In this document: positions 1 through 64,000 of the stretch, in pieces
How positions within the stretch are numbered: the first letter of the stretch is position 1
How the letters are laid out: the number at the start of each line of letters is the position of its first letter
NCBI GenBank assembly: GCA_963816995.1
Contig: CAWFMI010000004.1
Coordinates: 95,973-159,972, forward strand
Direction: 5' to 3'
Length of the DNA: 64,000 bases
From: an uncultured Actinomycetota bacterium
GTDB lineage: Bacteria > Actinomycetota > Actinomycetes > Mycobacteriales > Pseudonocardiaceae
Notes under the pieces: generated by a model
The model's input: the letters and a program-made list of their open reading frames with translations, nothing else
What the model was told of the DNA's origin: nothing
The model's database searches: none
Position numbers and translations under genes: made by a program

Positions 1-239
1 GCCAGCTGGTCGGGCGGAGATCCACGCCGCTCGCGACGCTCACCCCTCGCGAGCGCGAGGTGCTGGAGCTCGTCGCCGAGGGGCGGTCCAACACCGCGAT
101 CGCGGCGGCGTTGTTCGTCTCCGAGAAGGCGGTGGGCAAGCACATCAGCAGCATCTTCGGCAAGCTGGACCTGCCGCCGTCGGACGACGACAACCGCCGC
201 GTCCGTGCCGTCCTCGCGTACCTGCAGGCCGTCACCTGA
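1..239 (+). CDS. LuxR/NarL-family response regulator, C-terminal HTH part (5-prime end lies outside the window)
   Basis: The frame ending at TGA 237-239 reads ...LTPREREVLELVAEGRSNTAIAAALFVSEKAVGKHISSIFGKLDL..., a LuxR-type HTH signature. Confidence 0.8.
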   Translation, partial: QLVGRRSTPLATLTPREREVLELVAEGRSNTAIAAALFVSEKAVGKHISSIFGKLDLPPSDDDNRRVRAVLAYLQAVT

Positions 240-260
240 GCGCGACTACCCTGGAGCCCC

Positions 261-1337
261 GTGTCACTCACCCTCGGCATCGTCGGCCTGCCCAACGTCG
301 GCAAGTCGACGCTGTTCAACGCCCTCACCCACAACGAAGTGCTCGCGGCGAACTACCCGTTCGCGACGATCGAGCCCAACGTCGGGGTGGTGCCGCTTCC
401 CGACCCGCGCCTCGACGTGCTGGCACGCCTGTTCTCGTCGGCGCGCACGGTGCCCGCCACCGTGTCGTTCGTCGACATCGCGGGCATCGTGAAGGGTGCG
501 TCCGAGGGGGCGGGGCTGGGCAACAAATTCCTCGCCAACATCCGCGAGTCGGACGCCATCTGCCAGGTCGTGCGCGTGTTCGACGACCCGGATGTCGTGC
601 ACGTCGAGGGGCGTATCGACGCCGCCGGCGACATCGAGACGATCTCCACCGAGTTGATCCTCGCCGACCTCCAGACCCTGGAGAAGGCCGTCCCGCGCCT
701 GCAGAAGGAGGCGCGCACGCAGAAGGACCGCCGTCCCGTGCTGGAGGCCGCGGAGCGGGCCGCCGAGATCCTCAACGGCGGCACCACGCTGTTCGCGGCC
801 GGCGTCGACCGCGAGCCGCTGCGGGAGCTGTCACTGCTCACCACCAAGCCGTTCCTCTACGTCTTCAACGCCGACGAGGCGATCCTCTCCGACGAGGGGC
901 GCCGCAAGGAGCTCGCCGCGCTGGTCGCTCCGGCCGACGCGGTGTTCCTCGACGCCAAGGTGGAGGCCGAGCTGCTGGAGCTGGACGACGAGGAGGCGGC
1001 CCGCGAGCTGCTGGAGTCCATCGGCCAGGAGGAGCCGGGCCTGCACGGCCTCGCCCGCGCCGGCTTCCACACGCTCGGGCTCCAGACCTACCTCACGGCG
1101 GGCCCCAAGGAGTCCAGGGCGTGGACGATCCGCAAGGGCTCCACTGCTCCGCAGGCCGCCGGGGTGATCCACACCGACTTCGAGCGCGGCTTCATCAAGG
1201 CCGAGATCGTGTCCTTCGACGACCTCGTGGAGGCCGGGTCGATGTCAGCGGCGAAGGCTGCGGGCAAGGTGCGGATGGAGGGCAAGGACTACGTCATGGC
1301 CGACGGTGACGTGGTGGAGTTCAGGTTCAACGTGTGA
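261..1337 (+). CDS. ychF: Ribosome-binding ATPase YchF (Obg-like family)
   Basis: 358 aa with GTG start. G1 motif GIVGLPNVGKSTLFNALT. C-terminus ...GKDYVMADGDVVEFRFNV is typical of YchF. Confidence 0.95.
   Translation: MSLTLGIVGLPNVGKSTLFNALTHNEVLAANYPFATIEPNVGVVPLPDPRLDVLARLFSSARTVPATVSFVDIAGIVKGASEGAGLGNKFLANIRESDAICQVVRVFDDPDVVHVEGRIDAAGDIETISTELILADLQTLEKAVPRLQKEARTQKDRRPVLEAAERAAEILNGGTTLFAAGVDREPLRELSLLTTKPFLYVFNADEAILSDEGRRKELAALVAPADAVFLDAKVEAELLELDDEEAARELLESIGQEEPGLHGLARAGFHTLGLQTYLTAGPKESRAWTIRKGSTAPQAAGVIHTDFERGFIKAEIVSFDDLVEAGSMSAAKAAGKVRMEGKDYVMADGDVVEFRFNV
1311..1337 (+). repeat. ychF 3-prime terminal 27-mer, copy A (functional gene end)
   Basis: GTGGTGGAGTTCAGGTTCAACGTGTGA; near-identical copies at 2622-2649, 4162-4189 and 5047-5074. 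Confidence 0.9.
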
Positions 1338-1524
1338 GGGACGGCCTTCTTGCTGGCCACAGAGTTCGACGATGGCCTCGGTGAGCTGCTGTGCAGGCGG
1401 GCATCCTCTGCTCCGGTCCGCAAGCCGTTGCGGCGCCCGACTCGCCTCTGGTGAGACGCGCCTCGGTGGGTAACGAAGACGCATGTCAAAGCGTTGGAAG
1501 GTTTGAACCGTCTGAGTGGTTCGG

Positions 1525-1569
1525 CGTGCGACTTGTCGGTGCACCGTGCGACATTTCGGTTCGACAAGT
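1525..1569 (+). promoter_or_regulatory. Possible operator upstream of the first TA pair
   Basis: 8-bp inverted repeat ACTTGTCG (1531-1538) / CGACAAGT (1562-1569), plus direct repeat GTGCGAC (1525, 1546), ending 19 nt before the antitoxin start. Confidence 0.3.
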
Positions 1570-1587
1570 ACTGGGGAGGTGAGCATC

Positions 1588-2142
1588 GTGACCGTGCAGA
1601 CGCCGGATGTGAGTGTCCACGACGTCGTTGGCTACATCAAGGAGCAGCTGCCGGAGGCGTCCGCCATGCAGCGGCACAAGCTCGCCTACTACGCGCAGGC
1701 CTGGCATGTGACGTGGGAGGGCCGGCCGCTGTTCCCCGAGCGAATCGAGGCATGGGAACACGGGCCAGTGGTGCGCGCTGTCTGGTCGGCCGAGAAGTAC
1801 GGGCCTCCCCCTGTGCCGGCGCCGCTGGACACCCACTCCCGCCACGTCGTGGATGCAGTGATCGCCTTCTACGGGCATATGACGGCGGCGACCTTGCGGG
1901 CGCTCACGCACATGGAGGCTCCGTGGATCATTGCGCGACATGGGTTGCCTGAAGGCGCCAACTGCGAGGACGAGATTTCAGTCAGCGACATGCGCCGGTT
2001 CTACACACGCAAGGCGATCTTGCGGGAGCAGACGCCGACTCGGCCGATCGAGGACGACGATCCTCCCCTGGAGGCGACGCTCCGTCTGGCTGATGAGGAG
2101 ATCGCTCGCTGGCGCGAGGCATTGAACAAGCTGGCGCAGTAG
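1588..2142 (+). CDS. Panacea-domain (DUF4065, SocA/GepA-like) antitoxin
   Basis: KLAYYAQAWHVTWEGRPLFPERIEAWEHGPVV matches the DUF4065 core. GTG 1588 lies 8 nt after GGGGAGG; the listed ORF start 1516 is probably too far upstream. Confidence 0.7.
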   Translation: MTVQTPDVSVHDVVGYIKEQLPEASAMQRHKLAYYAQAWHVTWEGRPLFPERIEAWEHGPVVRAVWSAEKYGPPPVPAPLDTHSRHVVDAVIAFYGHMTAATLRALTHMEAPWIIARHGLPEGANCEDEISVSDMRRFYTRKAILREQTPTRPIEDDDPPLEATLRLADEEIARWREALNKLAQ

Positions 2143-2520
2143 TTGGCACTCTGTCTCTCGCTTGAGGCCGTCAAGGCGATCCACCGGCGAGTCGCCCCAG
2201 GTCACGTCCTGCTCGACGAAGCCTCTCTGCTCGCGTCTCTCGCGCGGCCGATGCAGGGAGGTTTCAGTCGGGACGAGTTCTACCCGACGGTGATCGAGAA
2301 GGCAGCGGCGCTGCTGCACAGCCTGGCTCGCACACAGCCGTTCTCCGACGGAAACAAGCGCGTCGCTTGGGCGAGCTGCGTGACCTTCCTCAGGCAGAAT
2401 GGCCTGATGGTCAGTCCGTTGATCAGTCAGGACGAGGTGGTGGAGTTCGTCCTCGACATCGCCAACAACGCGTACGAGGCAGAGGACGTCGCGTTGCGCC
2501 TGCTGGAGTGGGTGCTCTGA
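2143..2520 (+). CDS. doc: Fic/Doc-family toxin (death-on-curing type)
   Basis: 125 aa with HSLARTQPFSDGNKRVAW, the Fic/Doc active-site motif. The TTG start directly abuts the TAG stop of the upstream gene. Confidence 0.8.
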   Translation: MALCLSLEAVKAIHRRVAPGHVLLDEASLLASLARPMQGGFSRDEFYPTVIEKAAALLHSLARTQPFSDGNKRVAWASCVTFLRQNGLMVSPLISQDEVVEFVLDIANNAYEAEDVALRLLEWVL

Positions 2521-2621
2521 CGCGCGTACTCTCGCCGGTCGTCCACCGGTGATGTTGGACTGCCGCGTGCAGGTCCGATGCGCCCCGCCGCCTTGGCTCA
2601 ACACGTTGATCAGCGACGTAG

Positions 2622-2671
2622 CTTGGTGGAGTTCAGGTTCAACGTGTAATTCCGTTGCGGTTCAACGTCTG
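2622..2671 (+). repeat. ychF 3-prime end copy B with a 22-nt right extension
   Basis: CTTGGTGGAGTTCAGGTTCAACGTGTAA then TTCCGTTGCGGTTCAACGTCTG. In the ychF frame it encodes LVEFRFNV-stop. Confidence 0.85.
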
Positions 2672-3059
2672 ACGCCGTCGGGACTGCTCACCAGGTTGCC
2701 GACGTACTGGATCTCTGTGCACGTAGACCCACCATCGCATGCTGGACGCTCCAGCTCGTGAGCGGCGATCCCGATGACTGCCGAGCCGGCAGGGCTGGAG
2801 CTGCGACGGCGGCGGGTGACGCTTCTCCGCTCTCGCCTGCCGGGAACCTCCGTGGCCAAGGCCTGCAGTTGATGGATGCTCAGCTCAGTCCGCCGGTCCA
2901 GCGTCGTCACCGGCCCCGTCGACCTGCTGTCGCCCCTCCTCCCGTAGCCGTGTGGTGGCCGCCAGCTGGTGCTTCTACGTGCGAAGCGTGCTACACATGC
3001 TGCGGCTGCTGCGGTTATTTCAGCTACAGTGACCTCTCGGGAGCAGGAGGTGCGGGTCG

Positions 3060-3524
3060 ATGAGCAGGGCAACAGTCAAGACGGCCACGCCCGACGAGCA
3101 GGATGCTCGGCTGGCACGCGATGCCCTGGTTCGCGTCCGGCGCTACCTCCTGGAGCATCCTGGTGGCCCGCACCAGGCGGTGCAGGTGAGGGCTGAGGAG
3201 GCCGACGCAGAGCAGCTGTCGTTGCCCCGATCGGTGGTCGAGGCCGTAGCGGCGATCCTGGCGCACATGGCAGCCGGTCGGGCTGTGTCGGTGGTCCCTC
3301 ACAACGCCGAGCTGACCACGCAACAGGCGGCCGACCTGTTGAACGTCTCGCGTCCGTTCCTGATCGGTCTGCTGGAAGCAGAGGAGATCGAGCATCACAG
3401 AGTCGGTTCCCACCGACGGGTCCCCGCCGCCTCGCTTCTCGACTACAAGCGTCGCGATGATGCGCGGAGGCGGGGCGTCGCCGACGACCTGACCGCCCTC
3501 AGCCAGGAGCTTGGGCTCGACTGA
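3060..3524 (+). CDS. Excisionase/MerR-like HTH antitoxin paired with the PIN toxin
   Basis: 154 aa with LTTQQAADLLNVSRPFLIGLLEAEEIEHHRVGSHRRV (excisionase-family HTH). SD-like GGAGCAGGAGG upstream. Overlaps the downstream PIN gene. Confidence 0.65.
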   Translation: MSRATVKTATPDEQDARLARDALVRVRRYLLEHPGGPHQAVQVRAEEADAEQLSLPRSVVEAVAAILAHMAAGRAVSVVPHNAELTTQQAADLLNVSRPFLIGLLEAEEIEHHRVGSHRRVPAASLLDYKRRDDARRRGVADDLTALSQELGLD

Positions 3525-4101
3525 TGGGTTCGTGGTCATCTACGACGCCAACGTGCTGCATCCGCCCGTTCTGCGGGATGTGCTCATCCGGGTGGCGCAG
3601 GGTGGGCACGTGCAGGCCAGGTGGACCAACGCCATCCTGGACGAGACGTTCAAGTCCATCCAGGAACGCCGTCCCGACCTGGACCCGGTCAAGCTCGACC
3701 GTACTCGTGAGCTGATGAGCGGTGCCATCCGTGATGTGTTGGTGACTGGCTACGAACCCCTCATCCCGGCCGTCACGCTGCCCGACCCGGACGACCGGCA
3801 CGTCGTCGCGGCTGCGATCCGGGCTCGGGCGCAAGTGATCGTCACCGCGAACGTGCGGGACTTCCCCGTCGAAGCGCTGAGCCCGTGGGATGTCGAGGCG
3901 AAGACGCCGGACGAGTTCCTGCTCGACCAATTCCATCTGAGCGGTCCGGGGCTGTACGGCGCCGTCCAGCGCGTCGCGGATAGCTGGAGCAATCCGCCCG
4001 GCACAGTCAGCGACGTCCTCGACCGGCTCGAGCGCAGTGGCTTGGTCGAGACCGCTGCGCTTCTGCGCGGTTGGCAAGCGCCTGGCTGGCAGCAAGGCTG
4101 A
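3511..4101 (+). CDS. PIN-domain ribonuclease toxin
   Basis: Acidic PIN residues lie in VIYDANVL, PDPDDRHVVAAAI and VTANVRDF. Start is uncertain (TTG 3511 or GTG 3532). Confidence 0.7.
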   Translation: MGSTDGFVVIYDANVLHPPVLRDVLIRVAQGGHVQARWTNAILDETFKSIQERRPDLDPVKLDRTRELMSGAIRDVLVTGYEPLIPAVTLPDPDDRHVVAAAIRARAQVIVTANVRDFPVEALSPWDVEAKTPDEFLLDQFHLSGPGLYGAVQRVADSWSNPPGTVSDVLDRLERSGLVETAALLRGWQAPGWQQG

Positions 4102-4140
4102 AGCGAAGAGCGGAAACTGGTCGCTCGAAGGTCAAACGCG

Positions 4141-4211
4141 TGAGGTTGTTCTACTGCGGACCTTGGTGGAGTTCAGGTTTAACGTGTAGGTCCGTTGCGG
4201 TTCGACGTCTG
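4141..4211 (+). repeat. ychF 3-prime end copy C with left and right extensions
   Basis: TGAGGTTGTTCTACTGCGGAC-CTTGGTGGAGTTCAGGTTTAACGTGTAG-GTCCGTTGCGGTTCGACGTCTG. The right part matches copy B and the left part matches copy D. Confidence 0.85.
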
Positions 4212-4263
4212 GCAGGCCGGAATCCGGGCCTGCATGTCCTACTCTTGTACTACACTGCTGCTC

Positions 4264-4536
4264 ATGGTTCAGGTTCCGGTGCGCGAGCTGAACCAGGACA
4301 CCGCGGGTGTGCTGGCTCGGGTCGAGAGCGGCGAGACGGTGGAGATCACCCGCCATGGTCGCGTGATCGGGCGCATCGTGCCGGCCGGCGTGGGGGAACT
4401 CGACGACTGGGTCGCCCAGGGCCGGGCGGTTCCGGCCACGATCGCCGGGCCGATCCCCATGCCGGCCCACCGGGCGGAGGCGGGTTCCGAATCCGGGCAA
4501 CTGCTGCGGGATCTGCGCGACGAGGAGCGTTGGTGA
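4264..4536 (+). CDS. Phd/YefM-type antitoxin (VapB-like)
   Basis: MVQVPVRELNQDTAGVLARVESGETVEITRHGRVIGRIVP is a typical Phd/YefM N-terminus. Its stop overlaps the GTG of the VapC gene (GTGA). Confidence 0.75.
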   Translation: MVQVPVRELNQDTAGVLARVESGETVEITRHGRVIGRIVPAGVGELDDWVAQGRAVPATIAGPIPMPAHRAEAGSESGQLLRDLRDEERW

Positions 4537-4943
4537 TCTACCTCGACTCTGCTGCGCTGGTCAAACTGGTCCGGGAGGAGGACGAGACCCGCGCGCTGGT
4601 GACTTGGCTGAACGAACGTGCGGGCCAGCGCCTGGTCGCGTCTGTGCTCGTGGACGTCGAGGTTCCGCGTGCGTTGCGTCGCAGTCAACCCGGGGTGCTG
4701 GGAGCCGTGGCGGCGACGCTGGCCCGGATCGACCGCATCGAGCTGGATGCAGCGGTCCGTGCCACCGCCGCCGCCTACGTCGATCCATTGCTCCGCTCGC
4801 TCGACGCCATCCACTTGGCAACTGCCGAACAGCTCGTAGCCTCGGGGAAGGATGTGGGCGCGTTCGTCACCTATGACAAGCGCCTCGCCGAGGCGGCCCG
4901 TTCCTGTTCCTTCTCCGTGGTGGCGCCGGGCGCCGGGGTATGA
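4533..4943 (+). CDS. vapC: VapC-type PIN-domain toxin
   Basis: VIYLDSAALVKL..., SLDAIHLATA and FVTYDKRLAEAA supply the conserved PIN aspartates. Translationally coupled to the antitoxin. Confidence 0.8.
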   Translation: MIYLDSAALVKLVREEDETRALVTWLNERAGQRLVASVLVDVEVPRALRRSQPGVLGAVAATLARIDRIELDAAVRATAAAYVDPLLRSLDAIHLATAEQLVASGKDVGAFVTYDKRLAEAARSCSFSVVAPGAGV

Positions 4944-5025
4944 GGAGCCGCGTCGTGTCGCCAACCTCAGAGGCTCGTCAGGAGGGGCCTGGCCTGACTC
5001 CCGGTGCCCAAGGTCTGATCGGTGC

Positions 5026-5074
5026 TGAGGTTGTCCGGCTGCGCAGCTTGGTGGAGTTCCGCTGCAACGTGTGA
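5026..5074 (+). repeat. ychF 3-prime end copy D (most diverged) with left extension
   Basis: TGAGGTTGTCCGGCTGCGCAG-CTTGGTGGAGTTCCGCTGCAACGTGTGA. Encodes LVEFRCNV-stop. Confidence 0.8.
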
Positions 5075-5121
5075 CCGGTGGCCAGGTCCCACACCCGACG
5101 CATCCGCCCGATCGCTGCTCG

Positions 5122-5955
5122 TCACTGCGATCCGGCGGCCACCAGCCGTGCGGTGATGGGTTCGAGCTCGGCGACCAGCTCGGCGAGCTCGGCGGCGGAG
5201 AGTGCGTCGTAGGGCGGGGCGGCGAGCTCGTCGGTGAGGGCTTCGATGCGTTGCTTGGTCTCGCGGCCGGCGTCGGTGAACCAGCCGTCGGCGTCGACGA
5301 GCCCGCGCTCGCGCAGCCCGTCCATGACCTCGGCCAGCCGCTCCTTCGGCAGGTGGTGGATGCGCCCGAACGACTCCGGCGGGTGGATGCCCTGCTCCAG
5401 CGCGGACAGCACGTGGGCCTCCGCACCGCCGATGCGCGCGCCGAGGAGAGCGGCGATGTGCCCGTCCCCGCGGTGCTCGCGGAGCATGGTCGCGGAGTGC
5501 CACAGCCGGGTGACCGGGTCGCTGGGCACCGGAAGGGTGCGCCACCCGGCGTACATCACCCGACCTTGCGTGGGCGCGCTCGTCGCGGCCTTGGTGGTCA
5601 GGTCGGCGGCGCGCGCCAGGCCGGGGGACTCGGCCAGCTCCTCGCCGACAATTCGCCGTACGGAGGCCGCGCTGCCTCGTCGCCACGCGGCGAAGGAGAC
5701 CTCCGGCGGGATCGTTTCCCACGCGCTCGGGATGTGCCGCGCTGCCTCCCCCTCGGCGAAGCTGTAGAAGGCCGCGTGCACGACCTGTGCCGGCACCCGT
5801 CCCAGTGGCGCGGCGCGACTGGCGAAGTAGCCGTCCCAGTAGGTGCGGTGGCCGAGCGCGGCCAGCTCCTCGTTGGACTCGTCGGCGAAGTAGGTGACCA
5901 GGCAGATCGGTTCGAGGAGTTCGAACATGCGACGGGCGGTTCTCGCGGCTGGCAT
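5122..5955 (-). CDS. Conserved actinobacterial protein of unknown function (resembles what I recall as the SCO6745 family; possible C-terminal winged-helix)
   Basis: 277-aa ORF with coding-like composition. The family assignment is from memory only. Confidence 0.5.
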   Translation of the reverse strand: MPAARTARRMFELLEPICLVTYFADESNEELAALGHRTYWDGYFASRAAPLGRVPAQVVHAAFYSFAEGEAARHIPSAWETIPPEVSFAAWRRGSAASVRRIVGEELAESPGLARAADLTTKAATSAPTQGRVMYAGWRTLPVPSDPVTRLWHSATMLREHRGDGHIAALLGARIGGAEAHVLSALEQGIHPPESFGRIHHLPKERLAEVMDGLRERGLVDADGWFTDAGRETKQRIEALTDELAAPPYDALSAAELAELVAELEPITARLVAAGSQ

Positions 5956-6089
5956 GACTGATCAGACCAGGCGAGCGCCTCGGACTCATCGGTGCCGTCG
6001 GGGAGAAATCGGCAATTCCCTCGCCTGCCCGGGCGCCCTCGCGGCGGCGATCGCTGGTCGAAGGGCGGCTGCGTCCGTCGTGACGCGCC

Positions 6090-7541
6090 CTAGTTCGGTG
6101 CCTGGAAGCCGCCGATCTCCTGCTCGAGCAGTTCGGCCAGCCGCAGCGGGGTGCGGTCCTCGAACATCGGACCGATGAGCTGAACTCCCACCGGCAGGCC
6201 CTCGGGGGACCGGCCCGCGGGTATGGCGGTGGCGGGCAGGCCGGGCATGGTGGCCAGGCCGGCCCAGACGAGCTGGTCGAAGTACGGGTACTCGGCCCCG
6301 TCGATGTCGATGCGCCGTTCCAACGGATTGGGGCTGTGGTCGTGCGGGAACGCGGGCGTCGGCGTGATCGGGCACACCACGGCGTCGAACTCGGCGAACA
6401 GCTGCCGCCAGCCGTGACGGTGGAGCTCGCGACGGTTGTACACCTCGAGCCAGTCGCGGTGGCTGAACACCATCCCACGCAGCCGCACCGCGTCGAGACT
6501 CTGGTCGTCCGCGCTCAGGCCGGCGGCGCGGGTCCGCAGCTGCTCGTACGCGTCGACGGGAAAACGCGCGACAGAGCCGGAAACCAGCAACTGCATGTAG
6601 AGCCGCGCGGCCTCGGCCAGGTCGGGCAGCAGCCGCCTGTGCCGTTCGACTCGGGCTCCGCCGCCGGCAAGTGCCTCGGCCACCCGGCGCACGCCCGCCC
6701 GCACGGCGGACCCGGTCGGGATGAGCGGGTGCTCGTCGAGGACCAGGACCCGGAAGTCGTGGAGCTGCTCGTGGCGCGCGGGCGGCAGCGTCAACCCGTA
6801 CGCCACACCGTGCGTCAGCGGGTCCGGTCCGGCCATGACGTCGAGCAGGAGCGTGAGATCGCGGGCGGTGCGCGCCATCGGCCCGACGACGGCGAGGTCG
6901 AGGTCGACCGGCAACGGCGCTGCCGGCGGCGCGACCATGCCGCGGGTCGCCGCCAGCCCGAGTGTCGGCTTGTGCGCGTAGACGCCGCAGAAATGCGCGG
7001 GGGTGCGCAGCGAGCCGGCGAGGTCGGAGCCGATGGACAGCGCGCCGAACCCGGACGCCAGGGCCGCCGCTGACCCGCCGGAGGACCCGCCCGACGTGCG
7101 ATCGTGATCCCACGGATTGTTGGTGGTGCCGTAGATCTCGTTGAAGCTCTGGATGTCTTGCAGCCCCAACGGCACATTGGTCTTGCCGATCACCACCGCG
7201 CCGGCGGCCTTGAGTCGCGACACCTGTACCGCGTCCTCGGCCGGCATGTGGTTCCGGTGCGGCGGCATGCCCCAGGTCGTGGGCAGCCCGGCGACGTCGT
7301 AGGACTCCTTGACCGTGACCGGAATGCCGAACAGCGGCCGGTCCTCGCCGCGGGCGCGCGCCTGGTCGGCGTCGCGCGCGGCGGCCCGCGCACGGTCGAA
7401 GTCCGGCACGCAGATCGCGTTGATCACCTTGTCTTCCCGCTCGATACGGGCGATCGCCGCGTCGGTGAGTTCCGTCGAAGTCACTTCACCGGCGCGCAAT
7501 GCAGTCGCGAGCTCTTCCGCCGTCCGAAAATTCCACTCCAT
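6090..7541 (-). CDS. Amidase (amidase-signature family)
   Basis: GGSSGGSAAALASGFGALSIGSDLAGSLRTPAHFCG signature. I prefer the start at MEWNFRTAEEL (7541) over the ORF start 7637. Confidence 0.85.
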   Translation of the reverse strand: MEWNFRTAEELATALRAGEVTSTELTDAAIARIEREDKVINAICVPDFDRARAAARDADQARARGEDRPLFGIPVTVKESYDVAGLPTTWGMPPHRNHMPAEDAVQVSRLKAAGAVVIGKTNVPLGLQDIQSFNEIYGTTNNPWDHDRTSGGSSGGSAAALASGFGALSIGSDLAGSLRTPAHFCGVYAHKPTLGLAATRGMVAPPAAPLPVDLDLAVVGPMARTARDLTLLLDVMAGPDPLTHGVAYGLTLPPARHEQLHDFRVLVLDEHPLIPTGSAVRAGVRRVAEALAGGGARVERHRRLLPDLAEAARLYMQLLVSGSVARFPVDAYEQLRTRAAGLSADDQSLDAVRLRGMVFSHRDWLEVYNRRELHRHGWRQLFAEFDAVVCPITPTPAFPHDHSPNPLERRIDIDGAEYPYFDQLVWAGLATMPGLPATAIPAGRSPEGLPVGVQLIGPMFEDRTPLRLAELLEQEIGGFQAPN

Positions 7542-7669
7542 TGATTCGACGCTACCAGTCGGCTGCAGTCGTGCGATCCCACACAAGTCGACCACATCTG
7601 CCGGAAAGGTGGAAGCGGGTGTCATTCGAGATAGCAAATCCCCAGGTCAGTGGGGTCAACGTGGATCAA

Positions 7670-7683
7670 CTCGACCGGTCGAG
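7670..7683. promoter_or_regulatory. Perfect 14-bp palindrome upstream of the amidase gene
   Basis: CTCGACCGGTCGAG, about 130 bp upstream of the proposed amidase start, in a lower-GC intergenic stretch. Confidence 0.25.
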
Positions 7684-7846
7684 GGCATGAAATGCCGCTT
7701 CGGGCAACGGGATGTACGTCTCAATGTCATCGTATTCCGGTCCGGCCAGATGTCATTCGTCCGACCGCCGGCGATGCGCGGCGGGATCGGCGCCGCCCTG
7801 GTTCTGATCTCCGCGCATTTTTCGGTTGATCCGGGCGGAGCCAGGA

Positions 7847-8866
7847 TCAGCGCCAGCCCAGCTCGGGGGCGAGGTGGGTGAGCACACTCTCGATGACGTG
7901 GGCGTTGTAGTCGACGCCCAGCTGGTTGGGCACGGTGAGCAGCAGCGTGTCCGCGGCGGCGATCGCCTCGTCCTCGGCGAGCTCGGCGACGAGCTTGTCC
8001 GGCTCACCCGCGTACGTCCGGCCGAACCGGGCGTTGCTGCCGTCCAGCCGGCCGACCTGGTCGGTGCTGTCCCGCTGTTGCCAGAAGAGCTGCCGATCGA
8101 GGTCGTTGACGACCGGGAAGATGCTGCGGCTGACCGACACGCGCGGCTCGCGGCTGTGGCCGGCGGCCTTCCAGGCGTCCCGGAACCGCTGGATCTGTTC
8201 GGCCTGGAGCTGGTGGAAGGGCACACCGGTGTCCTCGGAGAGCAGCGTCGAGCTCATGAGGTTCAGCCCCTGCTCGGCGGTCCACTCCGCGGTGGCCCGG
8301 GTTCCTGCGCCCCACCAGATCCGATCCCGCAAGCCTGGCGAGTGCGGCTCGATCCGCAGCAGGCCCGGCGGGTTGGGGAACATCGGGCGCGGGTTGGGCC
8401 GGGCGAACCCCTCGCCCTTGAGCACCTCGAGGAACGCTGCGGTGTGCTCGCGGGCCATGTCGGCGTCGCTCACACCCTCCGGCGGTACGTGCCCGAAGTA
8501 GCGGAAGCCGTCGATCACCTGCTCCGGTGATCCACGGCTGATACCCAGCTGCAGGCGGCCACCGGAGATGAGATCAGCCGCACCGGCGTCCTCGGCCATG
8601 TAGAGCGGGTTCTCGTACCGCATGTCGATCACGGCCGTACCCAGCTCGATCCGGCTGGTCCGCGCCCCGGCGGCGGCCAGCAGCGGGAACGGGGACGCGA
8701 GTTGCTGGGCGAAGTGGTGCACGCGGTAGTACGCGCCGTCGGCGCCCGCTTCCTCCGCGGCGACCGCGAGCTCGATCGACTGCAGGAGGGCGTCCGCCCC
8801 CGACCGCACCATCGAGTGCGGCGACTCCGACCAGTGCCCGAAGGACAGAAACCCCACCTTCTTCAC
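7847..8866 (-). CDS. LLM-class (luciferase-like) flavin-dependent oxidoreductase
   Basis: 339 aa with MKKVGFLSFGHW..., ...RIELGTAVIDMRYENPLYMAEDAG... and RLQLGISRGSPE, typical of luciferase-like monooxygenases. Confidence 0.8.
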   Translation of the reverse strand: MKKVGFLSFGHWSESPHSMVRSGADALLQSIELAVAAEEAGADGAYYRVHHFAQQLASPFPLLAAAGARTSRIELGTAVIDMRYENPLYMAEDAGAADLISGGRLQLGISRGSPEQVIDGFRYFGHVPPEGVSDADMAREHTAAFLEVLKGEGFARPNPRPMFPNPPGLLRIEPHSPGLRDRIWWGAGTRATAEWTAEQGLNLMSSTLLSEDTGVPFHQLQAEQIQRFRDAWKAAGHSREPRVSVSRSIFPVVNDLDRQLFWQQRDSTDQVGRLDGSNARFGRTYAGEPDKLVAELAEDEAIAAADTLLLTVPNQLGVDYNAHVIESVLTHLAPELGWR

Positions 8867-8995
8867 CCTGCAAGCAACTCCGCGGTGGCGAGTCGCATTC
8901 CGGGGTGGGTGCGGCCCGTTGCGAGCGACCGATGAATCTCGGTGGTCCGGTACGACTCACCTGTCAGACGCTATGACCTGGGCGAAGGGGAGACC

Positions 8996-9619
8996 GTGGC
9001 AGATGTCTGGGCACTGGTGCACGCGGAGCGTGCAGCCCTGATCGACGACCTCGAGCACGTCGACGATCACAGGTGGGAGGTGCCGTCGCTCTGCGGGGAG
9101 TGGACCGTGCACGACGTGGTCGCACATCTCGTGGACTCGGCTCGGACGACGCGCCTCGGTTTCCTGGCCGATCTTGCTCGGGCGAGGTTCGACTTCGATC
9201 GTTACAACGCCCGCGGAGTGGAGCGCGAGCGCGGGGCGTCACCCCAGGAGACGCTGGAGCAGCTCCGTCGGGTGGCGTCGCGCACGTCAAGTCCTCCGGC
9301 GCCCATCGACACCCGCCTCGTCGAGGAGGTCGTCCACGGCGAGGACATCCGCCGCCCCTTGGGGCTCACCCGCTCCTATCCGGAGGAAGCCGTCGTCCGA
9401 TCACTTCGCCTGCAGGCGCGCACCCCGGTGTCATTCGGCGGCGCCAAGGAGCTCGTGGCGCGGGTCCGGCTGACGGCAACGGACGCCGACCTGGCGATCG
9501 GCGACGGTCCGGACGTCACTGGCTCCGCACTCTCGTTGCTCCTGGCCGTCTCCGGGCGGCGGGTGGCGCTGGACGACCTCGAGGGGCCGGGAGTCGACGC
9601 GCTGACGTCCCACGTCTGA
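8996..9619 (+). CDS. DinB-like, mycothiol-dependent maleylpyruvate-isomerase-family protein
   Basis: WALVHAERAALIDDLEHVDDHRWEVPSLCGEWTVHDVVAHLV matches the N-terminal domain of this family. GTG 8996 follows GAAGGGGAG; the ORF opens at 8942. Confidence 0.7.
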   Translation: MADVWALVHAERAALIDDLEHVDDHRWEVPSLCGEWTVHDVVAHLVDSARTTRLGFLADLARARFDFDRYNARGVERERGASPQETLEQLRRVASRTSSPPAPIDTRLVEEVVHGEDIRRPLGLTRSYPEEAVVRSLRLQARTPVSFGGAKELVARVRLTATDADLAIGDGPDVTGSALSLLLAVSGRRVALDDLEGPGVDALTSHV

Positions 9620-9626
9620 TCGCGTG

Positions 9627-11375
9627 TCACGTCGCGGGGACGTCGTCCACCGGGATCTCTGCCTCGCCGCCCTCTTCGGCACCGCCCTCGGTGCCGCCCT
9701 CCTCCTCGGTGCCGCCGGCCGGCGGGACGCCAGGGTCCACCGGCGGGACTTCCGCGACGGTGGTGGTCTCAGGGGGCGGGGAGGCTGTGGTGGTCGTCGT
9801 TGTCGTGGTGGTGGTGGTTGTCGGATCGTCCGGTGGGTCCTCGGCGGCCGGCTGCTCGGCGGGAACGCCGCCGCCCTGGTTCTGCGGCCGCTGCGGGCGG
9901 ACGCCGCCCTGGTTCTGGGCAGGCACCTGGTTGACGGGGGCCGGGGCGGCCTCCTCGGGAGCCGGGGCCTCCGTGAGCTGGGGGACCTCGACGACGGACG
10001 TCGTCGTGGTGCCGCCCGTGGGGGTCGGGGTCGTGCGGTCGGGGCCGTACAGCAGGGCGGCGCCGATCGCGGCCGCGACCAGCAGGCCGCCCGCGCCGAA
10101 CACCACGGCCGGCCGGCGTGAGACCGATGTCGGCGGCAGGGTGGGGGCGAGCTGAGGCACGGGCGGCCGCGGCGGGTCGGTGATCGGCGGCTGGAATCTC
10201 GCCTGGGCGGCCGGTACCGGTACGGGCTGTACGGGCTGGACGGGTGTCGGCCGGGGCTGGAAGGCCGGCGCGACCGGTGGGATCACCACCGCGGGCCACG
10301 ACTCCGCGCGCGGCGAGATCGACAGCGCGGCGCCGAGGGCGATCGCGTTCTTCGGGTCGGCGTCCACCGCCACCGGGCGGTCGAACGCGGCCGACACCAG
10401 TTGGGCGACCAGCGGGATCCGCGAGGACCCGCCCACGAGCAGCACGGCGCTCAGATCCGCTGGAGTCAGGCCGGCCGACGCCACGGCGCGGTGCAGCGCG
10501 TCGACGCTCTCCTCGAGCTGCGGGCGGATCATCGTCTCGAACTCGCCGCGGGTCAGGCGCACCGCGGTCTGCAGCCCCGGCAGCAGGACAGCGATCCGCA
10601 CCTCGGTGTCGGCCGACAGCGCCTCCTTCGCCTCCTTGCACTCGCGACGCAGCCGGGATACGGCGGACACCACGGTCTCGTCGGCGGGATCGAGCTGGTC
10701 GAACGCCGCCCCGACGGCCTCGCGGACGTGCATGAACACCAGGTCGTCGAAGTCGACGCCACCGAGCCGGTCGATGCCTTCCGGCTGGCCGAGCAACGCG
10801 AACGTGCCGTTCTTGCGGACGACCGCGGAGTCGAACGTGCCACCGCCCAGGTCGTAGACCGCGATCGTGGACCCGCGCTCGACGCGTTCCGCCGCCGCGT
10901 AGCTGAGGGCGGCTGCCTGCGGCTCGGCCAGGAACGTCACGTCGAGGCCGCGGGTGGCCAGCGCGCGATGCAGCAGATCCTTCTTGTGCGGTCCCCACGA
11001 TGCCGGGTGGGTCAGGGCGATCCGCCGGGCCCGGGAGCCCTCGCGCTCGGCCACCCGCTCGACGACCCAGGCCACCAGCATCGCGGCCAGCTCGTGGGCC
11101 GGGTACGGCCTCCCGCCGACGACCAGCGGGGTCTCGTCGCCCACCTGCCGCTTGAACTCGCGGACCACGCGGTCCGGATCGGTCGTCGCCCGCCGCTCGG
11201 CCGCCTCGCCCACCAGGACCGTGCCGTCGGGAGCGAGGTAGAGCACGGACGGCACCTGGACCGCGCGATCGCCGAGGGACACCATCTCCGGGTCGGCGGG
11301 CTGCTGCTCCGTTGCGCGCGACACCGACGCAGCCGTATACGTCGTCCCGAGATCGATCCCGAGTTGATAGCTCAT
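9627..11375 (-). CDS. Hsp70-family ATPase domain fused to a Pro-rich linker, one TM helix and a low-complexity tail (no Hsp70 substrate-binding domain)
   Basis: GIDLGTTYTAASV, VYDLGGGTFDSAVV and LLVGGSSRIPLV are the Hsp70/actin-fold phosphate and adenosine motifs. After about residue 365 come P-rich sequence, the hydrophobic segment PAVVFGAGGLLVAAAIGAALLY, then a T/P/E/G-rich tail including an 11-residue Thr run. Confidence 0.85.
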   Translation of the reverse strand: MSYQLGIDLGTTYTAASVSRATEQQPADPEMVSLGDRAVQVPSVLYLAPDGTVLVGEAAERRATTDPDRVVREFKRQVGDETPLVVGGRPYPAHELAAMLVAWVVERVAEREGSRARRIALTHPASWGPHKKDLLHRALATRGLDVTFLAEPQAAALSYAAAERVERGSTIAVYDLGGGTFDSAVVRKNGTFALLGQPEGIDRLGGVDFDDLVFMHVREAVGAAFDQLDPADETVVSAVSRLRRECKEAKEALSADTEVRIAVLLPGLQTAVRLTRGEFETMIRPQLEESVDALHRAVASAGLTPADLSAVLLVGGSSRIPLVAQLVSAAFDRPVAVDADPKNAIALGAALSISPRAESWPAVVIPPVAPAFQPRPTPVQPVQPVPVPAAQARFQPPITDPPRPPVPQLAPTLPPTSVSRRPAVVFGAGGLLVAAAIGAALLYGPDRTTPTPTGGTTTTSVVEVPQLTEAPAPEEAAPAPVNQVPAQNQGGVRPQRPQNQGGGVPAEQPAAEDPPDDPTTTTTTTTTTTTASPPPETTTVAEVPPVDPGVPPAGGTEEEGGTEGGAEEGGEAEIPVDDVPAT

Positions 11376-11649
11376 GCGGCCCCCCTACGCCCGGTGTCGA
11401 TCGGAGCCTCCATGGCCGCGTGCCTGCGGTCATCCCCCGGCCGGGAAGTCGCGGTCCGATCCCCTAAACCCCCCAAGGCGCGCGACCACCCGGGTCCGAT
11501 CCGGAGCCCCTCTCGACTCCGTCGCATCCCGGATTGCAGGCCGCGCCGGAGTTCGTAGGGTTGCTGGCAATGCGCCGGATGTGCGGCGCGAGTGGCCGGG
11601 GGTGAGCGTGTCAGCCGATCCGAGCGCCTCCATCTGGGAGGTCACGCGG

Positions 11650-12246
11650 ATGATCCTGGACAATCCCGGGGTCAGCCCGTCTGCGATCGCGCACGCGCAC
11701 GGGTTCAGCGCGGTCGAGGTGGCGGAGCTTCTCCCGATCTTCCTCGACAATCTCCGCACCGACTTCTCCTCGGCCGACGGGCCCGCCCCCGCGCTCGTCC
11801 CGCCGGCGCCGCAGCCCGGCGAGACGCCCGAGGAGCACGCCGACCGCTACCTGCGCGATCTTGCTCAGCACGAACACCTCGACGTCGTCGGCTACGACAC
11901 GCTCGGTGCCACCGTCGGTGACCTGGACGGCGCCGATCTGGATAGCGCCGACCCCGATGGCGACCTCGACGGCGATCTCGGTCAGGACCCGACCTTCCTC
12001 GACCCGGCGCTGCCGGAGGTCCCCGGCGAGCTCGTCGAGCTCGCCGACGCCGCGGCCGAACATCCGGATGCGGACCTGCACGAGGCCGGCCCGGTGCACG
12101 ACCTCGCGGAGGACGACCCGTTCGCCGCGTCAGCGCCCCCCGAGACCGGCTCCCCGGGCGCCGACGACTCCTTCGACGACGATGCCTCCCTCGACGGTGC
12201 AGCCGCCGGCGCGGACGACTCCGGCGAACCGTTCGCGATGAGCTAA
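11650..12246 (+). CDS. Hypothetical polyacidic protein
   Basis: ATG 11650 lies 9 nt after GGGAGG. The first ~35 aa are ordered-looking (GVSPSAIAHAHGFSAVEVAELLPIF). The rest is Asp/Glu/Pro/Ala-rich (DLDGADLDSADPDGDLDGDLGQD...). No family recognised. Confidence 0.5.
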   Translation: MILDNPGVSPSAIAHAHGFSAVEVAELLPIFLDNLRTDFSSADGPAPALVPPAPQPGETPEEHADRYLRDLAQHEHLDVVGYDTLGATVGDLDGADLDSADPDGDLDGDLGQDPTFLDPALPEVPGELVELADAAAEHPDADLHEAGPVHDLAEDDPFAASAPPETGSPGADDSFDDDASLDGAAAGADDSGEPFAMS

Positions 12247-12417
12247 CACCCCCGACCCGGCAACCGAGTTCTACACCGCGCGCACTGTGTATCAGCGCCC
12301 GTTCGGGCGTCTCCTGTACCCGGTCGGATCGCTACCCTGATCGGGCTCCCCGGGCTCGCAGCGACAGCGTCAGGTACGGCGATCGGCGACGACGTCGACA
12401 CGGGAGGGCATGCCGCG

Positions 12418-15039
12418 GTGCAGACAACGGGCCGGACCGTGATGACCGCGGTGAAGGTCGAGAGCGCTGCCTCCGACAGCGCGCTCGTCGGCGCGCCCGC
12501 TGCTCGAAGGCTGTACCGGGAGATCGCGTCAGCGCCCGCGCTGCCGCGCCGCACCGTGGTGGTGGGACCGGGCGGCTGTGGCAAAACCGTGCTGCTCGAC
12601 ATGCTGGGCGATCTCTACCGTGGCGCCGGGCTCGCGGTCCGGCGGGACGTTCCGGCGGACGCCGAGCCGGTGGACCCGAACGTCGTGCTGCTCGTCGACG
12701 ACGCTCACGAGCTCGACGAGGCAGCACTGGGGCGGCTGCGGCTGTGGGCCGCCGATCCCGGGGCACAGGTCGTGCTCGCCCACCGGCCGTGGCCGCGGAG
12801 CGGGAAGCTCGCCTCGATCGTCGTCGCGTTCGGTGCGAAGAGGGGGCCGCTCTCGCTGGGCCCGCTGGATCGTCCCGGCGTCGCCGCCCGCGCCAACCTG
12901 CTGCTGGGGGAGCGGCCCACGGCGGAGCTGGTGGACCTGGTGTTCGAGCAGACGGGGGGCTCTCCGGACCTGGTCGACCGCCTGCTGGTGGGGCTGCGCG
13001 ACGAGCGGGCGCTCGATCGGCTCGGTTCCGGTGGTGAGCCGCCGGCCGCCGTCGTCCGGCAGCTGGGATACGAGATCGACGCGCAGCCGACCCGGGTCCG
13101 AGAGCTGCTGCTGGGCCGCACCGTGGGCGCCCCCATCGATCCGGACGTCCTCGGCGCGCTGCTCGACGTGGCCCCGGGGGCGGTGGGGGAGCTGCTCGAC
13201 CAGGCGGCCGCCACCGGTCTGCTCGACCCCGACGGCGGCGTCGTGCCGCTGGTACGGCACGCGCTGCTGCGGGTGGTCCCCGCTGCCCACCGCCTGGTGC
13301 TGCAGCGGCAGCTGGCCGAGATCCAGCTCGATGCCGGCGGCAGCGTGCTCGTCGCGGCGCGGGGTCTGATCGGCAGTGGGGCGACCGGCACCCGGGTGGC
13401 CACCGCGTTCGAACGTGCGGGTGACGAGGCGCTCCGCGAATGCCTTCCGGCCGCGACGGATCTGTTCGACGCCGCGGTGGAGGCCGGTGCGGCACCGCTG
13501 CCGCTGGCCGCGCGGCGGGCGGAGGCGGCGATGCTCGTCGGCGATCTGGACGCGGCGCTGCGGCGGGCCGATCAGGTGCTCGCCGAGCCGGCTTCGGCGG
13601 GGAGCGATGCGGTGGAGCGGGCAGTGGCGGTGGCCGCGGCGGTGCTGGCCCACCGCGGGATGCTGAGCCGCAGCGCCGATCTGTACCGGTGGCTCGCCGC
13701 GCAGCCGTTCGGTGGTCCGGCCCTGCTCGCGGTGCCCGCGCTCGTCGGCATCGGTGCGCTCGACGAGGCGCGCGACGTCCTGGCCGCGGCGCCGGGCGGC
13801 GCCGGCCAGGCACCCACCCTGCTGGCAGGTGCGGAGGCACTGCTCGCCCGTGGGGTCCACGACACCGTCGCCGGCAACCCGACCGCCGCGCTCTCCCAGC
13901 TCACGCGCGCGGCCGTGTTGTTGGAGTCGTCCGGCCGGGCGGCGCTGCTCCCGGACACGCCCGCGGCGCTGGCCGCACTGGTCGCGATCCACTGCGGGGA
14001 GCTGGACGTGGCGCAGTCCGTGCTGGGCCAGGCCGTCGCCGCGGGCCTCGGCGGACCCGCCGTCGTGGCACGGCACCTCCTCCTGCAGGCGCTGCTCGCC
14101 ATGCACCGCGGATCGGGCGCGCAGGCGCGGGCGCTGCTGCAGTCGGCGTCCGGTCGGGGGCGGCTCGAGCCGCGGGACGAGCTGCTGGCCGCCGCGCTCG
14201 ACGTCGGGCTGGCTCGCAGGGCGGGCGATCTCGCCGGCCTGCTGACCGGGTGGCGCCGGGCTCGGGAGGCCATCGTCCGGCACCCGATAGACCTGTACTC
14301 GCTGCAGCCGCTCGGCGAGCTCGTGGTCGGGGCCACCCGGCTGAACGAGCAGGGCTGGGTGCAGCCGTACCTGGACGAGGCCGAGGCGCTGCTCGACCGG
14401 CTGGGGGACCCGCCGTTGTGGGCGGTGTCGCTGCACTGGTCCGGGCTCCAGGCCGCGATCGGGTCCGATGCGGGCGCCGCGGCCCAGCGGCACGCGGCCG
14501 TCCTGGACCGCATGGCTCCCACCAGCCGGTACGCCGCCGCCGTGGCCACCGCGGGCCGGGAATGGCTGCGGAGCCTCGGCGGTGAGGTGGACGCGGACGC
14601 GGTGGAGGCCGCGGCCCGCGGCCTGCACGCCGCCGGCCTCAGCTGGGAGGGTGGGCGCCTGGCCAGCCAGGCCGCGATCCGCTGCCGGGACCGCAAGAGC
14701 ATGAACGCCCTGCTCGGCTGTGCCCGCGCGCTGCAGGCCGGCGCCGAGCAGCCCAGCACGGCACCTGCGGATCCGACGCCCGGCCGCGGGCAGCCCGTGC
14801 GCCGGGTGAAGGTGCCCGAGCAGGCGTCGGAGAGCTCGGCCGGCGCGATCAGCGGTCGGGAGCGGGAGGTGGCAGAGCTCGTCCTGTCCGGTCTCACCTA
14901 CAAGCAGATCGGTGAGCAGCTGTTCATCTCCGCGAAGACCGTGGAGAACCACGTCGCCCGGATGCGTCAGCGGCTGGGTTCCGGCAGCCGGGGCGAGCTC
15001 TTCGCCCACCTCCGCATGCTGGTGGGCGAAGGGCACTAG
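12418..15039 (+). CDS. Large ATP-binding LuxR-family regulator (LAL/MalT-like STAND ATPase)
   Basis: 873 aa with Walker A VVVGPGGCGKTVLLD near the N-terminus, a long helical Ala/Leu-rich middle and a C-terminal LuxR HTH REREVAELVLSGLTYKQIGEQLFISAKTVENHVARMRQRLG. Confidence 0.9.
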   Translation: MQTTGRTVMTAVKVESAASDSALVGAPAARRLYREIASAPALPRRTVVVGPGGCGKTVLLDMLGDLYRGAGLAVRRDVPADAEPVDPNVVLLVDDAHELDEAALGRLRLWAADPGAQVVLAHRPWPRSGKLASIVVAFGAKRGPLSLGPLDRPGVAARANLLLGERPTAELVDLVFEQTGGSPDLVDRLLVGLRDERALDRLGSGGEPPAAVVRQLGYEIDAQPTRVRELLLGRTVGAPIDPDVLGALLDVAPGAVGELLDQAAATGLLDPDGGVVPLVRHALLRVVPAAHRLVLQRQLAEIQLDAGGSVLVAARGLIGSGATGTRVATAFERAGDEALRECLPAATDLFDAAVEAGAAPLPLAARRAEAAMLVGDLDAALRRADQVLAEPASAGSDAVERAVAVAAAVLAHRGMLSRSADLYRWLAAQPFGGPALLAVPALVGIGALDEARDVLAAAPGGAGQAPTLLAGAEALLARGVHDTVAGNPTAALSQLTRAAVLLESSGRAALLPDTPAALAALVAIHCGELDVAQSVLGQAVAAGLGGPAVVARHLLLQALLAMHRGSGAQARALLQSASGRGRLEPRDELLAAALDVGLARRAGDLAGLLTGWRRAREAIVRHPIDLYSLQPLGELVVGATRLNEQGWVQPYLDEAEALLDRLGDPPLWAVSLHWSGLQAAIGSDAGAAAQRHAAVLDRMAPTSRYAAAVATAGREWLRSLGGEVDADAVEAAARGLHAAGLSWEGGRLASQAAIRCRDRKSMNALLGCARALQAGAEQPSTAPADPTPGRGQPVRRVKVPEQASESSAGAISGREREVAELVLSGLTYKQIGEQLFISAKTVENHVARMRQRLGSGSRGELFAHLRMLVGEGH

Positions 15040-16526
15040 GCCTGACGGAGTCCCGCGAGTATCCCCTCGCAGCTGCGCACCACCACCCGGGACGCGTTGG
15101 CCATGGCCCGGCTGGACATCGGGCTCTCCGCCCGCCGCCGCCAGACCGTCAGCCGGTTCATCGCCGCTGCCCGTAGCTCGTCCAGGCCGGCGTCCGCCGG
15201 AAGGCCGAGCCGCTGGTGGGGAGCGCTCCCGTCGGCGCCGATCAGCCGCTCCGCCTCCGCGACCTGTTCCTTCGGTGGCCGCAGGACCCGCCCCCGGAGG
15301 TCGGAGAGCAGCCGCAGCTCCGCGAACTCGTGCGCACCGGCCAGGATCCGCTCGACCTCGGCGGCGAGCGGTGCCGAGGTCGGCCGCGGTTCGCGGCGCA
15401 GCACCAGGTCGAGGGCGATCAGTGCGGAGCGTGCCTTCAGCACGTCCCGGCGTTCGGTGAACTGGCTGGCCAGGACCTGGCGCAGCTCGACCAATCCGCT
15501 GCGCTGCACCAGCTCCGCCGCGAGCGCGGAGGCGTCACCGACCCCCTGCCGGATGAGAGTGGTCGACAGCCGGAGCCCGAACATGCCGAACCGCTCGAGG
15601 AGCGCGCCGCGGACGCCCGAGGACGGCTCAGTGACGCCGTCGGCTGCCGCGAAGCGGTCGACGGTGAGCAGGAGTGCGTCCAGCTCGTCGGGCGGGAGGG
15701 CGGCCAGGGTGGCCAGCGCCGCGTACTCGTCCTGACGCATCGTGCGGCCGGTGACGGCGAGCAGGCCGGCCACGGGCACGACGGTCTGGCAGAACGCGCG
15801 CAGCATCTCGTCGGACCGGTAGCGCGCGGCGATCACGCGGGCCGACCGCAGGGCGTCGACGCGCCCGACGCCGACCTCGTCGGCGCGCGACAGCACGGCG
15901 ACGGTGTTGACCGGGGCGGCCCGGGCCACGCCCTGGTCGTGGAACGACTCGAGGAACCGCATGTCGGCGGAATGCAGGTGGCGCATCAGGTACAGCACCG
16001 CGTCCGCGGCGGACGGTGCGTCGTCGGGTGCGAGGAAGCGTTCGCTGCGGGCCGAGACGTCGAGCGACAGGGAGGCGATGCCGGGGGTGTCGATGAGCGT
16101 CGTGGCCCGCAGGCTCGCCGACGGCCACGTGACCTCCAGCCGGTCCACGGTCTCGGCGGGCGCGCCCAGGTCGATCTGCAGCGCACCACCGTTGCGCTCG
16201 ATGCGCAGCGGGCGGGGCTGCCCGCCGGCGCGCGGGTACAGCCGCACGGCCGGGGAATGCCCGTCCTGATACCAGGTCACCACCTTCGTGCACTCGCCCG
16301 CATCCGTAGGCGCGATGGCCTCCCCGACCAGGGCGTTGAGCAAGGTCGACTTGCCGGCCTTGACCTTGCCCGCGATGGCGAGGCGCAGCGGCTCGTCGTA
16401 GCGGTCGAGGTGGTGGCGCAACCACCGCAGGGCGTTCGGGCTGTCCCGATAGGTGTCGACGGCCCGCAGCAGCACCACACGGACCGATTCGCGCAGCCCG
16501 GGCGAGCCGCCCGCCGGCGCCGTCAC
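15036..16526 (-). CDS. Dynamin-like GTPase, IniC-like
   Basis: G1 motif LAIAGKVKAGKSTLLNAL and G3 motif LIDTPGI. Its GTG start overlaps the stop of the upstream dynamin-like gene (GTGA). Confidence 0.8.
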   Translation of the reverse strand: MTAPAGGSPGLRESVRVVLLRAVDTYRDSPNALRWLRHHLDRYDEPLRLAIAGKVKAGKSTLLNALVGEAIAPTDAGECTKVVTWYQDGHSPAVRLYPRAGGQPRPLRIERNGGALQIDLGAPAETVDRLEVTWPSASLRATTLIDTPGIASLSLDVSARSERFLAPDDAPSAADAVLYLMRHLHSADMRFLESFHDQGVARAAPVNTVAVLSRADEVGVGRVDALRSARVIAARYRSDEMLRAFCQTVVPVAGLLAVTGRTMRQDEYAALATLAALPPDELDALLLTVDRFAAADGVTEPSSGVRGALLERFGMFGLRLSTTLIRQGVGDASALAAELVQRSGLVELRQVLASQFTERRDVLKARSALIALDLVLRREPRPTSAPLAAEVERILAGAHEFAELRLLSDLRGRVLRPPKEQVAEAERLIGADGSAPHQRLGLPADAGLDELRAAAMNRLTVWRRRAESPMSSRAMANASRVVVRSCEGILAGLRQA

Positions 16527-18331
16527 GACGGCTCCATCAGCGCGCGGGCCCGGGTGGCGAGCCCCGCGACGCGCTCCAGCTCCGCCTTGAGGTCCCCGAT
16601 CCGGGTACCGCGTTCGGCCTGTGTCGCCTTCACCGCGCTCTGCGCCGCCGCCACGGACCCCGCCATCGACGTCTGCATCTCCTCGGCGAGTGTGGTGAAG
16701 TGGTCCCGCAGCGTGCGGTGGGTGCGTCGGAGCAGGTCCCGGGAGTCCTTGCCCACCTGGAACTGCACCTCGTCGATGTGCTTGCGCACGAGCATCTTGG
16801 CCTCGGCCTGCCGGCGTGCCAGCTCCCGCTTCCGCTCATCCTTGATCTGCTTGCGTCCGAGGAGGAGCGCGCCACCGACCGCCGCGAACGGGGCGGCGAT
16901 GGCCAGCCCGGGGATGAGGCTGAGCGGCATGAAGAACATCAGTCCGCCCATGTACCCGCCGCGCAGCCCGCTGAGCGCCCGCTCACCGAGCCCCACGGGC
17001 GTCGTGTCGGGCCGCTCGATCCTGGCGACCCGGGGGGCCGGCCCGGTGACGGCCACGGGCAGCTCGGGGAGGGCGACCCGCCCGTCCTCGGCGAACAGCT
17101 CGGCCACCCGGCGGGCGAGCGCCTCGGCGCGCTCGCTCGCCCAGACGAAGTTGGCCGATGCCGCGCTGGTGACCTGGTGTTGCACCCACTTGGCGAGCTG
17201 GTCCCACACGTCCGCCGGATCGGCGTCCTCGGCGAGCGTCTCCGCCTCCCTCATGACGGTCCGGAGCCGGTCGCGCAGGTCGTGATCGATGTCGGCGGTG
17301 AGGTCGGCGACGGCGTCGTTGAGGGTGACCTGCCAGCGAGCCGTGCGCTCCTTGAGCCCGGTGGCCGACTTTCTCGCCTTCTCCAGCTCGGCCACCAGCT
17401 CCTTGGCCCGCTCCGGGTTCTCCTGCGCGGTGAGCTCGGCGCTCATCGTGGTCGTGATCTGCTCGCAGACGCTCAGGATGTCCCGGCCGGTGGAACGGCG
17501 GGCGAGCAGCTCGGCCTGGCCCAGCACCCGCTCACGCAGGTACGTGACCAGCACCGGGTAGCCGGATTCGTCGTTGAGCGCGTGGTTCTTCGTGCGCAGC
17601 GCGAGCTGGCGCACCGTCGACGAGACCGGGATCAGCTCGGTGTCGACCCCGGCGGTGGCGAGGTGCCCGCGGTCCAACTCGGCGATCCGCCGCCACGCCG
17701 GATAGAGGTCGATCTTGGTGAGCACCGCGGCGACGTTCGGGCACATCTGCATCGCGGTCGCCAGGAAGTCGAGCTCCGGCCTCGTGTACTCCTGTGCGGC
17801 GTCGGACACCAGCACCACCGCGTCGGCCCCCGCGATCGCGGCCATCGTCGCGGAGCCGTGCGCGGACCCCAACCCACCCACGCCCGGCGTGTCGACGAGC
17901 ACCAGCCCGCCGGCGAGCAACGAGCGCGGCAGACCCACCTCCGCGTAGGAGATCCGCTGCCGGTTGTCCGGGTTCCCGGACTCGGAGACGTGCTGGGCCA
18001 ACTGCCCGATGGGGATCTCGGTTCGTTTCGGCTCGGCCCCCTCGGCCCCTTCGGCCGGCTCCCGTACCAGGGCCGCCGTCGGCGCGGCGGCATGCCGCAC
18101 CATCGTCGGCACCGCGGTGGCGACGTCGTCGTCCACCGGGCAGACCGACGCCGACACGAGCGAGTTGACCAGCAGGCTCTTGCCCTGCTTGAACTCGCCG
18201 ACGACGAGCACCCGCACGTTCGAACCGGTCAGCCGTTCCCGCGAGCGGGCCAGCTTCGCCGTGAGATCCGGCCGCCCGTAGGCCTCCGTCGCCTTGCGGG
18301 CCACGTCGACCAGCTGGATCGCCTCGGACAC
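16523..18331 (-). CDS. Dynamin-like GTPase, IniA-like, with a hydrophobic membrane-insertion segment
   Basis: G1 VLVVGEFKQGKSLLVNSL, G3 LVDTPGVGG, G4 LTKIDL and hydrophobic GGLMFFMPLSLIPGLAIAAPFAAVGGALLLG. Start set to GTG 18331, which follows GGGGGAG; the 178-aa low-complexity extension of the listed ORF is rejected. Confidence 0.85.
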   Translation of the reverse strand: MSEAIQLVDVARKATEAYGRPDLTAKLARSRERLTGSNVRVLVVGEFKQGKSLLVNSLVSASVCPVDDDVATAVPTMVRHAAAPTAALVREPAEGAEGAEPKRTEIPIGQLAQHVSESGNPDNRQRISYAEVGLPRSLLAGGLVLVDTPGVGGLGSAHGSATMAAIAGADAVVLVSDAAQEYTRPELDFLATAMQMCPNVAAVLTKIDLYPAWRRIAELDRGHLATAGVDTELIPVSSTVRQLALRTKNHALNDESGYPVLVTYLRERVLGQAELLARRSTGRDILSVCEQITTTMSAELTAQENPERAKELVAELEKARKSATGLKERTARWQVTLNDAVADLTADIDHDLRDRLRTVMREAETLAEDADPADVWDQLAKWVQHQVTSAASANFVWASERAEALARRVAELFAEDGRVALPELPVAVTGPAPRVARIERPDTTPVGLGERALSGLRGGYMGGLMFFMPLSLIPGLAIAAPFAAVGGALLLGRKQIKDERKRELARRQAEAKMLVRKHIDEVQFQVGKDSRDLLRRTHRTLRDHFTTLAEEMQTSMAGSVAAAQSAVKATQAERGTRIGDLKAELERVAGLATRARALMEPS

Positions 18332-18416
18332 CGCCACAGCTCCCCCTTGTTCACGACGGACGGCCGACCCAGCGCCCCGGAGGATGCTGAGCCGGCCTGG
18401 TGGTCCGGGATCTGGA

Positions 18417-19409
18417 TCAGAAGTCGACCGTCTGGTCGCCGCTGTCGACGTCGATGTCGACGTCGGCGTCGCCACCGTCGGCGTCGCCGCCGGCGCCACC
18501 GTCCGCGCTGCCACCGGTCCCGGAGCCGCCAGAACCGCCGGAGCCGCCGTCGCCACCGTCGATGTCCGGGAAGCTGCTGCTGTCGGCGTCGACGCCGCCC
18601 CCGGCACCGCCGGCACCGCCGGCGCCACCGGTCCCGGCACCGCCCGTGCCGCCGTCGCCGCCGTCGGCGCTGGCGTCCCCGCCGGTCGTGTCTCCGACCT
18701 CGATGTCGGTGTCGTTGTCCTGCTGCTGGTTGACCTGCTTGTTGTTGTCACCGAGGGCGGCGTTGTTGGACTGCTGCCCACTGCCGAAGTTGTCGTTGCC
18801 GCTGCCGACGCTCGTGGCGTCGCCGAACACGCTGCCCGCGCTTCCGTCGGTGGCCGTGACGTCACCGGTGTTCGCCTGGTTCTCGTCGCCCTGCTGCAGC
18901 ACGCCGCCGTCGTCGACGTCGCCCGTGTTGACGTTCGTGTCGTCGAGCTCGCTGTCGCGGATCAGGACGCCGTCCTCACCGACGGTGTTCTCGCTGTTGT
19001 CGATGTCGAAGTCCTGATTGACGTCCCCACCCGCGGTGATCTGCTGGTTGATCGAGTTGTCCTCGATGTTGTTGATCGTGGTGAATTCCTGGTAGTTGTT
19101 GACCTCCTGCGTGAGGTACTGCACGTACTCCTCGGGGCTCGCGTCGTACGGCGGCGGCTCCGAAGGGGTGTATGCGGGGGCGGCCTGCGCGGCTGCCTGC
19201 GTGGCGCCCTGGGAGCCGGACTGCGCCGTGTCCAGGTTGTAGTTCCGGCTGAAGTCGGCCTGGGCGAAGTAGGTGTTCCAGCCCTCGGACAGCTCCTGGG
19301 GCGTGGTGTCGTGCTCCGCCGCGAAGTCCTGGACGTCCCCGTTCGGGTTGGCGAGCAGCCATGTGCGCAGTGCCTCGAGCAGTTCAGGGACGTTCGTGAT
19401 TGCGGTCAT
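18417..19409 (-). CDS. IniB-like, extremely acidic Asp/Asn/Gly-rich repeat protein
   Basis: ATG 19409 follows GAGGAGA. It is the first gene of the operon ahead of the two dynamin-like genes, as iniB is in mycobacterial iniBAC. The C-terminal half consists of GGxGG and D-x-D repeats. No signal peptide is seen. Confidence 0.6.
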   Translation of the reverse strand: MTAITNVPELLEALRTWLLANPNGDVQDFAAEHDTTPQELSEGWNTYFAQADFSRNYNLDTAQSGSQGATQAAAQAAPAYTPSEPPPYDASPEEYVQYLTQEVNNYQEFTTINNIEDNSINQQITAGGDVNQDFDIDNSENTVGEDGVLIRDSELDDTNVNTGDVDDGGVLQQGDENQANTGDVTATDGSAGSVFGDATSVGSGNDNFGSGQQSNNAALGDNNKQVNQQQDNDTDIEVGDTTGGDASADGGDGGTGGAGTGGAGGAGGAGGGVDADSSSFPDIDGGDGGSGGSGGSGTGGSADGGAGGDADGGDADVDIDVDSGDQTVDF

Positions 19410-19662
19410 TGAGATCGTCTCCTCGATCGTTTTCCGATTCGCGCTCCGGCGATGTGAGGAAAAGCTAGGAGCCAGCCACCGCCTGGTCATCGGGGATCGG
19501 GCGAGCGCACAACCGGCGAGCTTGTGGGGTCGACCGGTCGTTGGGGGATGAGGGATTGGGGGATCGGTCGCCCCCCGACATGGCGCGCTGCGGGTGTGAC
19601 CGACACGGGCCGGGCGCAGCGGGAGCACGGCCTCGTCACGAGCGCGCAGGCACGGAGTCCCC

Positions 19663-20841
19663 CTACCGGTTCGCGGTGTTGCGCACTCCCGCCTGATCCG
19701 CGACGAGCACCCCGACGGCGACGGCGAGCGCCACGGCCGCGGCGGCCGGGGCCACGAGGAAGGCGGCGGCGCTGCCGCCCGCGTCGGCGGCGCGGCCGGC
19801 CACCGCCTGCGCGATCGCCGTGCCGATCGGGCCGCCGGCACCGACCGTCATGAGCGCCGTCGCCGTTCCGCGACCACCGGACAGCCGTTCCGTGAGGGCG
19901 TACGCGGAGATCATGTACGGGGCGATCGTGACGCCGGCGACGGCGATCGCCACCGGAAGGTCCGCGAACCCGGCGGCCAGCCAGGAGGTGCCGAGCAGCA
20001 GGCCGACCGTGGACACCAGGTAGCGGACGCTGTCGCCGATGCGCGAGGGCAGCCACGCGTACGCGACGCCCGCGACCACGCTCCCGACGGCGAGCAGCGC
20101 ATACAGGAGGCCGGCGCTGCCCGGCTCGGCGCGCTCCGCGGCGTAACCGGTGACTCCGGTCTGCACCGCGCCGAACACGGCGCCGAGCGCCGCGGCCGCC
20201 ACCACCATCGCGGCGAGCGGACCGAACCGCGGGCGGACGGCATCGGATCGGCGGGGCGGCGCGGTCCGGGCGTAGAACAGCGCAAACGGCGCAGCCGCGC
20301 CCGCGGCGAGGAGCGCGACCGCCGAGAGCGGCGCGGCGGGCCCGATGGCGGCGGTGAGCAGGCCGACGACCACCGGTCCGGCCACGAAGCCGAGCTCGTC
20401 GGCGGCGGTCTCGTAGGACAGGGCGGTCGGCAGCAGCCCGGCCCGACCGCCGGCCCGCAGCAGCCGGGCCCAGTGCACCCGGGCCAGCGGGCCGACCGCG
20501 GGCTGCGTGAGCCCGACGGAGATCGCCGCGGCGAGCATCGCCGGACGGTCGGCCCGGCTCGCCGCGACGAGGGCGGCCGCGGACGCGGCGTGGGCGATCG
20601 CGGCGATGACACCGACCGCGCGGGGACCGAACCGGTCGGCGAGCGCGCCGACACCGATCCCGCTCGCCGCGGTGGCGACGCTCTGCGCAGCGGTCGCGGC
20701 CCCGGCGAAGGCGTAGCTGCCGGTGGCCGAGTGCAGGAGGGTGAGCGTGGCGAGCGGCGTGATCGCGAAGGGGAGCCGGGCGATCAGCCCGAGGGGCAGG
20801 AACGGTGGCGGGACGGCGCGCACGAGCAGGCGGTAGGACAC
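19663..20841 (-). CDS. MFS transporter
   Basis: About 393 aa of repeated hydrophobic helices. GTG 20841 (VSYRLLVRAV...) is chosen as the start; the upstream part of the listed ORF is Arg-rich and non-membrane-like. Confidence 0.75.
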   Translation of the reverse strand: MSYRLLVRAVPPPFLPLGLIARLPFAITPLATLTLLHSATGSYAFAGAATAAQSVATAASGIGVGALADRFGPRAVGVIAAIAHAASAAALVAASRADRPAMLAAAISVGLTQPAVGPLARVHWARLLRAGGRAGLLPTALSYETAADELGFVAGPVVVGLLTAAIGPAAPLSAVALLAAGAAAPFALFYARTAPPRRSDAVRPRFGPLAAMVVAAAALGAVFGAVQTGVTGYAAERAEPGSAGLLYALLAVGSVVAGVAYAWLPSRIGDSVRYLVSTVGLLLGTSWLAAGFADLPVAIAVAGVTIAPYMISAYALTERLSGGRGTATALMTVGAGGPIGTAIAQAVAGRAADAGGSAAAFLVAPAAAAVALAVAVGVLVADQAGVRNTANR

Positions 20842-20918
20842 CGGGCGTCTCCGAGCATGTCGAGGAGACGCGTCTACCCTGCCACCTGACGCGCGATCAG
20901 CCCGCTTGCCCGGCCAGG

Positions 20919-21314
20919 TTAGCCCTTCTTCTCGCAGGCGATCTGGATGAGATTCCCGCAGGTGTCGTCGAAGACGGCCGTGACGACCGGTCCCAGGTCG
21001 GTGGGCTCCTGCACGAACCGCACGCCCGCGGCGCTCAGGCGCTCGAACTCGGCCTGCGCGTCCTCGACGGCGAAGGACGTGAACGGGATCCCGTCCGCGA
21101 CGAGCGCTTCCTTGAACGGCCGGGCGGCCGGATGCCCGTCCGGTTCGAGCAGGAGCTCGACGCCGTCCGGGGCCGCGGGGGAGACGACCGTGAGCCACCG
21201 GGCGCCGCCGGCCGGGACGTCGGTCTTCTTCACGAAGCCGAGCACGTCCGTGTAGAAGGCCAGTGCCTTGGCCTGGTCGTCGACGAACACGCTCGTTACG
21301 TTGATCGTCAGCAT
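20919..21314 (-). CDS. VOC-family (glyoxalase/bleomycin-resistance fold) protein
   Basis: 131 aa; the VFVDDQAKALAFYTDVLGF... pattern is typical of VOC proteins. Confidence 0.75.
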   Translation of the reverse strand: MLTINVTSVFVDDQAKALAFYTDVLGFVKKTDVPAGGARWLTVVSPAAPDGVELLLEPDGHPAARPFKEALVADGIPFTSFAVEDAQAEFERLSAAGVRFVQEPTDLGPVVTAVFDDTCGNLIQIACEKKG

Positions 21315-21324
21315 CGCTGCTCCT

Positions 21325-21597
21325 CTATTCGATCGGCCAGCGCTCGACGATCGAGCGCAGGGGGGTGGTGTCGAGGTGGTGGAACTTGTAGCGGCCCTCG
21401 CGGCGGGTGCTGACCAGGCCGGCGTCCTCGAGCACCGCCAGGTGCTGGGAGATGGCCTGCCGCGTGGAGCCGAGCCCGTGCTTCATCGCCAGCCGCCCAC
21501 AGATCTCGAACAGCGTCTGGCCGTTCTTGTCGGTGAGCTCGTCGAGGATCGCCCGCCGTGTCGGGTCGGCGAGCGCCTTGAAGAGTGGATCGGGCAC
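21325..21597 (-). CDS. ArsR/SmtB-family transcriptional regulator
   Basis: FKALADPTRRAILDEL...STRQAISQHLAVLEDAGLV. GTG start 21597 is chosen; it is first in a putative ArsR-VOC-MFS operon. Confidence 0.8.
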   Translation of the reverse strand: MPDPLFKALADPTRRAILDELTDKNGQTLFEICGRLAMKHGLGSTRQAISQHLAVLEDAGLVSTRREGRYKFHHLDTTPLRSIVERWPIE

Positions 21598-21610
21598 AAG
21601 GGATTTATAT

Positions 21611-21626
21611 GCAAGCAGCCACTTGC
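21611..21626. promoter_or_regulatory. Candidate ArsR operator in the divergent promoter region
   Basis: GCAAG-CAGCCA-CTTGC inverted repeat 14 nt upstream of the ArsR start, in an AT-richer stretch (GGATTTATATGCAAG...). Confidence 0.35.
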
Positions 21627-21710
21627 CTGTCAAGCTTCCGCCGTCGAGTGTCGATTCCGGCCGGTCCCGGTTGTCGTAGTGACGACCGACCGAACGAGGA
21701 GGGATCCGAT

Positions 21711-22055
21711 ATGCAGTACCTGCTGCTGATCTGCGGTGTCGAGGGCGACGAGGCGGCACCGGAGGACCGCGGGGGCTACACCATCGAGGAGTGGGTCGAG
21801 GAGATGGACCGTCGTGGCGTGCGGCTGCGGGGCGACCGGCTGCGGCCCGCGTCCGACTCCACGACCGTGCGCGTCCGCGGCGCCGAGGTGCTGATCTCGG
21901 ACGGCCCGTTCGCCGAGACCAAGGAGCAGATGTACGGCTTCGACCTGCTGGAGTGCGCCGACCTCGACGAGGCCATCGAGGTGGCGTCCAAGCACCCGAA
22001 CGCCCGGCACGGGGTGATGGAGATCCGGCCGGTCTGGCCGCTCGACCAGGAATGA
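21711..22055 (+). CDS. YciI-family (DGPF-motif) protein
   Basis: [19 protein letters not shown] motif. ATG 21711 follows GAGGAGGG. Its stop overlaps the sigma-factor ATG (ATGA). Confidence 0.8.
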
Positions 22056-23278
22056 CGGCCGCCGAGGAGGCGGTCACCGCTGCGTTCCGGGACGAGTGGG
22101 GGCGGGTCGTCGCCACCCTGATCCGGATGACCGGTGACTGGGACCTCGCGGAGGAGTGCGCGCAGGACGCCGTCGCGCAGGCGCTGGCCCGCTGGCCGCG
22201 CGACGGTGTCCCGCGCAACCCCGGCGCGTGGCTCACGACGACCGCCCGCAACGCGGCGCTCAACCGGCTCAAGCGCAGCAAGATCGAGGCGGCGAAGCTG
22301 AGGGAGGTGGCGGCGATGCCTGACGGATCCGAGGACGAGGGCGACGGGAGCGTCCTGCAGGACGACCGGCTGCGGCTGATCTTCACCTGCTGCCACCCCG
22401 CGCTCCCGTTGGAGGGCCGGGTCGCGCTGACGTTGCGCACGCTCACCGGCCTGACCACGCCGGAGATCGCGCGCGCGTTCCTCGTGCCGGAGTCGACGAT
22501 GGCCCAGCGGCTGGTGCGGGCGAAGCGCAAGATCCGGGCGGCCGGGATCCCGTACCGGGTGCCACCCGACCACCTCCTGCCCGACCGGCTGGTCGGCGTC
22601 CTCGGCGTCGTGTACCTGCTGTTCAACGAGGGCTACTCGGCCGCCGTCGGACCCGATCTCGTGCGGCTCGATCTCTGCGCCGAGGCGATCCGCCTCGCCC
22701 GCACCCTCGCTGCGCTCATGCCCGACGACCCCGAGGTGCTCGGCCTCACCGCCCTGCTGCTCCTGCAGCACTCCCGGCGGGCGGCCCGGCTCGACGCCGA
22801 CGGCGAACCGGTCACGCTCGAGGACCAGGACCGCAGCAAGTGGAGTCGCGACGAGATCGCGGAGGGGCTCGCGCTCCTCGACGCGGCCCTGCGCCGGAGG
22901 GAACCGGGCACGTACCAGGTGCAGGCCGCCATCGCCGCCTGCCACGCCCGGGCCGCCCGCGCGTCGGACACCGACTGGCCGCAGATCGCCGCGCTCTACG
23001 GCACCCTCGCCAAGCTCACGCCCTCGCCGGTGGTGCGGCTCAACCGTGCCGTCGCCGTCGCGATGGCCGCCGGACCGGCCGCCGGCCTCGCGCTCGTCGA
23101 CGAGTTGGGCGACGAGCTGGCCGGCTACCGGATGGTTCCCGCCACCCGAGCCGACCTGCTCCGCCGCCTGGGCCGCCCCGGCGAGGCGGCCGAGGCGTAC
23201 CGCGAGGCCTTGACGCTGACGGAGTCGGACGCCGAACGCCGCTTCCTCACCCGCCGCCTGGAGGAGGTAGAGGGCTGA
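22052..23278 (+). CDS. ECF-type sigma-70 family factor with a long C-terminal extension
   Basis: Region 2 [21 protein letters not shown] and region 4 [30 protein letters not shown], followed by a helical C-terminal extension of about 230 aa. Pairing with YciI is common. Confidence 0.85.
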
Positions 23279-23281
23279 GGG

Positions 23282-23355
23282 TCACTTCGCACACCCACTG
23301 CGCACTTCGCCCAAGGCCCGCCCTGGGTGAAGTCAGCACTCGATGTGCGAAGTGA
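23282..23355. repeat. Nested double-palindrome element, copy 1
   Basis: Outer 12-bp stem TCACTTCGCACA / TGTGCGAAGTGA is perfect. The inner imperfect stem ACTTCGCCCAAGG / CCTGGGTGAAGT surrounds a GC-rich centre. The element starts 4 nt after the sigma-factor stop. Confidence 0.85.
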
Positions 23356-23462
23356 GTCGCTCTGGGCTGATCGAGTGGGATGCCGCGAACCATCCCACGA
23401 TCGGGTGATGCTGGCCTACGCTCCGCCGTTCTGATCAAGACCCACGAAGGGCGGCGGCGCCG

Positions 23463-23942
23463 GTGCCGAAGGGCTACTACACCGATGGCGAAGGCCGCGT
23501 GCGCCCGATCGAGGGCAAGAAGGGTGGCGGAGGTCCTCTACTGGCGATCGTCCTGGTCGTCGCGATCGGCGCGGGCGGGTCGGCGAGTGTCGCCGGCACG
23601 GCGATCGGCGGTGGCGGCACCACCGCGAGCGCGAGCAGCGTGCGCGCCAGCAGCCAGGCCCGCCGGCAGGACGCGAACGCGGCTCGGGTGCGGCTGCTCA
23701 GGCAGGCACTGCGCGTCGAGCAGCACTTCGACAGCACGGACGACTGCGTCGCGCACTCCTACGGGGAGGTGCGGGAGTTCTTCCGCGAACAACCCTGCGT
23801 GGCGTTGCACCGTGCGTGGTTCGAGGTGCACGACCGACGTCGCGGCTACGTGCTCGTTGCTGTCTCGTGGGTCGAGATGCCGGACACGCGCAGCGCGCGG
23901 GAGTTCCGCGACCTGGTCGGAGGCATCGGGGTGAGCAGCTGA
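23463..23942 (+). CDS. Hypothetical single-pass membrane protein
   Basis: 159 aa with GTG start and one hydrophobic segment (PLLAIVLVVAIGAGG). The Cys-containing C-terminal domain is DCVAHSYGEVREFFREQPCVALHRAWFEV. No family recognised. Confidence 0.5.
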   Translation: MPKGYYTDGEGRVRPIEGKKGGGGPLLAIVLVVAIGAGGSASVAGTAIGGGGTTASASSVRASSQARRQDANAARVRLLRQALRVEQHFDSTDDCVAHSYGEVREFFREQPCVALHRAWFEVHDRRRGYVLVAVSWVEMPDTRSAREFRDLVGGIGVSS

Positions 23943-24012
23943 CTTCGCACATCCACCGTGCACTTCGCACAAGGCCGGCCCTATGTGAGGTCAACGCGAG
24001 ATGTGCGAAGTC
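23941..24012. repeat. Nested double-palindrome element, copy 2
   Basis: Outer 12-bp stem GACTTCGCACAT / ATGTGCGAAGTC is perfect. The inner stem CACTTCGCACAAGG / CCTATGTGAGGT is decayed. The element overlaps the TGA of the upstream ORF. Confidence 0.85.
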
Positions 24013-24106
24013 GGCCCGTCGAGGTCAGAGCAGGAACACAGCAGTCCTCCGGTGACCGGGTCGCCGTTCGGTCAGTGCGTGGGGTCGGCGATCATTCGGT
24101 GTTCCG

Positions 24107-25168
24107 TCAGGCGCGCCTCGCCGCCACCGCGGCGGCCAGCTCGTCCAGCAGCGTGGCTGTGGTGTCCCAGTCCATGCACGCGTCCGTGATGCTCTGGCCC
24201 CGGGTCATCTTCGGGCCCAGGTCCTGGCGTCCGGCGACCAGGAAGCTCTCCAGCATCACCCCGGCGATGCCCTTCTCACCTGCGCCGATCCGCTCGGCGA
24301 GCTCGTGCACGACGCCCGCCTGCCGGATGTGGTCCTTGCCGCTGTTGCCGTGGCTGGCGTCCACGATCACCCGGGCGGGCAGCCCGCCGGCGCGGAGGCG
24401 GTCGAGGGTGGCCGCCACCGAGGTGGCGTCGTGGTTGGGGCCGCCGGTGCTGCCGCGGAGGATGACGTGGCAGTCCGGGTTGCCGCTCGTCGTGATCAGC
24501 GCGGCCAGGCCGTCCGGGTTGATGCCCATGAACACGTGGCTGGCCGCGGCGGCGTTGACGCCGTCGATCGCGACCTGCACGTCGCCGTCGGTCGGGTTCT
24601 TGATCCCGACGGGCATGGAGAGCGCGCTGCAGAGCTGGCGGTGCACCTGGCTCGCCGCCGTCCGGGCGCCGATCGCGCCCCAGCTCACGACGTCCGCGAG
24701 GAACTGCGGGGTGATCGGGTCGAGGAACTCGCAGCCCACCGGCAGGCCGAGCTCCGAGACGTCCAGCAGCAGGCGGCGCGCGGCGCGCAGACCGGTGTTG
24801 ACGTCGTACGTGCCGTCCAGGCCCGGGTCGTTGATCAGGCCCTTCCAACCCACTGTCGAGCGTGGCTTCTCGAAGTAGGCGCGCATGACGACGCGCAGCT
24901 CGCCCGCCACGCGCTCGGTGTGGGCGGCCAGCCGGGCCGCGTAGTCCATGGCGGCGTCGGGGTCGTGGATGGAGCACGGGCCCACGACCACGACGAGCCG
25001 GTCGTCACGGCCGTCGAGGATGTCGACGACCTCGGCTCTGGCCCGGGTGACCGTATCCGCCACCGTCGCATCGACGGGGAGCTCGTGGCGCAGTAGGGAA
25101 GGGGACAGCAGTGGGCTGATCCGGGTGGTGCGGTGCTCGTCCAACGCGGGGACGGCGGTGAGGGTCAT
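24107..25168 (-). CDS. aroG: 3-deoxy-7-phosphoheptulonate (DAHP) synthase, class I
   Basis: 353 aa with VVVGPCSIHD and YFEKPRSTVGWKGLINDP, hallmarks of class I-alpha DAHP synthases. Confidence 0.9.
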   Translation of the reverse strand: MTLTAVPALDEHRTTRISPLLSPSLLRHELPVDATVADTVTRARAEVVDILDGRDDRLVVVVGPCSIHDPDAAMDYAARLAAHTERVAGELRVVMRAYFEKPRSTVGWKGLINDPGLDGTYDVNTGLRAARRLLLDVSELGLPVGCEFLDPITPQFLADVVSWGAIGARTAASQVHRQLCSALSMPVGIKNPTDGDVQVAIDGVNAAAASHVFMGINPDGLAALITTSGNPDCHVILRGSTGGPNHDATSVAATLDRLRAGGLPARVIVDASHGNSGKDHIRQAGVVHELAERIGAGEKGIAGVMLESFLVAGRQDLGPKMTRGQSITDACMDWDTTATLLDELAAAVAARRA

Positions 25169-25204
25169 GACGGCGCTCTCTGATTCAGGCGAGCCGCGCC
25201 CGTC

Positions 25205-25241
25205 GAGAAACCCCGCCGAGCCGGCTCGAGATCCGGCTCGG
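25205..25241 (-). terminator. Attenuator terminator-like hairpin in the aroG leader
   Basis: The minus strand reads CCGAGCCGG-ATCTCGAG-CCGGCTCGG followed by CGGGGTTTCTC. It lies between the leader ORF stop and the aroG ATG. Confidence 0.45.
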
Positions 25242-25251
25242 GGGTGGAGGG

Positions 25252-25320
25252 TCAGCGCAGCGGTTCGCCCGCCGACCCCTCCCGGGCCGGTCGGCTAAAC
25301 CAGTAGTACCAGCGCTGCAC
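25252..25320 (-). CDS. Aromatic-amino-acid leader peptide (22 codons) upstream of aroG
   Basis: Minus strand: GTG CAG CGC TGG TAC TAC TGG TTT AGC ... TGA = (M)QRWYYWFSRPAREGSAGEPLR. There are five consecutive aromatic codons covering Trp, Tyr and Phe. The start lies 10 nt after the stop of the upstream gene. Confidence 0.6.
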   Translation of the reverse strand: MQRWYYWFSRPAREGSAGEPLR

Positions 25321-25330
25321 GGCGGCGACC

Positions 25331-26035
25331 CTACCCGATCGGCGCCGGCATGCGCTCCACCGCGTACGCCAGTTCGAGCGTGCGCCCGGTCACCGGGTCG
25401 GCGAGCTCCACGCGCCAGTGGTCGGCGAACTGGTCGACGTCCGGCCGCATCGCGACCGTGCCCGACAGCAGGACGGTGCCGGGTTCCAACAGGTGGGCGA
25501 TGTCGTCGAGCCAGTACCGAGGGGGCAGCAGCGCGGCGAGCGGGGCGTCCTGGATGAGCTCCTCGGCGCCGCCGTCGCGGGCCACCCACGCGCGCAGGCG
25601 GAGCTCGTCGAGGTGGTCCTCGACGTCGACGAGCCGCCACGCGCCGCGGCCCAGCACGTCGAGCCCGGCGTTCTTGCTCCACGCGACGCCGTGCACCTCG
25701 AGCGCGCGGTCGGTGTGGTCGCAAGCGACGGTGAGCAGCAGGTCGGCCGGGTCCGGGCCGGCCACGACGAGGGCCCACTCGGCCTCGCCGGACGTGCGGT
25801 CGTGCTGCACGGGGACGCCGTCGGCCTGGGCGGCCAGGTAGGGCGCCACCGGGTACAGGGCCGGTGTCACGGCGGGGGCCGGGACGCCCAGCTCGGCGAG
25901 CTCGGCCACGTGGGCCGCGACCTCCTCCTGCTCGCGGCCGGCGTACCCGGCGTTGAGCAGGCGCGTGACGGGGACGGAGACGGACACCCCGTCGGGCAGG
26001 TCGAAAGCGAGCTCGGTCATCCAGGACTTGCGCAT
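25331..26035 (-). CDS. DUF2848-like protein
   Basis: ...AGYAGREQEEVAAHVAELAELGVPAP...VACDHTDRALEVHGVAWSKNA... resembles DUF2848 as I recall it. Start is uncertain (26035 MRKSW, 26020 MTELAF, or ORF start 26050 inside the palindrome). Confidence 0.5.
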   Translation of the reverse strand: MRKSWMTELAFDLPDGVSVSVPVTRLLNAGYAGREQEEVAAHVAELAELGVPAPAVTPALYPVAPYLAAQADGVPVQHDRTSGEAEWALVVAGPDPADLLLTVACDHTDRALEVHGVAWSKNAGLDVLGRGAWRLVDVEDHLDELRLRAWVARDGGAEELIQDAPLAALLPPRYWLDDIAHLLEPGTVLLSGTVAMRPDVDQFADHWRVELADPVTGRTLELAYAVERMPAPIG

Positions 26036-26040
26036 GCCGG

Positions 26041-26050
26041 TTGTATACAT
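26041..26050. promoter_or_regulatory. Candidate GntR/FadR-type operator, site 1
   Basis: TTGTATACAT (core TGTATACA) between the divergent DUF2848-like and MFS genes. The same core occurs at 28055-28064. Confidence 0.5.
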
Positions 26051-26089
26051 GAAGTATGACGCGACGCGCCACCTGACAGGAGAACCCGC

Positions 26090-27436
26090 ATGCCCGACCT
26101 GACCAAGCCGTCGACGCCGGAGATCGACCGGCGCTCGCTGGTCAAGGCCTTCACGGCGAGCCTCACCGGCACATCGCTCGAGTGGTACGACTTCGCGGTC
26201 TACTCCGCGGCCGCTGCGTTGGTCTTCCCGCAGCTGTTCTTCCCCGGCTCGGACCCGCTGACCGGCACCCTGCTGGCGTTCTCGACCTACGCCGTCGGCT
26301 ACGTCTCACGCCCGCTCGGCGGTTTCGTGTTCGGGCGGCTCGGCGACGTCATCGGGCGCAAGCAGGTGCTCGTGCTGACGCTGCTGCTGATCGGCGTCGC
26401 GACCTTCCTGATCGGCCTGCTGCCGACCTACGGCACGATCGGTGTGGCCGCCCCGATCATCCTGGTGCTGCTGCGGTTCGCGCAGGGCGTCGGTGTCGGC
26501 GGCGAGTGGGGCGGCGCCGTGCTGCTCTCGAGCGAGTTCGGCGACCCGCGCAAACGCGGCTTCTGGTCCTCGGCGGCGCAGATCGGCCCGCCGGCGGGCA
26601 ACCTGCTCTCGAACGGTGTGCTGGCGCTGCTGTCCGCCACGCTGTCGGACGAGGCGTTCCTCGGCTGGGGCTGGCGGCTCGCGTTCCTGCTGTCCGCGGT
26701 CCTGGTGGCCTTCGGGCTCTGGATCCGCCTGCGGCTGGAGGACACGCCGGTGTTCCGGGCCATCCAGGAGCGCGGCGAGCAGCCCGCGGCCCCGATCGGC
26801 GACGTCTTCCGCACGCAGGGCCGTGGCCTGCTGGCCGGCGTGCTCAGCCGGATCGGCCCGGACGTCAGCTACGCGCTGTTCACGGTCTTCGTGATCACCT
26901 ACGCGACCACCGTCGTCGGCATGAGCCGCGGCCAGGTGCTCACCGCGATCCTCATCGGCTCGGCCTGCCAGCTCGGCCTGATCCCGCTGGCCGGAGCCGT
27001 GTCCGACCGCGTCAACCGGCGCGCGGTGTACGGGGCCGCCGCCGTGGGTGCCGCGATCTGGCCGTTCGTGTTCTTCCCCGCCATCGGGGGCGGCTCGACG
27101 GTGGTGCTGATCATCGGCGTCGTGATCGGGCTCGCGCTGCACTCGTTCATGTACGGCCCGCAGGCCGCCTTCGTCACGGAGCAGTTCAACACCCGGCTGC
27201 GCTACACGGGCAGCTCGCTCGCGTACACGATCGCCGGCGTCTTCGGCGGGGCGGTCGCGCCGCTGGCGTTCACGGCACTGCTGGGCGCGTGGGGCACATG
27301 GGTGCCGGTGGCCTGCTATGTGCTCGTGGCGTCGCTGCTCACCCTGGCCGGGCTGGCGCTGGGCCGTAACCCCGACCCGGCCGAGGACGAGGCCTACCTG
27401 GTGTCGCTCACGCCTGGAGGAACAGCTGCAGCGTGA
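26090..27436 (+). CDS. MFS transporter, metabolite:H+ symporter (MHS) type
   Basis: 448 aa. The N-terminal LEWYDFAVYSAAAALVFPQLFF and GGFVFGRLGDVIGRK motifs are typical of the ProP/KgtP/ShiA-like MHS family. Confidence 0.8.
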   Translation: MPDLTKPSTPEIDRRSLVKAFTASLTGTSLEWYDFAVYSAAAALVFPQLFFPGSDPLTGTLLAFSTYAVGYVSRPLGGFVFGRLGDVIGRKQVLVLTLLLIGVATFLIGLLPTYGTIGVAAPIILVLLRFAQGVGVGGEWGGAVLLSSEFGDPRKRGFWSSAAQIGPPAGNLLSNGVLALLSATLSDEAFLGWGWRLAFLLSAVLVAFGLWIRLRLEDTPVFRAIQERGEQPAAPIGDVFRTQGRGLLAGVLSRIGPDVSYALFTVFVITYATTVVGMSRGQVLTAILIGSACQLGLIPLAGAVSDRVNRRAVYGAAAVGAAIWPFVFFPAIGGGSTVVLIIGVVIGLALHSFMYGPQAAFVTEQFNTRLRYTGSSLAYTIAGVFGGAVAPLAFTALLGAWGTWVPVACYVLVASLLTLAGLALGRNPDPAEDEAYLVSLTPGGTAAA

Positions 27437-28049
27437 TCCGCAGGTGGTCGGAGATCGCCGCGTGCGCGGCCGCCTCGTCGCCGGAGTCCAGCGCGTCGAC
27501 GATGCGGCCGTGCTCCGCGCAGACGGCCCGCTGCCGGTCGATGGCCCGGAACAGCGCCGCGACCCCGACGCGCACCTGCCGCGTGCGGAGGCCGGCGTAG
27601 GTGCGGGCGATCAGCTCGTTGCCGGCCGCGTCGACGAGGGACTGGTGGAACCGCCGGTCCCACTCGATGAACTCCTGCGCGTCGCACGGCTCGGCGGTGA
27701 GCAGGCGTTCCTGCTCGGCGAGCGCGGACCGCATGGCCTCGACCGGGACCGACCGTTGCGCGAGGGTGACGGACGCCGCGTGCTGCTCGAGCAGCGTGCG
27801 CAGCTCCATCAGCTCGCGGATCTGCCGCCCGGACAGCGGGGGGACGTACGCTCCCCGCTTGGGCACCATCTCCACCAGGCCCTCGGCCACGAGCAGGAGC
27901 AGGGCCTCCCGCACGGGGGTGCGGGAGACGCCGATGTCCTGGGCGAGGTCGACCTCGTTGAGGAAGGTTCCTTGCACCCCAGGATCGACCAGCACCGTCT
28001 CCCGCAGGTGCCGGTACGCACGCTCGCGGCCGGACGCCTGCTTTTGCAT
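27408..28049 (-). CDS. GntR-family regulator, FadR/FCD subfamily
   Basis: N-terminal wHTH LNEVDLAQDIGVSRTPVREALLLLVAEGLVEM plus a helical FCD-like C-terminal domain. Confidence 0.85.
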   Translation of the reverse strand: MQKQASGRERAYRHLRETVLVDPGVQGTFLNEVDLAQDIGVSRTPVREALLLLVAEGLVEMVPKRGAYVPPLSGRQIRELMELRTLLEQHAASVTLAQRSVPVEAMRSALAEQERLLTAEPCDAQEFIEWDRRFHQSLVDAAGNELIARTYAGLRTRQVRVGVAALFRAIDRQRAVCAEHGRIVDALDSGDEAAAHAAISDHLRITLQLFLQA

Positions 28050-28054
28050 GCACT

Positions 28055-28064
28055 ATGTATACAT
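28055..28064. promoter_or_regulatory. Candidate GntR/FadR-type operator, site 2 (autoregulatory position)
   Basis: Perfect 10-bp palindrome ATGTATACAT, 6 nt upstream of the GntR ATG and 15 nt upstream of the divergent hydrolase GTG. Confidence 0.55.
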
Positions 28065-28078
28065 TAACTGGAGGTTTC

Positions 28079-28867
28079 GTGCGGATCGCCCTCGCTCAGA
28101 TCGCCGCCACGGCCGACCCGGTCGAGAACCTCGATCTCGTCGCGGACGGCGCGAAGCGCGCCGCGGCGGCCGGGGCCGCGCTCGTCGTCTTCCCCGAGGC
28201 CACCATGTGCGCCTTCGGGCACCCGCTCGGCCCGGTCGCCGAACCCCTCGACGGCCCGTGGGCGCAGCGCGTGCGCGCCATCGCGGCCGACGCGGGCCTC
28301 ACGATCGTCGCCGGGATGTTCACACCCGCCGCCGACGGGCGCGTCCACAACACGCTGCTCGCCACCGGCGAGGGTGTCGAGGCGAGCTACGACAAGATCC
28401 ATCTCTTCGACGCGTTCGGTTTCGCCGAGTCCCGCACGGTCGCGGCGGGCACCAGGCCCGTGAGCATCACCGTCGACGGCGTCACCGTCGGCCTGGCCAC
28501 CTGTTACGACCTGCGCTTCCCGGGTCTCTTCCAGCGGCTCGCCGGAGCCGGCGCCACGGTGATCGTGGTGCCGGCGTCGTGGGGTGCCGGGCCGGGCAAG
28601 CGGGAGCAGTGGGACCTGCTCGTGCGCGCCAGGGCACTGGACAGCACGGCCTTCGTGGCGGCCTGCGACCAGGCCGACCCCACCACTGTGGGCCGGGAGT
28701 CGGGCAAGGCGCCCACCGGTATCGGCGCGAGCGCCGTGGTCGGCCCGCTGGGGAGCATCCAGGCCCAGCTGGACGCCGCCCCGGACCTCCTGGTGGCCGA
28801 CGTGGATCTGGACGCGGTCGAGAAGGCTCGCGCCGCGGTGCCGGTGCTCGCCAACCGGCGCTTCTAG
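28079..28867 (+). CDS. Carbon-nitrogen hydrolase (nitrilase superfamily, Nit/omega-amidase-like)
   Basis: The Glu-Lys-Cys triad contexts VFPEATM, YDKIHLFD and LATCYDLRFP are all present. GTG 28079 follows GGAGG. Confidence 0.85.
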   Translation: MRIALAQIAATADPVENLDLVADGAKRAAAAGAALVVFPEATMCAFGHPLGPVAEPLDGPWAQRVRAIAADAGLTIVAGMFTPAADGRVHNTLLATGEGVEASYDKIHLFDAFGFAESRTVAAGTRPVSITVDGVTVGLATCYDLRFPGLFQRLAGAGATVIVVPASWGAGPGKREQWDLLVRARALDSTAFVAACDQADPTTVGRESGKAPTGIGASAVVGPLGSIQAQLDAAPDLLVADVDLDAVEKARAAVPVLANRRF

Positions 28868-28901
28868 CCGGACAGCTGCTTCCGCAGCCGGCTTCCTCGC
28901 C

Positions 28902-29228
28902 TCAGTGCTGCGCCCCGAGGATCCCGTCCAGCAGACCGGGATAGAGGGCGTCCATGTCCTCTCGGCGCAGGCAGGCCACCCGGCGGGTGCCCTCGGCGCG
29001 CATGCTGATGACCCCGGCCTCGCGCAGGATCCGCAGGTGGTGGGTGCGAGTGGACTTCGTGACCGGGAGCGGGATCACCCCACAGGCCACGCCCACCGCC
29101 GGTGCCTTCGCGAGCTGCCGCACGAACAGCAGGCGCACCGGGTCGCCGAGGGCGGCCAGTACCTGCTCGATGCGGATCTCCTCGCGGGCCGGCTGCGGGA
29201 GGTCGGTCCGCTGCTCCACGGTGGGCAT
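28902..29228 (-). CDS. ArsR-family transcriptional regulator
   Basis: LAALGDPVRLLFVRQL...STRTHHLRILREAGVI. Start taken at MPTVEQ (29228). Confidence 0.75.
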   Translation of the reverse strand: MPTVEQRTDLPQPAREEIRIEQVLAALGDPVRLLFVRQLAKAPAVGVACGVIPLPVTKSTRTHHLRILREAGVISMRAEGTRRVACLRREDMDALYPGLLDGILGAQH

Positions 29229-29236
29229 GTGAGAAA

Positions 29237-29292
29237 TAGTACGACAGGTATCGAAGTTCGACCAGTCTCGTAGTACGGTCACCGTCGTACTA
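29237..29292. promoter_or_regulatory. Candidate operator set between the ArsR and MFS genes
   Basis: TAGTACGAC (29237-29245) and its exact complement GTCGTACTA (29284-29292), plus a third half-site TAGTACGG (29271-29278). Confidence 0.4.
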
Positions 29293-29314
29293 ATTCTCAT
29301 CGGGGAAGGCCACG

Positions 29315-30475
29315 ATGTCCGCACGCACCTACCTGCTCGCCGCCGGAGCGTTCGCGGTCGGCACGAGCGCCTACGTGGTATCGGGCGTGCTGCCCGCCGT
29401 CAGCGCCGAGCTGGACGTCTCCGTCACCGCGGCCGGTCAGCTGACCACCGCCTTCGCGCTCGCCTACGCGGTGAGCGCCCCGCTGCTCGCCACGATCACC
29501 GCGCGCTGGGAGCGGCGCCGCCTGCTCCTGGCCGCCCTGCTGGTGGCCGCGCTGGGCAACGCGATCTCCGCGGTCGCCACGACCTACCCGCTCCTGCTCT
29601 CCGGCCGGATCGTCGCAGCGCTCGGGGCCGCCGCCTACACACCCGCCGCCACGCTCTTCGCCACCGCGCTGCGCCCGCCTGCCGAGCGCGGCCGGGCCGT
29701 CGCCACCGTGTTCGGTGGGCTCACCCTCGCGCTCGCGCTCGGCGTGCCCATCGGGTCCCTGCTCGCCGGCAACATCGGTTACCGCTCGGTGTTCGCGCTC
29801 GTCGCGGTCGTCAGCATCGTCACGGCGGTGGCCGTGCGGATGCAGCTGCCGCTGATGGCCGGCTCGCCCGCCGTGCCGCTGCGGGAGCGGTTCGCCGTCG
29901 CTGCCGACCGCCGGGTGCTCACCGTGCTCGCGATCACCGTGTTCGGCGTGGTCGCGACGATGAGCGTCTACATCTACGTCGTGCCGCTGCTGACCGTCAC
30001 CACCGGGCTGGCCGGCTCCACCATCGGCGCCCTGCTGCTCGCCTACGGCCTGGGCGCGATCGTCGGCAACACGTGGGGCGGCCGGGCCACCGACCGCTTC
30101 GGGAGCATCCCGACGCTCGTCGCCACCCTCGCCGGCTTCGTCATCATGATCGCGACGTTGCCGCTGACGGCGACGACCGCCGTGGGTGCGGCGGTGGCCC
30201 TGTTCGTGTGGAGCGTGTTCACCTGGTCGTTCAACCCGCCCGTGCAGAACCTGCTGCTGGAGCTGGCACCGACCGGCGGGCTCGTGCTGTCGCTGAACGC
30301 CTCGGCGATCTACCTCGGCATGGGGCTCGCCGGCGTGCTCGGCGGCGCCGTGATCGGCACCGTCGGGGTGCTCGCCCTGCCGGAGGTCGGCGCGGTGCTC
30401 GGGCTGGTGGTCGTCGGGCTGTTGTTCCTGCTGCGCGCCGGCACCCGCCGCAGTGCCACGGTGCTCGCGAGCTGA
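29315..30475 (+). CDS. MFS transporter
   Basis: 386 aa of about 12 hydrophobic segments, divergent from the ArsR regulator. Confidence 0.8.
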   Translation: MSARTYLLAAGAFAVGTSAYVVSGVLPAVSAELDVSVTAAGQLTTAFALAYAVSAPLLATITARWERRRLLLAALLVAALGNAISAVATTYPLLLSGRIVAALGAAAYTPAATLFATALRPPAERGRAVATVFGGLTLALALGVPIGSLLAGNIGYRSVFALVAVVSIVTAVAVRMQLPLMAGSPAVPLRERFAVAADRRVLTVLAITVFGVVATMSVYIYVVPLLTVTTGLAGSTIGALLLAYGLGAIVGNTWGGRATDRFGSIPTLVATLAGFVIMIATLPLTATTAVGAAVALFVWSVFTWSFNPPVQNLLLELAPTGGLVLSLNASAIYLGMGLAGVLGGAVIGTVGVLALPEVGAVLGLVVVGLLFLLRAGTRRSATVLAS

Positions 30476-30479
30476 GTGC

Positions 30480-30776
30480 TCAGCTGCTGGCCGCGTCGAT
30501 CTCCGCGGAGATCGACGCGGCCAGCGCAACGTCCAGCTCCGTGATGCCGCCCGCGGAATGGGTCGAGCAGCGGAACGTCAGCGTGCGCCAGCGGATGTCG
30601 ATGTCCGGATGGTGGTCGCGCTCCTCGGCGATCGCGGCGACGCGGTCCACCACCCCGATCGCGACGGGGAACGACGGCAGCTCCGCGATGCGCACCAGCG
30701 TGTCGCCCTCGCGTTCCCAGCCGGGGAGATCCCCGAGAGCGGCACCGATCTCGTCGTCATCCAGCAACCTGGGCAT
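30480..30776 (-). CDS. phhB: Pterin-4a-carbinolamine dehydratase
   Basis: LPGWEREGDTLVR...ERDHHPDIDIRWRTLTFRCSTHSAGGIT, the PCD/DCoH signature. Start taken at MPRLLDDD. Confidence 0.8.
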   Translation of the reverse strand: MPRLLDDDEIGAALGDLPGWEREGDTLVRIAELPSFPVAIGVVDRVAAIAEERDHHPDIDIRWRTLTFRCSTHSAGGITELDVALAASISAEIDAASS

Positions 30777-30805
30777 GGCGCCATCCTGCACCTTACGGTG
30801 CGATC

Positions 30806-31678
30806 ATGCCGATCAGCTCTCCGACCGACGGGTTCCGCCTGACCTACGACGACCATCCGGCCGGCGCCGGGGATGCCGCTTCCGTCGTGCTCCTGCACGG
30901 TTGGCCGGGCGACCGCAACGACCACCGCGAGCTCGTGGCGCGGTTGTCCGGCCGGTGCCGGATCGTCGTCCCGGACCTGCGCGGGTTCGGCGAGTCGGAC
31001 GGCCCGGCCGGCGCCGCGGCATCCGAGTTCGCGGCCGTGGCGCAGGCCCGCAGCGTGCTCGCGCTCGTCGAGGAGCTGGCGATCGGACCCGTGGTCCTCG
31101 CCGGGTACGACATCGGGTCCCGCATCGCCCAGGCCGCCGCCCGGGCGCGGCCCGATCTCGTACGCGCACTCGTCGTGTCCCCACCGCTGCCCGGGCCGGG
31201 CGAACGGGTTCTGACGCCGGACGCCCACCGCGAGTTCTGGTACCAGGCCTTCCACCAGCTCGACCTCGCCGAGCAGCTGCTCGACGGCTCCCGCGCCGCG
31301 GTCCGCGCGTACCTCGCGCATTTCTGGTCGCACTGGTCCGGCCCTGCCTTCGAGCCCGATCCGGCCGAGCTCGACCGCCTCACCGATTCGTACGCCCGCC
31401 CGGGGGCGTTCGTCGCGTCGATCAACTGGTACCGGGCAGGCTCGGGCGCGATCGCGCAGTCGCTCGCGGAGCAGGCGCCGGCGCCCGCGGACCGGCTCGC
31501 CGTGCCCACCACCGTGCTGTGGCCCGAACACGACCCGCTCTTCCCGCGGGCCTGGTCCGACCGCCTCGAGCAGTTCTTCACCGACGTGGAGCTGCGCCCC
31601 CTGGACGGCGTCGGTCACTTCGCGCCGCTGGAGGCGCCGGACGCGTTCGCGGCGGCGATCGAGGAGCGCGCCGGCTGA
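30806..31678 (+). CDS. Alpha/beta hydrolase, epoxide-hydrolase/dehalogenase-like
   Basis: VVLLHGWPG (HGxP oxyanion motif) and the Asp-nucleophile elbow GYDIGS. Confidence 0.75.
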   Translation: MPISSPTDGFRLTYDDHPAGAGDAASVVLLHGWPGDRNDHRELVARLSGRCRIVVPDLRGFGESDGPAGAAASEFAAVAQARSVLALVEELAIGPVVLAGYDIGSRIAQAAARARPDLVRALVVSPPLPGPGERVLTPDAHREFWYQAFHQLDLAEQLLDGSRAAVRAYLAHFWSHWSGPAFEPDPAELDRLTDSYARPGAFVASINWYRAGSGAIAQSLAEQAPAPADRLAVPTTVLWPEHDPLFPRAWSDRLEQFFTDVELRPLDGVGHFAPLEAPDAFAAAIEERAG

Positions 31679-31685
31679 CCAGGGA

Positions 31686-32534
31686 CTACGCGTCGCGCCG
31701 GAGCATCCGGTACACCGTCAGACCGGCGCCGACCGTGAGGTAGCAGAGGGCGCGCAGGGTGCTCTCGGCCAGCCCGTCCAGGGGCATCGGGTCGCGCAGG
31801 ACGTCGGCGCCCGCGGTCCAACCGGTGGTGAGCAGGTAGGGCTGCAGCCAGTCGAGCGCGGGGATGGCCGACAGCACCCCGAACACGATGAGACCGCCGA
31901 GCACGGAGGCCAGCACCACCAGCGGGTGCTCGGTGTGCGCCGAGACGGCCAGCGCCACCGCGCCGACCGCCGCGAGCTGCCCTACCGTCCACGCCACGAC
32001 GAACGCCACGCGCCCGAGCGCCTCCCAGAGCCCGACGGCGGTGCCGGAGAGCGTCACGAGCTGTCCCTCGGCGAGGCCCACGACCATCAGCCCGGCGAGC
32101 ACGCCCACCACGGCCAGCGCGAGCACGGCGAGGATCGCGACGACGAGCACGCCGAACGCCTTCATGCCGACCAGCCGCAGCCTCCCGACCGGTGCGAGCA
32201 GCAACCCGCGCAAGGTGCCGTGCGCGGCCTCGCCGGCGAGCGCGTCGGCCGCGGCCATCGCCACGGCCAGCGGCAGCAGCAGCGCGAGCGAGACCGTGAT
32301 CGCGACGACCGGCAGCATGAGACCGTTGCCCGCCACGGCGCCGATCAGGCCGGGGCCACCCTCGCCGTCCGCCACCGCCACCCCGATCGAGATCAGCACC
32401 GGGACCAGCGCGAACACGCCGAGCATCACGAGCGTCCGGGGGCGGCGCAGCACCCACTGCACCTCGGCGCCGAGCAGCCGGCCCAGCGGGACGGCCCGAG
32501 ACGCGTCGGCGAGGGGGAGCACAGCGGTAGTCAC
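31686..32534 (-). CDS. ABC-2-type transporter permease
   Basis: 282 aa, six hydrophobic segments, immediately downstream of the ABC ATPase gene. Confidence 0.7.
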   Translation of the reverse strand: MTTAVLPLADASRAVPLGRLLGAEVQWVLRRPRTLVMLGVFALVPVLISIGVAVADGEGGPGLIGAVAGNGLMLPVVAITVSLALLLPLAVAMAAADALAGEAAHGTLRGLLLAPVGRLRLVGMKAFGVLVVAILAVLALAVVGVLAGLMVVGLAEGQLVTLSGTAVGLWEALGRVAFVVAWTVGQLAAVGAVALAVSAHTEHPLVVLASVLGGLIVFGVLSAIPALDWLQPYLLTTGWTAGADVLRDPMPLDGLAESTLRALCYLTVGAGLTVYRMLRRDA

Positions 32535-32607
32535 AGAGCCTCCTCGCTGACGCTCGTCGGCACCGTGCCCAAACGTGCTGTGTCCAATGGTGATCTCGCA
32601 AGCTCGA

Positions 32608-33588
32608 TCACGAAGGCTCCTCGGTCAGCCGGGCGAACAGCTCTTCCAGGTTGGTGCGGCTGCGGCGCGCCTCGTGCACGGCGACACCCTCCCGCACGAG
32701 CAGGGCGATCAGCTCGGGAGCGGGCGGGCCGTCGTCGCCGACCACCACGGCCTGTTCCTCGGAGCTCGTCCGCTCGGCGCGGTAGGCCGTGGCACCCGCC
32801 TCGCGCAGCGTGCGCAGCGCCAGGTCGACGTCCGGGGTGGCGATCACCAGACCGGCGGTGCCCGCCGCGAGCAACGTGCGCAGCTCGCCCGCGGCGACGA
32901 GCGATCCCGCCTGGAGGACGGCGACGTGCGTGCACGTGGCCTCGACCTCGGCCAGGAGGTGCGAGGAGACGATCACCGTGGTGCCGGCGGCGTGCAGCTC
33001 GGCGATGATCCGCCGGACGTCACGCGTGCCGGCCGGATCGAGGCCGTTGGTCGGCTCGTCGAGCACGACGAGCCGGCGCGGCAGCAGCAGCACCGCGGCA
33101 AGCCCCAGCCGCTGCTTCATACCGAGCGAGTAGCCGCGGTAGCGGCGGTCGGCGGCGTCGGTGAGCCCCACCCGCTTCAGCGCCACGTCCACCGCGCTCG
33201 GGATCTCGCGGCGCGTGAGCAGCGGCTCCATGATGGCCGCCCGGCGCAGGTTCTCGCGGCCGGACATGAACGGGTGGAATCCGGGCCCCTCGACGAGTGC
33301 GCCGACGTGCGGGAGTGCCCGGTCGGCCCCTTCGGCCACCGGCTGCCCGAGCAGCTCGGCCGAACCCGCGGTGGGGCGGGTGAGGCCCAGCAGCATCCGG
33401 ATCAGCGTGGTCTTTCCCGAACCGTTCGGGCCGAGCATCCCGAGCACGGCGCCCGCCGGGACCTCGAGATCGATGCCGTCCACGGCGACGGTGCGGCCGA
33501 ACTCCTTGCGCAACCCGATCGCCCGCGCCGCGATCGCTCCTACAGGAGCGGCGCCCGCCGGAGCGGGCGCCGCGTCCACCGAAGGCAT
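32608..33588 (-). CDS. ABC transporter ATP-binding protein
   Basis: Walker A GPNGSGKTT, signature YSLGMKQRL and Walker B LLVLDEPTNGLD. Start at MPSVDAAP (33588), 5 nt after the upstream stop. Confidence 0.85.
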   Translation of the reverse strand: MPSVDAAPAPAGAAPVGAIAARAIGLRKEFGRTVAVDGIDLEVPAGAVLGMLGPNGSGKTTLIRMLLGLTRPTAGSAELLGQPVAEGADRALPHVGALVEGPGFHPFMSGRENLRRAAIMEPLLTRREIPSAVDVALKRVGLTDAADRRYRGYSLGMKQRLGLAAVLLLPRRLVVLDEPTNGLDPAGTRDVRRIIAELHAAGTTVIVSSHLLAEVEATCTHVAVLQAGSLVAAGELRTLLAAGTAGLVIATPDVDLALRTLREAGATAYRAERTSSEEQAVVVGDDGPPAPELIALLVREGVAVHEARRSRTNLEELFARLTEEPS

Positions 33589-33593
33589 TGTCG

Positions 33594-34613
33594 TCACCGG
33601 GCCAGAGCCTCGGTGAGAACCTGCTCGGGCACCGCGCCGGCCGCGATCCGGCCGTCGTCGGTGACGATCACGCTCGCCACCGCGCTGGTGATCAACCGCC
33701 CGCTGCCCCACGGCCCGTCGATCGGCCGGCCCAGCAGGGCGAGGTCCGGGACGCCCTCCGGGCGCTCGGCGTCCGGTCCGGGTGCATCGGCGACGAGCAC
33801 GGCGTCCCAACCGTCGCCCACGGTGGTGGGCTCGACCTCGCCGGCCGGATGCCCTTCGGGGCGCCGCCCGTCCTCGACGGTGGCCCCCGGCGGTGGGGTG
33901 AACCGGAACATCTCCGGGTCCTGCGGCCCGAACCCGATCTCGGTGAACCCGAGCTGCAGCGCCGGATCGGACGAACCCGTGGCCAGCACCGTGAGCCGCA
34001 GCGGCGTGCGGTGTTCGGCGTCCACAGCGACCCGCACCTCACGCAGGAGCGTGCGCTCCGCCGAGGCGGGCACGAGCACCAGCTCGTAGACCGGGCGGCC
34101 CGCGACCTCGGCCGTGCCGTCGACGCGGATCTCGCTCGTCGGTCGCAGCGCAGCGAGTGCCTCGGCCGCCGCGGCCCCCGGGTCGGCGTTCGCGGCGTCG
34201 CGCTCGTGCTCGCCCTCGGGTATTCGCCGCACCGTGCGGTCCTCCGAGTTCCACGACCAGAACGTCTCCCCGTCGGACACCAGCGTGCGCTCACCCGAAG
34301 CGGTGGGAAGTTGAACGCGGCCACGACGGTCGCCGTCGGTCCACATGCGCGCCGTGCTCGTGCCGTTCGCGGCCTGCGGTACGCCGGGCAGCGCCGGCAG
34401 CCCGAGCCCGTTCTCCAGCTCGACCGCGCCGGACAGCGGCTGCGGTTCGGCCGCGAGCACCGAGCGGACCAGCTCTTCCGGGTCGACGGGCGGGAGCTGC
34501 GGCTGCGCGCCGGCCCCCGCCGGAACCGCGAGCAGACCCAGCCCCACCGCCCCCGCCACCGCGATTGCCGCGGCGGCCGTGCGTCCGGTTCTGTTGCTGC
34601 GAGCGGTGGCCAT
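33594..34613 (-). CDS. Secreted LolA-like (lipoprotein-carrier fold) protein
   Basis: Signal peptide TAAAAIAVAGAVGLGLLAVPAGAGA. The central ...ARMWTDGDRRGRVQLPTASGERTLVSDGETFWSWNSEDRTV... resembles LolA/RseB-like half-barrels. Assignment is from memory. Confidence 0.45.
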   Translation of the reverse strand: MATARSNRTGRTAAAAIAVAGAVGLGLLAVPAGAGAQPQLPPVDPEELVRSVLAAEPQPLSGAVELENGLGLPALPGVPQAANGTSTARMWTDGDRRGRVQLPTASGERTLVSDGETFWSWNSEDRTVRRIPEGEHERDAANADPGAAAAEALAALRPTSEIRVDGTAEVAGRPVYELVLVPASAERTLLREVRVAVDAEHRTPLRLTVLATGSSDPALQLGFTEIGFGPQDPEMFRFTPPPGATVEDGRRPEGHPAGEVEPTTVGDGWDAVLVADAPGPDAERPEGVPDLALLGRPIDGPWGSGRLITSAVASVIVTDDGRIAAGAVPEQVLTEALAR

Positions 34614-34687
34614 GAGGCATAGCGTGACGGATGCGCGCTGAGAGTGTTCTGAGGTGTGCGGATGCGGGTGCGGGTAGCGTCCGCCAG

Positions 34688-35371
34688 GTGGCGCGCGTGC
34701 TTGTGGTGGACGACGAGCCGGGCATCCGGACGGCAGTTGCGCGCGGCCTGACGGCGGAGGGAATGGAGGTCGTCGCCGTGGGCGACGGCCACTCGGGCTT
34801 GAACGCCGCCCTCACCGGCAGCTTCGACGCCGTCGTGCTCGACATCATCCTCCCCGGGATCTCCGGATACCGGGTGCTCGAACAGCTGCGCGCCGCAGGC
34901 GTGGACACCCCGGTGCTGCTGCTCTCGGCGAAGGACGGCGAGTTCGACCAGGCCGACGGCCTCGACCTCGGCGCCGACGGCTACCTCGTCAAGCCCTTCG
35001 CGTTCGTCGTCCTGGTGGCCCAGCTGCGCGCCATGCTCCGCCGCCGCGACGCAGCGCTCGGCCGCACCGGCCAGCGCGTCCGGCTCGGCCCGCTGCTCGT
35101 CGACCCGGCCGCCCGCGCCGTCAGCTGGCACGGCGACGTCGTGGAGCTGTCGCCCCGCGAGTTCGCCCTGCTGCACGCCCTCGCCAGCCGGCCGGACACC
35201 GCAGTCGCCAAGGACGAGCTCCTGCGCCTCGTATGGGGAGACGAACAGGCCGCCAGCCGCAACGTCGTCGAGGTCTACGTCGGCTACGTCCGGCGCAAGC
35301 TCGACGCGGTGGGCGCCGGGCACGTGCTCAAGACCGTCCGCGGCTTCGGGTACATCGTCGAGGCGCCATGA
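34688..35371 (+). CDS. OmpR-family response regulator
   Basis: VLVVDDEPGIR, DAVVLDIILPGISG, LLLSAKDG and the wHTH TVRGFGYIV. GTG 34688 chosen as start. Confidence 0.9.
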   Translation: MARVLVVDDEPGIRTAVARGLTAEGMEVVAVGDGHSGLNAALTGSFDAVVLDIILPGISGYRVLEQLRAAGVDTPVLLLSAKDGEFDQADGLDLGADGYLVKPFAFVVLVAQLRAMLRRRDAALGRTGQRVRLGPLLVDPAARAVSWHGDVVELSPREFALLHALASRPDTAVAKDELLRLVWGDEQAASRNVVEVYVGYVRRKLDAVGAGHVLKTVRGFGYIVEAP

Positions 35372-35387
35372 CCAGCGTGGTGGCCCC

Positions 35388-36755
35388 GTGAACCTCTGTG
35401 GCCACCGCGCCAGGTTCCGGCGCTGGTGGTCGGCCCGGCCGCTGCGGCTGCGCATCACGCTCGTGGTCGGATGCGTCGCGCTGGTCGGCCTGCTCGCCCT
35501 GAGCAGGCTCGGCGTCAGCCTCCTCTACGACACGATGCTCGGCGCCGCCGACGCCGAGATGCGCGCCGATGCCCGCGCCGTGGCCGAGCAGCTGGCGAGC
35601 GGAACATCGCCCGCCCAGGTCCGCAGGTTCGAGCTGCGTGTCGTCGAAACGACCGGGATCCCCGTCGACGGCGGCCCGGCCCTGCCGCTGCGGGCCGACC
35701 AGACCCGCTCGCTCGCCGCGGGCGACGCGTTCGTCGTCGGCGACTTCAGGGAGCTGCGCCGCTGGCTCGCCGTACCCGCCGTGATGCCGGACGGCTCGCC
35801 CCGGCTCGTCGTCGTCACCTCCGACCTCGTGGGCGGGGCCATCCTGCTGGCGAACGCCGCGGTCGGGTTCGTCGTCGGCGCGCTGATCGTGGCCGCCGTC
35901 GTGGCGCTCGCGGGATGGGCGGCCACCCGGGCCGCGCTGCGCCCCGTCGACCGGATGCGCGTTTCCGCCGCGGCACTGCCACCGGGGGAGCGGCTACCCG
36001 TGCCGGTGGCCCGCGACGAGCTGCGCGCGCTCGCGGAAGAGTTCAACGCCCTGCTCGCCCGACGCGACGAGGCGGTGGCCCGGCTCGAGCGGTTCACCGG
36101 CGACGCCGCCCACGAGCTGCGCTCCCCGGTGGCCGCGATCCGGGCCCAGGCCGAGGTCGCCGTCGCCCACCCGGACCCCGACCTCACCGACGAGACGCTG
36201 CGCGCCGTCGTCGACGAGGCCACGCGGCTCACCACCATGCTGTCCGACCTGCTCGCCCTCGCCCGCGCCGACGCCGGGCAGCGCCCGCCCGCCCAGCCCG
36301 TCGACCTCATCGGGGCCGCGCAGGCCGCCATCGTCCGCGCCGGCGGCGGTCCCCGGTGCGGCCGGCTCGAGGACCCGGTGCTGCAGCTCGTGGCGCCCAC
36401 CCCGGCCGAGGTCGGGGCGAGCCCGTCGGAGGTGGCGCTGGTGCTGGACAACCTCGTCGCCAACGCGCGGCGCTACGCCCGGTCACTGGTGCGGATCAGC
36501 ATCCTGCCGGCGGGCCGGGTGGTGCGACTGCTGGTCGAGGACGACGGGCCGGGCATCCCGGAGGCCGATCGCGAGCGCGTCTTCGACCGGTTCGTGCGGG
36601 TCGCCCCCGAGGCCGGCGGTGGGGCCGGTCTCGGGCTGGCGCTGGTCGCCGCCCTCGTGCACGGCCGCGGCGGCGTCGTGTCGGCCGGCGCAACCCCCAC
36701 CGGCGGCGGGCGGATCGAGGTGCGCTGGCCCGCCGTGACCAGCCGCGGAGCGTGA
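35388..36755 (+). CDS. Sensor histidine kinase
   Basis: Two TM segments flank a loop of about 140 aa. H-box FTGDAAHELRSPVAAI, N-box NLVANARRYA, G-boxes DDGPGIP and GGAGLGLALV. Confidence 0.9.
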   Translation: MNLCGHRARFRRWWSARPLRLRITLVVGCVALVGLLALSRLGVSLLYDTMLGAADAEMRADARAVAEQLASGTSPAQVRRFELRVVETTGIPVDGGPALPLRADQTRSLAAGDAFVVGDFRELRRWLAVPAVMPDGSPRLVVVTSDLVGGAILLANAAVGFVVGALIVAAVVALAGWAATRAALRPVDRMRVSAAALPPGERLPVPVARDELRALAEEFNALLARRDEAVARLERFTGDAAHELRSPVAAIRAQAEVAVAHPDPDLTDETLRAVVDEATRLTTMLSDLLALARADAGQRPPAQPVDLIGAAQAAIVRAGGGPRCGRLEDPVLQLVAPTPAEVGASPSEVALVLDNLVANARRYARSLVRISILPAGRVVRLLVEDDGPGIPEADRERVFDRFVRVAPEAGGGAGLGLALVAALVHGRGGVVSAGATPTGGGRIEVRWPAVTSRGA

Positions 36756-36783
36756 GCCACTGCCCGGCCCCGGCCGCCTGAAC

Positions 36784-36949
36784 GCGCAACTCACCGCGCA
36801 CGAACGCGAGACTCACCCTGCTGAAACGCGAGACTCGCCCTGCTGAAACGCGGGACTCGCCAGAGCTCGCGCGAGTCTCCCGTTCGGACAGGGTGAGTCT
36901 CGCGTTCCGACAGGGTGAGTCTCGCGTTCGGACGCGGTGAGTTGCGCGG
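36784..36949. repeat. 166-bp stacked-unit palindrome (four units of about 22 bp per arm)
   Basis: Left units start at 36784, 36804, 36826 and 36848 (AACGCGAGACTCACCCTG type). They pair with right units at 36934, 36912, 36890 and 36871: 16/16, 18/18, 17/18 and partial. Lies between the convergent kinase and DivIVA-like genes. Confidence 0.9.
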
Positions 36950-36976
36950 CGCGCTACGCGGGACCGGGAGCGATCG

Positions 36977-38455
36977 TCACGGGTAGCGGCGCGGGGGTGC
37001 GACCTGCTGGTCCTGCTCCTCGATCGGGATCCGGGACGGGCCCGGCACGTCCGACGCCTCCGGGTCGCTGGGCGGGATGCGCATCGGCTGGGCGCGCTGG
37101 GTGTCGCTCGGGGCGAGCCCGAGGTCGGCCAGCCCGGGCTGGGTCTGCTCGAGCAGGGTGCCCTGGTCCGCTGCCGGGTGCAGCGCCTCGGCCGCGCCCG
37201 CCGGTCGGGTCGGGAACGACGTGGGCGGGACCGGCCATCCCGCCGGCACCGCGAGGGGGGCGCGTGCGGGCAGCGTGGGCGGGGGGAGCTGCAGGCCGGT
37301 GCCGTGTTCGAGGTGGAGCTGACCGGCGGCGGACGAGGGCTCGAGCTGTGCGGCTGCGAACTCGGCCTGCGGCGATCCGGCGGGTGCGGCGCGGTGCTGG
37401 CCGCCGGCCTCGGTGGATGCGGCAGCAGCTGTGACGGGCGACAACGGCGCCGCGGTGCCGGACGGGGCGGGATCGGCCGGAGCCGTCGATCCGCCGTCGG
37501 ACGGGCTCGGCCCTGCCGTCGCGGCCGAGCCGTCGCTGGACGGGGTCGGGTCGGCCGGAGGCATCGTGGCCGGCGGTTGGTCCGCCTGCTTCGGGCCGGC
37601 CCCCTTGACGGAGCCCGCGTCGCCGTGCCCGCCGGCGGCCCGGCCCTCGGGGATCGCCCGGTCGAGCAGCTGGCGGCTCGTGTCGAGCTGGGCGGCGAGG
37701 TGCAGCCGCAGATCCTGCAGGTCGTCGACCTGGCGCTGGGCGTCCTCGACGGTCTGGCGCACCGCGTCCTTGGCGTCCGCCAGGACCGTGCGGGCCTGCT
37801 CGTCGGCGTCGTCCATCACGTGACGGGCGCTGCGCAGCGCCTCCGTCTGCAGCTTCGCCAGCTGCGCCAACGCCTCGCGGCAACGCAGCGCGAGGACCTG
37901 GCGGAACTCCTCGTCGGCCGCGGCGCGCCGGGTGGCCGCCTCGTCGTCGAGGCGGGTGCGCTCCTCGGCGGACTCGCGGCGCATCCGCTCGAGCTCGTCC
38001 TCGTCGCGCGGGCCGCGCAGTTCGGCCTCGGCGAAGCCGAAACCGCCCACGTCGCCGGGCTCGGCGCCGACGGAGGCGATGATCTCCGCGGCGTGCGCGG
38101 CGGCCTGGGCGGACGTGTCGGCGCGCAGGCCGGTGAACTCGTCCTTGGCCAGGCGCAGCATCACCTGCAGGCGCTCGTTCATGCTCTGGACGGTGTCGGG
38201 TGGCCCGGACAGCACCCGCAGCTCGCTGCGCAGCCGATCGATCTCGGTGCGCGCGGCGTCCAGCTCCTTGCGGCACGTCGCGAGCTTCTGGCCCAGCTGG
38301 GAGGCCTGCTCGGCGGCGGCCGCGCGGTCAGCGGCGAGGATCGTGGTTTCGGCGTCGACGCGGTTGAGGTGGTACGCCACCTGGTCCGGGTCGTAGCCAC
38401 GACGCACGACCGCGAACGCGGGGGCGGCGATCGGCGCCTGCTCGGCTGCTGCCAT
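36977..38455 (-). CDS. DivIVA-domain coiled-coil protein with a Pro/Ala-rich C-terminal tail
   Basis: N-terminal FAVVRRGYDPDQVAYHLNRV DivIVA motif, followed by long heptad-like Ala/Glu/Arg-rich helices. Confidence 0.8.
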   Translation of the reverse strand: MAAAEQAPIAAPAFAVVRRGYDPDQVAYHLNRVDAETTILAADRAAAAEQASQLGQKLATCRKELDAARTEIDRLRSELRVLSGPPDTVQSMNERLQVMLRLAKDEFTGLRADTSAQAAAHAAEIIASVGAEPGDVGGFGFAEAELRGPRDEDELERMRRESAEERTRLDDEAATRRAAADEEFRQVLALRCREALAQLAKLQTEALRSARHVMDDADEQARTVLADAKDAVRQTVEDAQRQVDDLQDLRLHLAAQLDTSRQLLDRAIPEGRAAGGHGDAGSVKGAGPKQADQPPATMPPADPTPSSDGSAATAGPSPSDGGSTAPADPAPSGTAAPLSPVTAAAASTEAGGQHRAAPAGSPQAEFAAAQLEPSSAAGQLHLEHGTGLQLPPPTLPARAPLAVPAGWPVPPTSFPTRPAGAAEALHPAADQGTLLEQTQPGLADLGLAPSDTQRAQPMRIPPSDPEASDVPGPSRIPIEEQDQQVAPPRRYP

Positions 38456-38576
38456 GTGGATCACGGTACGAGCGGCGTGCCGCCGCAGGCGTCAGTCCCA
38501 CGGCTATTTCACCTGGTCGTGGCGGTTGCGGCGGGCCAAAGCGGCGTGTTGCTCCGGGCGCTGCCACGATCGTGAG

Positions 38577-39458
38577 GTGCCCGTCCTGCGGTCGACCGTG
38601 CTGATCGATGCCCCGCAGCGCACCGTCGCCGGCCTCTTGCGCGATGCCGAGGTGTCGGAGGAGGCGATGCGCCGCTGCGGCCACCGGTTCGCGGCGGTCA
38701 GCCGGCTGGTGTGTCTCGGCGAAACCGTCCGGTTCGGGGTGCGGGTGGCTCCGGGCGTGCGGATCCCGCTGAGCACCCGGATCACCGCGGTGTCGCCGGC
38801 GGGGATCGAGTCCGTCCTGGTTGCCGGGCCGTTGCGCGCGCTGACCCACCGCGCCACCCTCACCACGACGGCCGCCGGCACCCTCGTGCTCGACGAGGTC
38901 GAATGGACCACGCCGCTGGGCCGGTTCGGGCGCTTCGGCGACGTGCTGCTCGGACGGAGGCTCGTGCTGCGGCTGCTGGCCGCGCGCTCGGAGGCGCTGG
39001 CGGAGCGGGCGGCGGAGGTGACCGGTTGGCCCGTCGTCGTCGCCACCGCGCTGCTGCGCGACGGTGCCGTGCTCACCGCGCAACGCACCCGGCCGCCCGA
39101 GCTCGCCGGACGCTGGGAGCTGCCGGGCGGGCGGGTGGAGCCGGGGGAGTCCGAGCCAGACGCCGTCGTGCGCGAGCTGCGGGAGGAGCTGGGAGCCGAC
39201 GTCCGCGCGACCGGACGGCTCGGCACCGACCTGCCGCTCACCGGCGTGCTGCTGCGCGTGCACACCGCCGGGCTCGCGCCGGGCAGCCCCGAGCCGCGGC
39301 CGCTGGAGCACGCCGCCCTGCGCTGGGTCGTTGCGGCGGAGGTGCCGGCGGTCGAGTGGGTCGATGCCGACCGCGCGGTCGCCGCCGACCTGGTGGCCCT
39401 TCTCCGGGAGGGAGCGGCCGCCGCTCCCGCGGCCGTCGGGCGCTCCGAGGACTATTGA
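38577..39458 (+). CDS. NUDIX hydrolase (MutT-like) with an N-terminal SRPBCC-like domain
   Basis: Nudix box GRWELPGGRVEPGESEPDAVVRELREELG. Start uncertain (GTG 38577 chosen; the ORF opens at 38454). Confidence 0.75.
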   Translation: MPVLRSTVLIDAPQRTVAGLLRDAEVSEEAMRRCGHRFAAVSRLVCLGETVRFGVRVAPGVRIPLSTRITAVSPAGIESVLVAGPLRALTHRATLTTTAAGTLVLDEVEWTTPLGRFGRFGDVLLGRRLVLRLLAARSEALAERAAEVTGWPVVVATALLRDGAVLTAQRTRPPELAGRWELPGGRVEPGESEPDAVVRELREELGADVRATGRLGTDLPLTGVLLRVHTAGLAPGSPEPRPLEHAALRWVVAAEVPAVEWVDADRAVAADLVALLREGAAAAPAAVGRSEDY

Positions 39459-39529
39459 TCGCCGCGACTCACACATGAGGTCGGCGGAGCGTTCGCAGTC
39501 GTGAACCGGAAGGAACCGCACGGCGGTTC

Positions 39530-40414
39530 GTGTCGTCCGTGCCGGGCATGGTTCTCGACTTCCTCCTCACCCGCCAGGCGGGTGTGATCTCCCGCGAGCA
39601 GGCGTTGGGCGCCGGCCTCGGCGCGGCGACGGTGGACCGGCTGGTGCGGACGCGGCGGTGGCAGCCGCTGCATCCGCGGGTCTACCTGGCACCCGAGTAC
39701 GAATGCGGCCACGAGGCGCGGGCGTGGGCGGCCGTTCTGTGGGCGGGTGACCGTGCGGTGCTGTCGGGTGCGGCAGCCGCGTGGTGGCACGGGATGGTGT
39801 GCGCCGCGCCGGCCACGTTCGGCGTGACCGCGCCGGTCCGCAGGCCCGTGCGGCCGGAGGTCGTCGTGCGGTGCCGGCTCCTCGACACGGCGGATCTCAC
39901 GACGTACCGAGGCCTCCCGGTCACCGCTCCCGGGCTCACCGCGCTGGAGGCGGCCGCCGAACTCGGCGGGCCGGCCGGGGAGGTGCTGCTCGACCGCGCT
40001 CTGCAGGACCTGGTCTCCTGGACCGACCTGCTCGCCGCGCACCGGCGCAACCCCGCGACGGCCGGTGCCGCCCTGCTGGCTGGGGCCACCGCGCGGTCCA
40101 CCGCCGAGGCGGGGGCGATTCTGATCCGGTTGCTGGGGAGGGCGGGGTGGCGCGGGTGGCACCGGTTGCCCGCCAGGTCGGGCCGGTCTGCAACGGTCGT
40201 GTTCCCGGCCGCCCGGGTCGCTGTCGAGGTCATGGGCTGGGCTCCTGCGCGTGCCGGGGCGCCGCCGCCGGGCTGGCGGGTGCTCCGCGTCGACCGCGCC
40301 GAGCTCGCCGCTCGGCCGACGGCAGTGCTGGCGGGGATCGCCACCGCGGTCGAGGGACGTGATCTCCACCACCTCGGAGCCCGGATCAGGCCCTCCACCG
40401 GGATCTGGAGGTGA
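39530..40414 (+). CDS. AbiEi-N-like / DUF559-like protein with a degenerate endonuclease motif
   Basis: N-terminus GVISREQALGAGLGAATVDRLVRTRRWQPLHPRVY resembles the AbiEi_4 HTH. The C-terminal VAVEVMGW stands where DUF559 proteins usually have VAVE(V/C)DG. Confidence 0.45.
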   Translation: MSSVPGMVLDFLLTRQAGVISREQALGAGLGAATVDRLVRTRRWQPLHPRVYLAPEYECGHEARAWAAVLWAGDRAVLSGAAAAWWHGMVCAAPATFGVTAPVRRPVRPEVVVRCRLLDTADLTTYRGLPVTAPGLTALEAAAELGGPAGEVLLDRALQDLVSWTDLLAAHRRNPATAGAALLAGATARSTAEAGAILIRLLGRAGWRGWHRLPARSGRSATVVFPAARVAVEVMGWAPARAGAPPPGWRVLRVDRAELAARPTAVLAGIATAVEGRDLHHLGARIRPSTGIWR

Positions 40415-40467
40415 GGCTGTCCTCACTCCCACGGCAAGGCCGGCGGGGTGTCGAGCTACCGTTAAGT

Positions 40468-42396
40468 GTGAGCACAGCAGCATCCACCCTCGCGGCTCCC
40501 GCGCAGCGGTCCGGCGGGTCCCGCGAATCGGGCGGTCGGCTGCGCAATGTCGCCATCGTCGCCCACGTCGACCACGGCAAGACCACCCTCGTCGACGCCA
40601 TGCTCCGCGCCTCGGGCGCGTTCGGCGAGCGCGCCGCCGTGGTCGACCGGATCATGGACTCCGGCGACCTGGAGCGTGAGAAGGGCATCACGATCCTCGC
40701 CAAGCACACGGCGATCGCCTGGCACGGCATGACACTCAACGTCGTCGACACGCCGGGCCACGCCGACTTCGGCGGAGAGGTCGAGCGCGGCCTGTCGATG
40801 GTCGACGGTGTCGTGCTGCTCGTCGACGCGAGCGAGGGGCCGCTGCCGCAGACCAGGTTCGTGCTGCGCAAGACCCTCGCCGCCGGCCTCCCGGTCGTCC
40901 TGGTGGTCAACAAGACCGACCGGCCGGACGCCCGCTGCAGCGAGGTCGTCAACGAGAGCCTCGAGCTGCTGCTGGAGCTGGCCGACGAGCTGGACCTCGA
41001 CGAGGACACCACGGGGCAGCTGCTGGACCTGCCCGTCGTCTACGCGAGTGGCCGCGCCGGGCGCGCCTCGCGTACCCGCCCGGCCGACGGCGACATGCCG
41101 GCCGATCCGGGTCTCGAGGCCCTGTTCGACGTCATCGCGGAGACGGTTCCGCCGCCCGCCGACGACCCGAGCGCGCCGCTGCAGGCGCACGTCACCAACC
41201 TCGACGCCACGAGCTTCCTCGGCCGCATCGCGCTGTGCCGGGTGCGGGCGGGCGTGCTCCGCAGGGGCCAGCAGGTCGCGTGGTGCCAGGCCGACGGGTC
41301 GATCACCCGCGTCAAGATCACCGAGCTGCTCCGCACCGAGGCCCTCGAGCGGGTGCAGGCGGATTCGGCGAGCGCGGGCGACCTCGTGGCCGTGGCCGGT
41401 ATCGCCGACGTCATGATCGGCGACACCCTCGCCGACCCCGAGCAGCCGGTGCCGCTGCCGCGCATCCACGTCGACGAGCCGGCGATCGCCGTCACGATCG
41501 GCATCAACACCTCGCCGCTCGTCGGGCGCGACGAGCACCCGGGCACGAAGCTCACCGCCCGGCAGGTGAAGGGCCGTCTCGACGCCGAGCTCGTGGGCAA
41601 CGTGTCGCTGCGCGTGCTGCCCACCGAGCGCCCGGACGCCTGGGAGGTGCAGGGCCGCGGCGAGCTGGCCCTCGCCGTGCTCGTCGAGACCATGCGCCGG
41701 GAGGGCTTCGAGCTCACGGTCGGCAAGCCCGAGGTCGTCACGCGCACGATCGACGGCAGGCTGCACGAGCCGTTCGAGCAGCTGTCGGTGGACGTGCCGA
41801 CCGAGCACCTCGGCGCCGTCACGCAGCTCGTCGCCGCGCGCAAGGGCGAGCTGGGGCAGATGGTGCACGGCGACACCCGGGTGCGGATGGACTACCGGGT
41901 TCCCGCGCGCGGGCTGATCGGTTTCCGCACCGAGTTCCTGACGATCACGCGCGGCGCGGGCATCGCGAGCCACGTCTTCGACGGCTACGGCCCGTGGGTG
42001 GGCGAGCTGCGCACCCGCCTGCGCGGCTCCCTGGTGTCGGACCGGACCGGGCCGGTCACCGGGTACGCGGTCGATCAGCTCTCCGACCGCGGCGTGCTGT
42101 TCATCGGCCCCGGCACCCCGGTGTACTCGGGGATGGTGATCGGCGAGTACACCCGCGCCGAGGACCTCGAGGTGAACATCACCCGCGAGAAGAAGCTCAC
42201 CAACATGCGCTCCTCCACGGGCGACGAGCTGGTGAAGCTGACCCCGCCCACCGTGCTCAACCTCGAGCAGGCGCTGGAGTTCTGCGCCAACGACGAGTGC
42301 GTCGAGGTCACGCCGGAGTCGGTGCGGATCCGCAAGGTGGAGCTGGACTCACACACCCGTGCCCGGTTGCGGTCCCGGGCGCGCAACCCCCGCTGA
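40468..42396 (+). CDS. typA: Translational GTPase TypA/BipA
   Basis: RNVAIVAHVDHGKTTLVDAML and DTPGHADFGGEVER. EF-G-like domain order. Start uncertain (GTG 40468 chosen; the ORF opens at 40411). Confidence 0.93.
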   Translation: MSTAASTLAAPAQRSGGSRESGGRLRNVAIVAHVDHGKTTLVDAMLRASGAFGERAAVVDRIMDSGDLEREKGITILAKHTAIAWHGMTLNVVDTPGHADFGGEVERGLSMVDGVVLLVDASEGPLPQTRFVLRKTLAAGLPVVLVVNKTDRPDARCSEVVNESLELLLELADELDLDEDTTGQLLDLPVVYASGRAGRASRTRPADGDMPADPGLEALFDVIAETVPPPADDPSAPLQAHVTNLDATSFLGRIALCRVRAGVLRRGQQVAWCQADGSITRVKITELLRTEALERVQADSASAGDLVAVAGIADVMIGDTLADPEQPVPLPRIHVDEPAIAVTIGINTSPLVGRDEHPGTKLTARQVKGRLDAELVGNVSLRVLPTERPDAWEVQGRGELALAVLVETMRREGFELTVGKPEVVTRTIDGRLHEPFEQLSVDVPTEHLGAVTQLVAARKGELGQMVHGDTRVRMDYRVPARGLIGFRTEFLTITRGAGIASHVFDGYGPWVGELRTRLRGSLVSDRTGPVTGYAVDQLSDRGVLFIGPGTPVYSGMVIGEYTRAEDLEVNITREKKLTNMRSSTGDELVKLTPPTVLNLEQALEFCANDECVEVTPESVRIRKVELDSHTRARLRSRARNPR

Positions 42397-42430
42397 TCGA
42401 AGGCAACAGCACCTCCATACGGTGGACGGC

Positions 42431-44257
42431 ATGAGCAGGATGCGGGTGTCGGGCTGTGCCGCGTTGGTCCTGGCGCTCGTCGTGGCCGTGGCGGCCTGCT
42501 CGAACGAGCCGGTGGCTCAGCCGCCGCCCGCGCCGATCCCCACACCGCAGGCCGAGCCCACGCGGCTCGTGGTCGGCGTGGACGACATGGGCGCGGGCTT
42601 CAACCCGCACCTGCTCGCCCACCAGTCGCCGGTCAACACCGCGGTCGCCGCGCTGGTGCTCCCGTCGGTGTTCCGCCCCCAGGTGGACGGCACGATGCGC
42701 CTCGACCCGACGATCGCGACGAGCGCCGAGGTCACCGCCACCGAGCCGTTCACGGTGAGCTACGAGCTCAACCTGGAGGCTTCCTGGTCGACGAACGCGC
42801 CGATCGCGGCGGAGGACTTCGTCTACCTCTGGGAGCAGATGCGCAGCCAGCCGGGCGTTGCCGACGCCGCCGGCTACCAGCTCATCACCGAGGTGCGGTC
42901 GCGGGCCGGCGGCAAGGCGGTCGACGTGGTCTTCTCCCAGGCGTACCCGGCCTGGCAGCACCTGTTCGCCGACCTCCTGCCCGCGCACATCCTCAAGGAC
43001 GCCCCGGGCTCGTGGACGGGTGCGCTCACCGACGGCATCCCGGCGTCCGGGGGGCCGTTCCGGGTCACCTCGGTCGACCGGGCCCGCGGCGAGGTGCTGC
43101 TCGCCCGCAACGACCTCTACTGGGACACCCCGACCGTGCTCGACGAGCTGCTGCTCCGCAGGCTCGGTCAGCAGGAGCTGGCTCCCGCGCTGGCCGCGGG
43201 TGACGTCGACGTGGCCATGCCGGAAGCCGAGCCGGCCATCCGCACCGCGCTCGGCGGGCTGCAACCGGCGCCCAAGCTGCAGCTGGCGCCGGAGCCGATC
43301 GTCACCCAGCTGGGCATGCGCGCCGACGGCGGGCCGCTGGCCGACGCCCGGGTTCGCCGTGGGATCGCGATGCTGCTGGACCGGGAGGCGATCCGCGCGT
43401 CGGTGGCCCCCGAGTCCCTGTCCGCCGACGCATTCGGCCTGGCGCCGTCGCAGCCGGGGTACGCGTCGACCGCGCCGCCGGACGCGCCGCTGCGTCCCGA
43501 CCCGGCCGGCGCGGCCCAGCTGCTCGCGAGCGCGGGCTGGAGCCGGGACCTCACCACCGGCCGGTGGGCGGTCGCGGGAGGCCCGGTGTCGCTCGTGATC
43601 GGGGCGGCGAACGAGCGGCCGGAGGATGTCGACGTGGCTCGGGCGGTCGCGGAGCAGCTCGACGCGGCCGGCATCGACGTCACGCTGGTGGGTCCGGCGG
43701 CCGTGGATCTGTTCGGGCAGGCCGCGGTGCCGGCCGTCCCGCCGAGCCCGAGCCCCACGCCGTCGCCGACGGCCCAGCCCGGAGCCCCGGCCACCACCAC
43801 GGGCCCTCCGACCCCGGATGCGGCCGCGCCCGCGACGACGTCGGCCACCCCGGCCACCACCACGCCCGCGCTGCCGGCCACCCCCGGCGGGGTGGAGGTC
43901 GACCTGATGGTCCTGCCGCGCAGCGTCGGCGGTGATCCGGGCACCGAGCTCGCCTCCGACTACGGCTGCCCGGCACCCACCGCGCTCGTGGCAGACCCGC
44001 CGCGCCCGCCCACCGGCTTCTGCTTCCCGGCACTGCGCCCGGCGTTGAACGAGCTCATCTCGGCCGCGCCGCGGCCGGAGACCGCCACGGCGGTGGAGCA
44101 GGTGCTCTGGGCGCAGCTGCCGTTCCTGCCGTTGTTCCAGCCCGTCGATCTCGTGGTGAGCACCCCTGCCGCCGACGCCGTGACGGGCATCGGACCGGGA
44201 CCGCTCACCTCCGGACCGATCACCGGCGCCCAGAGCTGGCGCGCCACAGCAGGGTGA
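42431..44257 (+). CDS. lpqW: LpqW-like lipoprotein (family-5 solute-binding fold)
   Basis: Lipobox LVVAVAACS. SBP-5-like sequence. Its position directly after typA matches mycobacterial lpqW. Contains a Pro/Thr/Ala-rich insert of about 60 aa. Confidence 0.6.
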   Translation: MSRMRVSGCAALVLALVVAVAACSNEPVAQPPPAPIPTPQAEPTRLVVGVDDMGAGFNPHLLAHQSPVNTAVAALVLPSVFRPQVDGTMRLDPTIATSAEVTATEPFTVSYELNLEASWSTNAPIAAEDFVYLWEQMRSQPGVADAAGYQLITEVRSRAGGKAVDVVFSQAYPAWQHLFADLLPAHILKDAPGSWTGALTDGIPASGGPFRVTSVDRARGEVLLARNDLYWDTPTVLDELLLRRLGQQELAPALAAGDVDVAMPEAEPAIRTALGGLQPAPKLQLAPEPIVTQLGMRADGGPLADARVRRGIAMLLDREAIRASVAPESLSADAFGLAPSQPGYASTAPPDAPLRPDPAGAAQLLASAGWSRDLTTGRWAVAGGPVSLVIGAANERPEDVDVARAVAEQLDAAGIDVTLVGPAAVDLFGQAAVPAVPPSPSPTPSPTAQPGAPATTTGPPTPDAAAPATTSATPATTTPALPATPGGVEVDLMVLPRSVGGDPGTELASDYGCPAPTALVADPPRPPTGFCFPALRPALNELISAAPRPETATAVEQVLWAQLPFLPLFQPVDLVVSTPAADAVTGIGPGPLTSGPITGAQSWRATAG

Positions 44258-44476
44258 CTCAAAAGTAAGTTACCGACAGGTAATGAGTTGGTTGCGCTCG
44301 GTTCGGTTCCGGTCACCCTTTGGTCACGATCGAGCGGCGGCGGATGACGTGCGCGAAAGCGCTTCCTACCGTGCCCTGGGTCGGTGCGCCGGTTCGTCAC
44401 ATGGGCCGGGCTCGCCGAGCTGGTGTGACAGGACGCCCGACCCGGGTGATCCAGCAGAGAGAGGTCAGGAAGTCCG

Positions 44477-46231
44477 ATGAGGAGATCGAGGGCTGCATCG
44501 CTTGCCGCCATCGCGACCGTGGCGACACTGGTGCTCGCGGCCTGCGGCGGTGGGGGCGGCGACGGTGACGGCGACGCGTCGGAAGGTGGGAACTTCCAGG
44601 ACTGCACCGCCAGCCCCAACACCTGCAACGCCGTGCCGGCCGCGCAGATGCAGCCTGGCGGATCGCTCACGTTCGCGATCGAGAAGAACCTCGCGAACTG
44701 GAACGTGACCTCGTCGGAGGGCAACGTCTTCGAGGCCGGGATGGCGGTCAAGACGTTCCTGCCCTGGACCTTCACCACCACGCCCGACCTGAAGCAGGTG
44801 CTCAACGAGAACCTCCTGGTCTCGGCCGAGCAGACCAGCACCAGCCCACAGACCATCGTGTACAAGATCCGGCCGGAGGCCGTCTGGAACGACGGCACGC
44901 CGATCACGGTCGACGACCTCGTCTTCCAGTGGAAGACGATGAACGGCAAGGACTGCCCCGGCTGCATCGCGGCCCAGAACGCCGGCTACAACCAGATCGA
45001 GTCGCTCACCGGCTCCGACGGTGGCAAGACGGCGACCCTGGTGTTCGGCACGCCGTACGCCGACTGGAAGAACCTCTTCGCCTCGGGCACCCCGATCTAC
45101 CCGGCCCACATCGCCGCCCAGCACGGTGACCTCAACACCCCCGACGGTCTCGCGGCCGCCTACACCTGGCTCGGCGCCACCGTGCCGACCTACAGCGGCG
45201 GGCCCTACCAGGTGTCGGACTGGAAGGACAACGTCGCCCTGACCCTGACGCCGAACCCGCAGTGGTACGGCAAGACGAAGCCCACGCTCGAGACGCTGAT
45301 CATGCGGGTGATCACCGAGGCCTCGCAGGAGCCGATCGCGCTGCAGAACGACGAGGTTCAGGTCATCTACCCGCAGCCGCAGGTCGACCTCGTGCAGCAG
45401 GTGCAGAACATCCCCGGCGTGTCGCAGACCCAGGGCCTCGGGCTCACCTGGGAGCACCTCGACCTGAACCTGGCCAACGAGTTCCTGGCCGACGAGCCGT
45501 TGCGGGACGCGATCTTCGCGGCCACGAACGTCCAGTCGATCATCGACTCGACCGTCGGCCAGTTCAACGAAGAGGTCACGCCACTCAAGAGCCACATGTT
45601 CGTGCCGGGCATCGACGGCTACGAGGACACCCTGCCCCCGGAGCAGGGCAGCGGTGACGTCGAGCGCGCCCGCCAGATCCTCACCGAGGCCGGCTACACC
45701 GGCGTGGCCGAGGGCCAGCAGCTGACCAGGCCGGACGGCCGCGCCGTACCGCCGCTGCGGATCCGCTACACCGTCGGCAACGCGATCCGGCAGACCACCG
45801 TGGAGCTGATCCAGGCGCAGGCGCGCCCGCTGGGCATCAACCTGGAGATCGTGCCGACCGACGACCTCGGCGGCACGACCAGCAGTGGTGACTACGACCT
45901 GATCGTCTTCGCCTGGGTGCAGACGCCGGCGTCGTTCAGCAACGCCGAGCAGACCTGGAACAGCGCGTCGTCCAGCAACTACGGGCGCTACAGCAACCCC
46001 GAGGTCGACCGGCTCATGCACGAGGCGGCCACGTCCACCGACCTCGCCGCGGCCCGCGGCATGCTCAACCAGGCCGGCGAGATCCTCGCCGAGGACTCCT
46101 ACGTGCTGCCGCTGTACCAGAAGCCGACGTTCATCGCGGCGCAGGACGACGTCGTGAACATCCGGAACAACTCCTCGCTCGACGGCCCCACGTACAACGT
46201 CGAGGAATGGGGCCTGCGCTCAGCAGGCTGA
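44477..46231 (+). CDS. Peptide/nickel ABC transporter substrate-binding lipoprotein (family 5)
   Basis: Lipobox LVLAACGGG; 584 aa; first gene of a five-gene Opp/Dpp-type operon. Confidence 0.85.
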   Translation: MRRSRAASLAAIATVATLVLAACGGGGGDGDGDASEGGNFQDCTASPNTCNAVPAAQMQPGGSLTFAIEKNLANWNVTSSEGNVFEAGMAVKTFLPWTFTTTPDLKQVLNENLLVSAEQTSTSPQTIVYKIRPEAVWNDGTPITVDDLVFQWKTMNGKDCPGCIAAQNAGYNQIESLTGSDGGKTATLVFGTPYADWKNLFASGTPIYPAHIAAQHGDLNTPDGLAAAYTWLGATVPTYSGGPYQVSDWKDNVALTLTPNPQWYGKTKPTLETLIMRVITEASQEPIALQNDEVQVIYPQPQVDLVQQVQNIPGVSQTQGLGLTWEHLDLNLANEFLADEPLRDAIFAATNVQSIIDSTVGQFNEEVTPLKSHMFVPGIDGYEDTLPPEQGSGDVERARQILTEAGYTGVAEGQQLTRPDGRAVPPLRIRYTVGNAIRQTTVELIQAQARPLGINLEIVPTDDLGGTTSSGDYDLIVFAWVQTPASFSNAEQTWNSASSSNYGRYSNPEVDRLMHEAATSTDLAAARGMLNQAGEILAEDSYVLPLYQKPTFIAAQDDVVNIRNNSSLDGPTYNVEEWGLRSAG

Positions 46232-46333
46232 GTTCGCCCCTCTCCGGGGGTGGCCGCGCCTTCCCGGCGGCCGCCCCCGGAGCGGCGTAGCCTACCGACC
46301 ACCCGCCGTAGAAGACCATCCGGAAGATCCTCC

Positions 46334-47314
46334 ATGCTCGCCTTCGCCGTGCGGCGGATCGCGGTGTCGCTCCCGATCCTGCTGATCTCGACATTCATCG
46401 TGTTCATGCTCGCGTCCCTGGCGGGGAACCCGCTGTCGCCGCTGCTGACGCGAAATCCGCCACCGCCGGCGGAGACCATCGCGCTCGAAGCCGAGCGGCT
46501 CCGCCTGGACCATCCGATCCTCGAGCGGTACTGGATGTGGCTCACCGGGCTCTTCCGCGGTGACTTCGGCCCAGCTGTCCAGTCGAACCTCGACATCGGC
46601 GCCGAGGTCGGGGCCCGCTTCATGATCACGATGCGGTTGATCGCGGTCGCGATGATCCTCGCGCTCGTGCTCGCCGTCGTGATCGGCGTGGTCAGCGCCG
46701 TGAAGCAGTACTCCAAGACCGACTACACGGCCACGTTCCTCGGGTTCCTGTTCCTCGCGATGCCGGCGTTCTGGCTCGCGATCCTGCTGAAGCAGGCGGG
46801 TATCGACTTCAACAACGCGGTCGACGAGCAGGTCGTCTACACGATCGGCGAGGCGTCGGTGCCACTCCCGGAAGGCTTCGGGGCTCAGGTGGCCGACATC
46901 GCGGGCCACATGATCCTGCCGACGATCTCACTGGCGTTGATCTCCTACGCCGCGTGGAGCCGCTACCAGCGTGCGTCGATGCTCGAGGTGATGAACAGCG
47001 ACTACGTGCGGCTGGCCCGGGCGAAGGGCCTGTCGCGGCGCCGGGTCATGGTCAAGCACGCCCTGCGCAACGCGCTGATCCCGCTCACCACCGTCACCGC
47101 GCTCGACCTCGCCTCGATCATCAGCGGCGCCGTCGTCACCGAGACCGTGTTCCAGTGGCGCGGGATGGGCGACCTGCTGCTCAACGCGATCCGCAGCGAC
47201 GACGTGTACGTCGTGATGGCATGGTTGCTGATCACCGCCACCGTGGTGATCGTGTTCAACCTGCTCGCCGATCTGCTCTACGCCGTTCTCGACCCCAGGA
47301 TCCGCTATGCCTGA
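46334..47314 (+). CDS. Peptide ABC transporter permease (DppB/OppB-like)
   Basis: MLAFAVRRIAVSLPILLISTFIVFML is a typical OppB N-terminus. Ends ...AVLDPRIRYA. Confidence 0.9.
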   Translation: MLAFAVRRIAVSLPILLISTFIVFMLASLAGNPLSPLLTRNPPPPAETIALEAERLRLDHPILERYWMWLTGLFRGDFGPAVQSNLDIGAEVGARFMITMRLIAVAMILALVLAVVIGVVSAVKQYSKTDYTATFLGFLFLAMPAFWLAILLKQAGIDFNNAVDEQVVYTIGEASVPLPEGFGAQVADIAGHMILPTISLALISYAAWSRYQRASMLEVMNSDYVRLARAKGLSRRRVMVKHALRNALIPLTTVTALDLASIISGAVVTETVFQWRGMGDLLLNAIRSDDVYVVMAWLLITATVVIVFNLLADLLYAVLDPRIRYA

Positions 47315-48266
47315 ACACGGCCTGCCTCAAACCAGGGCGCCCGAGACCCAGGCGCCCGTGTCGGCCCCGGCAGCCGGACCTGGCGCCCCGGCCCCCGACC
47401 GTGAGTTCACGATCGCCGAGCGCAGCCAGCTCCAGCTCGTGTTCCGCCGGTTCCTGCAGCACCGGCTCGCCGTCGGCAGCCTCGTCGTGTTCGTGCTGCT
47501 GGTGCTGCTGGCCTACATCGGCGGCGCGCTCTGGCAGTACGACGTCGGCGAGTTCACGCCCGACAAGTCGGACGCGCCGTCGCTCGCCCACCCGTTCGGC
47601 ACCGACGCCGCGGGCAAGGACCAGTTCGCGCAGGTGCTGCGTGGCACCCAGATCTCGCTGCAGATCGCCGTGCTCGTCGCGTTCTTCTCCACGCTCGTCG
47701 GCACGGTGTGGGGCGCGATCGCCGGCTACTTCGGCGGGCTCGCCGACACGATCATGATGCGGGTCTCCGACCTCGTCCTCACGCTGCCGCTGCTGGCCGT
47801 CGCCGCGATGCTCGCCCACAACTTCGGCGGCACCTGGTGGCTGATCTCGCTGGTCATCGCCGGCCTGTACTGGGCGTACGTCTCGCGAGTGGCCCGCGGT
47901 GTCGTGCTGTCGTTGCGGGAGAAGGAGTACATCGAGGCGGCGCGGGCCCTGGGTGCCAGCGACGCGCGGATCATCTTCCGGCACCTGGTGCCCAACGCGC
48001 TCGGCTCGATCATCGTCAACGCCACGGTCCTCGTCGCGATCGCGATCCTGCTGGAGACGGCGCTGTCCTACCTCGGGTTCGGCGCGCGCCCGCCGGACAC
48101 GTCGCTGGGCACCCTGGTCAGCGAGGCGCAGACGGCGCTCACCACTCGTCCCTGGCTGTTCTACTTCCCGGGCCTGTTCATCATCCTGATCGCCCTGACC
48201 ATCAACTTCATCGGTGACGGCCTGCGGGATGCGCTCGACCCGCAGCAGACGAAGGTGCGCGCATGA
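47307..48266 (+). CDS. Peptide ABC transporter permease (DppC/OppC-like)
   Basis: 319 aa with six TM segments. Ends ...GDGLRDALDPQ. Overlaps the neighbouring genes. Confidence 0.9.
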   Translation: MPEHGLPQTRAPETQAPVSAPAAGPGAPAPDREFTIAERSQLQLVFRRFLQHRLAVGSLVVFVLLVLLAYIGGALWQYDVGEFTPDKSDAPSLAHPFGTDAAGKDQFAQVLRGTQISLQIAVLVAFFSTLVGTVWGAIAGYFGGLADTIMMRVSDLVLTLPLLAVAAMLAHNFGGTWWLISLVIAGLYWAYVSRVARGVVLSLREKEYIEAARALGASDARIIFRHLVPNALGSIIVNATVLVAIAILLETALSYLGFGARPPDTSLGTLVSEAQTALTTRPWLFYFPGLFIILIALTINFIGDGLRDALDPQQTKVRA

Positions 48267-49405
48267 CCCCGCAGGAGGAGGACCTGCTGGCGGTGACGCA
48301 GTCCGCCGGCGAGGCCGCGCGCGCGTCGCACGACGTCGTGCTGGAGGTCGACGGGCTCACCGTCGGGTTCCCCACCGATGACGGCCTGGTGCAGGCCGTC
48401 CGTGGCGTGAGCTACCAGCTGCGCCGGGGCGAGGTGCTCGGCATCGTCGGCGAGTCGGGCTCCGGGAAGTCGGTCACGTCGATGGCCGTGATGGGGCTCC
48501 TGCCGGGCTCGGCGCGGGTTTCGGGCTCCGTGCGGTTCGGTGGTCAGGAGCTGGTCGGCGCCAAGGACTCGGAGCTGACGAAGATCCGCGGGCGGCGCAT
48601 CGCGATGATCTTCCAGGACCCGATGACGTCGCTGAACCCCGTCTACACGGTGGGCTACCAGATCGCTGAGGCGGTGCGCGCGCATCACGACGTCAGCAAG
48701 GACGCGGCGCTGAAGCGGGCCGGCGAGCTGCTGGAGATCGTGCGCATCCCCAACGCGAAGGCGCGCCTCGCGAGCTACCCGCACGAGCTGTCGGGCGGGA
48801 TGCGGCAGCGGGTCGTCATCGCGATCGCGATGGCCAACGACCCGGACGTGATCATCGCCGACGAGCCGACCACGGCACTGGACGTCACGGTGCAGGCGCA
48901 GATCCTGGACGCGCTCGACACCGCCCGCGAGGAGACCGGCGCCGCGATGGTGCTGATCACCCACGACCTCGGCGTGATCGCCGGGCGGGCCGACCGGGTG
49001 CTCGTCATGTACGCCGGCAAGCTCGTCGAGAGCGGAAGCGCCGAGGACGTCTTCTACACCCCGCGCATGCCGTACGCGCTCGGGCTGCTGGGCAGCCTGC
49101 CGCGGCTCGACCGGCCGGCGGAGCGGCTCACCCCGATCCCGGGTGCGCCGCCGTCGCTGGTCAACATGCCGCCGGGCTGCCCGTTCACCCCGCGCTGCCC
49201 GCTGGCCCGGGAGGTCTGCGACGACCAGGAGCCGGTGCTGACGCCCACCACCGGCCCGGACCACACGGCCGCGTGCCACTTCTCCGACGAGCTGGTGGGG
49301 GTCGAACCCGGGCAGCTGTTCGGCACCAGGGTCACCGACCCGGCAGCGCTCGCGGAGTTCGTGCGCGAGACCACCGATCTCGACACGCAGGACCAGCCAT
49401 CATGA
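48263..49405 (+). CDS. Peptide ABC transporter ATP-binding protein (DppD/OppD-like)
   Basis: [18 protein letters not shown] and the C-terminal oligopeptide-type Cys motif PGCPFTPRCP. Confidence 0.9.
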   Translation: MTPQEEDLLAVTQSAGEAARASHDVVLEVDGLTVGFPTDDGLVQAVRGVSYQLRRGEVLGIVGESGSGKSVTSMAVMGLLPGSARVSGSVRFGGQELVGAKDSELTKIRGRRIAMIFQDPMTSLNPVYTVGYQIAEAVRAHHDVSKDAALKRAGELLEIVRIPNAKARLASYPHELSGGMRQRVVIAIAMANDPDVIIADEPTTALDVTVQAQILDALDTAREETGAAMVLITHDLGVIAGRADRVLVMYAGKLVESGSAEDVFYTPRMPYALGLLGSLPRLDRPAERLTPIPGAPPSLVNMPPGCPFTPRCPLAREVCDDQEPVLTPTTGPDHTAACHFSDELVGVEPGQLFGTRVTDPAALAEFVRETTDLDTQDQPS

Positions 49406-50433
49406 CCTCCACCCCGGTCGCCGCCCCGCCCGTGCTGAGCGTGCGCAACCTCGTCAAGCACTTCCCGGTGCGCTCCCGCGGGCTGCTGCGCCGCCAGGTC
49501 GGGGAGGTGCACGCGGTCTGCGGCGTCTCGTTCGACCTCGCCGAGCGCGAGACCCTCGGCCTCGTCGGCGAGTCGGGGTGCGGCAAGAGCACCACGGCCC
49601 GCGTGCTGCTGAACCTGCAGCCGGCCACCTCCGGGGAGGTGCGCTACCAGGGCCGCGAGCTCACGTCGCTCTCCCACTCCGAGATGCGGTCACTGCGCCG
49701 CGACCTGCAGATCGTGTTCCAGGACCCGTACGCCTCGCTCGACCCGCGGATGCCGGTCAACGAGATCGTCGCCGAGCCGCTGCGCATCCACGGCCGCTAC
49801 GGCGACGAGGGCCGTGCCGTCGTGCGCGACCTGCTGCGCACCGTCGGGCTCAAGCCCGAGCACGGCAACCGGTTCCCGCACGAGTTCTCCGGCGGCCAGC
49901 GCCAGCGCATCGGGGTGGCCCGGGCACTCGCACTGCGGCCCAAGGTGCTGGTGCTCGACGAGCCGGTGTCCGCGCTCGACGTCTCCATCCAGGCAGGCGT
50001 GCTGAACCTCCTCGACGAGCTGCAGAGCGAGCTCGGCCTGTCCTACCTTTTCGTCTCGCACGATCTGTCCGTGGTGCGCCACATCGCCGATCGCATCGCC
50101 GTGATGTACCTCGGCACGATCGTCGAGACGGGCACGTCCCAGGAGCTGTTCGAAGCCCCGGCCCACCCCTACACGCAGGCCCTGATCTCCGCGATCCCGC
50201 TGCCGGACCCGCGCAAGGAGCGCGCCCGCGAGCGGATCACCGTGGTCGGCGACGTGCCCAGCCCCGCCGACCCGCCCAGCGGCTGCCGCTTCCGCACCCG
50301 GTGCCCCAAGTTCGCGAACGAGCTCAGCGAGTCCGAGCGCCGGGCGTGTGTGGAACAGCCGCCGGAGCTGGTGGATCGAGGCCACGGCCACCCCGCGGCG
50401 TGCCACTACGCGGAGCGCAGAACCCTCCTCTAG
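49402..50433 (+). CDS. Peptide ABC transporter ATP-binding protein (DppF/OppF-like)
   Basis: [18 protein letters not shown] and [14 protein letters not shown] overlap with the upstream gene. Confidence 0.9.
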   Translation: MTSTPVAAPPVLSVRNLVKHFPVRSRGLLRRQVGEVHAVCGVSFDLAERETLGLVGESGCGKSTTARVLLNLQPATSGEVRYQGRELTSLSHSEMRSLRRDLQIVFQDPYASLDPRMPVNEIVAEPLRIHGRYGDEGRAVVRDLLRTVGLKPEHGNRFPHEFSGGQRQRIGVARALALRPKVLVLDEPVSALDVSIQAGVLNLLDELQSELGLSYLFVSHDLSVVRHIADRIAVMYLGTIVETGTSQELFEAPAHPYTQALISAIPLPDPRKERARERITVVGDVPSPADPPSGCRFRTRCPKFANELSESERRACVEQPPELVDRGHGHPAACHYAERRTLL

Positions 50434-50449
50434 TCCGGACTCGGACCGA

Positions 50450-51457
50450 TCAGGTCGACGGGAGCAGGTGCTGCTCCTCCGCGTGGTGGCAGGCGCTGGG
50501 GTGGTGCCCGCCGCTGCGGACGACGAGCGCGGGCTCCTCGTCCTCGCAGATCTCCGTGGCCTTCCAGCAGCGGGTGCGGAACCGGCAGCCGCTCGGCGGG
50601 TTGACCGGGCTCGGGACGTCGCCGACGAGCCGGATCCGGGCGCGGGCGGCGCGGACCGCCGGGTCGGGCACCGGCACGGCCGAGAGCAGGGCCTGCGTGT
50701 ACGGGTGGGCGGGGCGGCTGTAGATCTCGTCCTCCGGGCCGATCTCCACGATCTTGCCCAGGTACATGACGGCCACCCGGTCCGACAGGTGGCGCACCAC
50801 CGACAGGTCGTGGGCGATGAAGAGGTAGGAGAGCCCGAACTCGCGCTGCAGCTCGTCCAGCAGGTTCATCACCTGCGCCTGGATCGACACGTCGAGCGCC
50901 GACACCGGCTCGTCGCAGATGATCACTTCGGGCTTCAGCGCGAGCGCCCGGGCGATCCCGATGCGCTGGCGCTGGCCTCCGGAGAACTGGTGCGGGTAGC
51001 GGTTGATGTGCTCGGGGTTGAGCCCGACGACGTCGAGCAGCTCCTGCACCTTCTTGCGCCGCGCGCCCTTCGGGGCGACGTCGGGGTGGATGTCGAACGG
51101 TTCGCCGACGATGTCGCCGACGGTCATGCGCGGGTTCAGCGACGTGTACGGGTCCTGCAGCACGATCTGGATCGACCGGCGCAGGGCCTGCAGCGCCCTG
51201 CCCCGCTTCGCGAAGATGTCCTCCCCGTGGAACCGGACCCGACCCGCCGTGGGCGGCTCCAGCCGCATCAGCACCTGGGCCAGCGTCGACTTCCCGCAGC
51301 CGGACTCGCCGACCACGCCGAGCGTCTCGCCCTTCCGCAGGTCGAACGACACCCCGTCGACCGCCCGCACCTGCCCCACGGTGCGCTTGAGCACGACGCC
51401 GAGCTGCACCGGGAAGTGCTTGACGAGGTCCTCCACCTCGAGGATGACGTCCGTCAT
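50450..51457 (-). CDS. Peptide ABC transporter ATP-binding protein (OppF-like), second operon
   Basis: Starts [15 protein letters not shown]. Contains [18 protein letters not shown] and SGCRFRTRC. Confidence 0.9.
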
Positions 51458-52455
51458 CGGGCCACCAGCTCCTCGGCGAACAAGCACGCGGACGACCGCC
51501 CGGACGGCAGTGTCTCGGACGGCAGTACCTCCAGGGGCGGCAGCTCCTCCTGGCAGCGGTCCACCGCCATCGGGCAGCGCGGGTGGAACGGGCAGCCGGA
51601 CGGGATGTGGGTGAGGCTGGGTGGCAGCCCGCGGATGGCCGCCAGGGTGGTGCCCTTGGTGTCGACGCGCGGGATCGACTCCAGCAGCGCGCGGGTGTAG
51701 GGGTGGCACGGGTTGGCGTAGAGGGAGTGCACGTCCGCGTGCTCGACGATCCGGCCCGCGTACATCACGGCGATCCGGTCGGCCACCTCCGCCACCACGC
51801 CCAGGTCGTGCGTGATGAGGATCAGGCCCATGTGCCGCTCGGCCTGGATCTCGGCGAGCAGGTCCATGATCTGGGCCTGCACCGTGACGTCCAGCGCTGT
51901 GGTCGGCTCGTCGGCGATGAGGACGTCGGGGTCGAGCGCGAGCGACATCGCGATCATGACGCGCTGCCGCATGCCCCCGGAGAACTGGTGGGGGTGGTCG
52001 CGCACCCGTTGCCGTGCGCCCGGGATGCCCACCAGGTCCAGCAGCTCCACGGCCCGCTTCTCGGCGTCCCGGCGGTTCATCCCGCGCCGCGTGCGCAGCT
52101 GCTCACCGATCTGGAACCCGACGGTGAACACGGGGTTCAGCGCCGAGAGCGCGTCCTGGAAGATCATCGCTATGTGCTCGCCGCGCAGTTCCCTGCGCCG
52201 CGTCGGGGTCGCGGTGAGCAAGTCCTCGCCGCGGTAGCGCACCGCGCCGCCGGTGACGACGCCGGGCGGGCTCTCCAGGATCCCCATGATCGTGTTGGCG
52301 GTGACGCTCTTGCCCGACCCGGACTCGCCGAGCACGGCGAGCGTCTCGCCGGCGTCCACGTGGTAGTCGACGCCGTTGAGCACGTGCGCCACGCCGTCGC
52401 GCGTGCGGAACTCCACGCGCAGGCCGTCCACCTCGAGCAGCGGGGTCGTCGGCAT
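51454..52455 (-). CDS. Peptide ABC transporter ATP-binding protein (OppD-like), second operon
   Basis: Starts [16 protein letters not shown]. Contains [18 protein letters not shown] and [15 protein letters not shown] overlap with the upstream permease gene. Confidence 0.9.
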
Positions 52456-53396
52456 CAGCGGCCCTTCGGGTCGAACGCCTCGCGCACCGCGTCGCCCAGC
52501 ATCACGAAGGCGAGCACCGTGACGGCGAGGAACGCGGCGGGGAACAGCAGCAGGAACGGGGCCACCCGCAGGTAGTCGCGCGCCTCGCTGATCATCACTC
52601 CCCACGAGACGACGGGCTCGCGCAGCCCGATGCCGAGGAACGACAGCGTGGCCTCGATCCCGATGAAGGCGCCGAGCGCGATCGTGGCGTAGACCAGCAC
52701 GGGGGCGAGGCAGTTGGGCAGCATGTGCCGCCAGATCACCCGCGCCGGGCCGGCGCCGAGTGCGCGTGCCGCACGGACGTAGTCCTGGTTGCGAGCAGCG
52801 ATGGCGGCCGAACGCGTGATCCTCATCGACACCGGCCACGACAGCGCCGCCATCGTCAGCACCACGAGCGCGGTGATGCCGACGGCGCCCTCGCCGATTG
52901 CCTCGCGGAAGCTGGAGAGGATCACGATGGCGCCGAGCACGAACGGCAGACCGAAGACGACGTCGGTGAGCCGGGAGACCAGGTTGTCGAGCCAGCCGCC
53001 GTGGTACCCGGCGAGCATGCCGAGAGTGCCGCCGAGGAGCACGGTGAACGTCGTGGCGAGCACTCCGACGACGATCGACACGCGGGTGCCGTAGATCGTG
53101 CGGGCGTACACGTCGCGGCCGAGCAGGTCGTAACCGAACCACGCCTGCGCCGACGGTGGTTGCCGGCTGCGGGCGAGGTCGCCTGCGCTCGGGTCGGCGG
53201 AGGTGAACAGCTGCGGGAAGGCCGAGAGCACCAGCAGGAACGCGATCAGCGCCACCGAGATCAGGAACAGCGGGCGTCTGCGCAGGTCGTGCCAGGCGTC
53301 GGAGGCGAGGCTGCGCGCCCGGTCGGGGGCGTCGCCGCTCGTGGGCTTCGAGGCGGGGTCCGCCACCGCGGAGCCCAGCATGCTGGGGTCAGACAT
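52455..53396 (-). CDS. Peptide ABC transporter permease (OppC-like), second operon
   Basis: 313 aa with six TM segments. Ends ...GDAVREAFDPKGR. Confidence 0.9.
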   Translation of the reverse strand: MSDPSMLGSAVADPASKPTSGDAPDRARSLASDAWHDLRRRPLFLISVALIAFLLVLSAFPQLFTSADPSAGDLARSRQPPSAQAWFGYDLLGRDVYARTIYGTRVSIVVGVLATTFTVLLGGTLGMLAGYHGGWLDNLVSRLTDVVFGLPFVLGAIVILSSFREAIGEGAVGITALVVLTMAALSWPVSMRITRSAAIAARNQDYVRAARALGAGPARVIWRHMLPNCLAPVLVYATIALGAFIGIEATLSFLGIGLREPVVSWGVMISEARDYLRVAPFLLLFPAAFLAVTVLAFVMLGDAVREAFDPKGR

Positions 53397-54315
53397 AGCG
53401 GATCCTCGGGTCGAGAACTGCGTAGATCACGTCCACCAGCAGGTTCATCAGCAGGTAGACGATCACGAGCAGGACGACCACCCCGGTGACGGTGGCGCCC
53501 TCCCGCAGCGAGATGGAGCGGAAGATCAGGCCGCCGATGCCGCGGATGTTGAAGATGCCCTCGGTGACGATCGCGCCGCTCATGAGCGAACCCAGGTCGA
53601 CACCGAGGAATGTGACGACCGGGATGAGCGAGTTGCGCAGCAGGTGCACGCCGACCACCCGGCGCGGCTCGAGACCCTTCGCGACGGCGGTGCGGACGTA
53701 GTCCGAGCGCCGGTTCTCCGCGATGGAGGTGCGGGTGAGCCGGGCCACGTACGCCATCGACAGGCTGGCCAGCACGAAGCCGGGCACGATCAGCTCCGCG
53801 AACCCGGCGTCGGCGGAGACGGTCGGGGAGATGATCCCCAGCCGCAGTCCGAGCACGGTCTGCAGCACGTACCCGGTGACGAACACCGGGATCGAGATCA
53901 GGAACAGCGTGGAGACCAGCACGAGGTTGTCGAGGAAGCCGCCCGAGCGCAGGCCGGTGAGGATGCCCGCGAGCAGCCCGATGACGGCCTCGATCAGTAG
54001 CGCGACGATGGCCAGCCGCAGCGTGACCGGGTAGGCGGCCGCGATCAGCTCGCCGACCGACGTGCCGGAGAACGTCTCGCCGAAGTCGCCCTGCAGCAGG
54101 TTGCCGAGGTATCGGACGTACTGGACGACCACGTTCTCGTCGAGGTGGAACTCCTCGCGCATGCGCGTGACGTAGGCGTCCGGGCAGGCCCGCTCGCCGC
54201 ACTTGCCGGCGAACGGGTCGCCGGGCAGAGCCCAGACGAGCAGGTAGATGAGGAACGTCGTCCCGATGAACACCGGGACGAGCTGGACGAGCCGTCGAAG
54301 GATGTAGCGCCCCAA
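53389..54315 (-). CDS. Peptide ABC transporter permease (OppB-like), second operon
   Basis: Starts MGRYILRRLVQLVPVFIGTTFLIYLLV. Ends ...AVLDPRIRYV. Confidence 0.9.
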   Translation of the reverse strand: MGRYILRRLVQLVPVFIGTTFLIYLLVWALPGDPFAGKCGERACPDAYVTRMREEFHLDENVVVQYVRYLGNLLQGDFGETFSGTSVGELIAAAYPVTLRLAIVALLIEAVIGLLAGILTGLRSGGFLDNLVLVSTLFLISIPVFVTGYVLQTVLGLRLGIISPTVSADAGFAELIVPGFVLASLSMAYVARLTRTSIAENRRSDYVRTAVAKGLEPRRVVGVHLLRNSLIPVVTFLGVDLGSLMSGAIVTEGIFNIRGIGGLIFRSISLREGATVTGVVVLLVIVYLLMNLLVDVIYAVLDPRIRYV

Positions 54316-54388
54316 GAGTGCCGCCTTCCGATCGCGACGGCGGACGGCGGCCGGTGGGGCCCGGCCGCCATCCGCGTTGCCGCGGTCC

Positions 54389-56032
54389 TTACTCCGAGAC
54401 CGTGACGCTCTCCAGGTCGAGCTCGCGGAACGGCGTGACCGTGACGGTCTGCATCCGGTCCGACCAGCCGGCCTGGAACGACTGGAAGTACACCGGGATC
54501 GCGGGCATGTCCTGGATGATCAGGCGCTCGGCCTCCTGGTAGATGGCGTTGCCCTCCTCCGTGGACGGGGCCGCGTCCGCGCGGGCCAGCAGCGCGTCGA
54601 CCGCCGGGTTGGAGTACTCGCCGTCGTTCGTCGAACCGCCCGTGCGGTACAGCGGGTTGAGGAAGTTCTCGATCGACGGGTAGTCCGCCACCCAGCTGCT
54701 GCGGTAGATCCGGTTCATCTGCCGGGCGTTGATCGCCGAGCGGATCTCGCCGAACGTGGGCACCGGCACGAAGTTGCACTGCACGCCGAGCGCGTTGCTG
54801 ATCGACACGCAGGTGGCCTGGATCCACTCGGCGTTGCCGGAGTCGGCGTTCGAGGTGATCTCGATCGGGCCCTGGAACCCGGTGGCCTGGAACATCTGCC
54901 GCGCCCGCTCCGGCTGGAACGTGCACAGCTCGCCGCACTGGTTCGCGACGCGGCCCGGCACGTCGGGGGCGACGAGGCCGTCCGCGGGCGGCCGGGTACC
55001 GCCGAAGATCTGCTGGTTGACCTGCTCCCGGTCGATCGCCATCGAGATGGCCTGACGCAGCTGCGGGTTCTGGTAGCGGGCGTCGTAGAGCGGGAAGCCG
55101 AGGCGCTGCACGCCGAGGTAGGTCCGGGAGACGCTGCGGTTCGCGAGGTCGGTCTGGTAGAGGTTGCCCGCGATGCCGGACGGCGGGATGACCTCGATGA
55201 AGTCGAGGTTGTTCGCCACCACGTCGGCGTACGCCGCCTCGGCGGACTCGTAGAAGCGGAACTCGACCCCACCGATGGTGGGCCGCGGCGAACCCGGCCA
55301 CTCCTCGTAGCGCTCGACGGTGATGTTGACGCCCGGCTGGCGGGAGACGAAGCGGAACGGCCCGTTGCCGATCGGGTTGGCCTCGAACGCGGCCTTGTCG
55401 TTGAAGAACACGTCCGGGAGAGGCGAGAACGCGCGGTAGCCCAGCATGGTCGGGAACACCACGAACGGCGCGGACAAGGTGACCTCGAAGGTCCGGTCGT
55501 CCACCACCCGCAGGCCCGACATCTCCTGCGCGGCCGGCTGTGGCGCCGTCTGCGGGCCGGCGGTGCCGTCCGGGTCCTCGGTGTGGACCTGGTCGAAGCC
55601 CTGGATCTGGGAGAAGAAGGAGCCGTTCTGCTGGCCGTTGGGGGAGTAGGCGGTGTAGTTCCAGGACCGGACGAAGCTCTGCGCGGTGACCGGGGTGCCG
55701 TCGTGGAACGTCCAGCCGTCCTTCAGCGTGATCGTGTAGACCTGCGAGTCGGCGGTCTCGATCGACTCGGCCACCATGTTGGCCGGCTCGGCGGTGGTCG
55801 GGTCGTACTCGACGAGCGGGCTGAACAGCGCGTCGATGATCTTCCCGCCGCCGGTCTCGTTCGTGTTGCCGGGCACGAGCGGGTTCTCCGGCTCGGTGCC
55901 GTTGACACTGATCGTGGCATCACCCGGTGCCGTGGCGTCCCCACCTGGCTCGCCGCCACCGCCGCACGCGGTGGTGATCAGGGCGACGGACAGTGGTACG
56001 GCCGTCCAGACGGCTGCTCGTCGTGCTCGCAT
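54389..56032 (-). CDS. Peptide ABC transporter substrate-binding lipoprotein (family 5), second operon
   Basis: Start at MRARRAAVWTAVPLSVALITTACGGGG (lipobox); the upstream part of the listed ORF is rejected. Confidence 0.85.
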   Translation of the reverse strand: MRARRAAVWTAVPLSVALITTACGGGGEPGGDATAPGDATISVNGTEPENPLVPGNTNETGGGKIIDALFSPLVEYDPTTAEPANMVAESIETADSQVYTITLKDGWTFHDGTPVTAQSFVRSWNYTAYSPNGQQNGSFFSQIQGFDQVHTEDPDGTAGPQTAPQPAAQEMSGLRVVDDRTFEVTLSAPFVVFPTMLGYRAFSPLPDVFFNDKAAFEANPIGNGPFRFVSRQPGVNITVERYEEWPGSPRPTIGGVEFRFYESAEAAYADVVANNLDFIEVIPPSGIAGNLYQTDLANRSVSRTYLGVQRLGFPLYDARYQNPQLRQAISMAIDREQVNQQIFGGTRPPADGLVAPDVPGRVANQCGELCTFQPERARQMFQATGFQGPIEITSNADSGNAEWIQATCVSISNALGVQCNFVPVPTFGEIRSAINARQMNRIYRSSWVADYPSIENFLNPLYRTGGSTNDGEYSNPAVDALLARADAAPSTEEGNAIYQEAERLIIQDMPAIPVYFQSFQAGWSDRMQTVTVTPFRELDLESVTVSE

Positions 56033-56102
56033 GGGCCCCCATATCCTCCGAACGGGGGGCGCAGATGGTGCGTCCGCCGTATCTCCGGGTGATGTTGGGG
56101 CC

Positions 56103-56117
56103 GGACAGTATCTGTCC
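56103..56117. promoter_or_regulatory. Palindrome in the divergent SBP / mshB intergenic region
   Basis: GGACAG-TAT-CTGTCC (perfect 6-3-6), about 70 bp upstream of the second-operon SBP start. Confidence 0.3.
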
Positions 56118-56214
56118 GAATCGTTTCTGTTCACCTCCTTCAGGTCACAAATCAGTTGCGTGCCTGGTCGGGCGCCGCCCGACACCGCCCGAGCCGCGCA
56201 CGTAGAGTGCGATC

Positions 56215-57090
56215 GTGATGCCACCCCCGGCACGGCGGAGGCTGCTCCTGGTGCACGCCCACCCCGACGACGAGACGCTCTCCACGGGCGGCACGATCGC
56301 GCGCTACGCCACCGACCCCGACACGGCCGTCACCCTCGTCACCTGCACCCTCGGGGAGCAGGGGGAGGTGATCCCCGCCGAGCTCGCCGAGCTCGCGCCC
56401 GAGCGCGGCGACCAGCTCGGCGGCTACCGCGCCGGCGAGCTCGCCGCCGCGTGCGCCGCGCTCGGCGTTCGCGACCACCGCTACCTCGGCGGGATCGGCC
56501 GCTGGCGCGACTCGGGGATGGCGCTCGCCGGGCACGGAGTGCGGGCGGCCATGCCCGAACGGCTGCACCCCCGGGCCCTCGCCCGGCTGGACGCGTTCGA
56601 CGAGCAGGTCGACCAGCTCGTCGCCGTGCTGGAGGACGTGCGCCCGCAGGTCGTGGTCACGTACGGCGCCGACGGCGGCTACGGGCACCCCGACCACGTC
56701 CGGGCCCACGAGATCACCGCCGCCGCCGTGCGCCGCGTGCCTGCCCGCATGTTCTGCACGGTGGTCGGCCGGTCCACCCTCGACACCGGGCTGACGAAGC
56801 TGGCCGGCCGGGACGGGCTGCCGTTCCGGATGCCCGAGCCGGACGCGCTGCCCAGCGTGCCGGACGAGGCGATCGGCGTGCGGCTCGACGTCTCCGCACA
56901 GCGGGCGGCCCGCGTCGAGGCCATGCGCGCGCACGCCACGCAGGTGGCGGTGTGGTCGGACGGCGAGGTCACGGCGTTCGCGGTGAGCAACTTCGTCGCG
57001 CAGCCGCTGCTCGACGTCGAGGAGTTCATCCCGGCAGATGGCGGCGCTGCGCCGGTCGACGACCTGTTCGGAGAGAGCGTGGATGACTGA
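56215..57090 (+). CDS. mshB: GlcNAc-inositol deacetylase MshB (LmbE/PIG-L family, mycothiol biosynthesis)
   Basis: LLLVHAHPDDETL and GYGHPDHVRAHE metal-binding motifs. Gene context matches actinobacterial mshB. Confidence 0.85.
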   Translation: MMPPPARRRLLLVHAHPDDETLSTGGTIARYATDPDTAVTLVTCTLGEQGEVIPAELAELAPERGDQLGGYRAGELAAACAALGVRDHRYLGGIGRWRDSGMALAGHGVRAAMPERLHPRALARLDAFDEQVDQLVAVLEDVRPQVVVTYGADGGYGHPDHVRAHEITAAAVRRVPARMFCTVVGRSTLDTGLTKLAGRDGLPFRMPEPDALPSVPDEAIGVRLDVSAQRAARVEAMRAHATQVAVWSDGEVTAFAVSNFVAQPLLDVEEFIPADGGAAPVDDLFGESVDD

Positions 57091-57520
57091 GCGGACCATG
57101 GGTGAGACCGCGGAAAACGTGCTGGCGCCGGAGCCGGCCCGACCGCTGGTGCCCGACGCCGTGCTGCTCGTGCTCCTCGTCGCCGACGGCTTGCTGCTCG
57201 GGGCGTTCGGGCTGATGTTCACGCCGCTCTACACCAACGGCATCCCCGTGCCGATGGGCATCGTGCTGTCGGTCCTGGTACTGCCGTGGCTCGTGCGGCA
57301 GGCCGGCGAGATCGACTCGCGGCCCGCGGTGGCGGGTGCGCCGCTCGTGGCATGGGTGGTGGCGGTCGGCGTGCTGGGGCTCTTCGGCCCCGGCGGCGAC
57401 TCCATGCTGCTGGCGAACTGGCTGTCGCTGGCGCTGGCCTTCTTCGGGATCGGCTCAGGCCTGTGGGCGCTGCGCGCGGTGCTGGAACGGGAGTACCGCG
57501 ATCGGGCCGCCGGTGGGTGA
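57083..57520 (+). CDS. Small integral membrane protein (conserved downstream of mshB)
   Basis: Four hydrophobic segments. The ATG overlaps the end of mshB. Confidence 0.6.
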   Translation: MTERTMGETAENVLAPEPARPLVPDAVLLVLLVADGLLLGAFGLMFTPLYTNGIPVPMGIVLSVLVLPWLVRQAGEIDSRPAVAGAPLVAWVVAVGVLGLFGPGGDSMLLANWLSLALAFFGIGSGLWALRAVLEREYRDRAAGG

Positions 57521-58277
57521 GGCCATTCCGGACCGGGCGATCATCGCGGTCCTCCGGCCGTTCGTGCGTGCCACCCGCCCCGTACTCGACGCGCTGCGCG
57601 AGTCCGACCCGTTCGGCCTCCGCTCCCGGGCCGCCCACAACGGGGATGCGCCCGCCGAGGAGCGCGGGCTCCGGGACAGGGTCCTCGACGCGCTCGCCGC
57701 CGTCGAGGTCCCGGGCACCGCCGCGTGGGCGGCGATGGACGTCCCGGCCCGCAGCCGCTGGTGGGTGTACCGGGTCGGGCGGTTCACCACGCTGATCGCC
57801 GCCGTGCCCGGACTGGGCGGGGCGCTCGCCAACCGGCTGCCCGTCTCCAAGGCGGTGGGGGCCGCGGGGCAGGGCCTGCTGCTGGTCGCCATCGCGGGTG
57901 AGTACGGCGTCCGGGACGAGGACGAGCTGGTCAACCTGCTGGGGGCGGTGCTCTGCCACCGAGAGCTCGCCGTGTCGGCCGCCACCGGCACCGAGGATGC
58001 GGCTGCCGACGCCCGCGCGGCCGAACTCACCGGCGACCTGGCGAATCCCTCCGCCGCACCCAGCCTCGCCCGGGTGGCGGGGGCGGTCTGGCGGCTGGGC
58101 CGCGCGCTGTTCGCCGTGGAGGACGAGCTCGACAAGCGCCCGCACGGCAACCTGCTGCACGAGGGCCTCGGCATGCTGCCGGTGGTCGGGGCGGTCGGGA
58201 AGTACTTCGGTGAGTGGTCCGGCCTCAAGAAGGCGGCCCGCGAGGCCGAGAAGCGCCTCGCGAGGCCTGGCCGCTGA
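57513..58277 (+). CDS. Hypothetical protein
   Basis: Coding-like composition. GTG 57513 overlaps the upstream stop by 8 nt. One hydrophobic stretch (FTTLIAAVPGLGGALA). No family recognised. Confidence 0.45.
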   Translation: MGEAIPDRAIIAVLRPFVRATRPVLDALRESDPFGLRSRAAHNGDAPAEERGLRDRVLDALAAVEVPGTAAWAAMDVPARSRWWVYRVGRFTTLIAAVPGLGGALANRLPVSKAVGAAGQGLLLVAIAGEYGVRDEDELVNLLGAVLCHRELAVSAATGTEDAAADARAAELTGDLANPSAAPSLARVAGAVWRLGRALFAVEDELDKRPHGNLLHEGLGMLPVVGAVGKYFGEWSGLKKAAREAEKRLARPGR

Positions 58278-58295
58278 CGCACGGCGCCTCGGCCG

Positions 58296-58494
58296 GCGCA
58301 CCCCTGGTCGGTCCACGCCACGCGTCGACGGGTGGCGTGGGCAGACACGGGAAGCGTCGGCGCAAGCCGGGTGCGCCGCGCCGTCGAGCGGGCCGCCGGC
58401 CTCCGGTGGCGCGTCACGCACCCGGTCTCCGGCCGCGCACCCCCTGTCGGCTCACGCCACGCGTCGACGGGCCGCGTCGGCGCGGAAGGGGTGC
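58296..58494. repeat. Two tandem nested hairpins containing a direct repeat of about 45 bp
   Basis: GGCGCACCC / GGGTGCGCC encloses CCACGCCAC / GTGGCGTGG (58296-58378). CGCACCCCT / AGGGGTGCG (58436-58494) is a second outer stem. GCGCACCCCTG..TCGG..CACGCCACGCGTCGACGGG occurs twice. Confidence 0.75.
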
Positions 58495-58503
58495 GTGGGC
58501 GGG

Positions 58504-59535
58504 TCAGGCGGGTGGCACCAGGTAGCGGTAGCGATGGTGCTCGACGTAACCGAGGCGGTCGTAGAGCGTGCGGGCGCCCTCGTTCTGGAGGGCCACCTGC
58601 AGTACCGCCCACCGGGCGCCCTGCTCGCGACCCCAGGCCGCGGCGGCGGCGAGGAGGGCGCTGGCGTGCCCGCGGCGGCGGGCCGCAGGCACGACCTCGA
58701 GCATCGAGACGTGCACGTGGTCGGCGACGACGGCGGCCCGCACCTGCCCGAGTACCGCGCCGCCGGGGTCGCGCAGCATGCCGAACGCGGTGTCGGGGGC
58801 ACCGGCGAGCACCCGCTCCTGGGCCGGGGTGGGAGGGCCGCCGGTGGCGAGCCGCCACCAGTCGGCGGTCGGCCGGGACGGCAGTTCGATGCGCAGGCCG
58901 GGCGGCGGCTCGAGATCGGACACGGGCGCGACCATCACCGACACCTCGGCGCCCTTCGCGTGCCCGACGTTCAGCACCCAGCCCTCGGCCGCCACGGCGC
59001 GATCCCACGGGGAACCGACGGGCACCTGCACGCGGGACGGCACGGCGTGCTCGCCGGCGAAGCGGCGCACCTCTGCCAGCGCCTCCGCCATGGGCAGGCC
59101 CGGGCTGCCGAGCGCGAGAGCCGAGTTCGCCCGCGCGGTGTAGTCGCCCGCTGCGCGCATCCGCCACGCCCCGAGCGGCCGCTCGGCCTGCGCGGGCCAG
59201 GCGTCCGCGCACAGCCCCTCCAGCCGGACGACCGCGGCGAGCGGGGCCCGGCGCGGCGGCGCGGGCGGCACGGCGCGCACCGCGACGACGGACGAGCGCT
59301 CGACGCGCACCGGGCCGCCCCGCGTCTGCACGATCACGGCGCCGGCGCCGGCCGCGGCGAGCTCCCCGACGGCGTCGGTGAGGAGCGGCCGGCCGGCGCG
59401 CTCGCCGATGCGGTGCCGCAACGCCACGCGCGCGCCTATCAGCTCCTCCGGGATCTCCACCGGACCATCGTGCGCTCCTTCTTCGACGGGTTTCTCACAT
59501 GCCCCGGCTCCCACTTCGCTCACAGCGCGATACAT
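58504..59535 (-). CDS. GNAT-family N-acetyltransferase (two-domain type)
   Basis: C-terminal ...[54 protein letters not shown] is a GNAT acetyl-CoA-binding core. Start uncertain. Confidence 0.7.
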
Positions 59536-59575
59536 ACTGTGGAAGTCCCTAGTTCGCCCGCGTGGAGGACCACCC

Positions 59576-59902
59576 GTGACCTACGTGATCGCCGAGCCCT
59601 GCGTCGACCTGCTCGACAAGGCGTGTATCGAAGAGTGTCCGGTGGACTGCATCTACGAAGGCGGGCGGATGCTCTACATCCACCCCGACGAATGCGTCGA
59701 CTGCGGTGCGTGCGAGCCGGTCTGCCCCGTCGAGGCGATCTACTACGAGGACGACGTCCCCGAGCAGTGGACCGCCTACACCAAGGCCAACGTCGACTTC
59801 TTCGACGAGCTGGGCTCGCCCGGCGGTGCCTCGAAGGTCGGCAAGGTCAATCGGGACGTCGAACCCGGCCTGAGCCTGCCGCCGCAGCAGCACGACGAGT
59901 GA
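59576..59902 (+). CDS. fdxA: 7Fe ferredoxin (3Fe-4S plus 4Fe-4S)
   Basis: [29 protein letters not shown]...[21 protein letters not shown] 59576 follows GTGGAGGA. Confidence 0.92.
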
Positions 59903-60985
59903 GGGCCGCACTCCCGGACTTCCCCTGGGACAGCCTCGCCGAGGACAAGGCGCTCGCCGCCGCTCATCCCGGAGGGATCGTCGACCTGTCGGTCGGCACC
60001 CCCGTCGACCCCGTCCCGGCCTCGGTGCGCGCCGCGCTCGCCGGCCCGGCGGCCGACGCCCCCGGTTACCCGACCACCCACGGTCCCGAGTCGTTGCGCG
60101 CGGCGATCGCCGGATCGCTGGCCCGCCGGTTCGGGGTCACCGTCGACCCGGTCCCGGTGCTGCCGACCATCGGGTCCAAGGAGCTCGTCGCCTGGCTGCC
60201 CACGCTGCTCGGGCTCGGCGCCGAGCACACGGTGGTGATCCCCGAGCTCGCCTACCCCACCTACGAGGTGGGAGTCCGGCTCGCCGGAGCGCAGCTCGTC
60301 CGGTCCGACTCCACCGCCGCGCTCGGCCCGCGCCGCGTGGCGCTGGTGTGGCTGAACTCGCCGTCGAACCCCACCGGCCGGGTACTGCCGGCCGAGCACC
60401 TGCGTAAGGTCGTCCACTGGGCGCGCGAGCGGGGCGCCGTCGTGGCGTCGGACGAGTGCTACCTGTCCCTGTCGGACGGTTCCGCCCCCTCGGTGCTGCA
60501 CCCCGACGTCTGCTGCGGATCGCACGAAGGGCTGCTCGCCGTCCACTCGATGTCGAAGTCCTCCAGCCTCGCCGGCTACCGCGCCGGGTTCGTCACCGGT
60601 GACCCGCGGCTCGTCGCCGACCTGCTCGAGGTGCGCAAGCACGCCGGAATGATCGTGCCCCGGCCGGTGCAGGCGGCGATGGAAGCGGCCGCCACCGACG
60701 ACGCGCACGTCGCTGCGCAGGCGCAGGTCTACAGCCGGCGCCGGGCCCGCGCTGCGCGCCGCGTTCGAGGCGGCCGGGTACCGGATCGAACACTCCGAGG
60801 CGGGCCTCTACCTGTGGGCCACCGCCGACGAACCGGGCCGCGTGACGGTACGGCGCCTCGCCGAGGCCGGGATCCTGGTGGCGCCCGGCGACTTCTACGG
60901 CCCGACCGGCGCCCAGCACGTGCGCGTGGCCCTCACCGCCACGGACGAGCGGGTCGAGGCGGCGGCGGAGCGCCTGAAGGGCTGA
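59899..60985 (+). pseudogene. dapC: Succinyldiaminopimelate aminotransferase DapC with an apparent 1-nt frameshift near 60746-60748
   Basis: The frame from GTG 59899 gives LNSPSNPTG and SMSKSSSLAGYRAG (PLP lysine) up to ...AQAQVYSRRRA. The expected C-terminus ALRAAFEAAGYRIEHSEAGLYLWAT...HVRVALTATDERVEAAAERLKG-stop (TGA 60983-60985) lies in the +1 frame. Total length is 3n+1. Confidence 0.7.
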
Positions 60986-61002
60986 CCCGCACCGAGCCCG
61001 AG

Positions 61003-61057
61003 TTGCAGCAAAGCCACTTTCACGCAACCACGTTGCAGGAAAGTGGCTTTGCTGCAA
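61003..61057. repeat. Perfect 19-bp-stem palindrome with a nested mini-hairpin (possible bidirectional terminator)
   Basis: TTGCAGCAAAGCCACTTTC (61003-61021) / GAAAGTGGCTTTGCTGCAA (61039-61057). The loop contains GCAAC-CAC-GTTGC. Lies between the convergent dapC and dapD stops. No U-tract. Confidence 0.8.
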
Positions 61058-61067
61058 TCCCGGGGCG

Positions 61068-62003
61068 TCAGTTGCTGTGGAGAGCCTCGTTCAGGGCGAT
61101 GCCCTCGCCGGTGCGGGGCAGGGCCTCGACCGTGCCGGTGACGGAGTTGCGGCGCAGCAGGATGCCGCTCTCGCCGGACAGCGTGCGGGCGGGAGTCGTG
61201 CTCCCGTCCGGCAGGGTGACCTTGGTGCCCGCGGTGACGTACAGGCCGGCCTCCACCACGCAGTCGTCGCCGAGGGAGACGCCGATCCCGGCGTTGGCGC
61301 CGATCAGGCACCGCTCGCCCACCGAGATCACCTCCTTGCCGCCGCCGGAGAGCGTGCCCATGATCGACGCGCCGCCGCCGACGTCGGAGCCGTCGCCCAC
61401 GACGACACCGGCGGAGATGCGCCCCTCGACCATCGACGCGCCGAGGGTGCCGGCGTTGTAGTTGACGAATCCCTCGTGCATCACCGTGGTGCCGGCAGCG
61501 AGGTGGGCCCCGAGCCGGACGCGGTCGGCGTCGGCGATGCGGACGCCCCCGGGCACCACGTAGTCGACCATCCGGGGGAACTTGTCGACGCCGTACACGG
61601 CCACCGGGCCGCGGGCGCGCAGCCGGGCACGGGTGAGCTCGAAGCCCGGCACCGGGCACGGGCCCTGGCTCGTCCACACGACGTTGGCGAGCACGCCGAA
61701 GATGCCGGCCATGTTGGCCTCGTGCGGAGCGACCAGGCGGTGGCTCAGCAGGTGCAGCCGCAGGTAGGCGTCCTGGGCGTCGGCGGGCGGGTCGGCGAGC
61801 GAGGCGATCGCGGTGCGGACCACGACGGTGCTGACGCCGCGGGCGTCGTCCGTGCCCACCAGCGGCTCCAGGTCCGCGGTGACATCCGGTGCGTCCGCGC
61901 CCAGCGCGGGGGCGGGGTACCAGGTGTCCAGGACGGTGCCATCTGCGGTGACGGTGGCCAGGCCGGTACCGGAGGCCCCCTCGATGCGAAGTGCGCTGCT
62001 CAC
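61068..62003 (-). CDS. dapD: Tetrahydrodipicolinate N-succinyltransferase
   Basis: 311 aa with a left-handed beta-helix hexapeptide region (...[28 protein letters not shown]...). Actinobacterial DapD architecture and dapC/dapE context. Confidence 0.88.
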
Positions 62004-62052
62004 GGCCTCACGCTAACGGCCCGCGGCCCGGAGGTAGGACGCGGGCGGAGCG

Positions 62053-62122
62053 ACTTCACACATCGCGCCCCGCCTTCACACAGGGCCGGCCCTGTGTGAA
62101 GGCCATCCGCGGTGTGTGAAGT
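62053..62122. repeat. Nested double-palindrome element, copy 3 (dapD/dapE divergent promoter)
   Basis: Outer stem ACTTCACACA / TGTGTGAAGT is perfect (10 bp). The inner CCTTCACACAGGGCC-GGCCCTGTGTGAAGG is a perfect 30-bp palindrome (62073-62102). Confidence 0.9.
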
Positions 62123-63205
62123 GTGGCCAGTAGCGTTCGTGACGTGCACTCCCTGGACCTTGCCGGTGATCCCGTCGAGCTCTGCGCCGCGCTCGTGGAC
62201 GTGCCCAGCGTCTCCGGGGACGAGAGGCAGCTCGCAGACCTGCTCGAGGCCGCCCTGCGCACCCAGGCCCCGCACCTGGAGGTGCTGCGCTCCGGCGACG
62301 CGGTGCTGGCGCGCACCGGGCTGGGCCGTGAGAAGCGGGTGCTGCTGGCCGGGCACATCGACACCGTGCCGATCGCCGACAACGTGCCGAGCCGGCGCGC
62401 CGGCGACCGGCTCTACGGCTGCGGCACCTCGGACATGAAGGCGGGCGACGCCGTGTTCGCCCACCTCGCGGTCGCGCTGCCCGAGCCCCGCCACGACCTC
62501 ACGTTCGTCTTCTACGACTGCGAGGAGGTGGAGGCCACGCGCAACGGGCTCGGGCGGATCGAGCGCGAGCACCGCGACTGGCTCGTCGCCGACCTCGCGA
62601 TCCTCGGCGAGCCGACGAACGGCGCCGTCGAGGCCGGTTGCCAGGGCACGTTGCGCGTCGAGATCACCGTCCGCGGGCGGCGCGCGCATTCGGCGCGGTC
62701 GTGGCTGGGGGAGAACGCCGTGCACGCCGCCGAGCGGGTGCTGCACCGGCTCGCCACGTACTCCGCCCGGGAGGTCGACATCGACGGCTGCCGGTACCGC
62801 GAGGGCCTGCAGGCCGTGCGGATCGCGGGCGGGGTGGCGGGCAACGTGGTGCCCGACGAGTGCGTGGTCACGGTCAACTTCCGCTTCGCCCCCGACCGGG
62901 ACGTGGCGGCGGCCGAGAAGCACGTGCGCGAGGTGTTCGACGGCTTCGAGGTCGTCCTCACCGACCTGTCGCCCGGCGCGCTGCCCGGTCTCGCCGCGCC
63001 CGCCGCGCAGGAGTTCCTCGCCGCCACCGGCGCCGAACCCACCGCCAAGCTCGGCTGGACCGACGTGGCGCGTTTCGCCGCGCTCGGCATCCCGGCGCTG
63101 AACTACGGTCCGGGCGACCCGAACCTCGCCCACACCCGGGACGAGCACGTCGACCCGCGCAAGATCACTGAGGCACTGGACGTCCTCCGCCGTTTCCTCG
63201 GCTGA
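62123..63205 (+). CDS. dapE: Succinyl-diaminopimelate desuccinylase (M20 family)
   Basis: [10 protein letters not shown] and [11 protein letters not shown] motifs. Start is either GTG 62123 (abuts the repeat) or GTG 62144 ([13 protein letters not shown]...). Confidence 0.9.
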
Positions 63206-63231
63206 CACAGGCGCTCATTACCCTGGCGGCC

Positions 63232-63996
63232 ATGAGCACGAGCCCGGACCGGCGCCCCGACGAGAAGCAAAGAGGCCCGGTGGTGCTGCGCCGCGAGCGG
63301 CGCAACGAGCCGACCACCACCGACCAGCGGCTGCTCGACTCACGCGGGCCGAGCGACTGGGTGCACACCGACCCGTGGCGGGTCATGCGCATCCAGGCCG
63401 AGTTCGTCGAGGGCTTCGGGATGCTCGCGGAGCTGCCACGCGCGGTCACCGTGTTCGGCTCGGCGCGCACACCCCGTGACCATCTCGAGTACGCGCAGGG
63501 CCGGGCGCTGGGCACGGCGCTGGCCGAGGCCGGCTTCGCGGTGATCACCGGCGGTGGCCCCGGTGCGATGGAGGCGGCCAACAAGGGCTGCTCCGAGGCG
63601 GGCGGGCTCTCCGTGGGCCTGGGCATCGAGCTGCCGTTCGAGCAGGGCCTCAACGACTGGGTCGACCTGGGCATCAACTTCCGCTACTTCTTCGCCCGCA
63701 AGACCATGTTCGTGAAGTACTCGCAGGCGTTCGTCTGCCTACCCGGCGGGTTCGGCACCCTCGACGAGCTGTTCGAGGCGCTCACGCTGGTGCAGACGAA
63801 GAAGGTCACCAAGTTCCCGGTGGTACTGCTGGGCAGTGAGTACTGGGGCGGCCTGTACGACTGGATCGCCAAGACCGTGCTCGACAGCGGCAAGGTGGGC
63901 GAGAAGGACATCGCCCTGCTGCACCTCACCGACGACGTCGACGACGCCGTGTCGATCGTGCAAGAGGCATGGCGGGCATGGGAGGAGACCCACTGA
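63232..63996 (+). CDS. LOG-family (TIGR00730-type) nucleotide phosphoribohydrolase
   Basis: VITGGGPGAMEAANKG and PGGFGTLDELFEALTLVQTKK motifs. Confidence 0.88.
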   Translation: MSTSPDRRPDEKQRGPVVLRRERRNEPTTTDQRLLDSRGPSDWVHTDPWRVMRIQAEFVEGFGMLAELPRAVTVFGSARTPRDHLEYAQGRALGTALAEAGFAVITGGGPGAMEAANKGCSEAGGLSVGLGIELPFEQGLNDWVDLGINFRYFFARKTMFVKYSQAFVCLPGGFGTLDELFEALTLVQTKKVTKFPVVLLGSEYWGGLYDWIAKTVLDSGKVGEKDIALLHLTDDVDDAVSIVQEAWRAWEETH

Positions 63997-64000
63997 ACGA

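Follow-up and report, generated by a model that had tools for sequence, protein, structure and literature searches.

In staphylococci, the large serine recombinases (LSRs) of SCC and SCCmec elements target the 3' end of rlmH (orfX), and the gene end is reconstituted on insertion; direct repeats containing this gene end bound tandem units, many of which are without a recombinase, and defence genes are enriched among them (PMC11470126). CIMEs, known from ICESt1/3 of Streptococcus thermophilus and from Streptomyces pathogenicity islands, have lost their integration and transfer genes but still have attL and attR at a gene's 3' end, and new elements that enter a retained att site produce tandem arrays by accretion (PMC5704250). 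The Int-S sites of Mycobacterium abscessus (attB-7, attB-9 and attB-17; compare Bxb1 in groEL1) have common cores of 5-8 bp, and their use disrupts the target genes (PMC8092301).

We analysed a 64-kb stretch of actinomycete DNA, referred to as the window herein, in which three toxin-antitoxin (TA) cassettes follow ychF. This array is like SCC in its location at the 3' end of a conserved gene, the reconstituted gene end, the bounding repeats, the tandem recombinase-less units and the defence cargo; it is unlike SCC in that the target is ychF rather than rlmH, the host is an actinomycete, the LSR clade appears to be a different one, and tyrosine integrases also use the site. As in CIMEs, the ychF units are flanked by attL and attR in a gene end and lack integration and transfer genes, with only TA genes present. 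Classic CIMEs, however, involve tyrosine integrases and are larger remnants, whereas the ychF units are single TA operons that may have arisen by deletion. The Int-S prophages and satellites of Mycobacterium have the same recombinase type and integrate within an ORF, as at ychF, but the ychF elements differ from the published Int-S elements in that they provide the gene with a replacement end or give it another C-terminus; neither Int-S study mentions ychF in its text (PMC8092301, PMC10654092). An integrase-free TA array at ychF had been thought undescribed, and our literature search gave no description of one, although the general principle is known from SCC and CIMEs. By analogy, the ychF array may be viewed as a fresh case of the principle behind SCC composite islands and CIME accretion.

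Copies of the ychF 3' end and the cassettes between them

The ychF gene of the window shares 87-93% amino acid identity with ychF of Pseudonocardia. Its last 24 nt, TGGTGGAGTTCAGGTTCAACGTGT, matched the forward strand at 1312-1335, 2624-2647, 4164-4187 and 5049-5072, with 0, 0, 1 and 3 mismatches, respectively. None of 100 dinucleotide-preserving shuffles contained a match, and no further credible copy was found in the 64-kb window. The original prediction had the ychF terminus recurring at 1311-1337, 2622-2649, 4162-4189 and 5047-5074, each time encoding (V/L)VEFR(F/C)NV before an in-frame stop, and computed matching and translation bore this out: the copies, A to D, encode VVEFRFNV, LVEFRFNV, LVEFRFNV and LVEFRCNV and end in TGA, TAA, TAG and TGA, respectively. 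The features of the locus are:

261-1337, + strand: ychF, 358 aa, intact; Pfam MMR_HSR1 and YchF-GTPase_C
1289-1337, + strand: copy A; attL and regenerated attB by layout
1338-2600, + strand: cassette 1; SocA_Panacea antitoxin at 1588-2142 and Fic/Doc toxin from 2143 or 2251 to 2520 (Pfam)
2601-2671, + strand: copy B; P-left, ychF-end copy (TAA) and extension at 2650-2671
2672-4140, + strand: cassette 2; HTH_17 antitoxin-like gene at 3060-3524 and PIN_3/VapC50-like toxin from 3511 or 3532 to 4101
4141-4211, + strand: copy C; P-left variant AGGTTGTTC, ychF end (AGG TTT, TAG) and extension at 4190-4211
4212-5025, + strand: cassette 3; Phd/YefM antitoxin (PhdYeFM) at 4264-4536 and VapC PIN toxin at 4533-4943 (Pfam)
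5026-5074, + strand: copy D; attR by layout, with P-left variant AGGTTGTCC and the displaced native ychF end
5122-5955, - strand: HTH_67 regulator (Pfam); GC3 0.90
6090-7637, - strand: amidase (Pfam); GC3 0.88

In copy A, the left half belongs to ychF itself (ACGTCATGG...GACG) and is followed by the surrogate right half GTGGAGTTCAGGTTCAACGTG and TGA. Within copy B, positions 2601-2647 form a 47-bp pseudo-palindrome (ACACGTTGA, 29 nt, TCAACGTGT) with perfect inverted ends of 9 nt, and it thus shares with LSR attachment sites the feature of a pseudo-palindrome of 40-50 bp. Its left half is an LSR-type P-left in which ACGTTGAT begins 23 nt upstream of GTGGAG; the variant in copy C has the identical offset. 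Copy D retains the host-typical CGC codon and the TGA stop and shows a Phe-to-Cys decay. Copies B and C are 84% identical over a common 67 nt that runs on for about 22 nt past the stop on the right, and copies C and D are 81% identical over a common 47 nt that includes about 20 nt on the left, as had been proposed for the flanks of both pairs. The differences between A and D and between A and B narrow the crossover to the interval TGGTGGAGTTC. The extension immediately after copies B and C is a degenerate second copy of the ychF end.

All three cassettes hold predicted type II TA modules, with overlapping or abutting ORFs and matching family domains, and Pfam confirmed that they belong to three different families (Panacea-Doc, HTH-PIN and Phd-VapC); the toxin of cassette 2 was also assigned to PF26343 VapC50_C in precomputed annotation. 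No further convincing ORFs or Rfam matches were found in the cassettes. The claim that each carries one TA pair and nothing else therefore stood for recognisable genes, but not for the 410-nt leader of cassette 2 (2650-3059), which has no ORF, RNA match or recognisable features. In each cassette the toxin stop codon lies 39-82 nt from the left arm of the next repeat. The array had been described as recombinase-free, and this extends beyond positions 1311-5074: neither tblastn with nine recombinases associated with ychF nor HMM searches of the window translated in all six frames found a recombinase anywhere in the 64 kb.

The cassettes are foreign by composition. Their six genes have GC3 values of 0.79-0.86 (0.83 for the Panacea/Doc cassette), lower than the mean of 0.936 (sd 0.023) for 27 reference genes of the window and the 0.955 of ychF. 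Since AGG accounts for 3.3% of Arg codons and TTT for 1.2% of Phe codons in host codon usage, the versions of the ychF end with AGG or TTT are atypical for the host, in contrast to copy D with its CGC. Judged from codon choice, the last 8 codons of ychF, with their atypical AGG Arg, appear to have been supplied by cassette 1.

Integrative elements and array variation at ychF in other actinomycetes

We compared the window with 160 ychF loci of other actinomycetes. Extra downstream copies of the ychF end, all in ychF orientation, were present in about one in five of the 160 loci. At up to 4 mismatches there were 55 such copies (160 loci plus the window), every one on the ychF strand, while a reverse-strand control gave 4 matches in the first set, each with 5 mismatches, and no match at up to 4 in the second. 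The cargo between extra copies is small; most of it is TA, Abi and other genes for defence, and single enzymes also occur. Ten of the 55 extra copies have ACGTTGAT, with up to 2 mismatches, at an offset of exactly 23 nt upstream of GTGGAG; at other offsets the count is about 0.3 each, and -23 and -18 were the only offsets at which left-arm motifs were enriched. The ten include window copies B and C, copy D matches at 3 mismatches, and the motif has the same position at three LSR-adjacent sites (L082, L084 and L089). The putative assignment of the window copies to an LSR rests on this short motif. Since the left arms are heterogeneous and only about a fifth of the extra copies have the LSR-type motif, several integrase types have contributed.

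Recombinase-bearing elements occupy the same junctions. All 8 examined members of one LSR clade adjoin a copy of the ychF end, whereas no LSR gene adjoins the attachment sites of the window. Five IMG/VR contigs contain an isolated ychF-end copy and, starting 11-21 nt from the left arm of that copy, a Resolvase+Recombinase protein of 449-530 aa. The family has 1537 members at E<=1e-30, and in three of three sampled distant LSRs (57-64% identity; Saccharothrix, M. abscessus and Kribbella) the ychF end lies 25-45 nt upstream of the start. The clade appears to differ from that of the SCC recombinases, its nearest matches in a phage collection being actinophage serine integrases at about 40% identity. 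The M. abscessus element is complete at 10.6 kb with both junctions (ychF, capsid, portal, TerL, HTH_17, LSR), and its LSR, HTH_17, TerL, portal and capsid genes make it look like the candidate Int-S PICIs (PMC10654092). Its element-derived right half is the native one lengthened by 5 nt between inner and outer motif (25 versus 20 nt to ACGT), a spacing also found in about 25 alternative ychF ends. Reportedly, structural work on the LI integrase found serine-integrase attP half-sites to be 5 bp longer than attB half-sites, and the M. abscessus right half has the relation expected of such a pair. The left half of ychF lacks the 5-nt shift, and in the window itself the right halves are spaced as in attB.

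At least three kinds of tyrosine integrase also use the ychF site, one of them in a pSAM2-like element. In Gordonia spumicola, a 9.7-kb element with RepSA, FtsK and a tyrosine integrase lies between two ychF-end copies, and a second tyrosine-integrase type directly follows the ychF stop in two loci (L004 and L045). One tyrosine-integrase type can be seen directly in decay: its fragments lie right after ychF in L006, L048, L115 and L158, and in L135 only a 57-nt arm is left, including the last ~12 integrase codons. The closest relative of the window's Panacea/Doc operon, matching over the operon only (82.5% nucleotide identity), is cargo of a larger integrative element that also encodes Prim-Pol and an integrase.

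Short repeats between single-operon cassettes without an adjacent integrase superficially recall a CALIN, and integrons and CALINs likewise hold short, mostly single-operon cassettes, often TA, between recombination sites. It is nevertheless extremely improbable that the ychF repeats are a dispersed REP or MITE, an integron-type attC array or the product of local slippage or duplication of the ychF end. Only four copies exist in the 64 kb, co-oriented and directly behind ychF, and the same holds in the 160 loci, which speaks against a generic dispersed repeat. The repeat is the end of a coding gene rather than an attC-like imperfect hairpin, and the site is associated with serine and tyrosine integrases of phage type instead of IntI. 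Slippage or duplication is at odds with cassettes that differ completely in content and are of foreign composition. The observations contradict these candidates.

The array is polymorphic among relatives rather than identical in all of them, and arrays with other cassettes were found. Homologues of cassette 3 lie behind ychF in three relatives. In L094 (~94% identical in the shared cassette; VapC 100% identical in amino acids), ychF is joined straight to cassette 3 via the right arm of window copy C, with a junction exact to the nucleotide within the core, and a different cassette follows the terminal copy. In L130, 5 kb (CHAT-AAA-TPR) separate ychF from the cassette 3 homologue (90-93% amino acid identity), after which come further TA/AbiEii cassettes; in L114 the homologue (82%) is directly behind ychF. 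None of the three window cassettes is present in L100. Alternatively, the L094 state could go back to a recombination of copy A with copy C that removed cassettes 1 and 2.

The cassette 3 homologues of L130 and L114 have diverged about as much as ychF, consistent with vertical descent, and repeats of 24-67 nt could allow rare deletion, as a fused ychF end in L130 suggests. One might therefore suppose that no site-specific recombination took place in this lineage and that the block was inherited or imported and reshuffled by homologous recombination via ychF and the short repeats. We consider this improbable, as it accounts neither for the first gain of a ychF-end copy with recombinase-type arms nor for the recombinase-bearing elements at the same junctions elsewhere, and the L094 junction is nucleotide-precise within the core.

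Probable serial integration and possible origins of the recombinase-free units

The recombinase-bearing elements, the pattern of flank sharing and the L094 junction support the original proposal of serial integration with target reconstitution, and the array probably arose in this way at a ychF attB. The ychF 3' end would be a chromosomal attB for several site-specific recombinase families in actinomycetes, its most prominent user probably being the LSR clade on prophage-like or satellite-like elements. An incoming element would recombine about 8 codons before the ychF stop, bring surrogate last codons and push the original end to its far side; ychF would remain intact because the element supplies these codons. 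In window-type elements the surrogate end would have the same layout as the native one, so that the ychF-proximal junction becomes attB-like again and the next element can insert. The newest element would thus stand beside ychF, cassette 1 being the most recent and cassette 3 the oldest. Copy A would combine ychF-left with P1-right, B P1-left with P2-right, C P2-left with P3-right, and D P3-left with the native end. Stacked elements with attL/attR hybrid sites are expected to share flanks as B and C do on the right and C and D on the left, and the polymorphism in L094, L130, L114 and L100 fits this order. The extensions after copies B and C challenge a simple stacking model, as they fall outside its account. 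We favour, with some reserve, an LSR as the enzyme that inserted the three window units.

Each unit would have lost, or never had, its recombinase and kept only a type II TA operon, the cargo presumably most likely to resist deletion and one that may also act in defence. That the recombinase-free units result from deletion rather than from mobilisation in trans has, in our estimate, an even chance of being correct. LSR genes start 11-21 nt from the left arm, and the window cassettes leave 39-82 nt between toxin stop and arm, yet clean removal of the LSR everywhere sits badly with random deletion: no LSR N-terminal remnants were detectable beside the 55 extra copies, where the coding strand scored no better than the control strand.

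This cleanness would suit minimal, recombinase-free cassettes for whose excision and integration an LSR acts in trans, encoded elsewhere in the genome or by a visiting element, a reading that we regard as possible but doubtful. Compact cassettes (0.5-1.5 kb) with conserved arms and no recombinase remnant occur in many genera, the LSR-type left arm has an exact offset, and a cassette typically carries one operon or gene, often for TA or Abi. In staphylococci, Ccr mobilises tandem ccr-less cassettes (PMC11470126); mobilisation of recombinase-less units is thus shown for SCC, whereas for the ychF cassettes it is a proposed reading only. Against it, no circular form or excision junction was seen, and integrase decay is demonstrably common at the ychF site. 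Exact-protein look-ups returned the same organism and one ~94% identical relative, with no near-identical cassette in a distant genomic background, and a HigBA cassette common to Pseudonocardia and Mycolicibacter has diverged to about the same degree as ychF. The internal junctions would moreover combine an attP-like left side with an attB-like right side, and serine integrases normally require a directionality factor for such hybrid sites. On this reading, ychF would host an SCC-like or integron-like exchange of TA and defence genes, and an HTH_17-type protein may serve the LSR as directionality factor.

Tentatively, the actinomycete ychF end might then be the docking point of a cassette-exchange system in which the widespread LSR clade acts in trans on ~47-bp attP-like sites, one on each short recombinase-free cassette. 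If so, cassettes would be excised, circularised and re-inserted, and TA and anti-phage arrays would be built and reshuffled at ychF, a functional counterpart of integrons or SCC in the actinomycete phylum. To our knowledge, integrons are essentially absent from this phylum, and the ychF array is itself unlike an integron or CALIN in having no IntI, in sites that are a coding-gene end rather than attC hairpins, and in its serine and phage-type tyrosine integrases.

The HTH_67 regulator and the amidase that follow copy D have no bounding repeat and are absent from the locus of the closest relative, L100, where synteny with the window picks up again only at 7844; the variable region therefore reaches past copy D.

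Repeat copies and cassettes behind ychF

The last 24 nt of ychF (TGGTGGAGTTCAGGTTCAACGTGT) recur on the same strand at positions 2624, 4164 and 5049 of the window with 0, 1 and 3 mismatches. These repeats (copies B, C and D, copy A being the gene's own end) separate three toxin-antitoxin (TA) units:

261-1337, + strand: ychF, intact, ending in copy A
Cassette 1, between copies A and B: Panacea antitoxin and Doc
Cassette 2, between copies B and C: HTH_17 and PIN_3 (VapC50-like)
Cassette 3, between copies C and D: Phd and VapC

No match to the ychF end occurred in 100 shuffled sequences, and every copy retains an in-frame stop, the encoded end being (V/L)VEFR(F/C)NV-stop. Pattern matching, shuffling and translation thus confirm the copies and stops of the original prediction. 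The extended similarity it had described was likewise recovered with a repeat finder: copies B and C have 67 nt in common at 84%, extending 22 nt past the stop, and copies C and D have 47 nt in common at 81%, extending 23 nt leftward. The array had also been described as free of recombinases, which was borne out and extended, as none was found in the array or across the whole 64-kb window. An Rfam search of window 1-7000 (E ≤ 1) returned no RNA family.

The cassette genes have a GC3 of 0.79-0.86, versus 0.936 ± 0.023 in 27 reference genes. Copies A-C contain AGG (3.3% of Arg codons) and TTT (1.2% of Phe codons), both rare for this genome, and copy D has the typical CGC Arg codon. When the non-coding leaders and tails of all three cassettes were compared with all fetched loci by blastn and tblastx, only matches to L094, a locus from a relative, and high-GC noise were obtained. 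The 410-nt leader before the HTH_17 gene of cassette 2 (2650-3059) is without a convincing ORF, an Rfam match or similarity to any fetched locus.

An integration hotspot at the ychF end and its recombinases

We sampled 80 ychF loci of species-representative genomes and 80 from metagenomes; the window ychF is nearest to that of Pseudonocardia (87-93% aa identity). Using a degenerate ychF-end pattern and counting matches with ≤4 mismatches that do not end a ychF gene, we found 55 extra copies in the 160 loci and the window, all on the ychF strand. As a control, the reverse strand yielded 4 matches in the first set, all at 5 mismatches, and 0 at ≤4 in the second. At least one extra copy was present in ~21 of 80 genomes and in at least 11 of the 80 contigs from metagenomes, a set with many short members. 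Prauserella, Mycobacterium and Mycolicibacter are among the taxa with arrays of 3-5 copies. The cargo between copies comprises TA genes (HigB/HigA, with a HIT-family gene in the same cassette, FitA/PIN, HEPN pairs, Doc, Phd/ParE), abortive-infection and other defence-like genes (Abi_2, AbiTii, AbiEii, HNH, a CHAT-AAA-TPR protein) and single enzymes or transporters (aldo-keto reductase, F420H2 quinone reductase, methyltransferase, hydrolase, EamA, GNAT).

In about 25 of 156 ychF genes the C-terminus reads VVEFR[FSH][GQ]xTS..K-stop and not VVEFRFNV-stop (L009-L011, L016, L021, L038, L060, L068, L075, L078, L112, L120, L128, L130, L131, L142, L144, L151, L169, L175 and L181), and a displaced native end lies downstream wherever the sequence is long enough. 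The alternative C-terminus is element-derived sequence at an attL junction, and ychF evidently withstands both replacement of its last residues by such sequence and lengthening. At L078 (16681-16750), an internal copy is extended on its left by 45 nt of ychF sequence, with 9 nt deleted. For at least one element type, then, either the crossover lies further upstream in ychF or the element brings a longer piece of the gene. On a 473-kb contig 99.9% identical to the window (L092/L095/L096; ENA ERZ25039530 contig_7571), ychF is called as two genes of 76 and 286 aa, a split that probably stems from an indel or a faulty assembly and not from a biological difference.

Recombinases of several kinds occupy this site. 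In Gordonia spumicola, the ychF end and a second copy enclose a 9.7-kb element that encodes a tyrosine integrase, RepSA and an FtsK-like protein, a gene set like that of pSAM2-type integrative conjugative elements; homologues of these three proteins were absent from all other loci. Another tyrosine integrase directly follows the ychF stop in L004 and L045, and a third kind lies beside longer ychF fragments in lower-GC phage contigs. Scanning IMG/VR with the ychF-end pattern yielded 11 contigs, in 5 of which a Resolvase+Recombinase protein of 449-530 aa is encoded next to an isolated copy, its start codon 11-21 nt from the copy's left arm (the half-site upstream of GTGGAG). At E ≤ 1e-30, this large serine recombinase (LSR) family counts 1537 members, spread over Mycobacterium, Gordonia, Nocardioides, Kribbella, Saccharothrix and other taxa; in each of the three members sampled (57-64% identity), a ychF end precedes the gene by 25-45 nt. 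With the 71-nt copy C unit as query, blastn against 50,697 phage records produced chance matches only.

A complete element is present in M. abscessus (L181; GCA_900137435.1, FSKL01000001.1, locus 9500-20600), where ychF is followed by a 10.6-kb element (capsid, portal, TerL, HTH_17, LSR), the displaced native end, a 456-nt unit and another copy. The element looks like a phage satellite (PICI-like); its LSR protein was read on 24 contigs. At L089 (IMGVR_UViG_3300010384_000122, 1386-4007), one ychF-end copy is flanked on its two sides by genes for an LSR and a tyrosine integrase, placed back to back, which suggests tandem integration of two different elements at one site.

The ychF array is one case of a widespread hotspot, and its mechanism is not new but of the known SCC/CIME type. 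With the SCC composite island it shares a probable LSR, a housekeeping-gene 3' end, end reconstitution and tandem recombinase-less units rich in defence genes; it is not a member because its target, its host and its clade of recombinases are others. The array also resembles CIME/ICE accretion (PMC5704250) and is not an integron. We set aside dif/Xer modules, Tn7-like targeting and IS200/IS605-type insertion, since the diagnostic features of those systems are absent and the repeat consists of a gene end to which serine and tyrosine integrase genes are joined. The original prediction had called such an array undescribed, and we found no account of an actinobacterial ychF attachment site in the literature, where ychF matches concern only pneumococcal prophages; the general principle is known from SCC and CIME/ICE accretion. 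Serine-integrase attB sites in M. abscessus have been reported at MAB_2445, MAB_3230 and MAB_3265; their cores span 5-8 bp, and the genes are disrupted (PMC8092301). Satellites that are candidates for carrying serine integrases come up in a later survey (PMC10654092); ychF was not found in the text of either paper.

The end of this universal gene is a conserved, apparently undescribed hotspot in Mycobacteriales, Pseudonocardiales and other actinomycetes, including M. abscessus. It is tied to a large serine integrase clade with attB inside ychF, possibly a source of new integration vectors for actinomycetes, and accounts for the build-up of TA and abortive-infection genes beside a core gene. 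In M. tuberculosis, ychF (Rv1112) may be followed by vapBC32, an arrangement that the literature search did not confirm and that carries no weight here.

Remnants or mobile cassettes

Of greater interest is whether cassettes without a recombinase are still mobile, and the site offers a tractable test case for trans-mobilisation of such units outside staphylococci. Several observations count for decay of larger elements. Fragments of the second type of tyrosine integrase lie right after ychF in L006, L048, L115 and L158, and in L135 only a 57-nt arm is left, including the last ~12 integrase codons. For the Panacea/Doc operon of the window, the closest relative (82.5% nt identity, with no similarity past the ends of the operon) is carried as cargo by an 18.7-kb element that also encodes Prim-Pol, HTH_17 proteins and an integrase. 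Other results speak against simple decay: no LSR N-terminal remnant was detected beside the left arms of the 55 extra copies above the opposite-strand control, and only 39-82 nt separate toxin stop from left arm in the window cassettes. An HRTCTRQS stretch left of copy B, considered as an LSR remnant, was taken as chance, the remnant search not exceeding its control.

Movement in trans by a recombinase elsewhere would suit the compactness of the cassettes and has a staphylococcal precedent (PMC11470126), but neither cassette circles nor identical cassettes in foreign backgrounds were found. Exact-protein look-ups of ychF and five cassette proteins returned only the same organism (ERZ25039530 contig_7571; Logan ERR11593888) and the relative L094. 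We regard such mobilisation as rather unlikely, and CIME-like, deletion-derived remnants as somewhat more likely.

Site architecture and proposed order of integration

At LSR-adjacent sites, an ACGTTGA-like sequence begins 23 nt upstream of GTGGAG, with the TCAACGT at the end of ychF as its inverted counterpart. This left-arm motif (≤2 mismatches) lies at exactly -23 in 10 of the 55 extra copies, versus ~0.3 per other offset; window copies B and C are among the ten, and D fits with 3 mismatches. Copy B is a 47-bp unit with perfect 9-nt inverted ends. The only other enriched offset was -18, where the ACGTTG motif stands 18 rather than 23 nt from GTSGAG in three copies:

L034, 12047
L111, 2257
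L112, 13493

The 5-bp gap between the two offsets would fit the difference expected between attB-type and attP-type serine-integrase half-sites. At the M. abscessus attL, the element-derived right half equals the native right half plus 5 nt between inner and outer motifs, and attP and attB half-sites of serine integrases differ by this 5-nt relation. The window-type junction has a full surrogate end with native (attB-type) spacing, so copy A would be attB-like again, permitting stacking. The M. abscessus junctions suggest that the palindrome is centred at the GT beginning GTGGAG; given these junctions, a centre 2 nt left of GTGGAG was dropped. Many copies bear a degenerate second copy directly after the stop (for example TAG GTCCGTTGCGGTTCGACGTCTGG), found at window 2650-2671 and 4190-4211 and in L029, L030, L035, L057, L063, L064, L076 and L094. 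This second copy shares homology with the right half of the alternative, attP-type kind (GGATCAACGTCTGG) at LSR attL junctions. The ychF end of L130 resembles a fusion of core and second copy.

We would place the crossover inside TGGTGGAGTTC. If incoming elements P1, P2 and P3 gave cassettes 1, 2 and 3, copy A would combine the ychF left with the P1 right arm, B the P1 left with the P2 right, C the P2 left with the P3 right, and D the P3 left with the native right. Related right arms of P2 and P3 would explain the common right flanks of B and C, and related left arms those on the left of C and D; the host-typical Arg codon would occur in D only because D keeps the native right end. Cassette 3 is then predicted to be the oldest, with cassettes expected to be younger the closer they are to ychF.

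Sequences from relatives agree with this order. In L094 (Logan SRR29004047), which matches cassette 3 at 94% nt with a VapC identical at 100% aa, the ychF end is joined to cassette 3 via the right arm also present in window copy C, and a different TA pair follows the terminal copy; this state may instead reflect deletion of cassettes 1 and 2 by recombination between copies. In L114, a Phd/VapC homologue directly follows ychF. L130 carries one at 84% nt, equal to the identity of its ychF, bounded by copies, with 5 kb inserted between it and ychF and AbiEii, HigA-like and VapBC units beyond. L100, with the closest ychF (93% aa), has none of the three cassettes. Together with the recombinase-bearing elements at the same site, these relatives support the original prediction's reading of serial integration, which interpreted the array correctly in outline.

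The ychF-proximal unit of the Pseudonocardia-like L130 array encodes a 1108-aa CHAT-AAA_16-TPR protein (12358-15684) of defence-like STAND/protease architecture. After copy D, the window contains an HTH_67 regulator and an amidase (5122-7637) with slightly low GC3 (0.90 and 0.88), both missing in L100, and the variable region probably reaches past the last recognisable repeat.

What the first reader, a model, noticed from the sequence alone, without database searches (positions are those of the whole stretch)
9627..19662. Candidate envelope-stress or defence locus: Hsp70-ATPase-TM, polyacidic protein, STAND/LuxR regulator and an iniBAC-like operon
Six adjacent genes form a compact block. The truncated membrane Hsp70 gene is divergent from a polyacidic protein gene. 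That gene is followed on the same strand by an 873-aa P-loop STAND regulator with a LuxR HTH. The regulator converges, with a 4-bp overlap, on an operon of an IniB-like acidic repeat protein and two dynamin-like GTPases (IniA-like with a membrane paddle, and IniC-like). In mycobacteria iniBAC responds to cell-envelope stress, and I recall that a STAND ATPase regulator (IniR) is encoded next to it. Bacterial dynamin-like proteins are implicated in membrane repair, and I recall a link to phage resistance in Bacillus. The physical link to a membrane-tethered Hsp70 ATPase domain and a polyacidic partner is not part of the known ini locus. It may mark an extended sensing and repair system.
Basis: inference. 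Interest (0 to 1): 0.7.

Follow-up and report, generated by a model that had tools for sequence, protein, structure and literature searches.

The report
Ini envelope-stress locus with Hsp70-like partner
This is a Pseudonocardia version of the mycobacterial IniR/iniBAC envelope-stress locus, and comparison with 80 other genomes shows that a truncated Hsp70-like ATPase, barely noted before, is a conserved partner of the regulator IniR.

Summary
The six-gene block is real. It is an actinobacterial ini locus. It holds an IniR-type STAND/LuxR regulator, a full-length IniA orthologue (E 2e-119 to M. smegmatis IniA, 6J72), an IniC-like second dynamin and a divergent IniB.

The Hsp70-like gene is not a chance neighbour. 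An Hsp70 nucleotide-binding-domain-only gene lies within 10 kb of iniR in 65 of 80 species-level loci, from five actinobacterial orders and in three gene orders. In 32 of 43 loci where it precedes iniR, its stop codon overlaps the iniR start by 4 nt. One strain carries two paralogous ini loci, each with its own copy.

By annotation and synteny only, this gene is the family of MSMEG_0692/Rv0312, the "dnaK-like gene" mentioned once beside M. smegmatis iniR.

The polyacidic protein is restricted to one Pseudonocardia subclade. It is probably a divergent IniB paralogue, comparable to mycobacterial iniB*.

Conserved GGGGAT boxes mark the iniB promoter and the hsp70/acidic-gene intergenic region.

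I propose that the Hsp70-like protein controls or partners IniR; this is inferred, not shown. Nothing specifically supports a phage-defence role. The core system is known. The conserved Hsp70-like/IniR coupling is the new part.

The parts
9627..11375 (-). Hsp70-like ATPase of the Rv0312/MSMEG_0692 type. It has a DnaK-type nucleotide-binding domain (aa 1-351) with intact catalytic motifs and no substrate-binding domain. A Pro-rich linker carries a PPRPP motif (aa 401). One TM helix lies at about aa 423-446, followed by an extracytoplasmic Pro/Thr/Glu-rich tail.
   Evidence: Pfam HSP70 E 6.8e-51, NBD part only. The NCBIfam DnaK models match only residues 2-351. Best PDB matches are DnaK NBDs. 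Catalytic motifs compared. TM helix and motif located. Conserved linkage to iniR.
11376..11607 (.). Divergent regulatory region between the hsp70-like gene and the acidic gene. It holds GGGGAT/ATCCCC boxes (GTCATCCCCC 11429-11438; GATCCCCTAAACCCCCC 11458-11474; CATCCCGGAT 11525-11534) and a TACGAAC-type element (GTTCGTAGGGT 11551-11561).
   Evidence: Phylogenetic footprint across the window, P. hierapolitana and Pseudonocardia sp. DSM 110487. The same box family occurs in 36 other ini loci. WTHGGGGAT matches only here and upstream of iniB in the 64 kb. Hexamer enrichment P about 2e-6.
11608..12246 (+). Polyacidic protein (212 aa from GTG 11608; 198 aa from ATG 11650). It has a conserved four-helix N-terminal domain of about 85 aa, a variable Asp-rich disordered middle, and conserved short motifs (DPTFLD, EDDPFA, GEPFAMS). 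It is probably a divergent IniB paralogue (iniB*-like).
   Evidence: Homologues only in a Pseudonocardia subclade, always with the ini genes. Alignment A2. hhalign versus IniB: E 1.7e-4 over 76 columns; score 30.8 against a maximum of 19.7 in 60 block-shuffled controls. AlphaFold N-domain pLDDT 80-92, remainder disordered.
12418..15039 (+). IniR-type signal-transduction ATPase and transcription activator. It has an N-terminal P-loop (GPGGCGKT, aa 50), a long helical sensor region and a C-terminal LuxR/GerE HTH.
   Evidence: NF038181 IniR: E 7e-134, 448 bits, aa 27-869 against model positions 3-825 of 827, below the equivalog cut-off of 750. GerE E 5.5e-14. The family has 449 clusters at E<=1e-30.
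15036..16526 (-). IniC-like dynamin-like GTPase (496 aa, P-loop GKVKAGKS at aa 53), with no membrane paddle.
   Evidence: Dynamin_N E 1.2e-10. It lies immediately downstream of iniA with a 4-bp overlap. It is conserved next to iniA in nearly all loci.
16523..18337 (-). IniA orthologue (about 604 aa): a dynamin-like GTPase with a hydrophobic membrane-inserting segment around aa 460-495.
   Evidence: phmmer versus PDB: M. smegmatis IniA 6J72, E 2.2e-119, 403 bits, residues 7-587 against 5-582 of 606. Dynamin_N E 7.8e-20. Start set from codon-position GC.
18417..19409 (-). Divergent IniB-like protein (330 aa; Asp/Gly/Asn/Thr-rich, net charge -58). The central region is homologous to Pseudonocardia IniB proteins. 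The canonical IniB N-terminal domain is not detectable.
   Evidence: An HMM of 15 Pseudonocardia-type IniB proteins hits only this ORF among 707 window ORFs (E 8.7e-9). The N-terminal-domain HMM gives no hit. It sits directly upstream of iniA, as in other loci. Orthologues are 77% or more identical in window-type loci.
19410..19662 (.). iniB promoter region with the architecture conserved across genera. On the + strand it reads GCTAGG (19464-19469, a -10-like TAGCTT on the iniB strand), then a proximal box CATCGGGGATC (19488-19498), then distal tandem boxes GGGGGATGAGGGATTGGGGGATC (19543-19565).
   Evidence: Colinear alignment with 36 iniB/hsp70 divergent intergenic regions. Conserved in L082 and L083. 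Coordinates.

Best explanation
The block is an actinobacterial ini module, in a divergent second-copy form found in one Pseudonocardia subclade.

Shown by homology:
- IniR is a MalT-like STAND ATPase with a LuxR HTH.
- IniA and IniC are a paired set of dynamin-like GTPases.
- IniB, and the acidic protein next to iniR, are acidic low-complexity proteins of the IniB family.

Shown by comparative genomics:
- A gene for an Hsp70 nucleotide-binding domain without a substrate-binding domain is a conserved member of the module. By annotation and synteny it belongs to the family of M. smegmatis MSMEG_0692 / M. tuberculosis Rv0312.
- In most genera this gene is co-transcribed and translationally coupled with iniR, and the pair is divergent from iniBAC.

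Inferred mechanism:
- IniR binds the conserved GGGGAT boxes. A proximal box sits about 19 nt upstream of the -10-like hexamer of the iniB promoter, with tandem boxes further upstream. The same boxes occur in the hsp70/acidic-gene intergenic region.
- On envelope stress IniR activates iniBAC, and probably also the hsp70-like and acidic genes.
- IniA and IniC then remodel or repair the cytoplasmic membrane.
- The Hsp70-like protein is anchored in the membrane here by one TM helix, with a Pro/Thr-rich stalk reaching into the wall. It is proposed to be IniR's partner. It would hold or modulate the regulator at the membrane and couple its activation to the state of the envelope. This is analogous to the negative control of MalT by MalK.

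The partnership is strongly supported. Its direction (sensor or anti-activator versus co-effector) is not established.
For: Identity of the core:
- IniR model NF038181 matches end to end.
- IniA versus 6J72: E 2e-119.
- Dynamin_N in both GTPases.
- IniB central homology, E 8.7e-9.
- The mycobacterial locus iniR-iniB*-iniBAC is described in PMC5760070.

Hsp70 linkage:
- Present in 65/80 loci anchored on IniR; my tally from the flank lengths listed gives 45 of the 51 loci with full 10-kb flanks.
- These come from Pseudonocardiales, Micromonosporales, Mycobacteriales (Rhodococcus rhodnii), Glycomycetales and Micrococcales (Georgenia).
- Three distinct gene orders keep the link.
- There is a 4-nt stop/start overlap of hsp70 and iniR in 32/43 loci.
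- All linked genes are NBD-only, 398-730 aa, with a conserved PPxRPP motif.
- Pseudonocardia sp. CNS-004 has a window-type locus (L086) and a canonical locus (L019), each with its own hsp70-like gene.
- Five of seven sampled Pseudonocardia Hsp70-like proteins are ini-linked.

Literature:
- A dnaK-like gene lies next to M. smegmatis iniR.
- MSMEG_0691 is the IniR orthologue.
- MSMEG_0692 is the Rv0312 orthologue: single TM helix, ATP-binding, found in the FhaA interactome.
- Rv0312 carries an Hsp70 domain and is listed in the MtrA regulon.

Cis elements:
- ATCGGGG occurs in 36/36 and TTAGGGG in 35/36 divergent intergenic regions, 20-60-fold enriched.
- The architecture is colinear and includes the window.
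- Five of the 28 GGGGAT hexamers in the window fall in the 485 bp of the two regulatory regions, P 2e-6.
Against: - No experiment or interaction prediction links the Hsp70-like protein to IniR. Coupled translation shows co-production, not a complex.
- In this window the two genes are divergent, not coupled.
- In M. tuberculosis the orthologue (Rv0312) lies 27 genes from iniR, so tight linkage is dispensable.
- A few Pseudonocardia loci with full flanks (L002, L004, L011, L012) lack the gene. So do the Streptosporangiaceae MAG loci (L032, L057), whose downstream flanks are only 3.8-5.2 kb.
- The TM helix is absent in many genera.
- The DnaK catalytic residues are degenerate in the Micromonospora/Saccharothrix/Rhodococcus group. 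A uniform ATP-driven sensing mechanism across the family is therefore doubtful.
- The IniR score is below NCBI's equivalog cut-off (448 versus 750 bits).
- Homology of MSMEG_0692/Rv0312 to the window protein rests on annotation and synteny, not on a sequence comparison made here.
- IniR binding to the GGGGAT boxes is inferred.
Confidence: 0.6

Rival explanations
1. The Hsp70-like protein is a co-effector rather than a regulator. It would be co-induced from the shared divergent promoter. It would act as a membrane-bound ATPase or scaffold that helps assemble, disassemble or recruit the IniA/IniC dynamins or the IniB-type acidic proteins at damaged membrane. This would be conceptually like Hsc70 acting after dynamin in clathrin uncoating, or like an FtsA/MreB-type membrane-tethered actin-fold scaffold.
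For: - In the commonest layouts the gene is divergent from iniB and shares one box-bearing intergenic region.
- In 16 Pseudonocardia-type loci it is next to iniB rather than iniR.
- The fold also matches MreB/FtsA profiles weakly.
- MSMEG_0692 was recovered with the envelope-biogenesis protein FhaA.
Against: - The 4-nt stop/start overlap with iniR in 32/43 loci points to stoichiometric co-production with the regulator, not with the effectors.
- The catalytic motifs are degenerate in many members, which argues against a conserved ATP-driven chaperone cycle.
- No substrate-binding domain is present.
Confidence: 0.25
2. The locus is a developmental cell-division module like Streptomyces DynA/DynB, which stabilise FtsZ rings during sporulation septation. 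It would not be a stress response.
For: - Pseudonocardia is a filamentous actinomycete.
- Paired dynamin-like proteins in Streptomyces act in division (papers listed).
- The M. smegmatis Hsp70-like orthologue appears in the interactome of FhaA, a polar-growth and division factor.
Against: - The larger GTPase is a full-length IniA orthologue.
- The locus carries the dedicated IniR regulator and IniB. These define the stress-induced mycobacterial system.
- No division genes are in the neighbourhood.
- Orthology to DynA/DynB was not tested here.
Confidence: 0.08
3. The block is an anti-phage defence system: a STAND NTPase sensor with dynamin-like effectors that seal or sacrifice infected cells.
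For: - There are weak PADLOC hits of the two GTPases to LeoA/LeoBC (best E 7.6e-15).
- B. subtilis DynA contributes to phage defence (PMC12998192, listed).
- STAND ATPases are common in defence systems.
- NBD-only Hsp70 genes occur in some GTPase-centred conflict systems (PMC7159879).
Against: - The STAND protein ends in a DNA-binding HTH and matches the transcription factor IniR over its whole length.
- The locus is a syntenic chromosomal core feature across five orders, not a variable island.
- The neighbours are housekeeping genes with no mobile-element or defence-island context.
- The conflict systems involve different GTPases, and that paper does not mention dynamin.
Confidence: 0.05
4. 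The Hsp70-like and acidic genes are unrelated neighbours of an ini locus, with no functional link.
For: - In M. tuberculosis the Hsp70-like orthologue is unlinked.
- Some loci lack it.
- The acidic gene is restricted to one subclade.
Against: - Linkage is kept through three rearranged layouts in five orders.
- hsp70 and iniR are translationally coupled.
- The whole module is co-duplicated in one genome.
- The two regulatory regions share cis elements.
- The acidic protein resembles IniB itself.
Confidence: 0.02

Closest known systems
Mycobacterial iniR - iniB* - iniBAC locus (Rv0339c-Rv0343; Boot et al. 2017, PMC5760070; IniA structure 6J72/6J73)
   Same: - A STAND/LuxR regulator matches the IniR model end to end.
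- IniA is orthologous over its full length.
- A second dynamin, IniC, lies downstream.
- An acidic or low-complexity IniB lies upstream.
- A small IniB-related gene lies beside iniR.
- In M. smegmatis a dnaK-like gene lies beside iniR.
   Different: [quoted passage not shown]
- IniB here lacks the canonical N-terminal domain and is Asp/Asn/Gly-rich.
- The IniR score is below the equivalog cut-off.
- The organism has no mycolic-acid envelope (my own knowledge), so the trehalose signal proposed for mycobacteria may not apply.
- The locus is a second paralogous copy in at least one genome.
[quoted passage not shown]
   Same: The architecture is as annotated: an Hsp70-type ATP-binding domain, one TM helix and a Pro/Thr-rich region. 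In M. smegmatis it is adjacent to the iniR orthologue MSMEG_0691.
   Different: - In M. tuberculosis the gene is not adjacent to iniR.
- The function of the family is unknown.
- The only functional data found are recovery in the FhaA interactome and a listing in the MtrA regulon.
E. coli MalT regulon (STAND activator held in check by MalK, MalY and Aes)
   Same: - IniR is MalT-like (P-loop, helical sensor, LuxR HTH; Phyre2 similarity to MalT domain III is reported in PMC5760070).
- The candidate boxes are short, G-rich, directly repeated and promoter-proximal.
- The window's distal box contains GGGGATGAGG, which equals the MalT-box consensus as I recall it (my own knowledge).
- The proposed control by a membrane-associated ATPase parallels the control of MalT by MalK.
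   Different: - The partner here has an Hsp70/actin fold, not an ABC ATPase.
- The regulated genes are dynamins, not a sugar-uptake system.
- Binding and inhibition are untested.
Bacterial dynamin-like pairs: Streptomyces DynA/DynB, B. subtilis DynA, Campylobacter DLP1/2, E. coli LeoABC
   Same: There are two adjacent dynamin-like GTPase genes in one operon, one with a membrane-inserting segment. The roles proposed for such pairs are membrane repair, fission or tethering.
   Different: - Those systems have no reported dedicated STAND regulator, IniB-type protein or Hsp70-like partner.
- The PADLOC Leo matches are weak.
GTPase-centred conflict systems with HSP70 components (Kaur et al. 2020, PMC7159879)
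   Same: A GTPase is genetically associated with an Hsp70-family protein. [quoted passage not shown]
   Different: - Those systems use different GTPases (GAP1-N2 and DO-GTPase types) together with GrpE, DnaJ, tubulin or effector domains.
- That paper does not mention dynamin or IniA.
- None of those components is present in this locus.

Membership tests
IniR (NCBIfam NF038181, isoniazid response ATPase/transcriptional regulator) | Full-length match to the family model at the curated equivalog score | tested here: not met
   448 bits, E 7.3e-134, aa 27-869 against model positions 3-825 of 827. The curated cut-off is 750 bits. It is a full-length homologue but not an equivalog by NCBI's threshold.
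IniR (NCBIfam NF038181, isoniazid response ATPase/transcriptional regulator) | N-terminal P-loop NTPase plus C-terminal LuxR-type HTH | tested here: met
   Walker A GPGGCGKT at aa 50. AAA_22 is weak. GerE E 5.5e-14 at aa 812-862.
IniR (NCBIfam NF038181, isoniazid response ATPase/transcriptional regulator) | Encoded next to iniBAC | tested here: met
   It is adjacent to iniC, iniA and iniB in the window and in most of the 80 loci.
IniR (NCBIfam NF038181, isoniazid response ATPase/transcriptional regulator) | Activates iniBAC in response to envelope stress | not testable with these tools
   This needs reporter or RNA-seq experiments. Only conserved candidate binding boxes were found.
IniA (mycobacterial dynamin-like protein) | Full-length homology to M. 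smegmatis IniA, including the G domain and the membrane-inserting segment | tested here: met
   6J72: E 2.2e-119, 403 bits, residues 7-587 against 5-582 of 606. The hydrophobic segment aligns. Dynamin_N E 7.8e-20.
IniC | A second, shorter dynamin-like GTPase directly downstream of iniA | tested here: met
   496 aa, Dynamin_N E 1.2e-10. It overlaps iniA by 4 bp. It is conserved beside iniA in the loci. A direct comparison with M. tuberculosis IniC was not possible.
IniB (Pfam PF27122) | Conserved IniB N-terminal domain (about 55 aa, of the form TLHDFVLNLLxDPxA...DPxGAL..AGL..I...DVQD..PLV) | tested here: not met
   An HMM built from 59 IniB N-termini in the loci gives no hit to the window IniB-like ORF. 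PF27122 is not in the local Pfam copy. Precomputed PF27122 hits exist for canonical Pseudonocardia IniB proteins.
IniB (Pfam PF27122) | Homology of the remainder of the protein, and a position directly upstream of iniA | tested here: met
   A Pseudonocardia-type IniB HMM hits only this ORF in the window, E 8.7e-9, covering model positions 62-235. The position is shown.
Canonical Hsp70 chaperone (DnaK/HscA) | Nucleotide-binding domain with catalytic motifs | tested here: met
   GIDLGTT, the K in REFKRQ, EPQAAA, DLGGGTFD and GGSSRIP are all present. The NBD matches DnaK.
Canonical Hsp70 chaperone (DnaK/HscA) | Substrate-binding domain and lid; score at the equivalog level | tested here: not met
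   Matches stop at about residue 351 of the protein (profile position 370 of 599). The score is 156 bits against cut-offs of 648-822. The C-terminal half is a Pro-rich linker, a TM helix and a Pro/Thr-rich tail.
Rv0312 / MSMEG_0692 family | Hsp70-type ATP-binding domain, single TM helix and Pro/Thr-rich region | tested here: met
   Window protein architecture compared with the annotations quoted.
Rv0312 / MSMEG_0692 family | Direct sequence homology to Rv0312 or MSMEG_0692 | not tested
The link rests on annotation and on adjacency to the iniR orthologue MSMEG_0691.
Known anti-phage defence systems (PADLOC) | Significant match of the components to a defence-system model set | tested here: inconclusive
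   Only dynamin-domain matches to LeoA/LeoBC were found (E 1e-9 to 8e-15). The hsp70-like hit (E 0.006) and the IniR HTH hit (E 3e-5) are negligible, and the acidic and IniB proteins give none.

The most novel reading that the evidence does not exclude
The Hsp70-fold protein of the Rv0312/MSMEG_0692 family is the missing input device of the ini response. It would be a partner of the STAND regulator IniR, usually tethered to the membrane or wall. It would keep IniR inactive, or localise it, until the envelope is damaged. Together these would form an ancient three-tier module across Actinomycetota: an Hsp70-like sensor or anti-activator, a STAND regulator, and IniB with a dynamin pair. In M. tuberculosis, Rv0312 would then be a hidden determinant of the isoniazid/ethambutol-induced iniBAC response.
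Probability: 0.35. Interest if true: 0.75.

Novelty: new variant of a known kind. Interest (0 to 1): 0.55.

Why it matters
iniBAC is the classic reporter of cell-wall damage in mycobacteria. It contributes to isoniazid and ethambutol tolerance and to vesicle release. How its regulator IniR senses damage remains unsettled; trehalose and ATP have been proposed.

A conserved, translationally coupled Hsp70-like partner gives a concrete candidate for that input, and one that can be deleted. It also assigns a context to the uncharacterised M. tuberculosis protein Rv0312. One computational study lists Rv0312 among essential hypothetical proteins (PMC6528289).

The conserved GGGGAT box architecture gives a testable IniR operator. 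It also shows that the ini module is an ancient actinobacterial system, not a mycobacterial speciality.

Tried and rejected
- Pfam and NCBIfam scans of the acidic and IniB-like proteins gave nothing, even at E<=10.
- Direct BLASTP of the acidic protein against the IniB-like protein was not significant (E 0.29).
- An HMM of the IniB N-terminal domain against all 707 window ORFs gave no significant hit. The acidic ORF ranked second at E 1.1, and the IniB-like ORF was absent. The 'IniB paralogue' reading of the acidic protein therefore rests on profile-profile comparison and shuffled controls only.
- tblastn with the acidic and IniB proteins found no hits in the 80 genome loci because of their low complexity and divergence.
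- The AlphaFold model of the acidic protein, searched with Foldseek against the PDB, gave no match better than E 1.7.
- The PADLOC defence models gave only weak dynamin-domain hits, so the defence reading was rejected as the primary explanation.
- The conflict systems of Kaur et al. 2020 that include Hsp70 use different GTPases and partners.
- In Pseudonocardia loci without a detected Hsp70-like gene, I checked whether the large upstream genes were divergent Hsp70 genes. They are an acyl-CoA dehydrogenase and an amidase.
- The sigma-70 promoter and intrinsic terminator scan gave nothing useful.
- The Rfam scan of the whole window gave no hits.
- Context look-ups for the two P. adelaidensis IniR paralogues failed because they are not on record. 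Co-existence of two loci was shown instead with Pseudonocardia sp. CNS-004.
- The 2025 DynAB preprint contains nothing on IniA/IniC orthology.

Full report
**1. What is in the sequence**

The window is high-GC DNA, about 72%. It comes from a Pseudonocardia: the regulator is 87% identical to that of P. hierapolitana.

Codon-position GC and ORF listing give six genes between 9627 and 19409:
- hsp70-like, 9627-11375(-), 582 aa
- acidic gene, 11608 or 11650 to 12246(+)
- regulator, 12418-15039(+), 873 aa
- dynamin 2, 15036-16526(-), 496 aa
- dynamin 1, 16523-18337(-), about 604 aa
- IniB-like, 18417-19409(-), 330 aa

The ORF that runs up to 18865 is an artefact of high GC. The third-position GC signal of the IniA frame begins only near 18337.

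The flanking genes are unrelated: luciferase-like monooxygenase, DinB/MDMPI protein, MFS transporter, glyoxalase, ArsR, and an ECF sigma factor.

**2. The core is an ini locus**

- The regulator matches NCBIfam NF038181 (IniR) from end to end: 448 bits, E 7e-134. This is below the equivalog cut-off of 750 bits. It has a Walker A motif and a GerE/LuxR HTH.
- The larger dynamin matches the crystallised M. smegmatis IniA (6J72) over residues 7-587, against 5-582 of 606, at E 2e-119. The match includes the hydrophobic membrane-inserting segment.
- The second dynamin has a Dynamin_N domain and the size and position of IniC.
- Boot et al. (PMC5760070) describe the mycobacterial arrangement as iniR, a small iniB-like gene called iniB*, then iniBAC. 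They show IniR to be the dedicated activator.

**3. IniB**

In almost every related locus, the gene directly upstream of iniA encodes a low-complexity protein with a well-conserved N-terminal domain of about 55 residues. For canonical Pseudonocardia proteins this carries precomputed Pfam PF27122 (IniB) hits.

- An HMM of that N-terminal domain does not find the window's protein.
- An HMM of 15 full-length Pseudonocardia IniB proteins finds it as the only hit among 707 window ORFs (E 8.7e-9). The match covers the FxRxYN, YL..V.N and DNS(I/V)NQQI..GGD motifs.

The window protein is therefore a divergent IniB with a remodelled N-terminus. The same form occurs in P. hierapolitana and in Pseudonocardia sp. 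DSM 110487.

**4. The Hsp70-like gene is a conserved member of the module**

I built a 36-sequence IniR alignment (A1) from a search of 50%-identity representatives. I used it to fetch 80 species-level genomic loci with 10-kb flanks.

tblastn with the window proteins finds an Hsp70 NBD gene within 10 kb of iniR in 65 of the 80 loci. My tally from the flank lengths listed gives 45 of the 51 loci that have full flanks on both sides. Most of the loci without a hit are cut by contig ends, or have the ini operon displaced toward the edge of the fetched stretch.

The gene orders differ, but the link persists:
- 38 loci have iniC-iniA-iniB(-) divergent from hsp70(+)-iniR(+). These include Micromonospora, Plantactinospora, Planosporangium, Rhodococcus rhodnii, Glycomyces, Saccharothrix, Lentzea, Umezawaea, Kibdelosporangium, Prauserella, Haloechinothrix, Gandjariella, Solihabitans and Streptoalloteichus.
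- 16 loci, mainly Pseudonocardia, have iniR(+) converging on iniC-iniA-iniB(-), which is divergent from hsp70(+).
- 5 loci, plus the window and its close relatives, have hsp70(-) divergent from iniR(+).
- Georgenia has a fourth order.

All linked genes encode NBD-only proteins of 398-730 aa.

In 43 loci hsp70 lies directly upstream of iniR on the same strand. In 32 of these the hsp70 stop codon overlaps an in-frame iniR start codon by 4 nt (ATGA, GTGA or TTGA). This is the usual signature of translational coupling.

Pseudonocardia sp. CNS-004 has both locus types on different contigs:
- a window-type locus (L086), with the same flanking genes as the window and IniA 87%, IniR 82% and Hsp70-like 74% identical
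- a canonical Pseudonocardia locus (L019)

Each has its own Hsp70-like gene.

In the reverse direction, I looked up seven Pseudonocardia Hsp70-like proteins. Five are ini-linked. Two belong to a separate conserved paralogue next to IclR/leuCD/gltX.

**5. What the Hsp70-like protein looks like**

- In the window it keeps the DnaK catalytic motifs (GIDLGTT, the Lys of REFKRQ, EPQAAA, DLGGGTFD, GGSSRIP). It has no substrate-binding domain.
- After the NBD come a Pro-rich linker with a PPRPP motif, basic residues, one TM helix (about aa 423-446), and a tail of about 135 residues that includes a run of eleven Thr and a Glu/Gly-rich end. Given the absence of a signal peptide, this tail is presumably extracytoplasmic.
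- Across 67 family members, the NBD fold, a P.RP core and, in many genera, a PPPRPPV.ITPL.LP motif are conserved.
- The TM helix is absent in Micromonospora, Saccharothrix, Lentzea and others.
- The group containing Micromonospora, Saccharothrix and Rhodococcus rhodnii has lost the equivalents of DnaK Lys70 and Glu171 and the second phosphate-binding motif.

The conserved properties are therefore the fold, the Pro-rich motif and the partnership with iniR. ATP hydrolysis and membrane insertion are not conserved.

**6. Link to the literature**

- MSMEG_0691 is the IniR orthologue.
- MSMEG_0690 appears in papers on EtfD.
- MSMEG_0692 is listed as the orthologue of Rv0312: a Pro/Thr-rich protein with one TM helix and ATP binding, recovered in the FhaA interactome.
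- Rv0312 is annotated as having an Hsp70 family domain and as part of the MtrA regulon.
- I found no study of its function; seven papers mention it in passing.
- I could not align a mycobacterial sequence. This identification therefore rests on annotation and synteny.

**7. The acidic protein**

It is a real gene.
- Relatives show about 85 N-terminal residues that are almost invariant, an Asp-rich middle of variable length, and conserved short motifs at the C-terminal end.
- Homologues number only 76 clusters. All named ones are from Pseudonocardia, and they sit on the same contigs as window-type IniR and Hsp70-like genes.
- Profile-profile comparison with IniB gives a colinear match of 76 columns (E 1.7e-4, probability 50%). 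It spans the second half of the IniB N-domain and the PPP..PGE..HEA..RYL motif.
- Run locally, the score is 30.8. The maximum in 60 block-shuffled controls is 19.7, and the reversed alignment gives 13.4.
- A model shows a small four-helix domain followed by disorder. It has no structural neighbour in the PDB.

I read it as a divergent IniB paralogue, comparable to mycobacterial iniB* beside iniR. It is not a new kind of component.

**8. Cis elements**

The 36 divergent iniB/hsp70 intergenic regions shorter than 600 bp share ATCGGGG (36/36) and TTAGGGG (35/36). These are 20-60 times more frequent than in random 320-bp windows of the same loci.

The layout is fixed. Reading from the iniB start toward hsp70, it is:
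- ACGCTAGG, which is a TAGCGT -10-like hexamer on the iniB strand
- about 19 nt
- CATCGGGGAT
- 33 or about 57 nt
- TTAGGGGATTAGGGGA
- TGGTACGAAC
- the hsp70 start

The window's iniB upstream region aligns colinearly:
- GCTAGG at 19464-19469
- CATCGGGGATC at 19488-19498
- GGGGGATGAGGGATTGGGGGATC at 19543-19565

The hsp70/acidic-gene intergenic region carries related boxes and a TACGAAC-type element. These are conserved in three species while the surrounding bases vary.

In the whole 64 kb, WTHGGGGAT occurs twice, once in each of these two regions. Five of the 28 GGGGAT hexamers fall in their 485 bp (binomial P 2e-6).

The proximal box lies where a class II activator would sit. The distal box contains GGGGATGAGG, the MalT-box consensus as I recall it. 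That IniR binds these boxes is an inference.

**9. Mechanism and rivals**

Established by homology and by published work on the family: IniR activates iniBAC on envelope stress, and IniA is a membrane-fission dynamin.

Established here: the Hsp70-like gene belongs to the module and is co-produced with IniR in most lineages.

My preferred reading, about 0.35 for the specific claim, is that the Hsp70-like protein is IniR's partner and input device. It would tether or restrain the regulator at the membrane and connect it to the state of the wall. This is analogous to MalK restraining MalT.

The main rival is a co-effector role with the dynamins or IniB. A division role like Streptomyces DynAB, and an anti-phage role, are minor alternatives. 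The defence reading has only weak LeoA/LeoBC domain hits and no island context.

**10. Verdict**

- It is wrong that this link is entirely outside the known locus.
- It is wrong about the status of the acidic protein.
- The core system is known.
- The conserved, translationally coupled Hsp70-like/IniR pair, the box architecture and the paralogous second locus are new observations of moderate interest.

Noticed in passing
window 13470-13564 (+): ARAGORN calls a 95-nt tRNA-Gly(gcc) inside the IniR coding sequence. This is almost certainly a false positive in GC-rich coding DNA.
   Followed up: no
L019 (MKJV01000088.1) and L086 (MKJV01000079.1), Pseudonocardia sp. CNS-004: One genome carries two paralogous ini loci. 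One is the canonical Pseudonocardia type. The other is the window type, with a divergent IniB and the extra acidic gene. Each has its own Hsp70-like gene. Two IniR homologues (85% and 59% identical to the window's) are also named for P. adelaidensis.
   Followed up: partly
L084 3206-5089 (P. nigra) and L089 10001-11908 (P. acidicola): There is a second conserved Hsp70-NBD plus TM paralogue that is not ini-linked. It always lies between an IclR regulator with leuCD on one side and gltX on the other. Its function is unknown.
   Followed up: partly
L032 7092-9638 (-) and L057 6743-9232 (-), Streptosporangiaceae MAGs: These loci have iniB-iniA-iniC and iniR but no Hsp70-like gene in the DNA available. 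A gene of about 840 aa lies divergent from iniR instead. Its product looks like an EAL-domain (c-di-GMP phosphodiesterase-like) protein by eye; no domain scan was run. This is of interest because c-di-GMP/HpoR control of iniBAC has been reported in mycobacteria (PMC13413693).
   Followed up: no
Hsp70-like family alignment from L001-L086: The family splits in two. Pseudonocardia-type and Georgenia proteins keep the DnaK catalytic motifs. Micromonospora, Saccharothrix, Lentzea, Kibdelosporangium and Rhodococcus rhodnii proteins have lost the Lys70 and Glu171 equivalents and the DLGGGTFD motif, so they are probably non-hydrolysing.
   Followed up: partly
C-terminal tails of Hsp70-like proteins, e.g. 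L041, L062, L073, L076, L077, L080: A short linear motif, PPPRPPV(D/E)ITPL(D/E)LP, followed by basic residues is conserved in many genera, whether or not a TM helix follows. The window has PPRPPVPQLAPTLPP at aa 401. Its binding partner is unknown.
   Followed up: no
iniB/hsp70 intergenic regions of about 20 loci, e.g. L038, L041, L052, L065, L080: A further conserved element, (C)TGGTACGAAC, lies between the tandem GGGGAT boxes and the hsp70 start. In the window a related GTTCGTAGGGT lies 50 nt upstream of the acidic gene, at 11551-11561. Its role (promoter or a second regulator site) is unknown.
   Followed up: no
L085 1324-3414 and 7000-9719 (P. nigra): A UvrD-like helicase gene is inserted between iniR and iniC, and three IniB-like genes lie in a row upstream of iniA. 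Several other loci also have two IniB paralogues (L016, L018, L020, L064, L067, L088).
   Followed up: no
window 21791-23278 (+) and 21325-21699 (-): An ECF-type sigma factor with DUF6596 and TPR repeats, and an ArsR-family regulator next to a glyoxalase, lie just beyond the locus. The same genes flank the locus in P. hierapolitana, Pseudonocardia sp. DSM 110487 and strain CNS-004. This is conserved synteny of the surroundings only; no link to the ini genes was tested.
   Followed up: no
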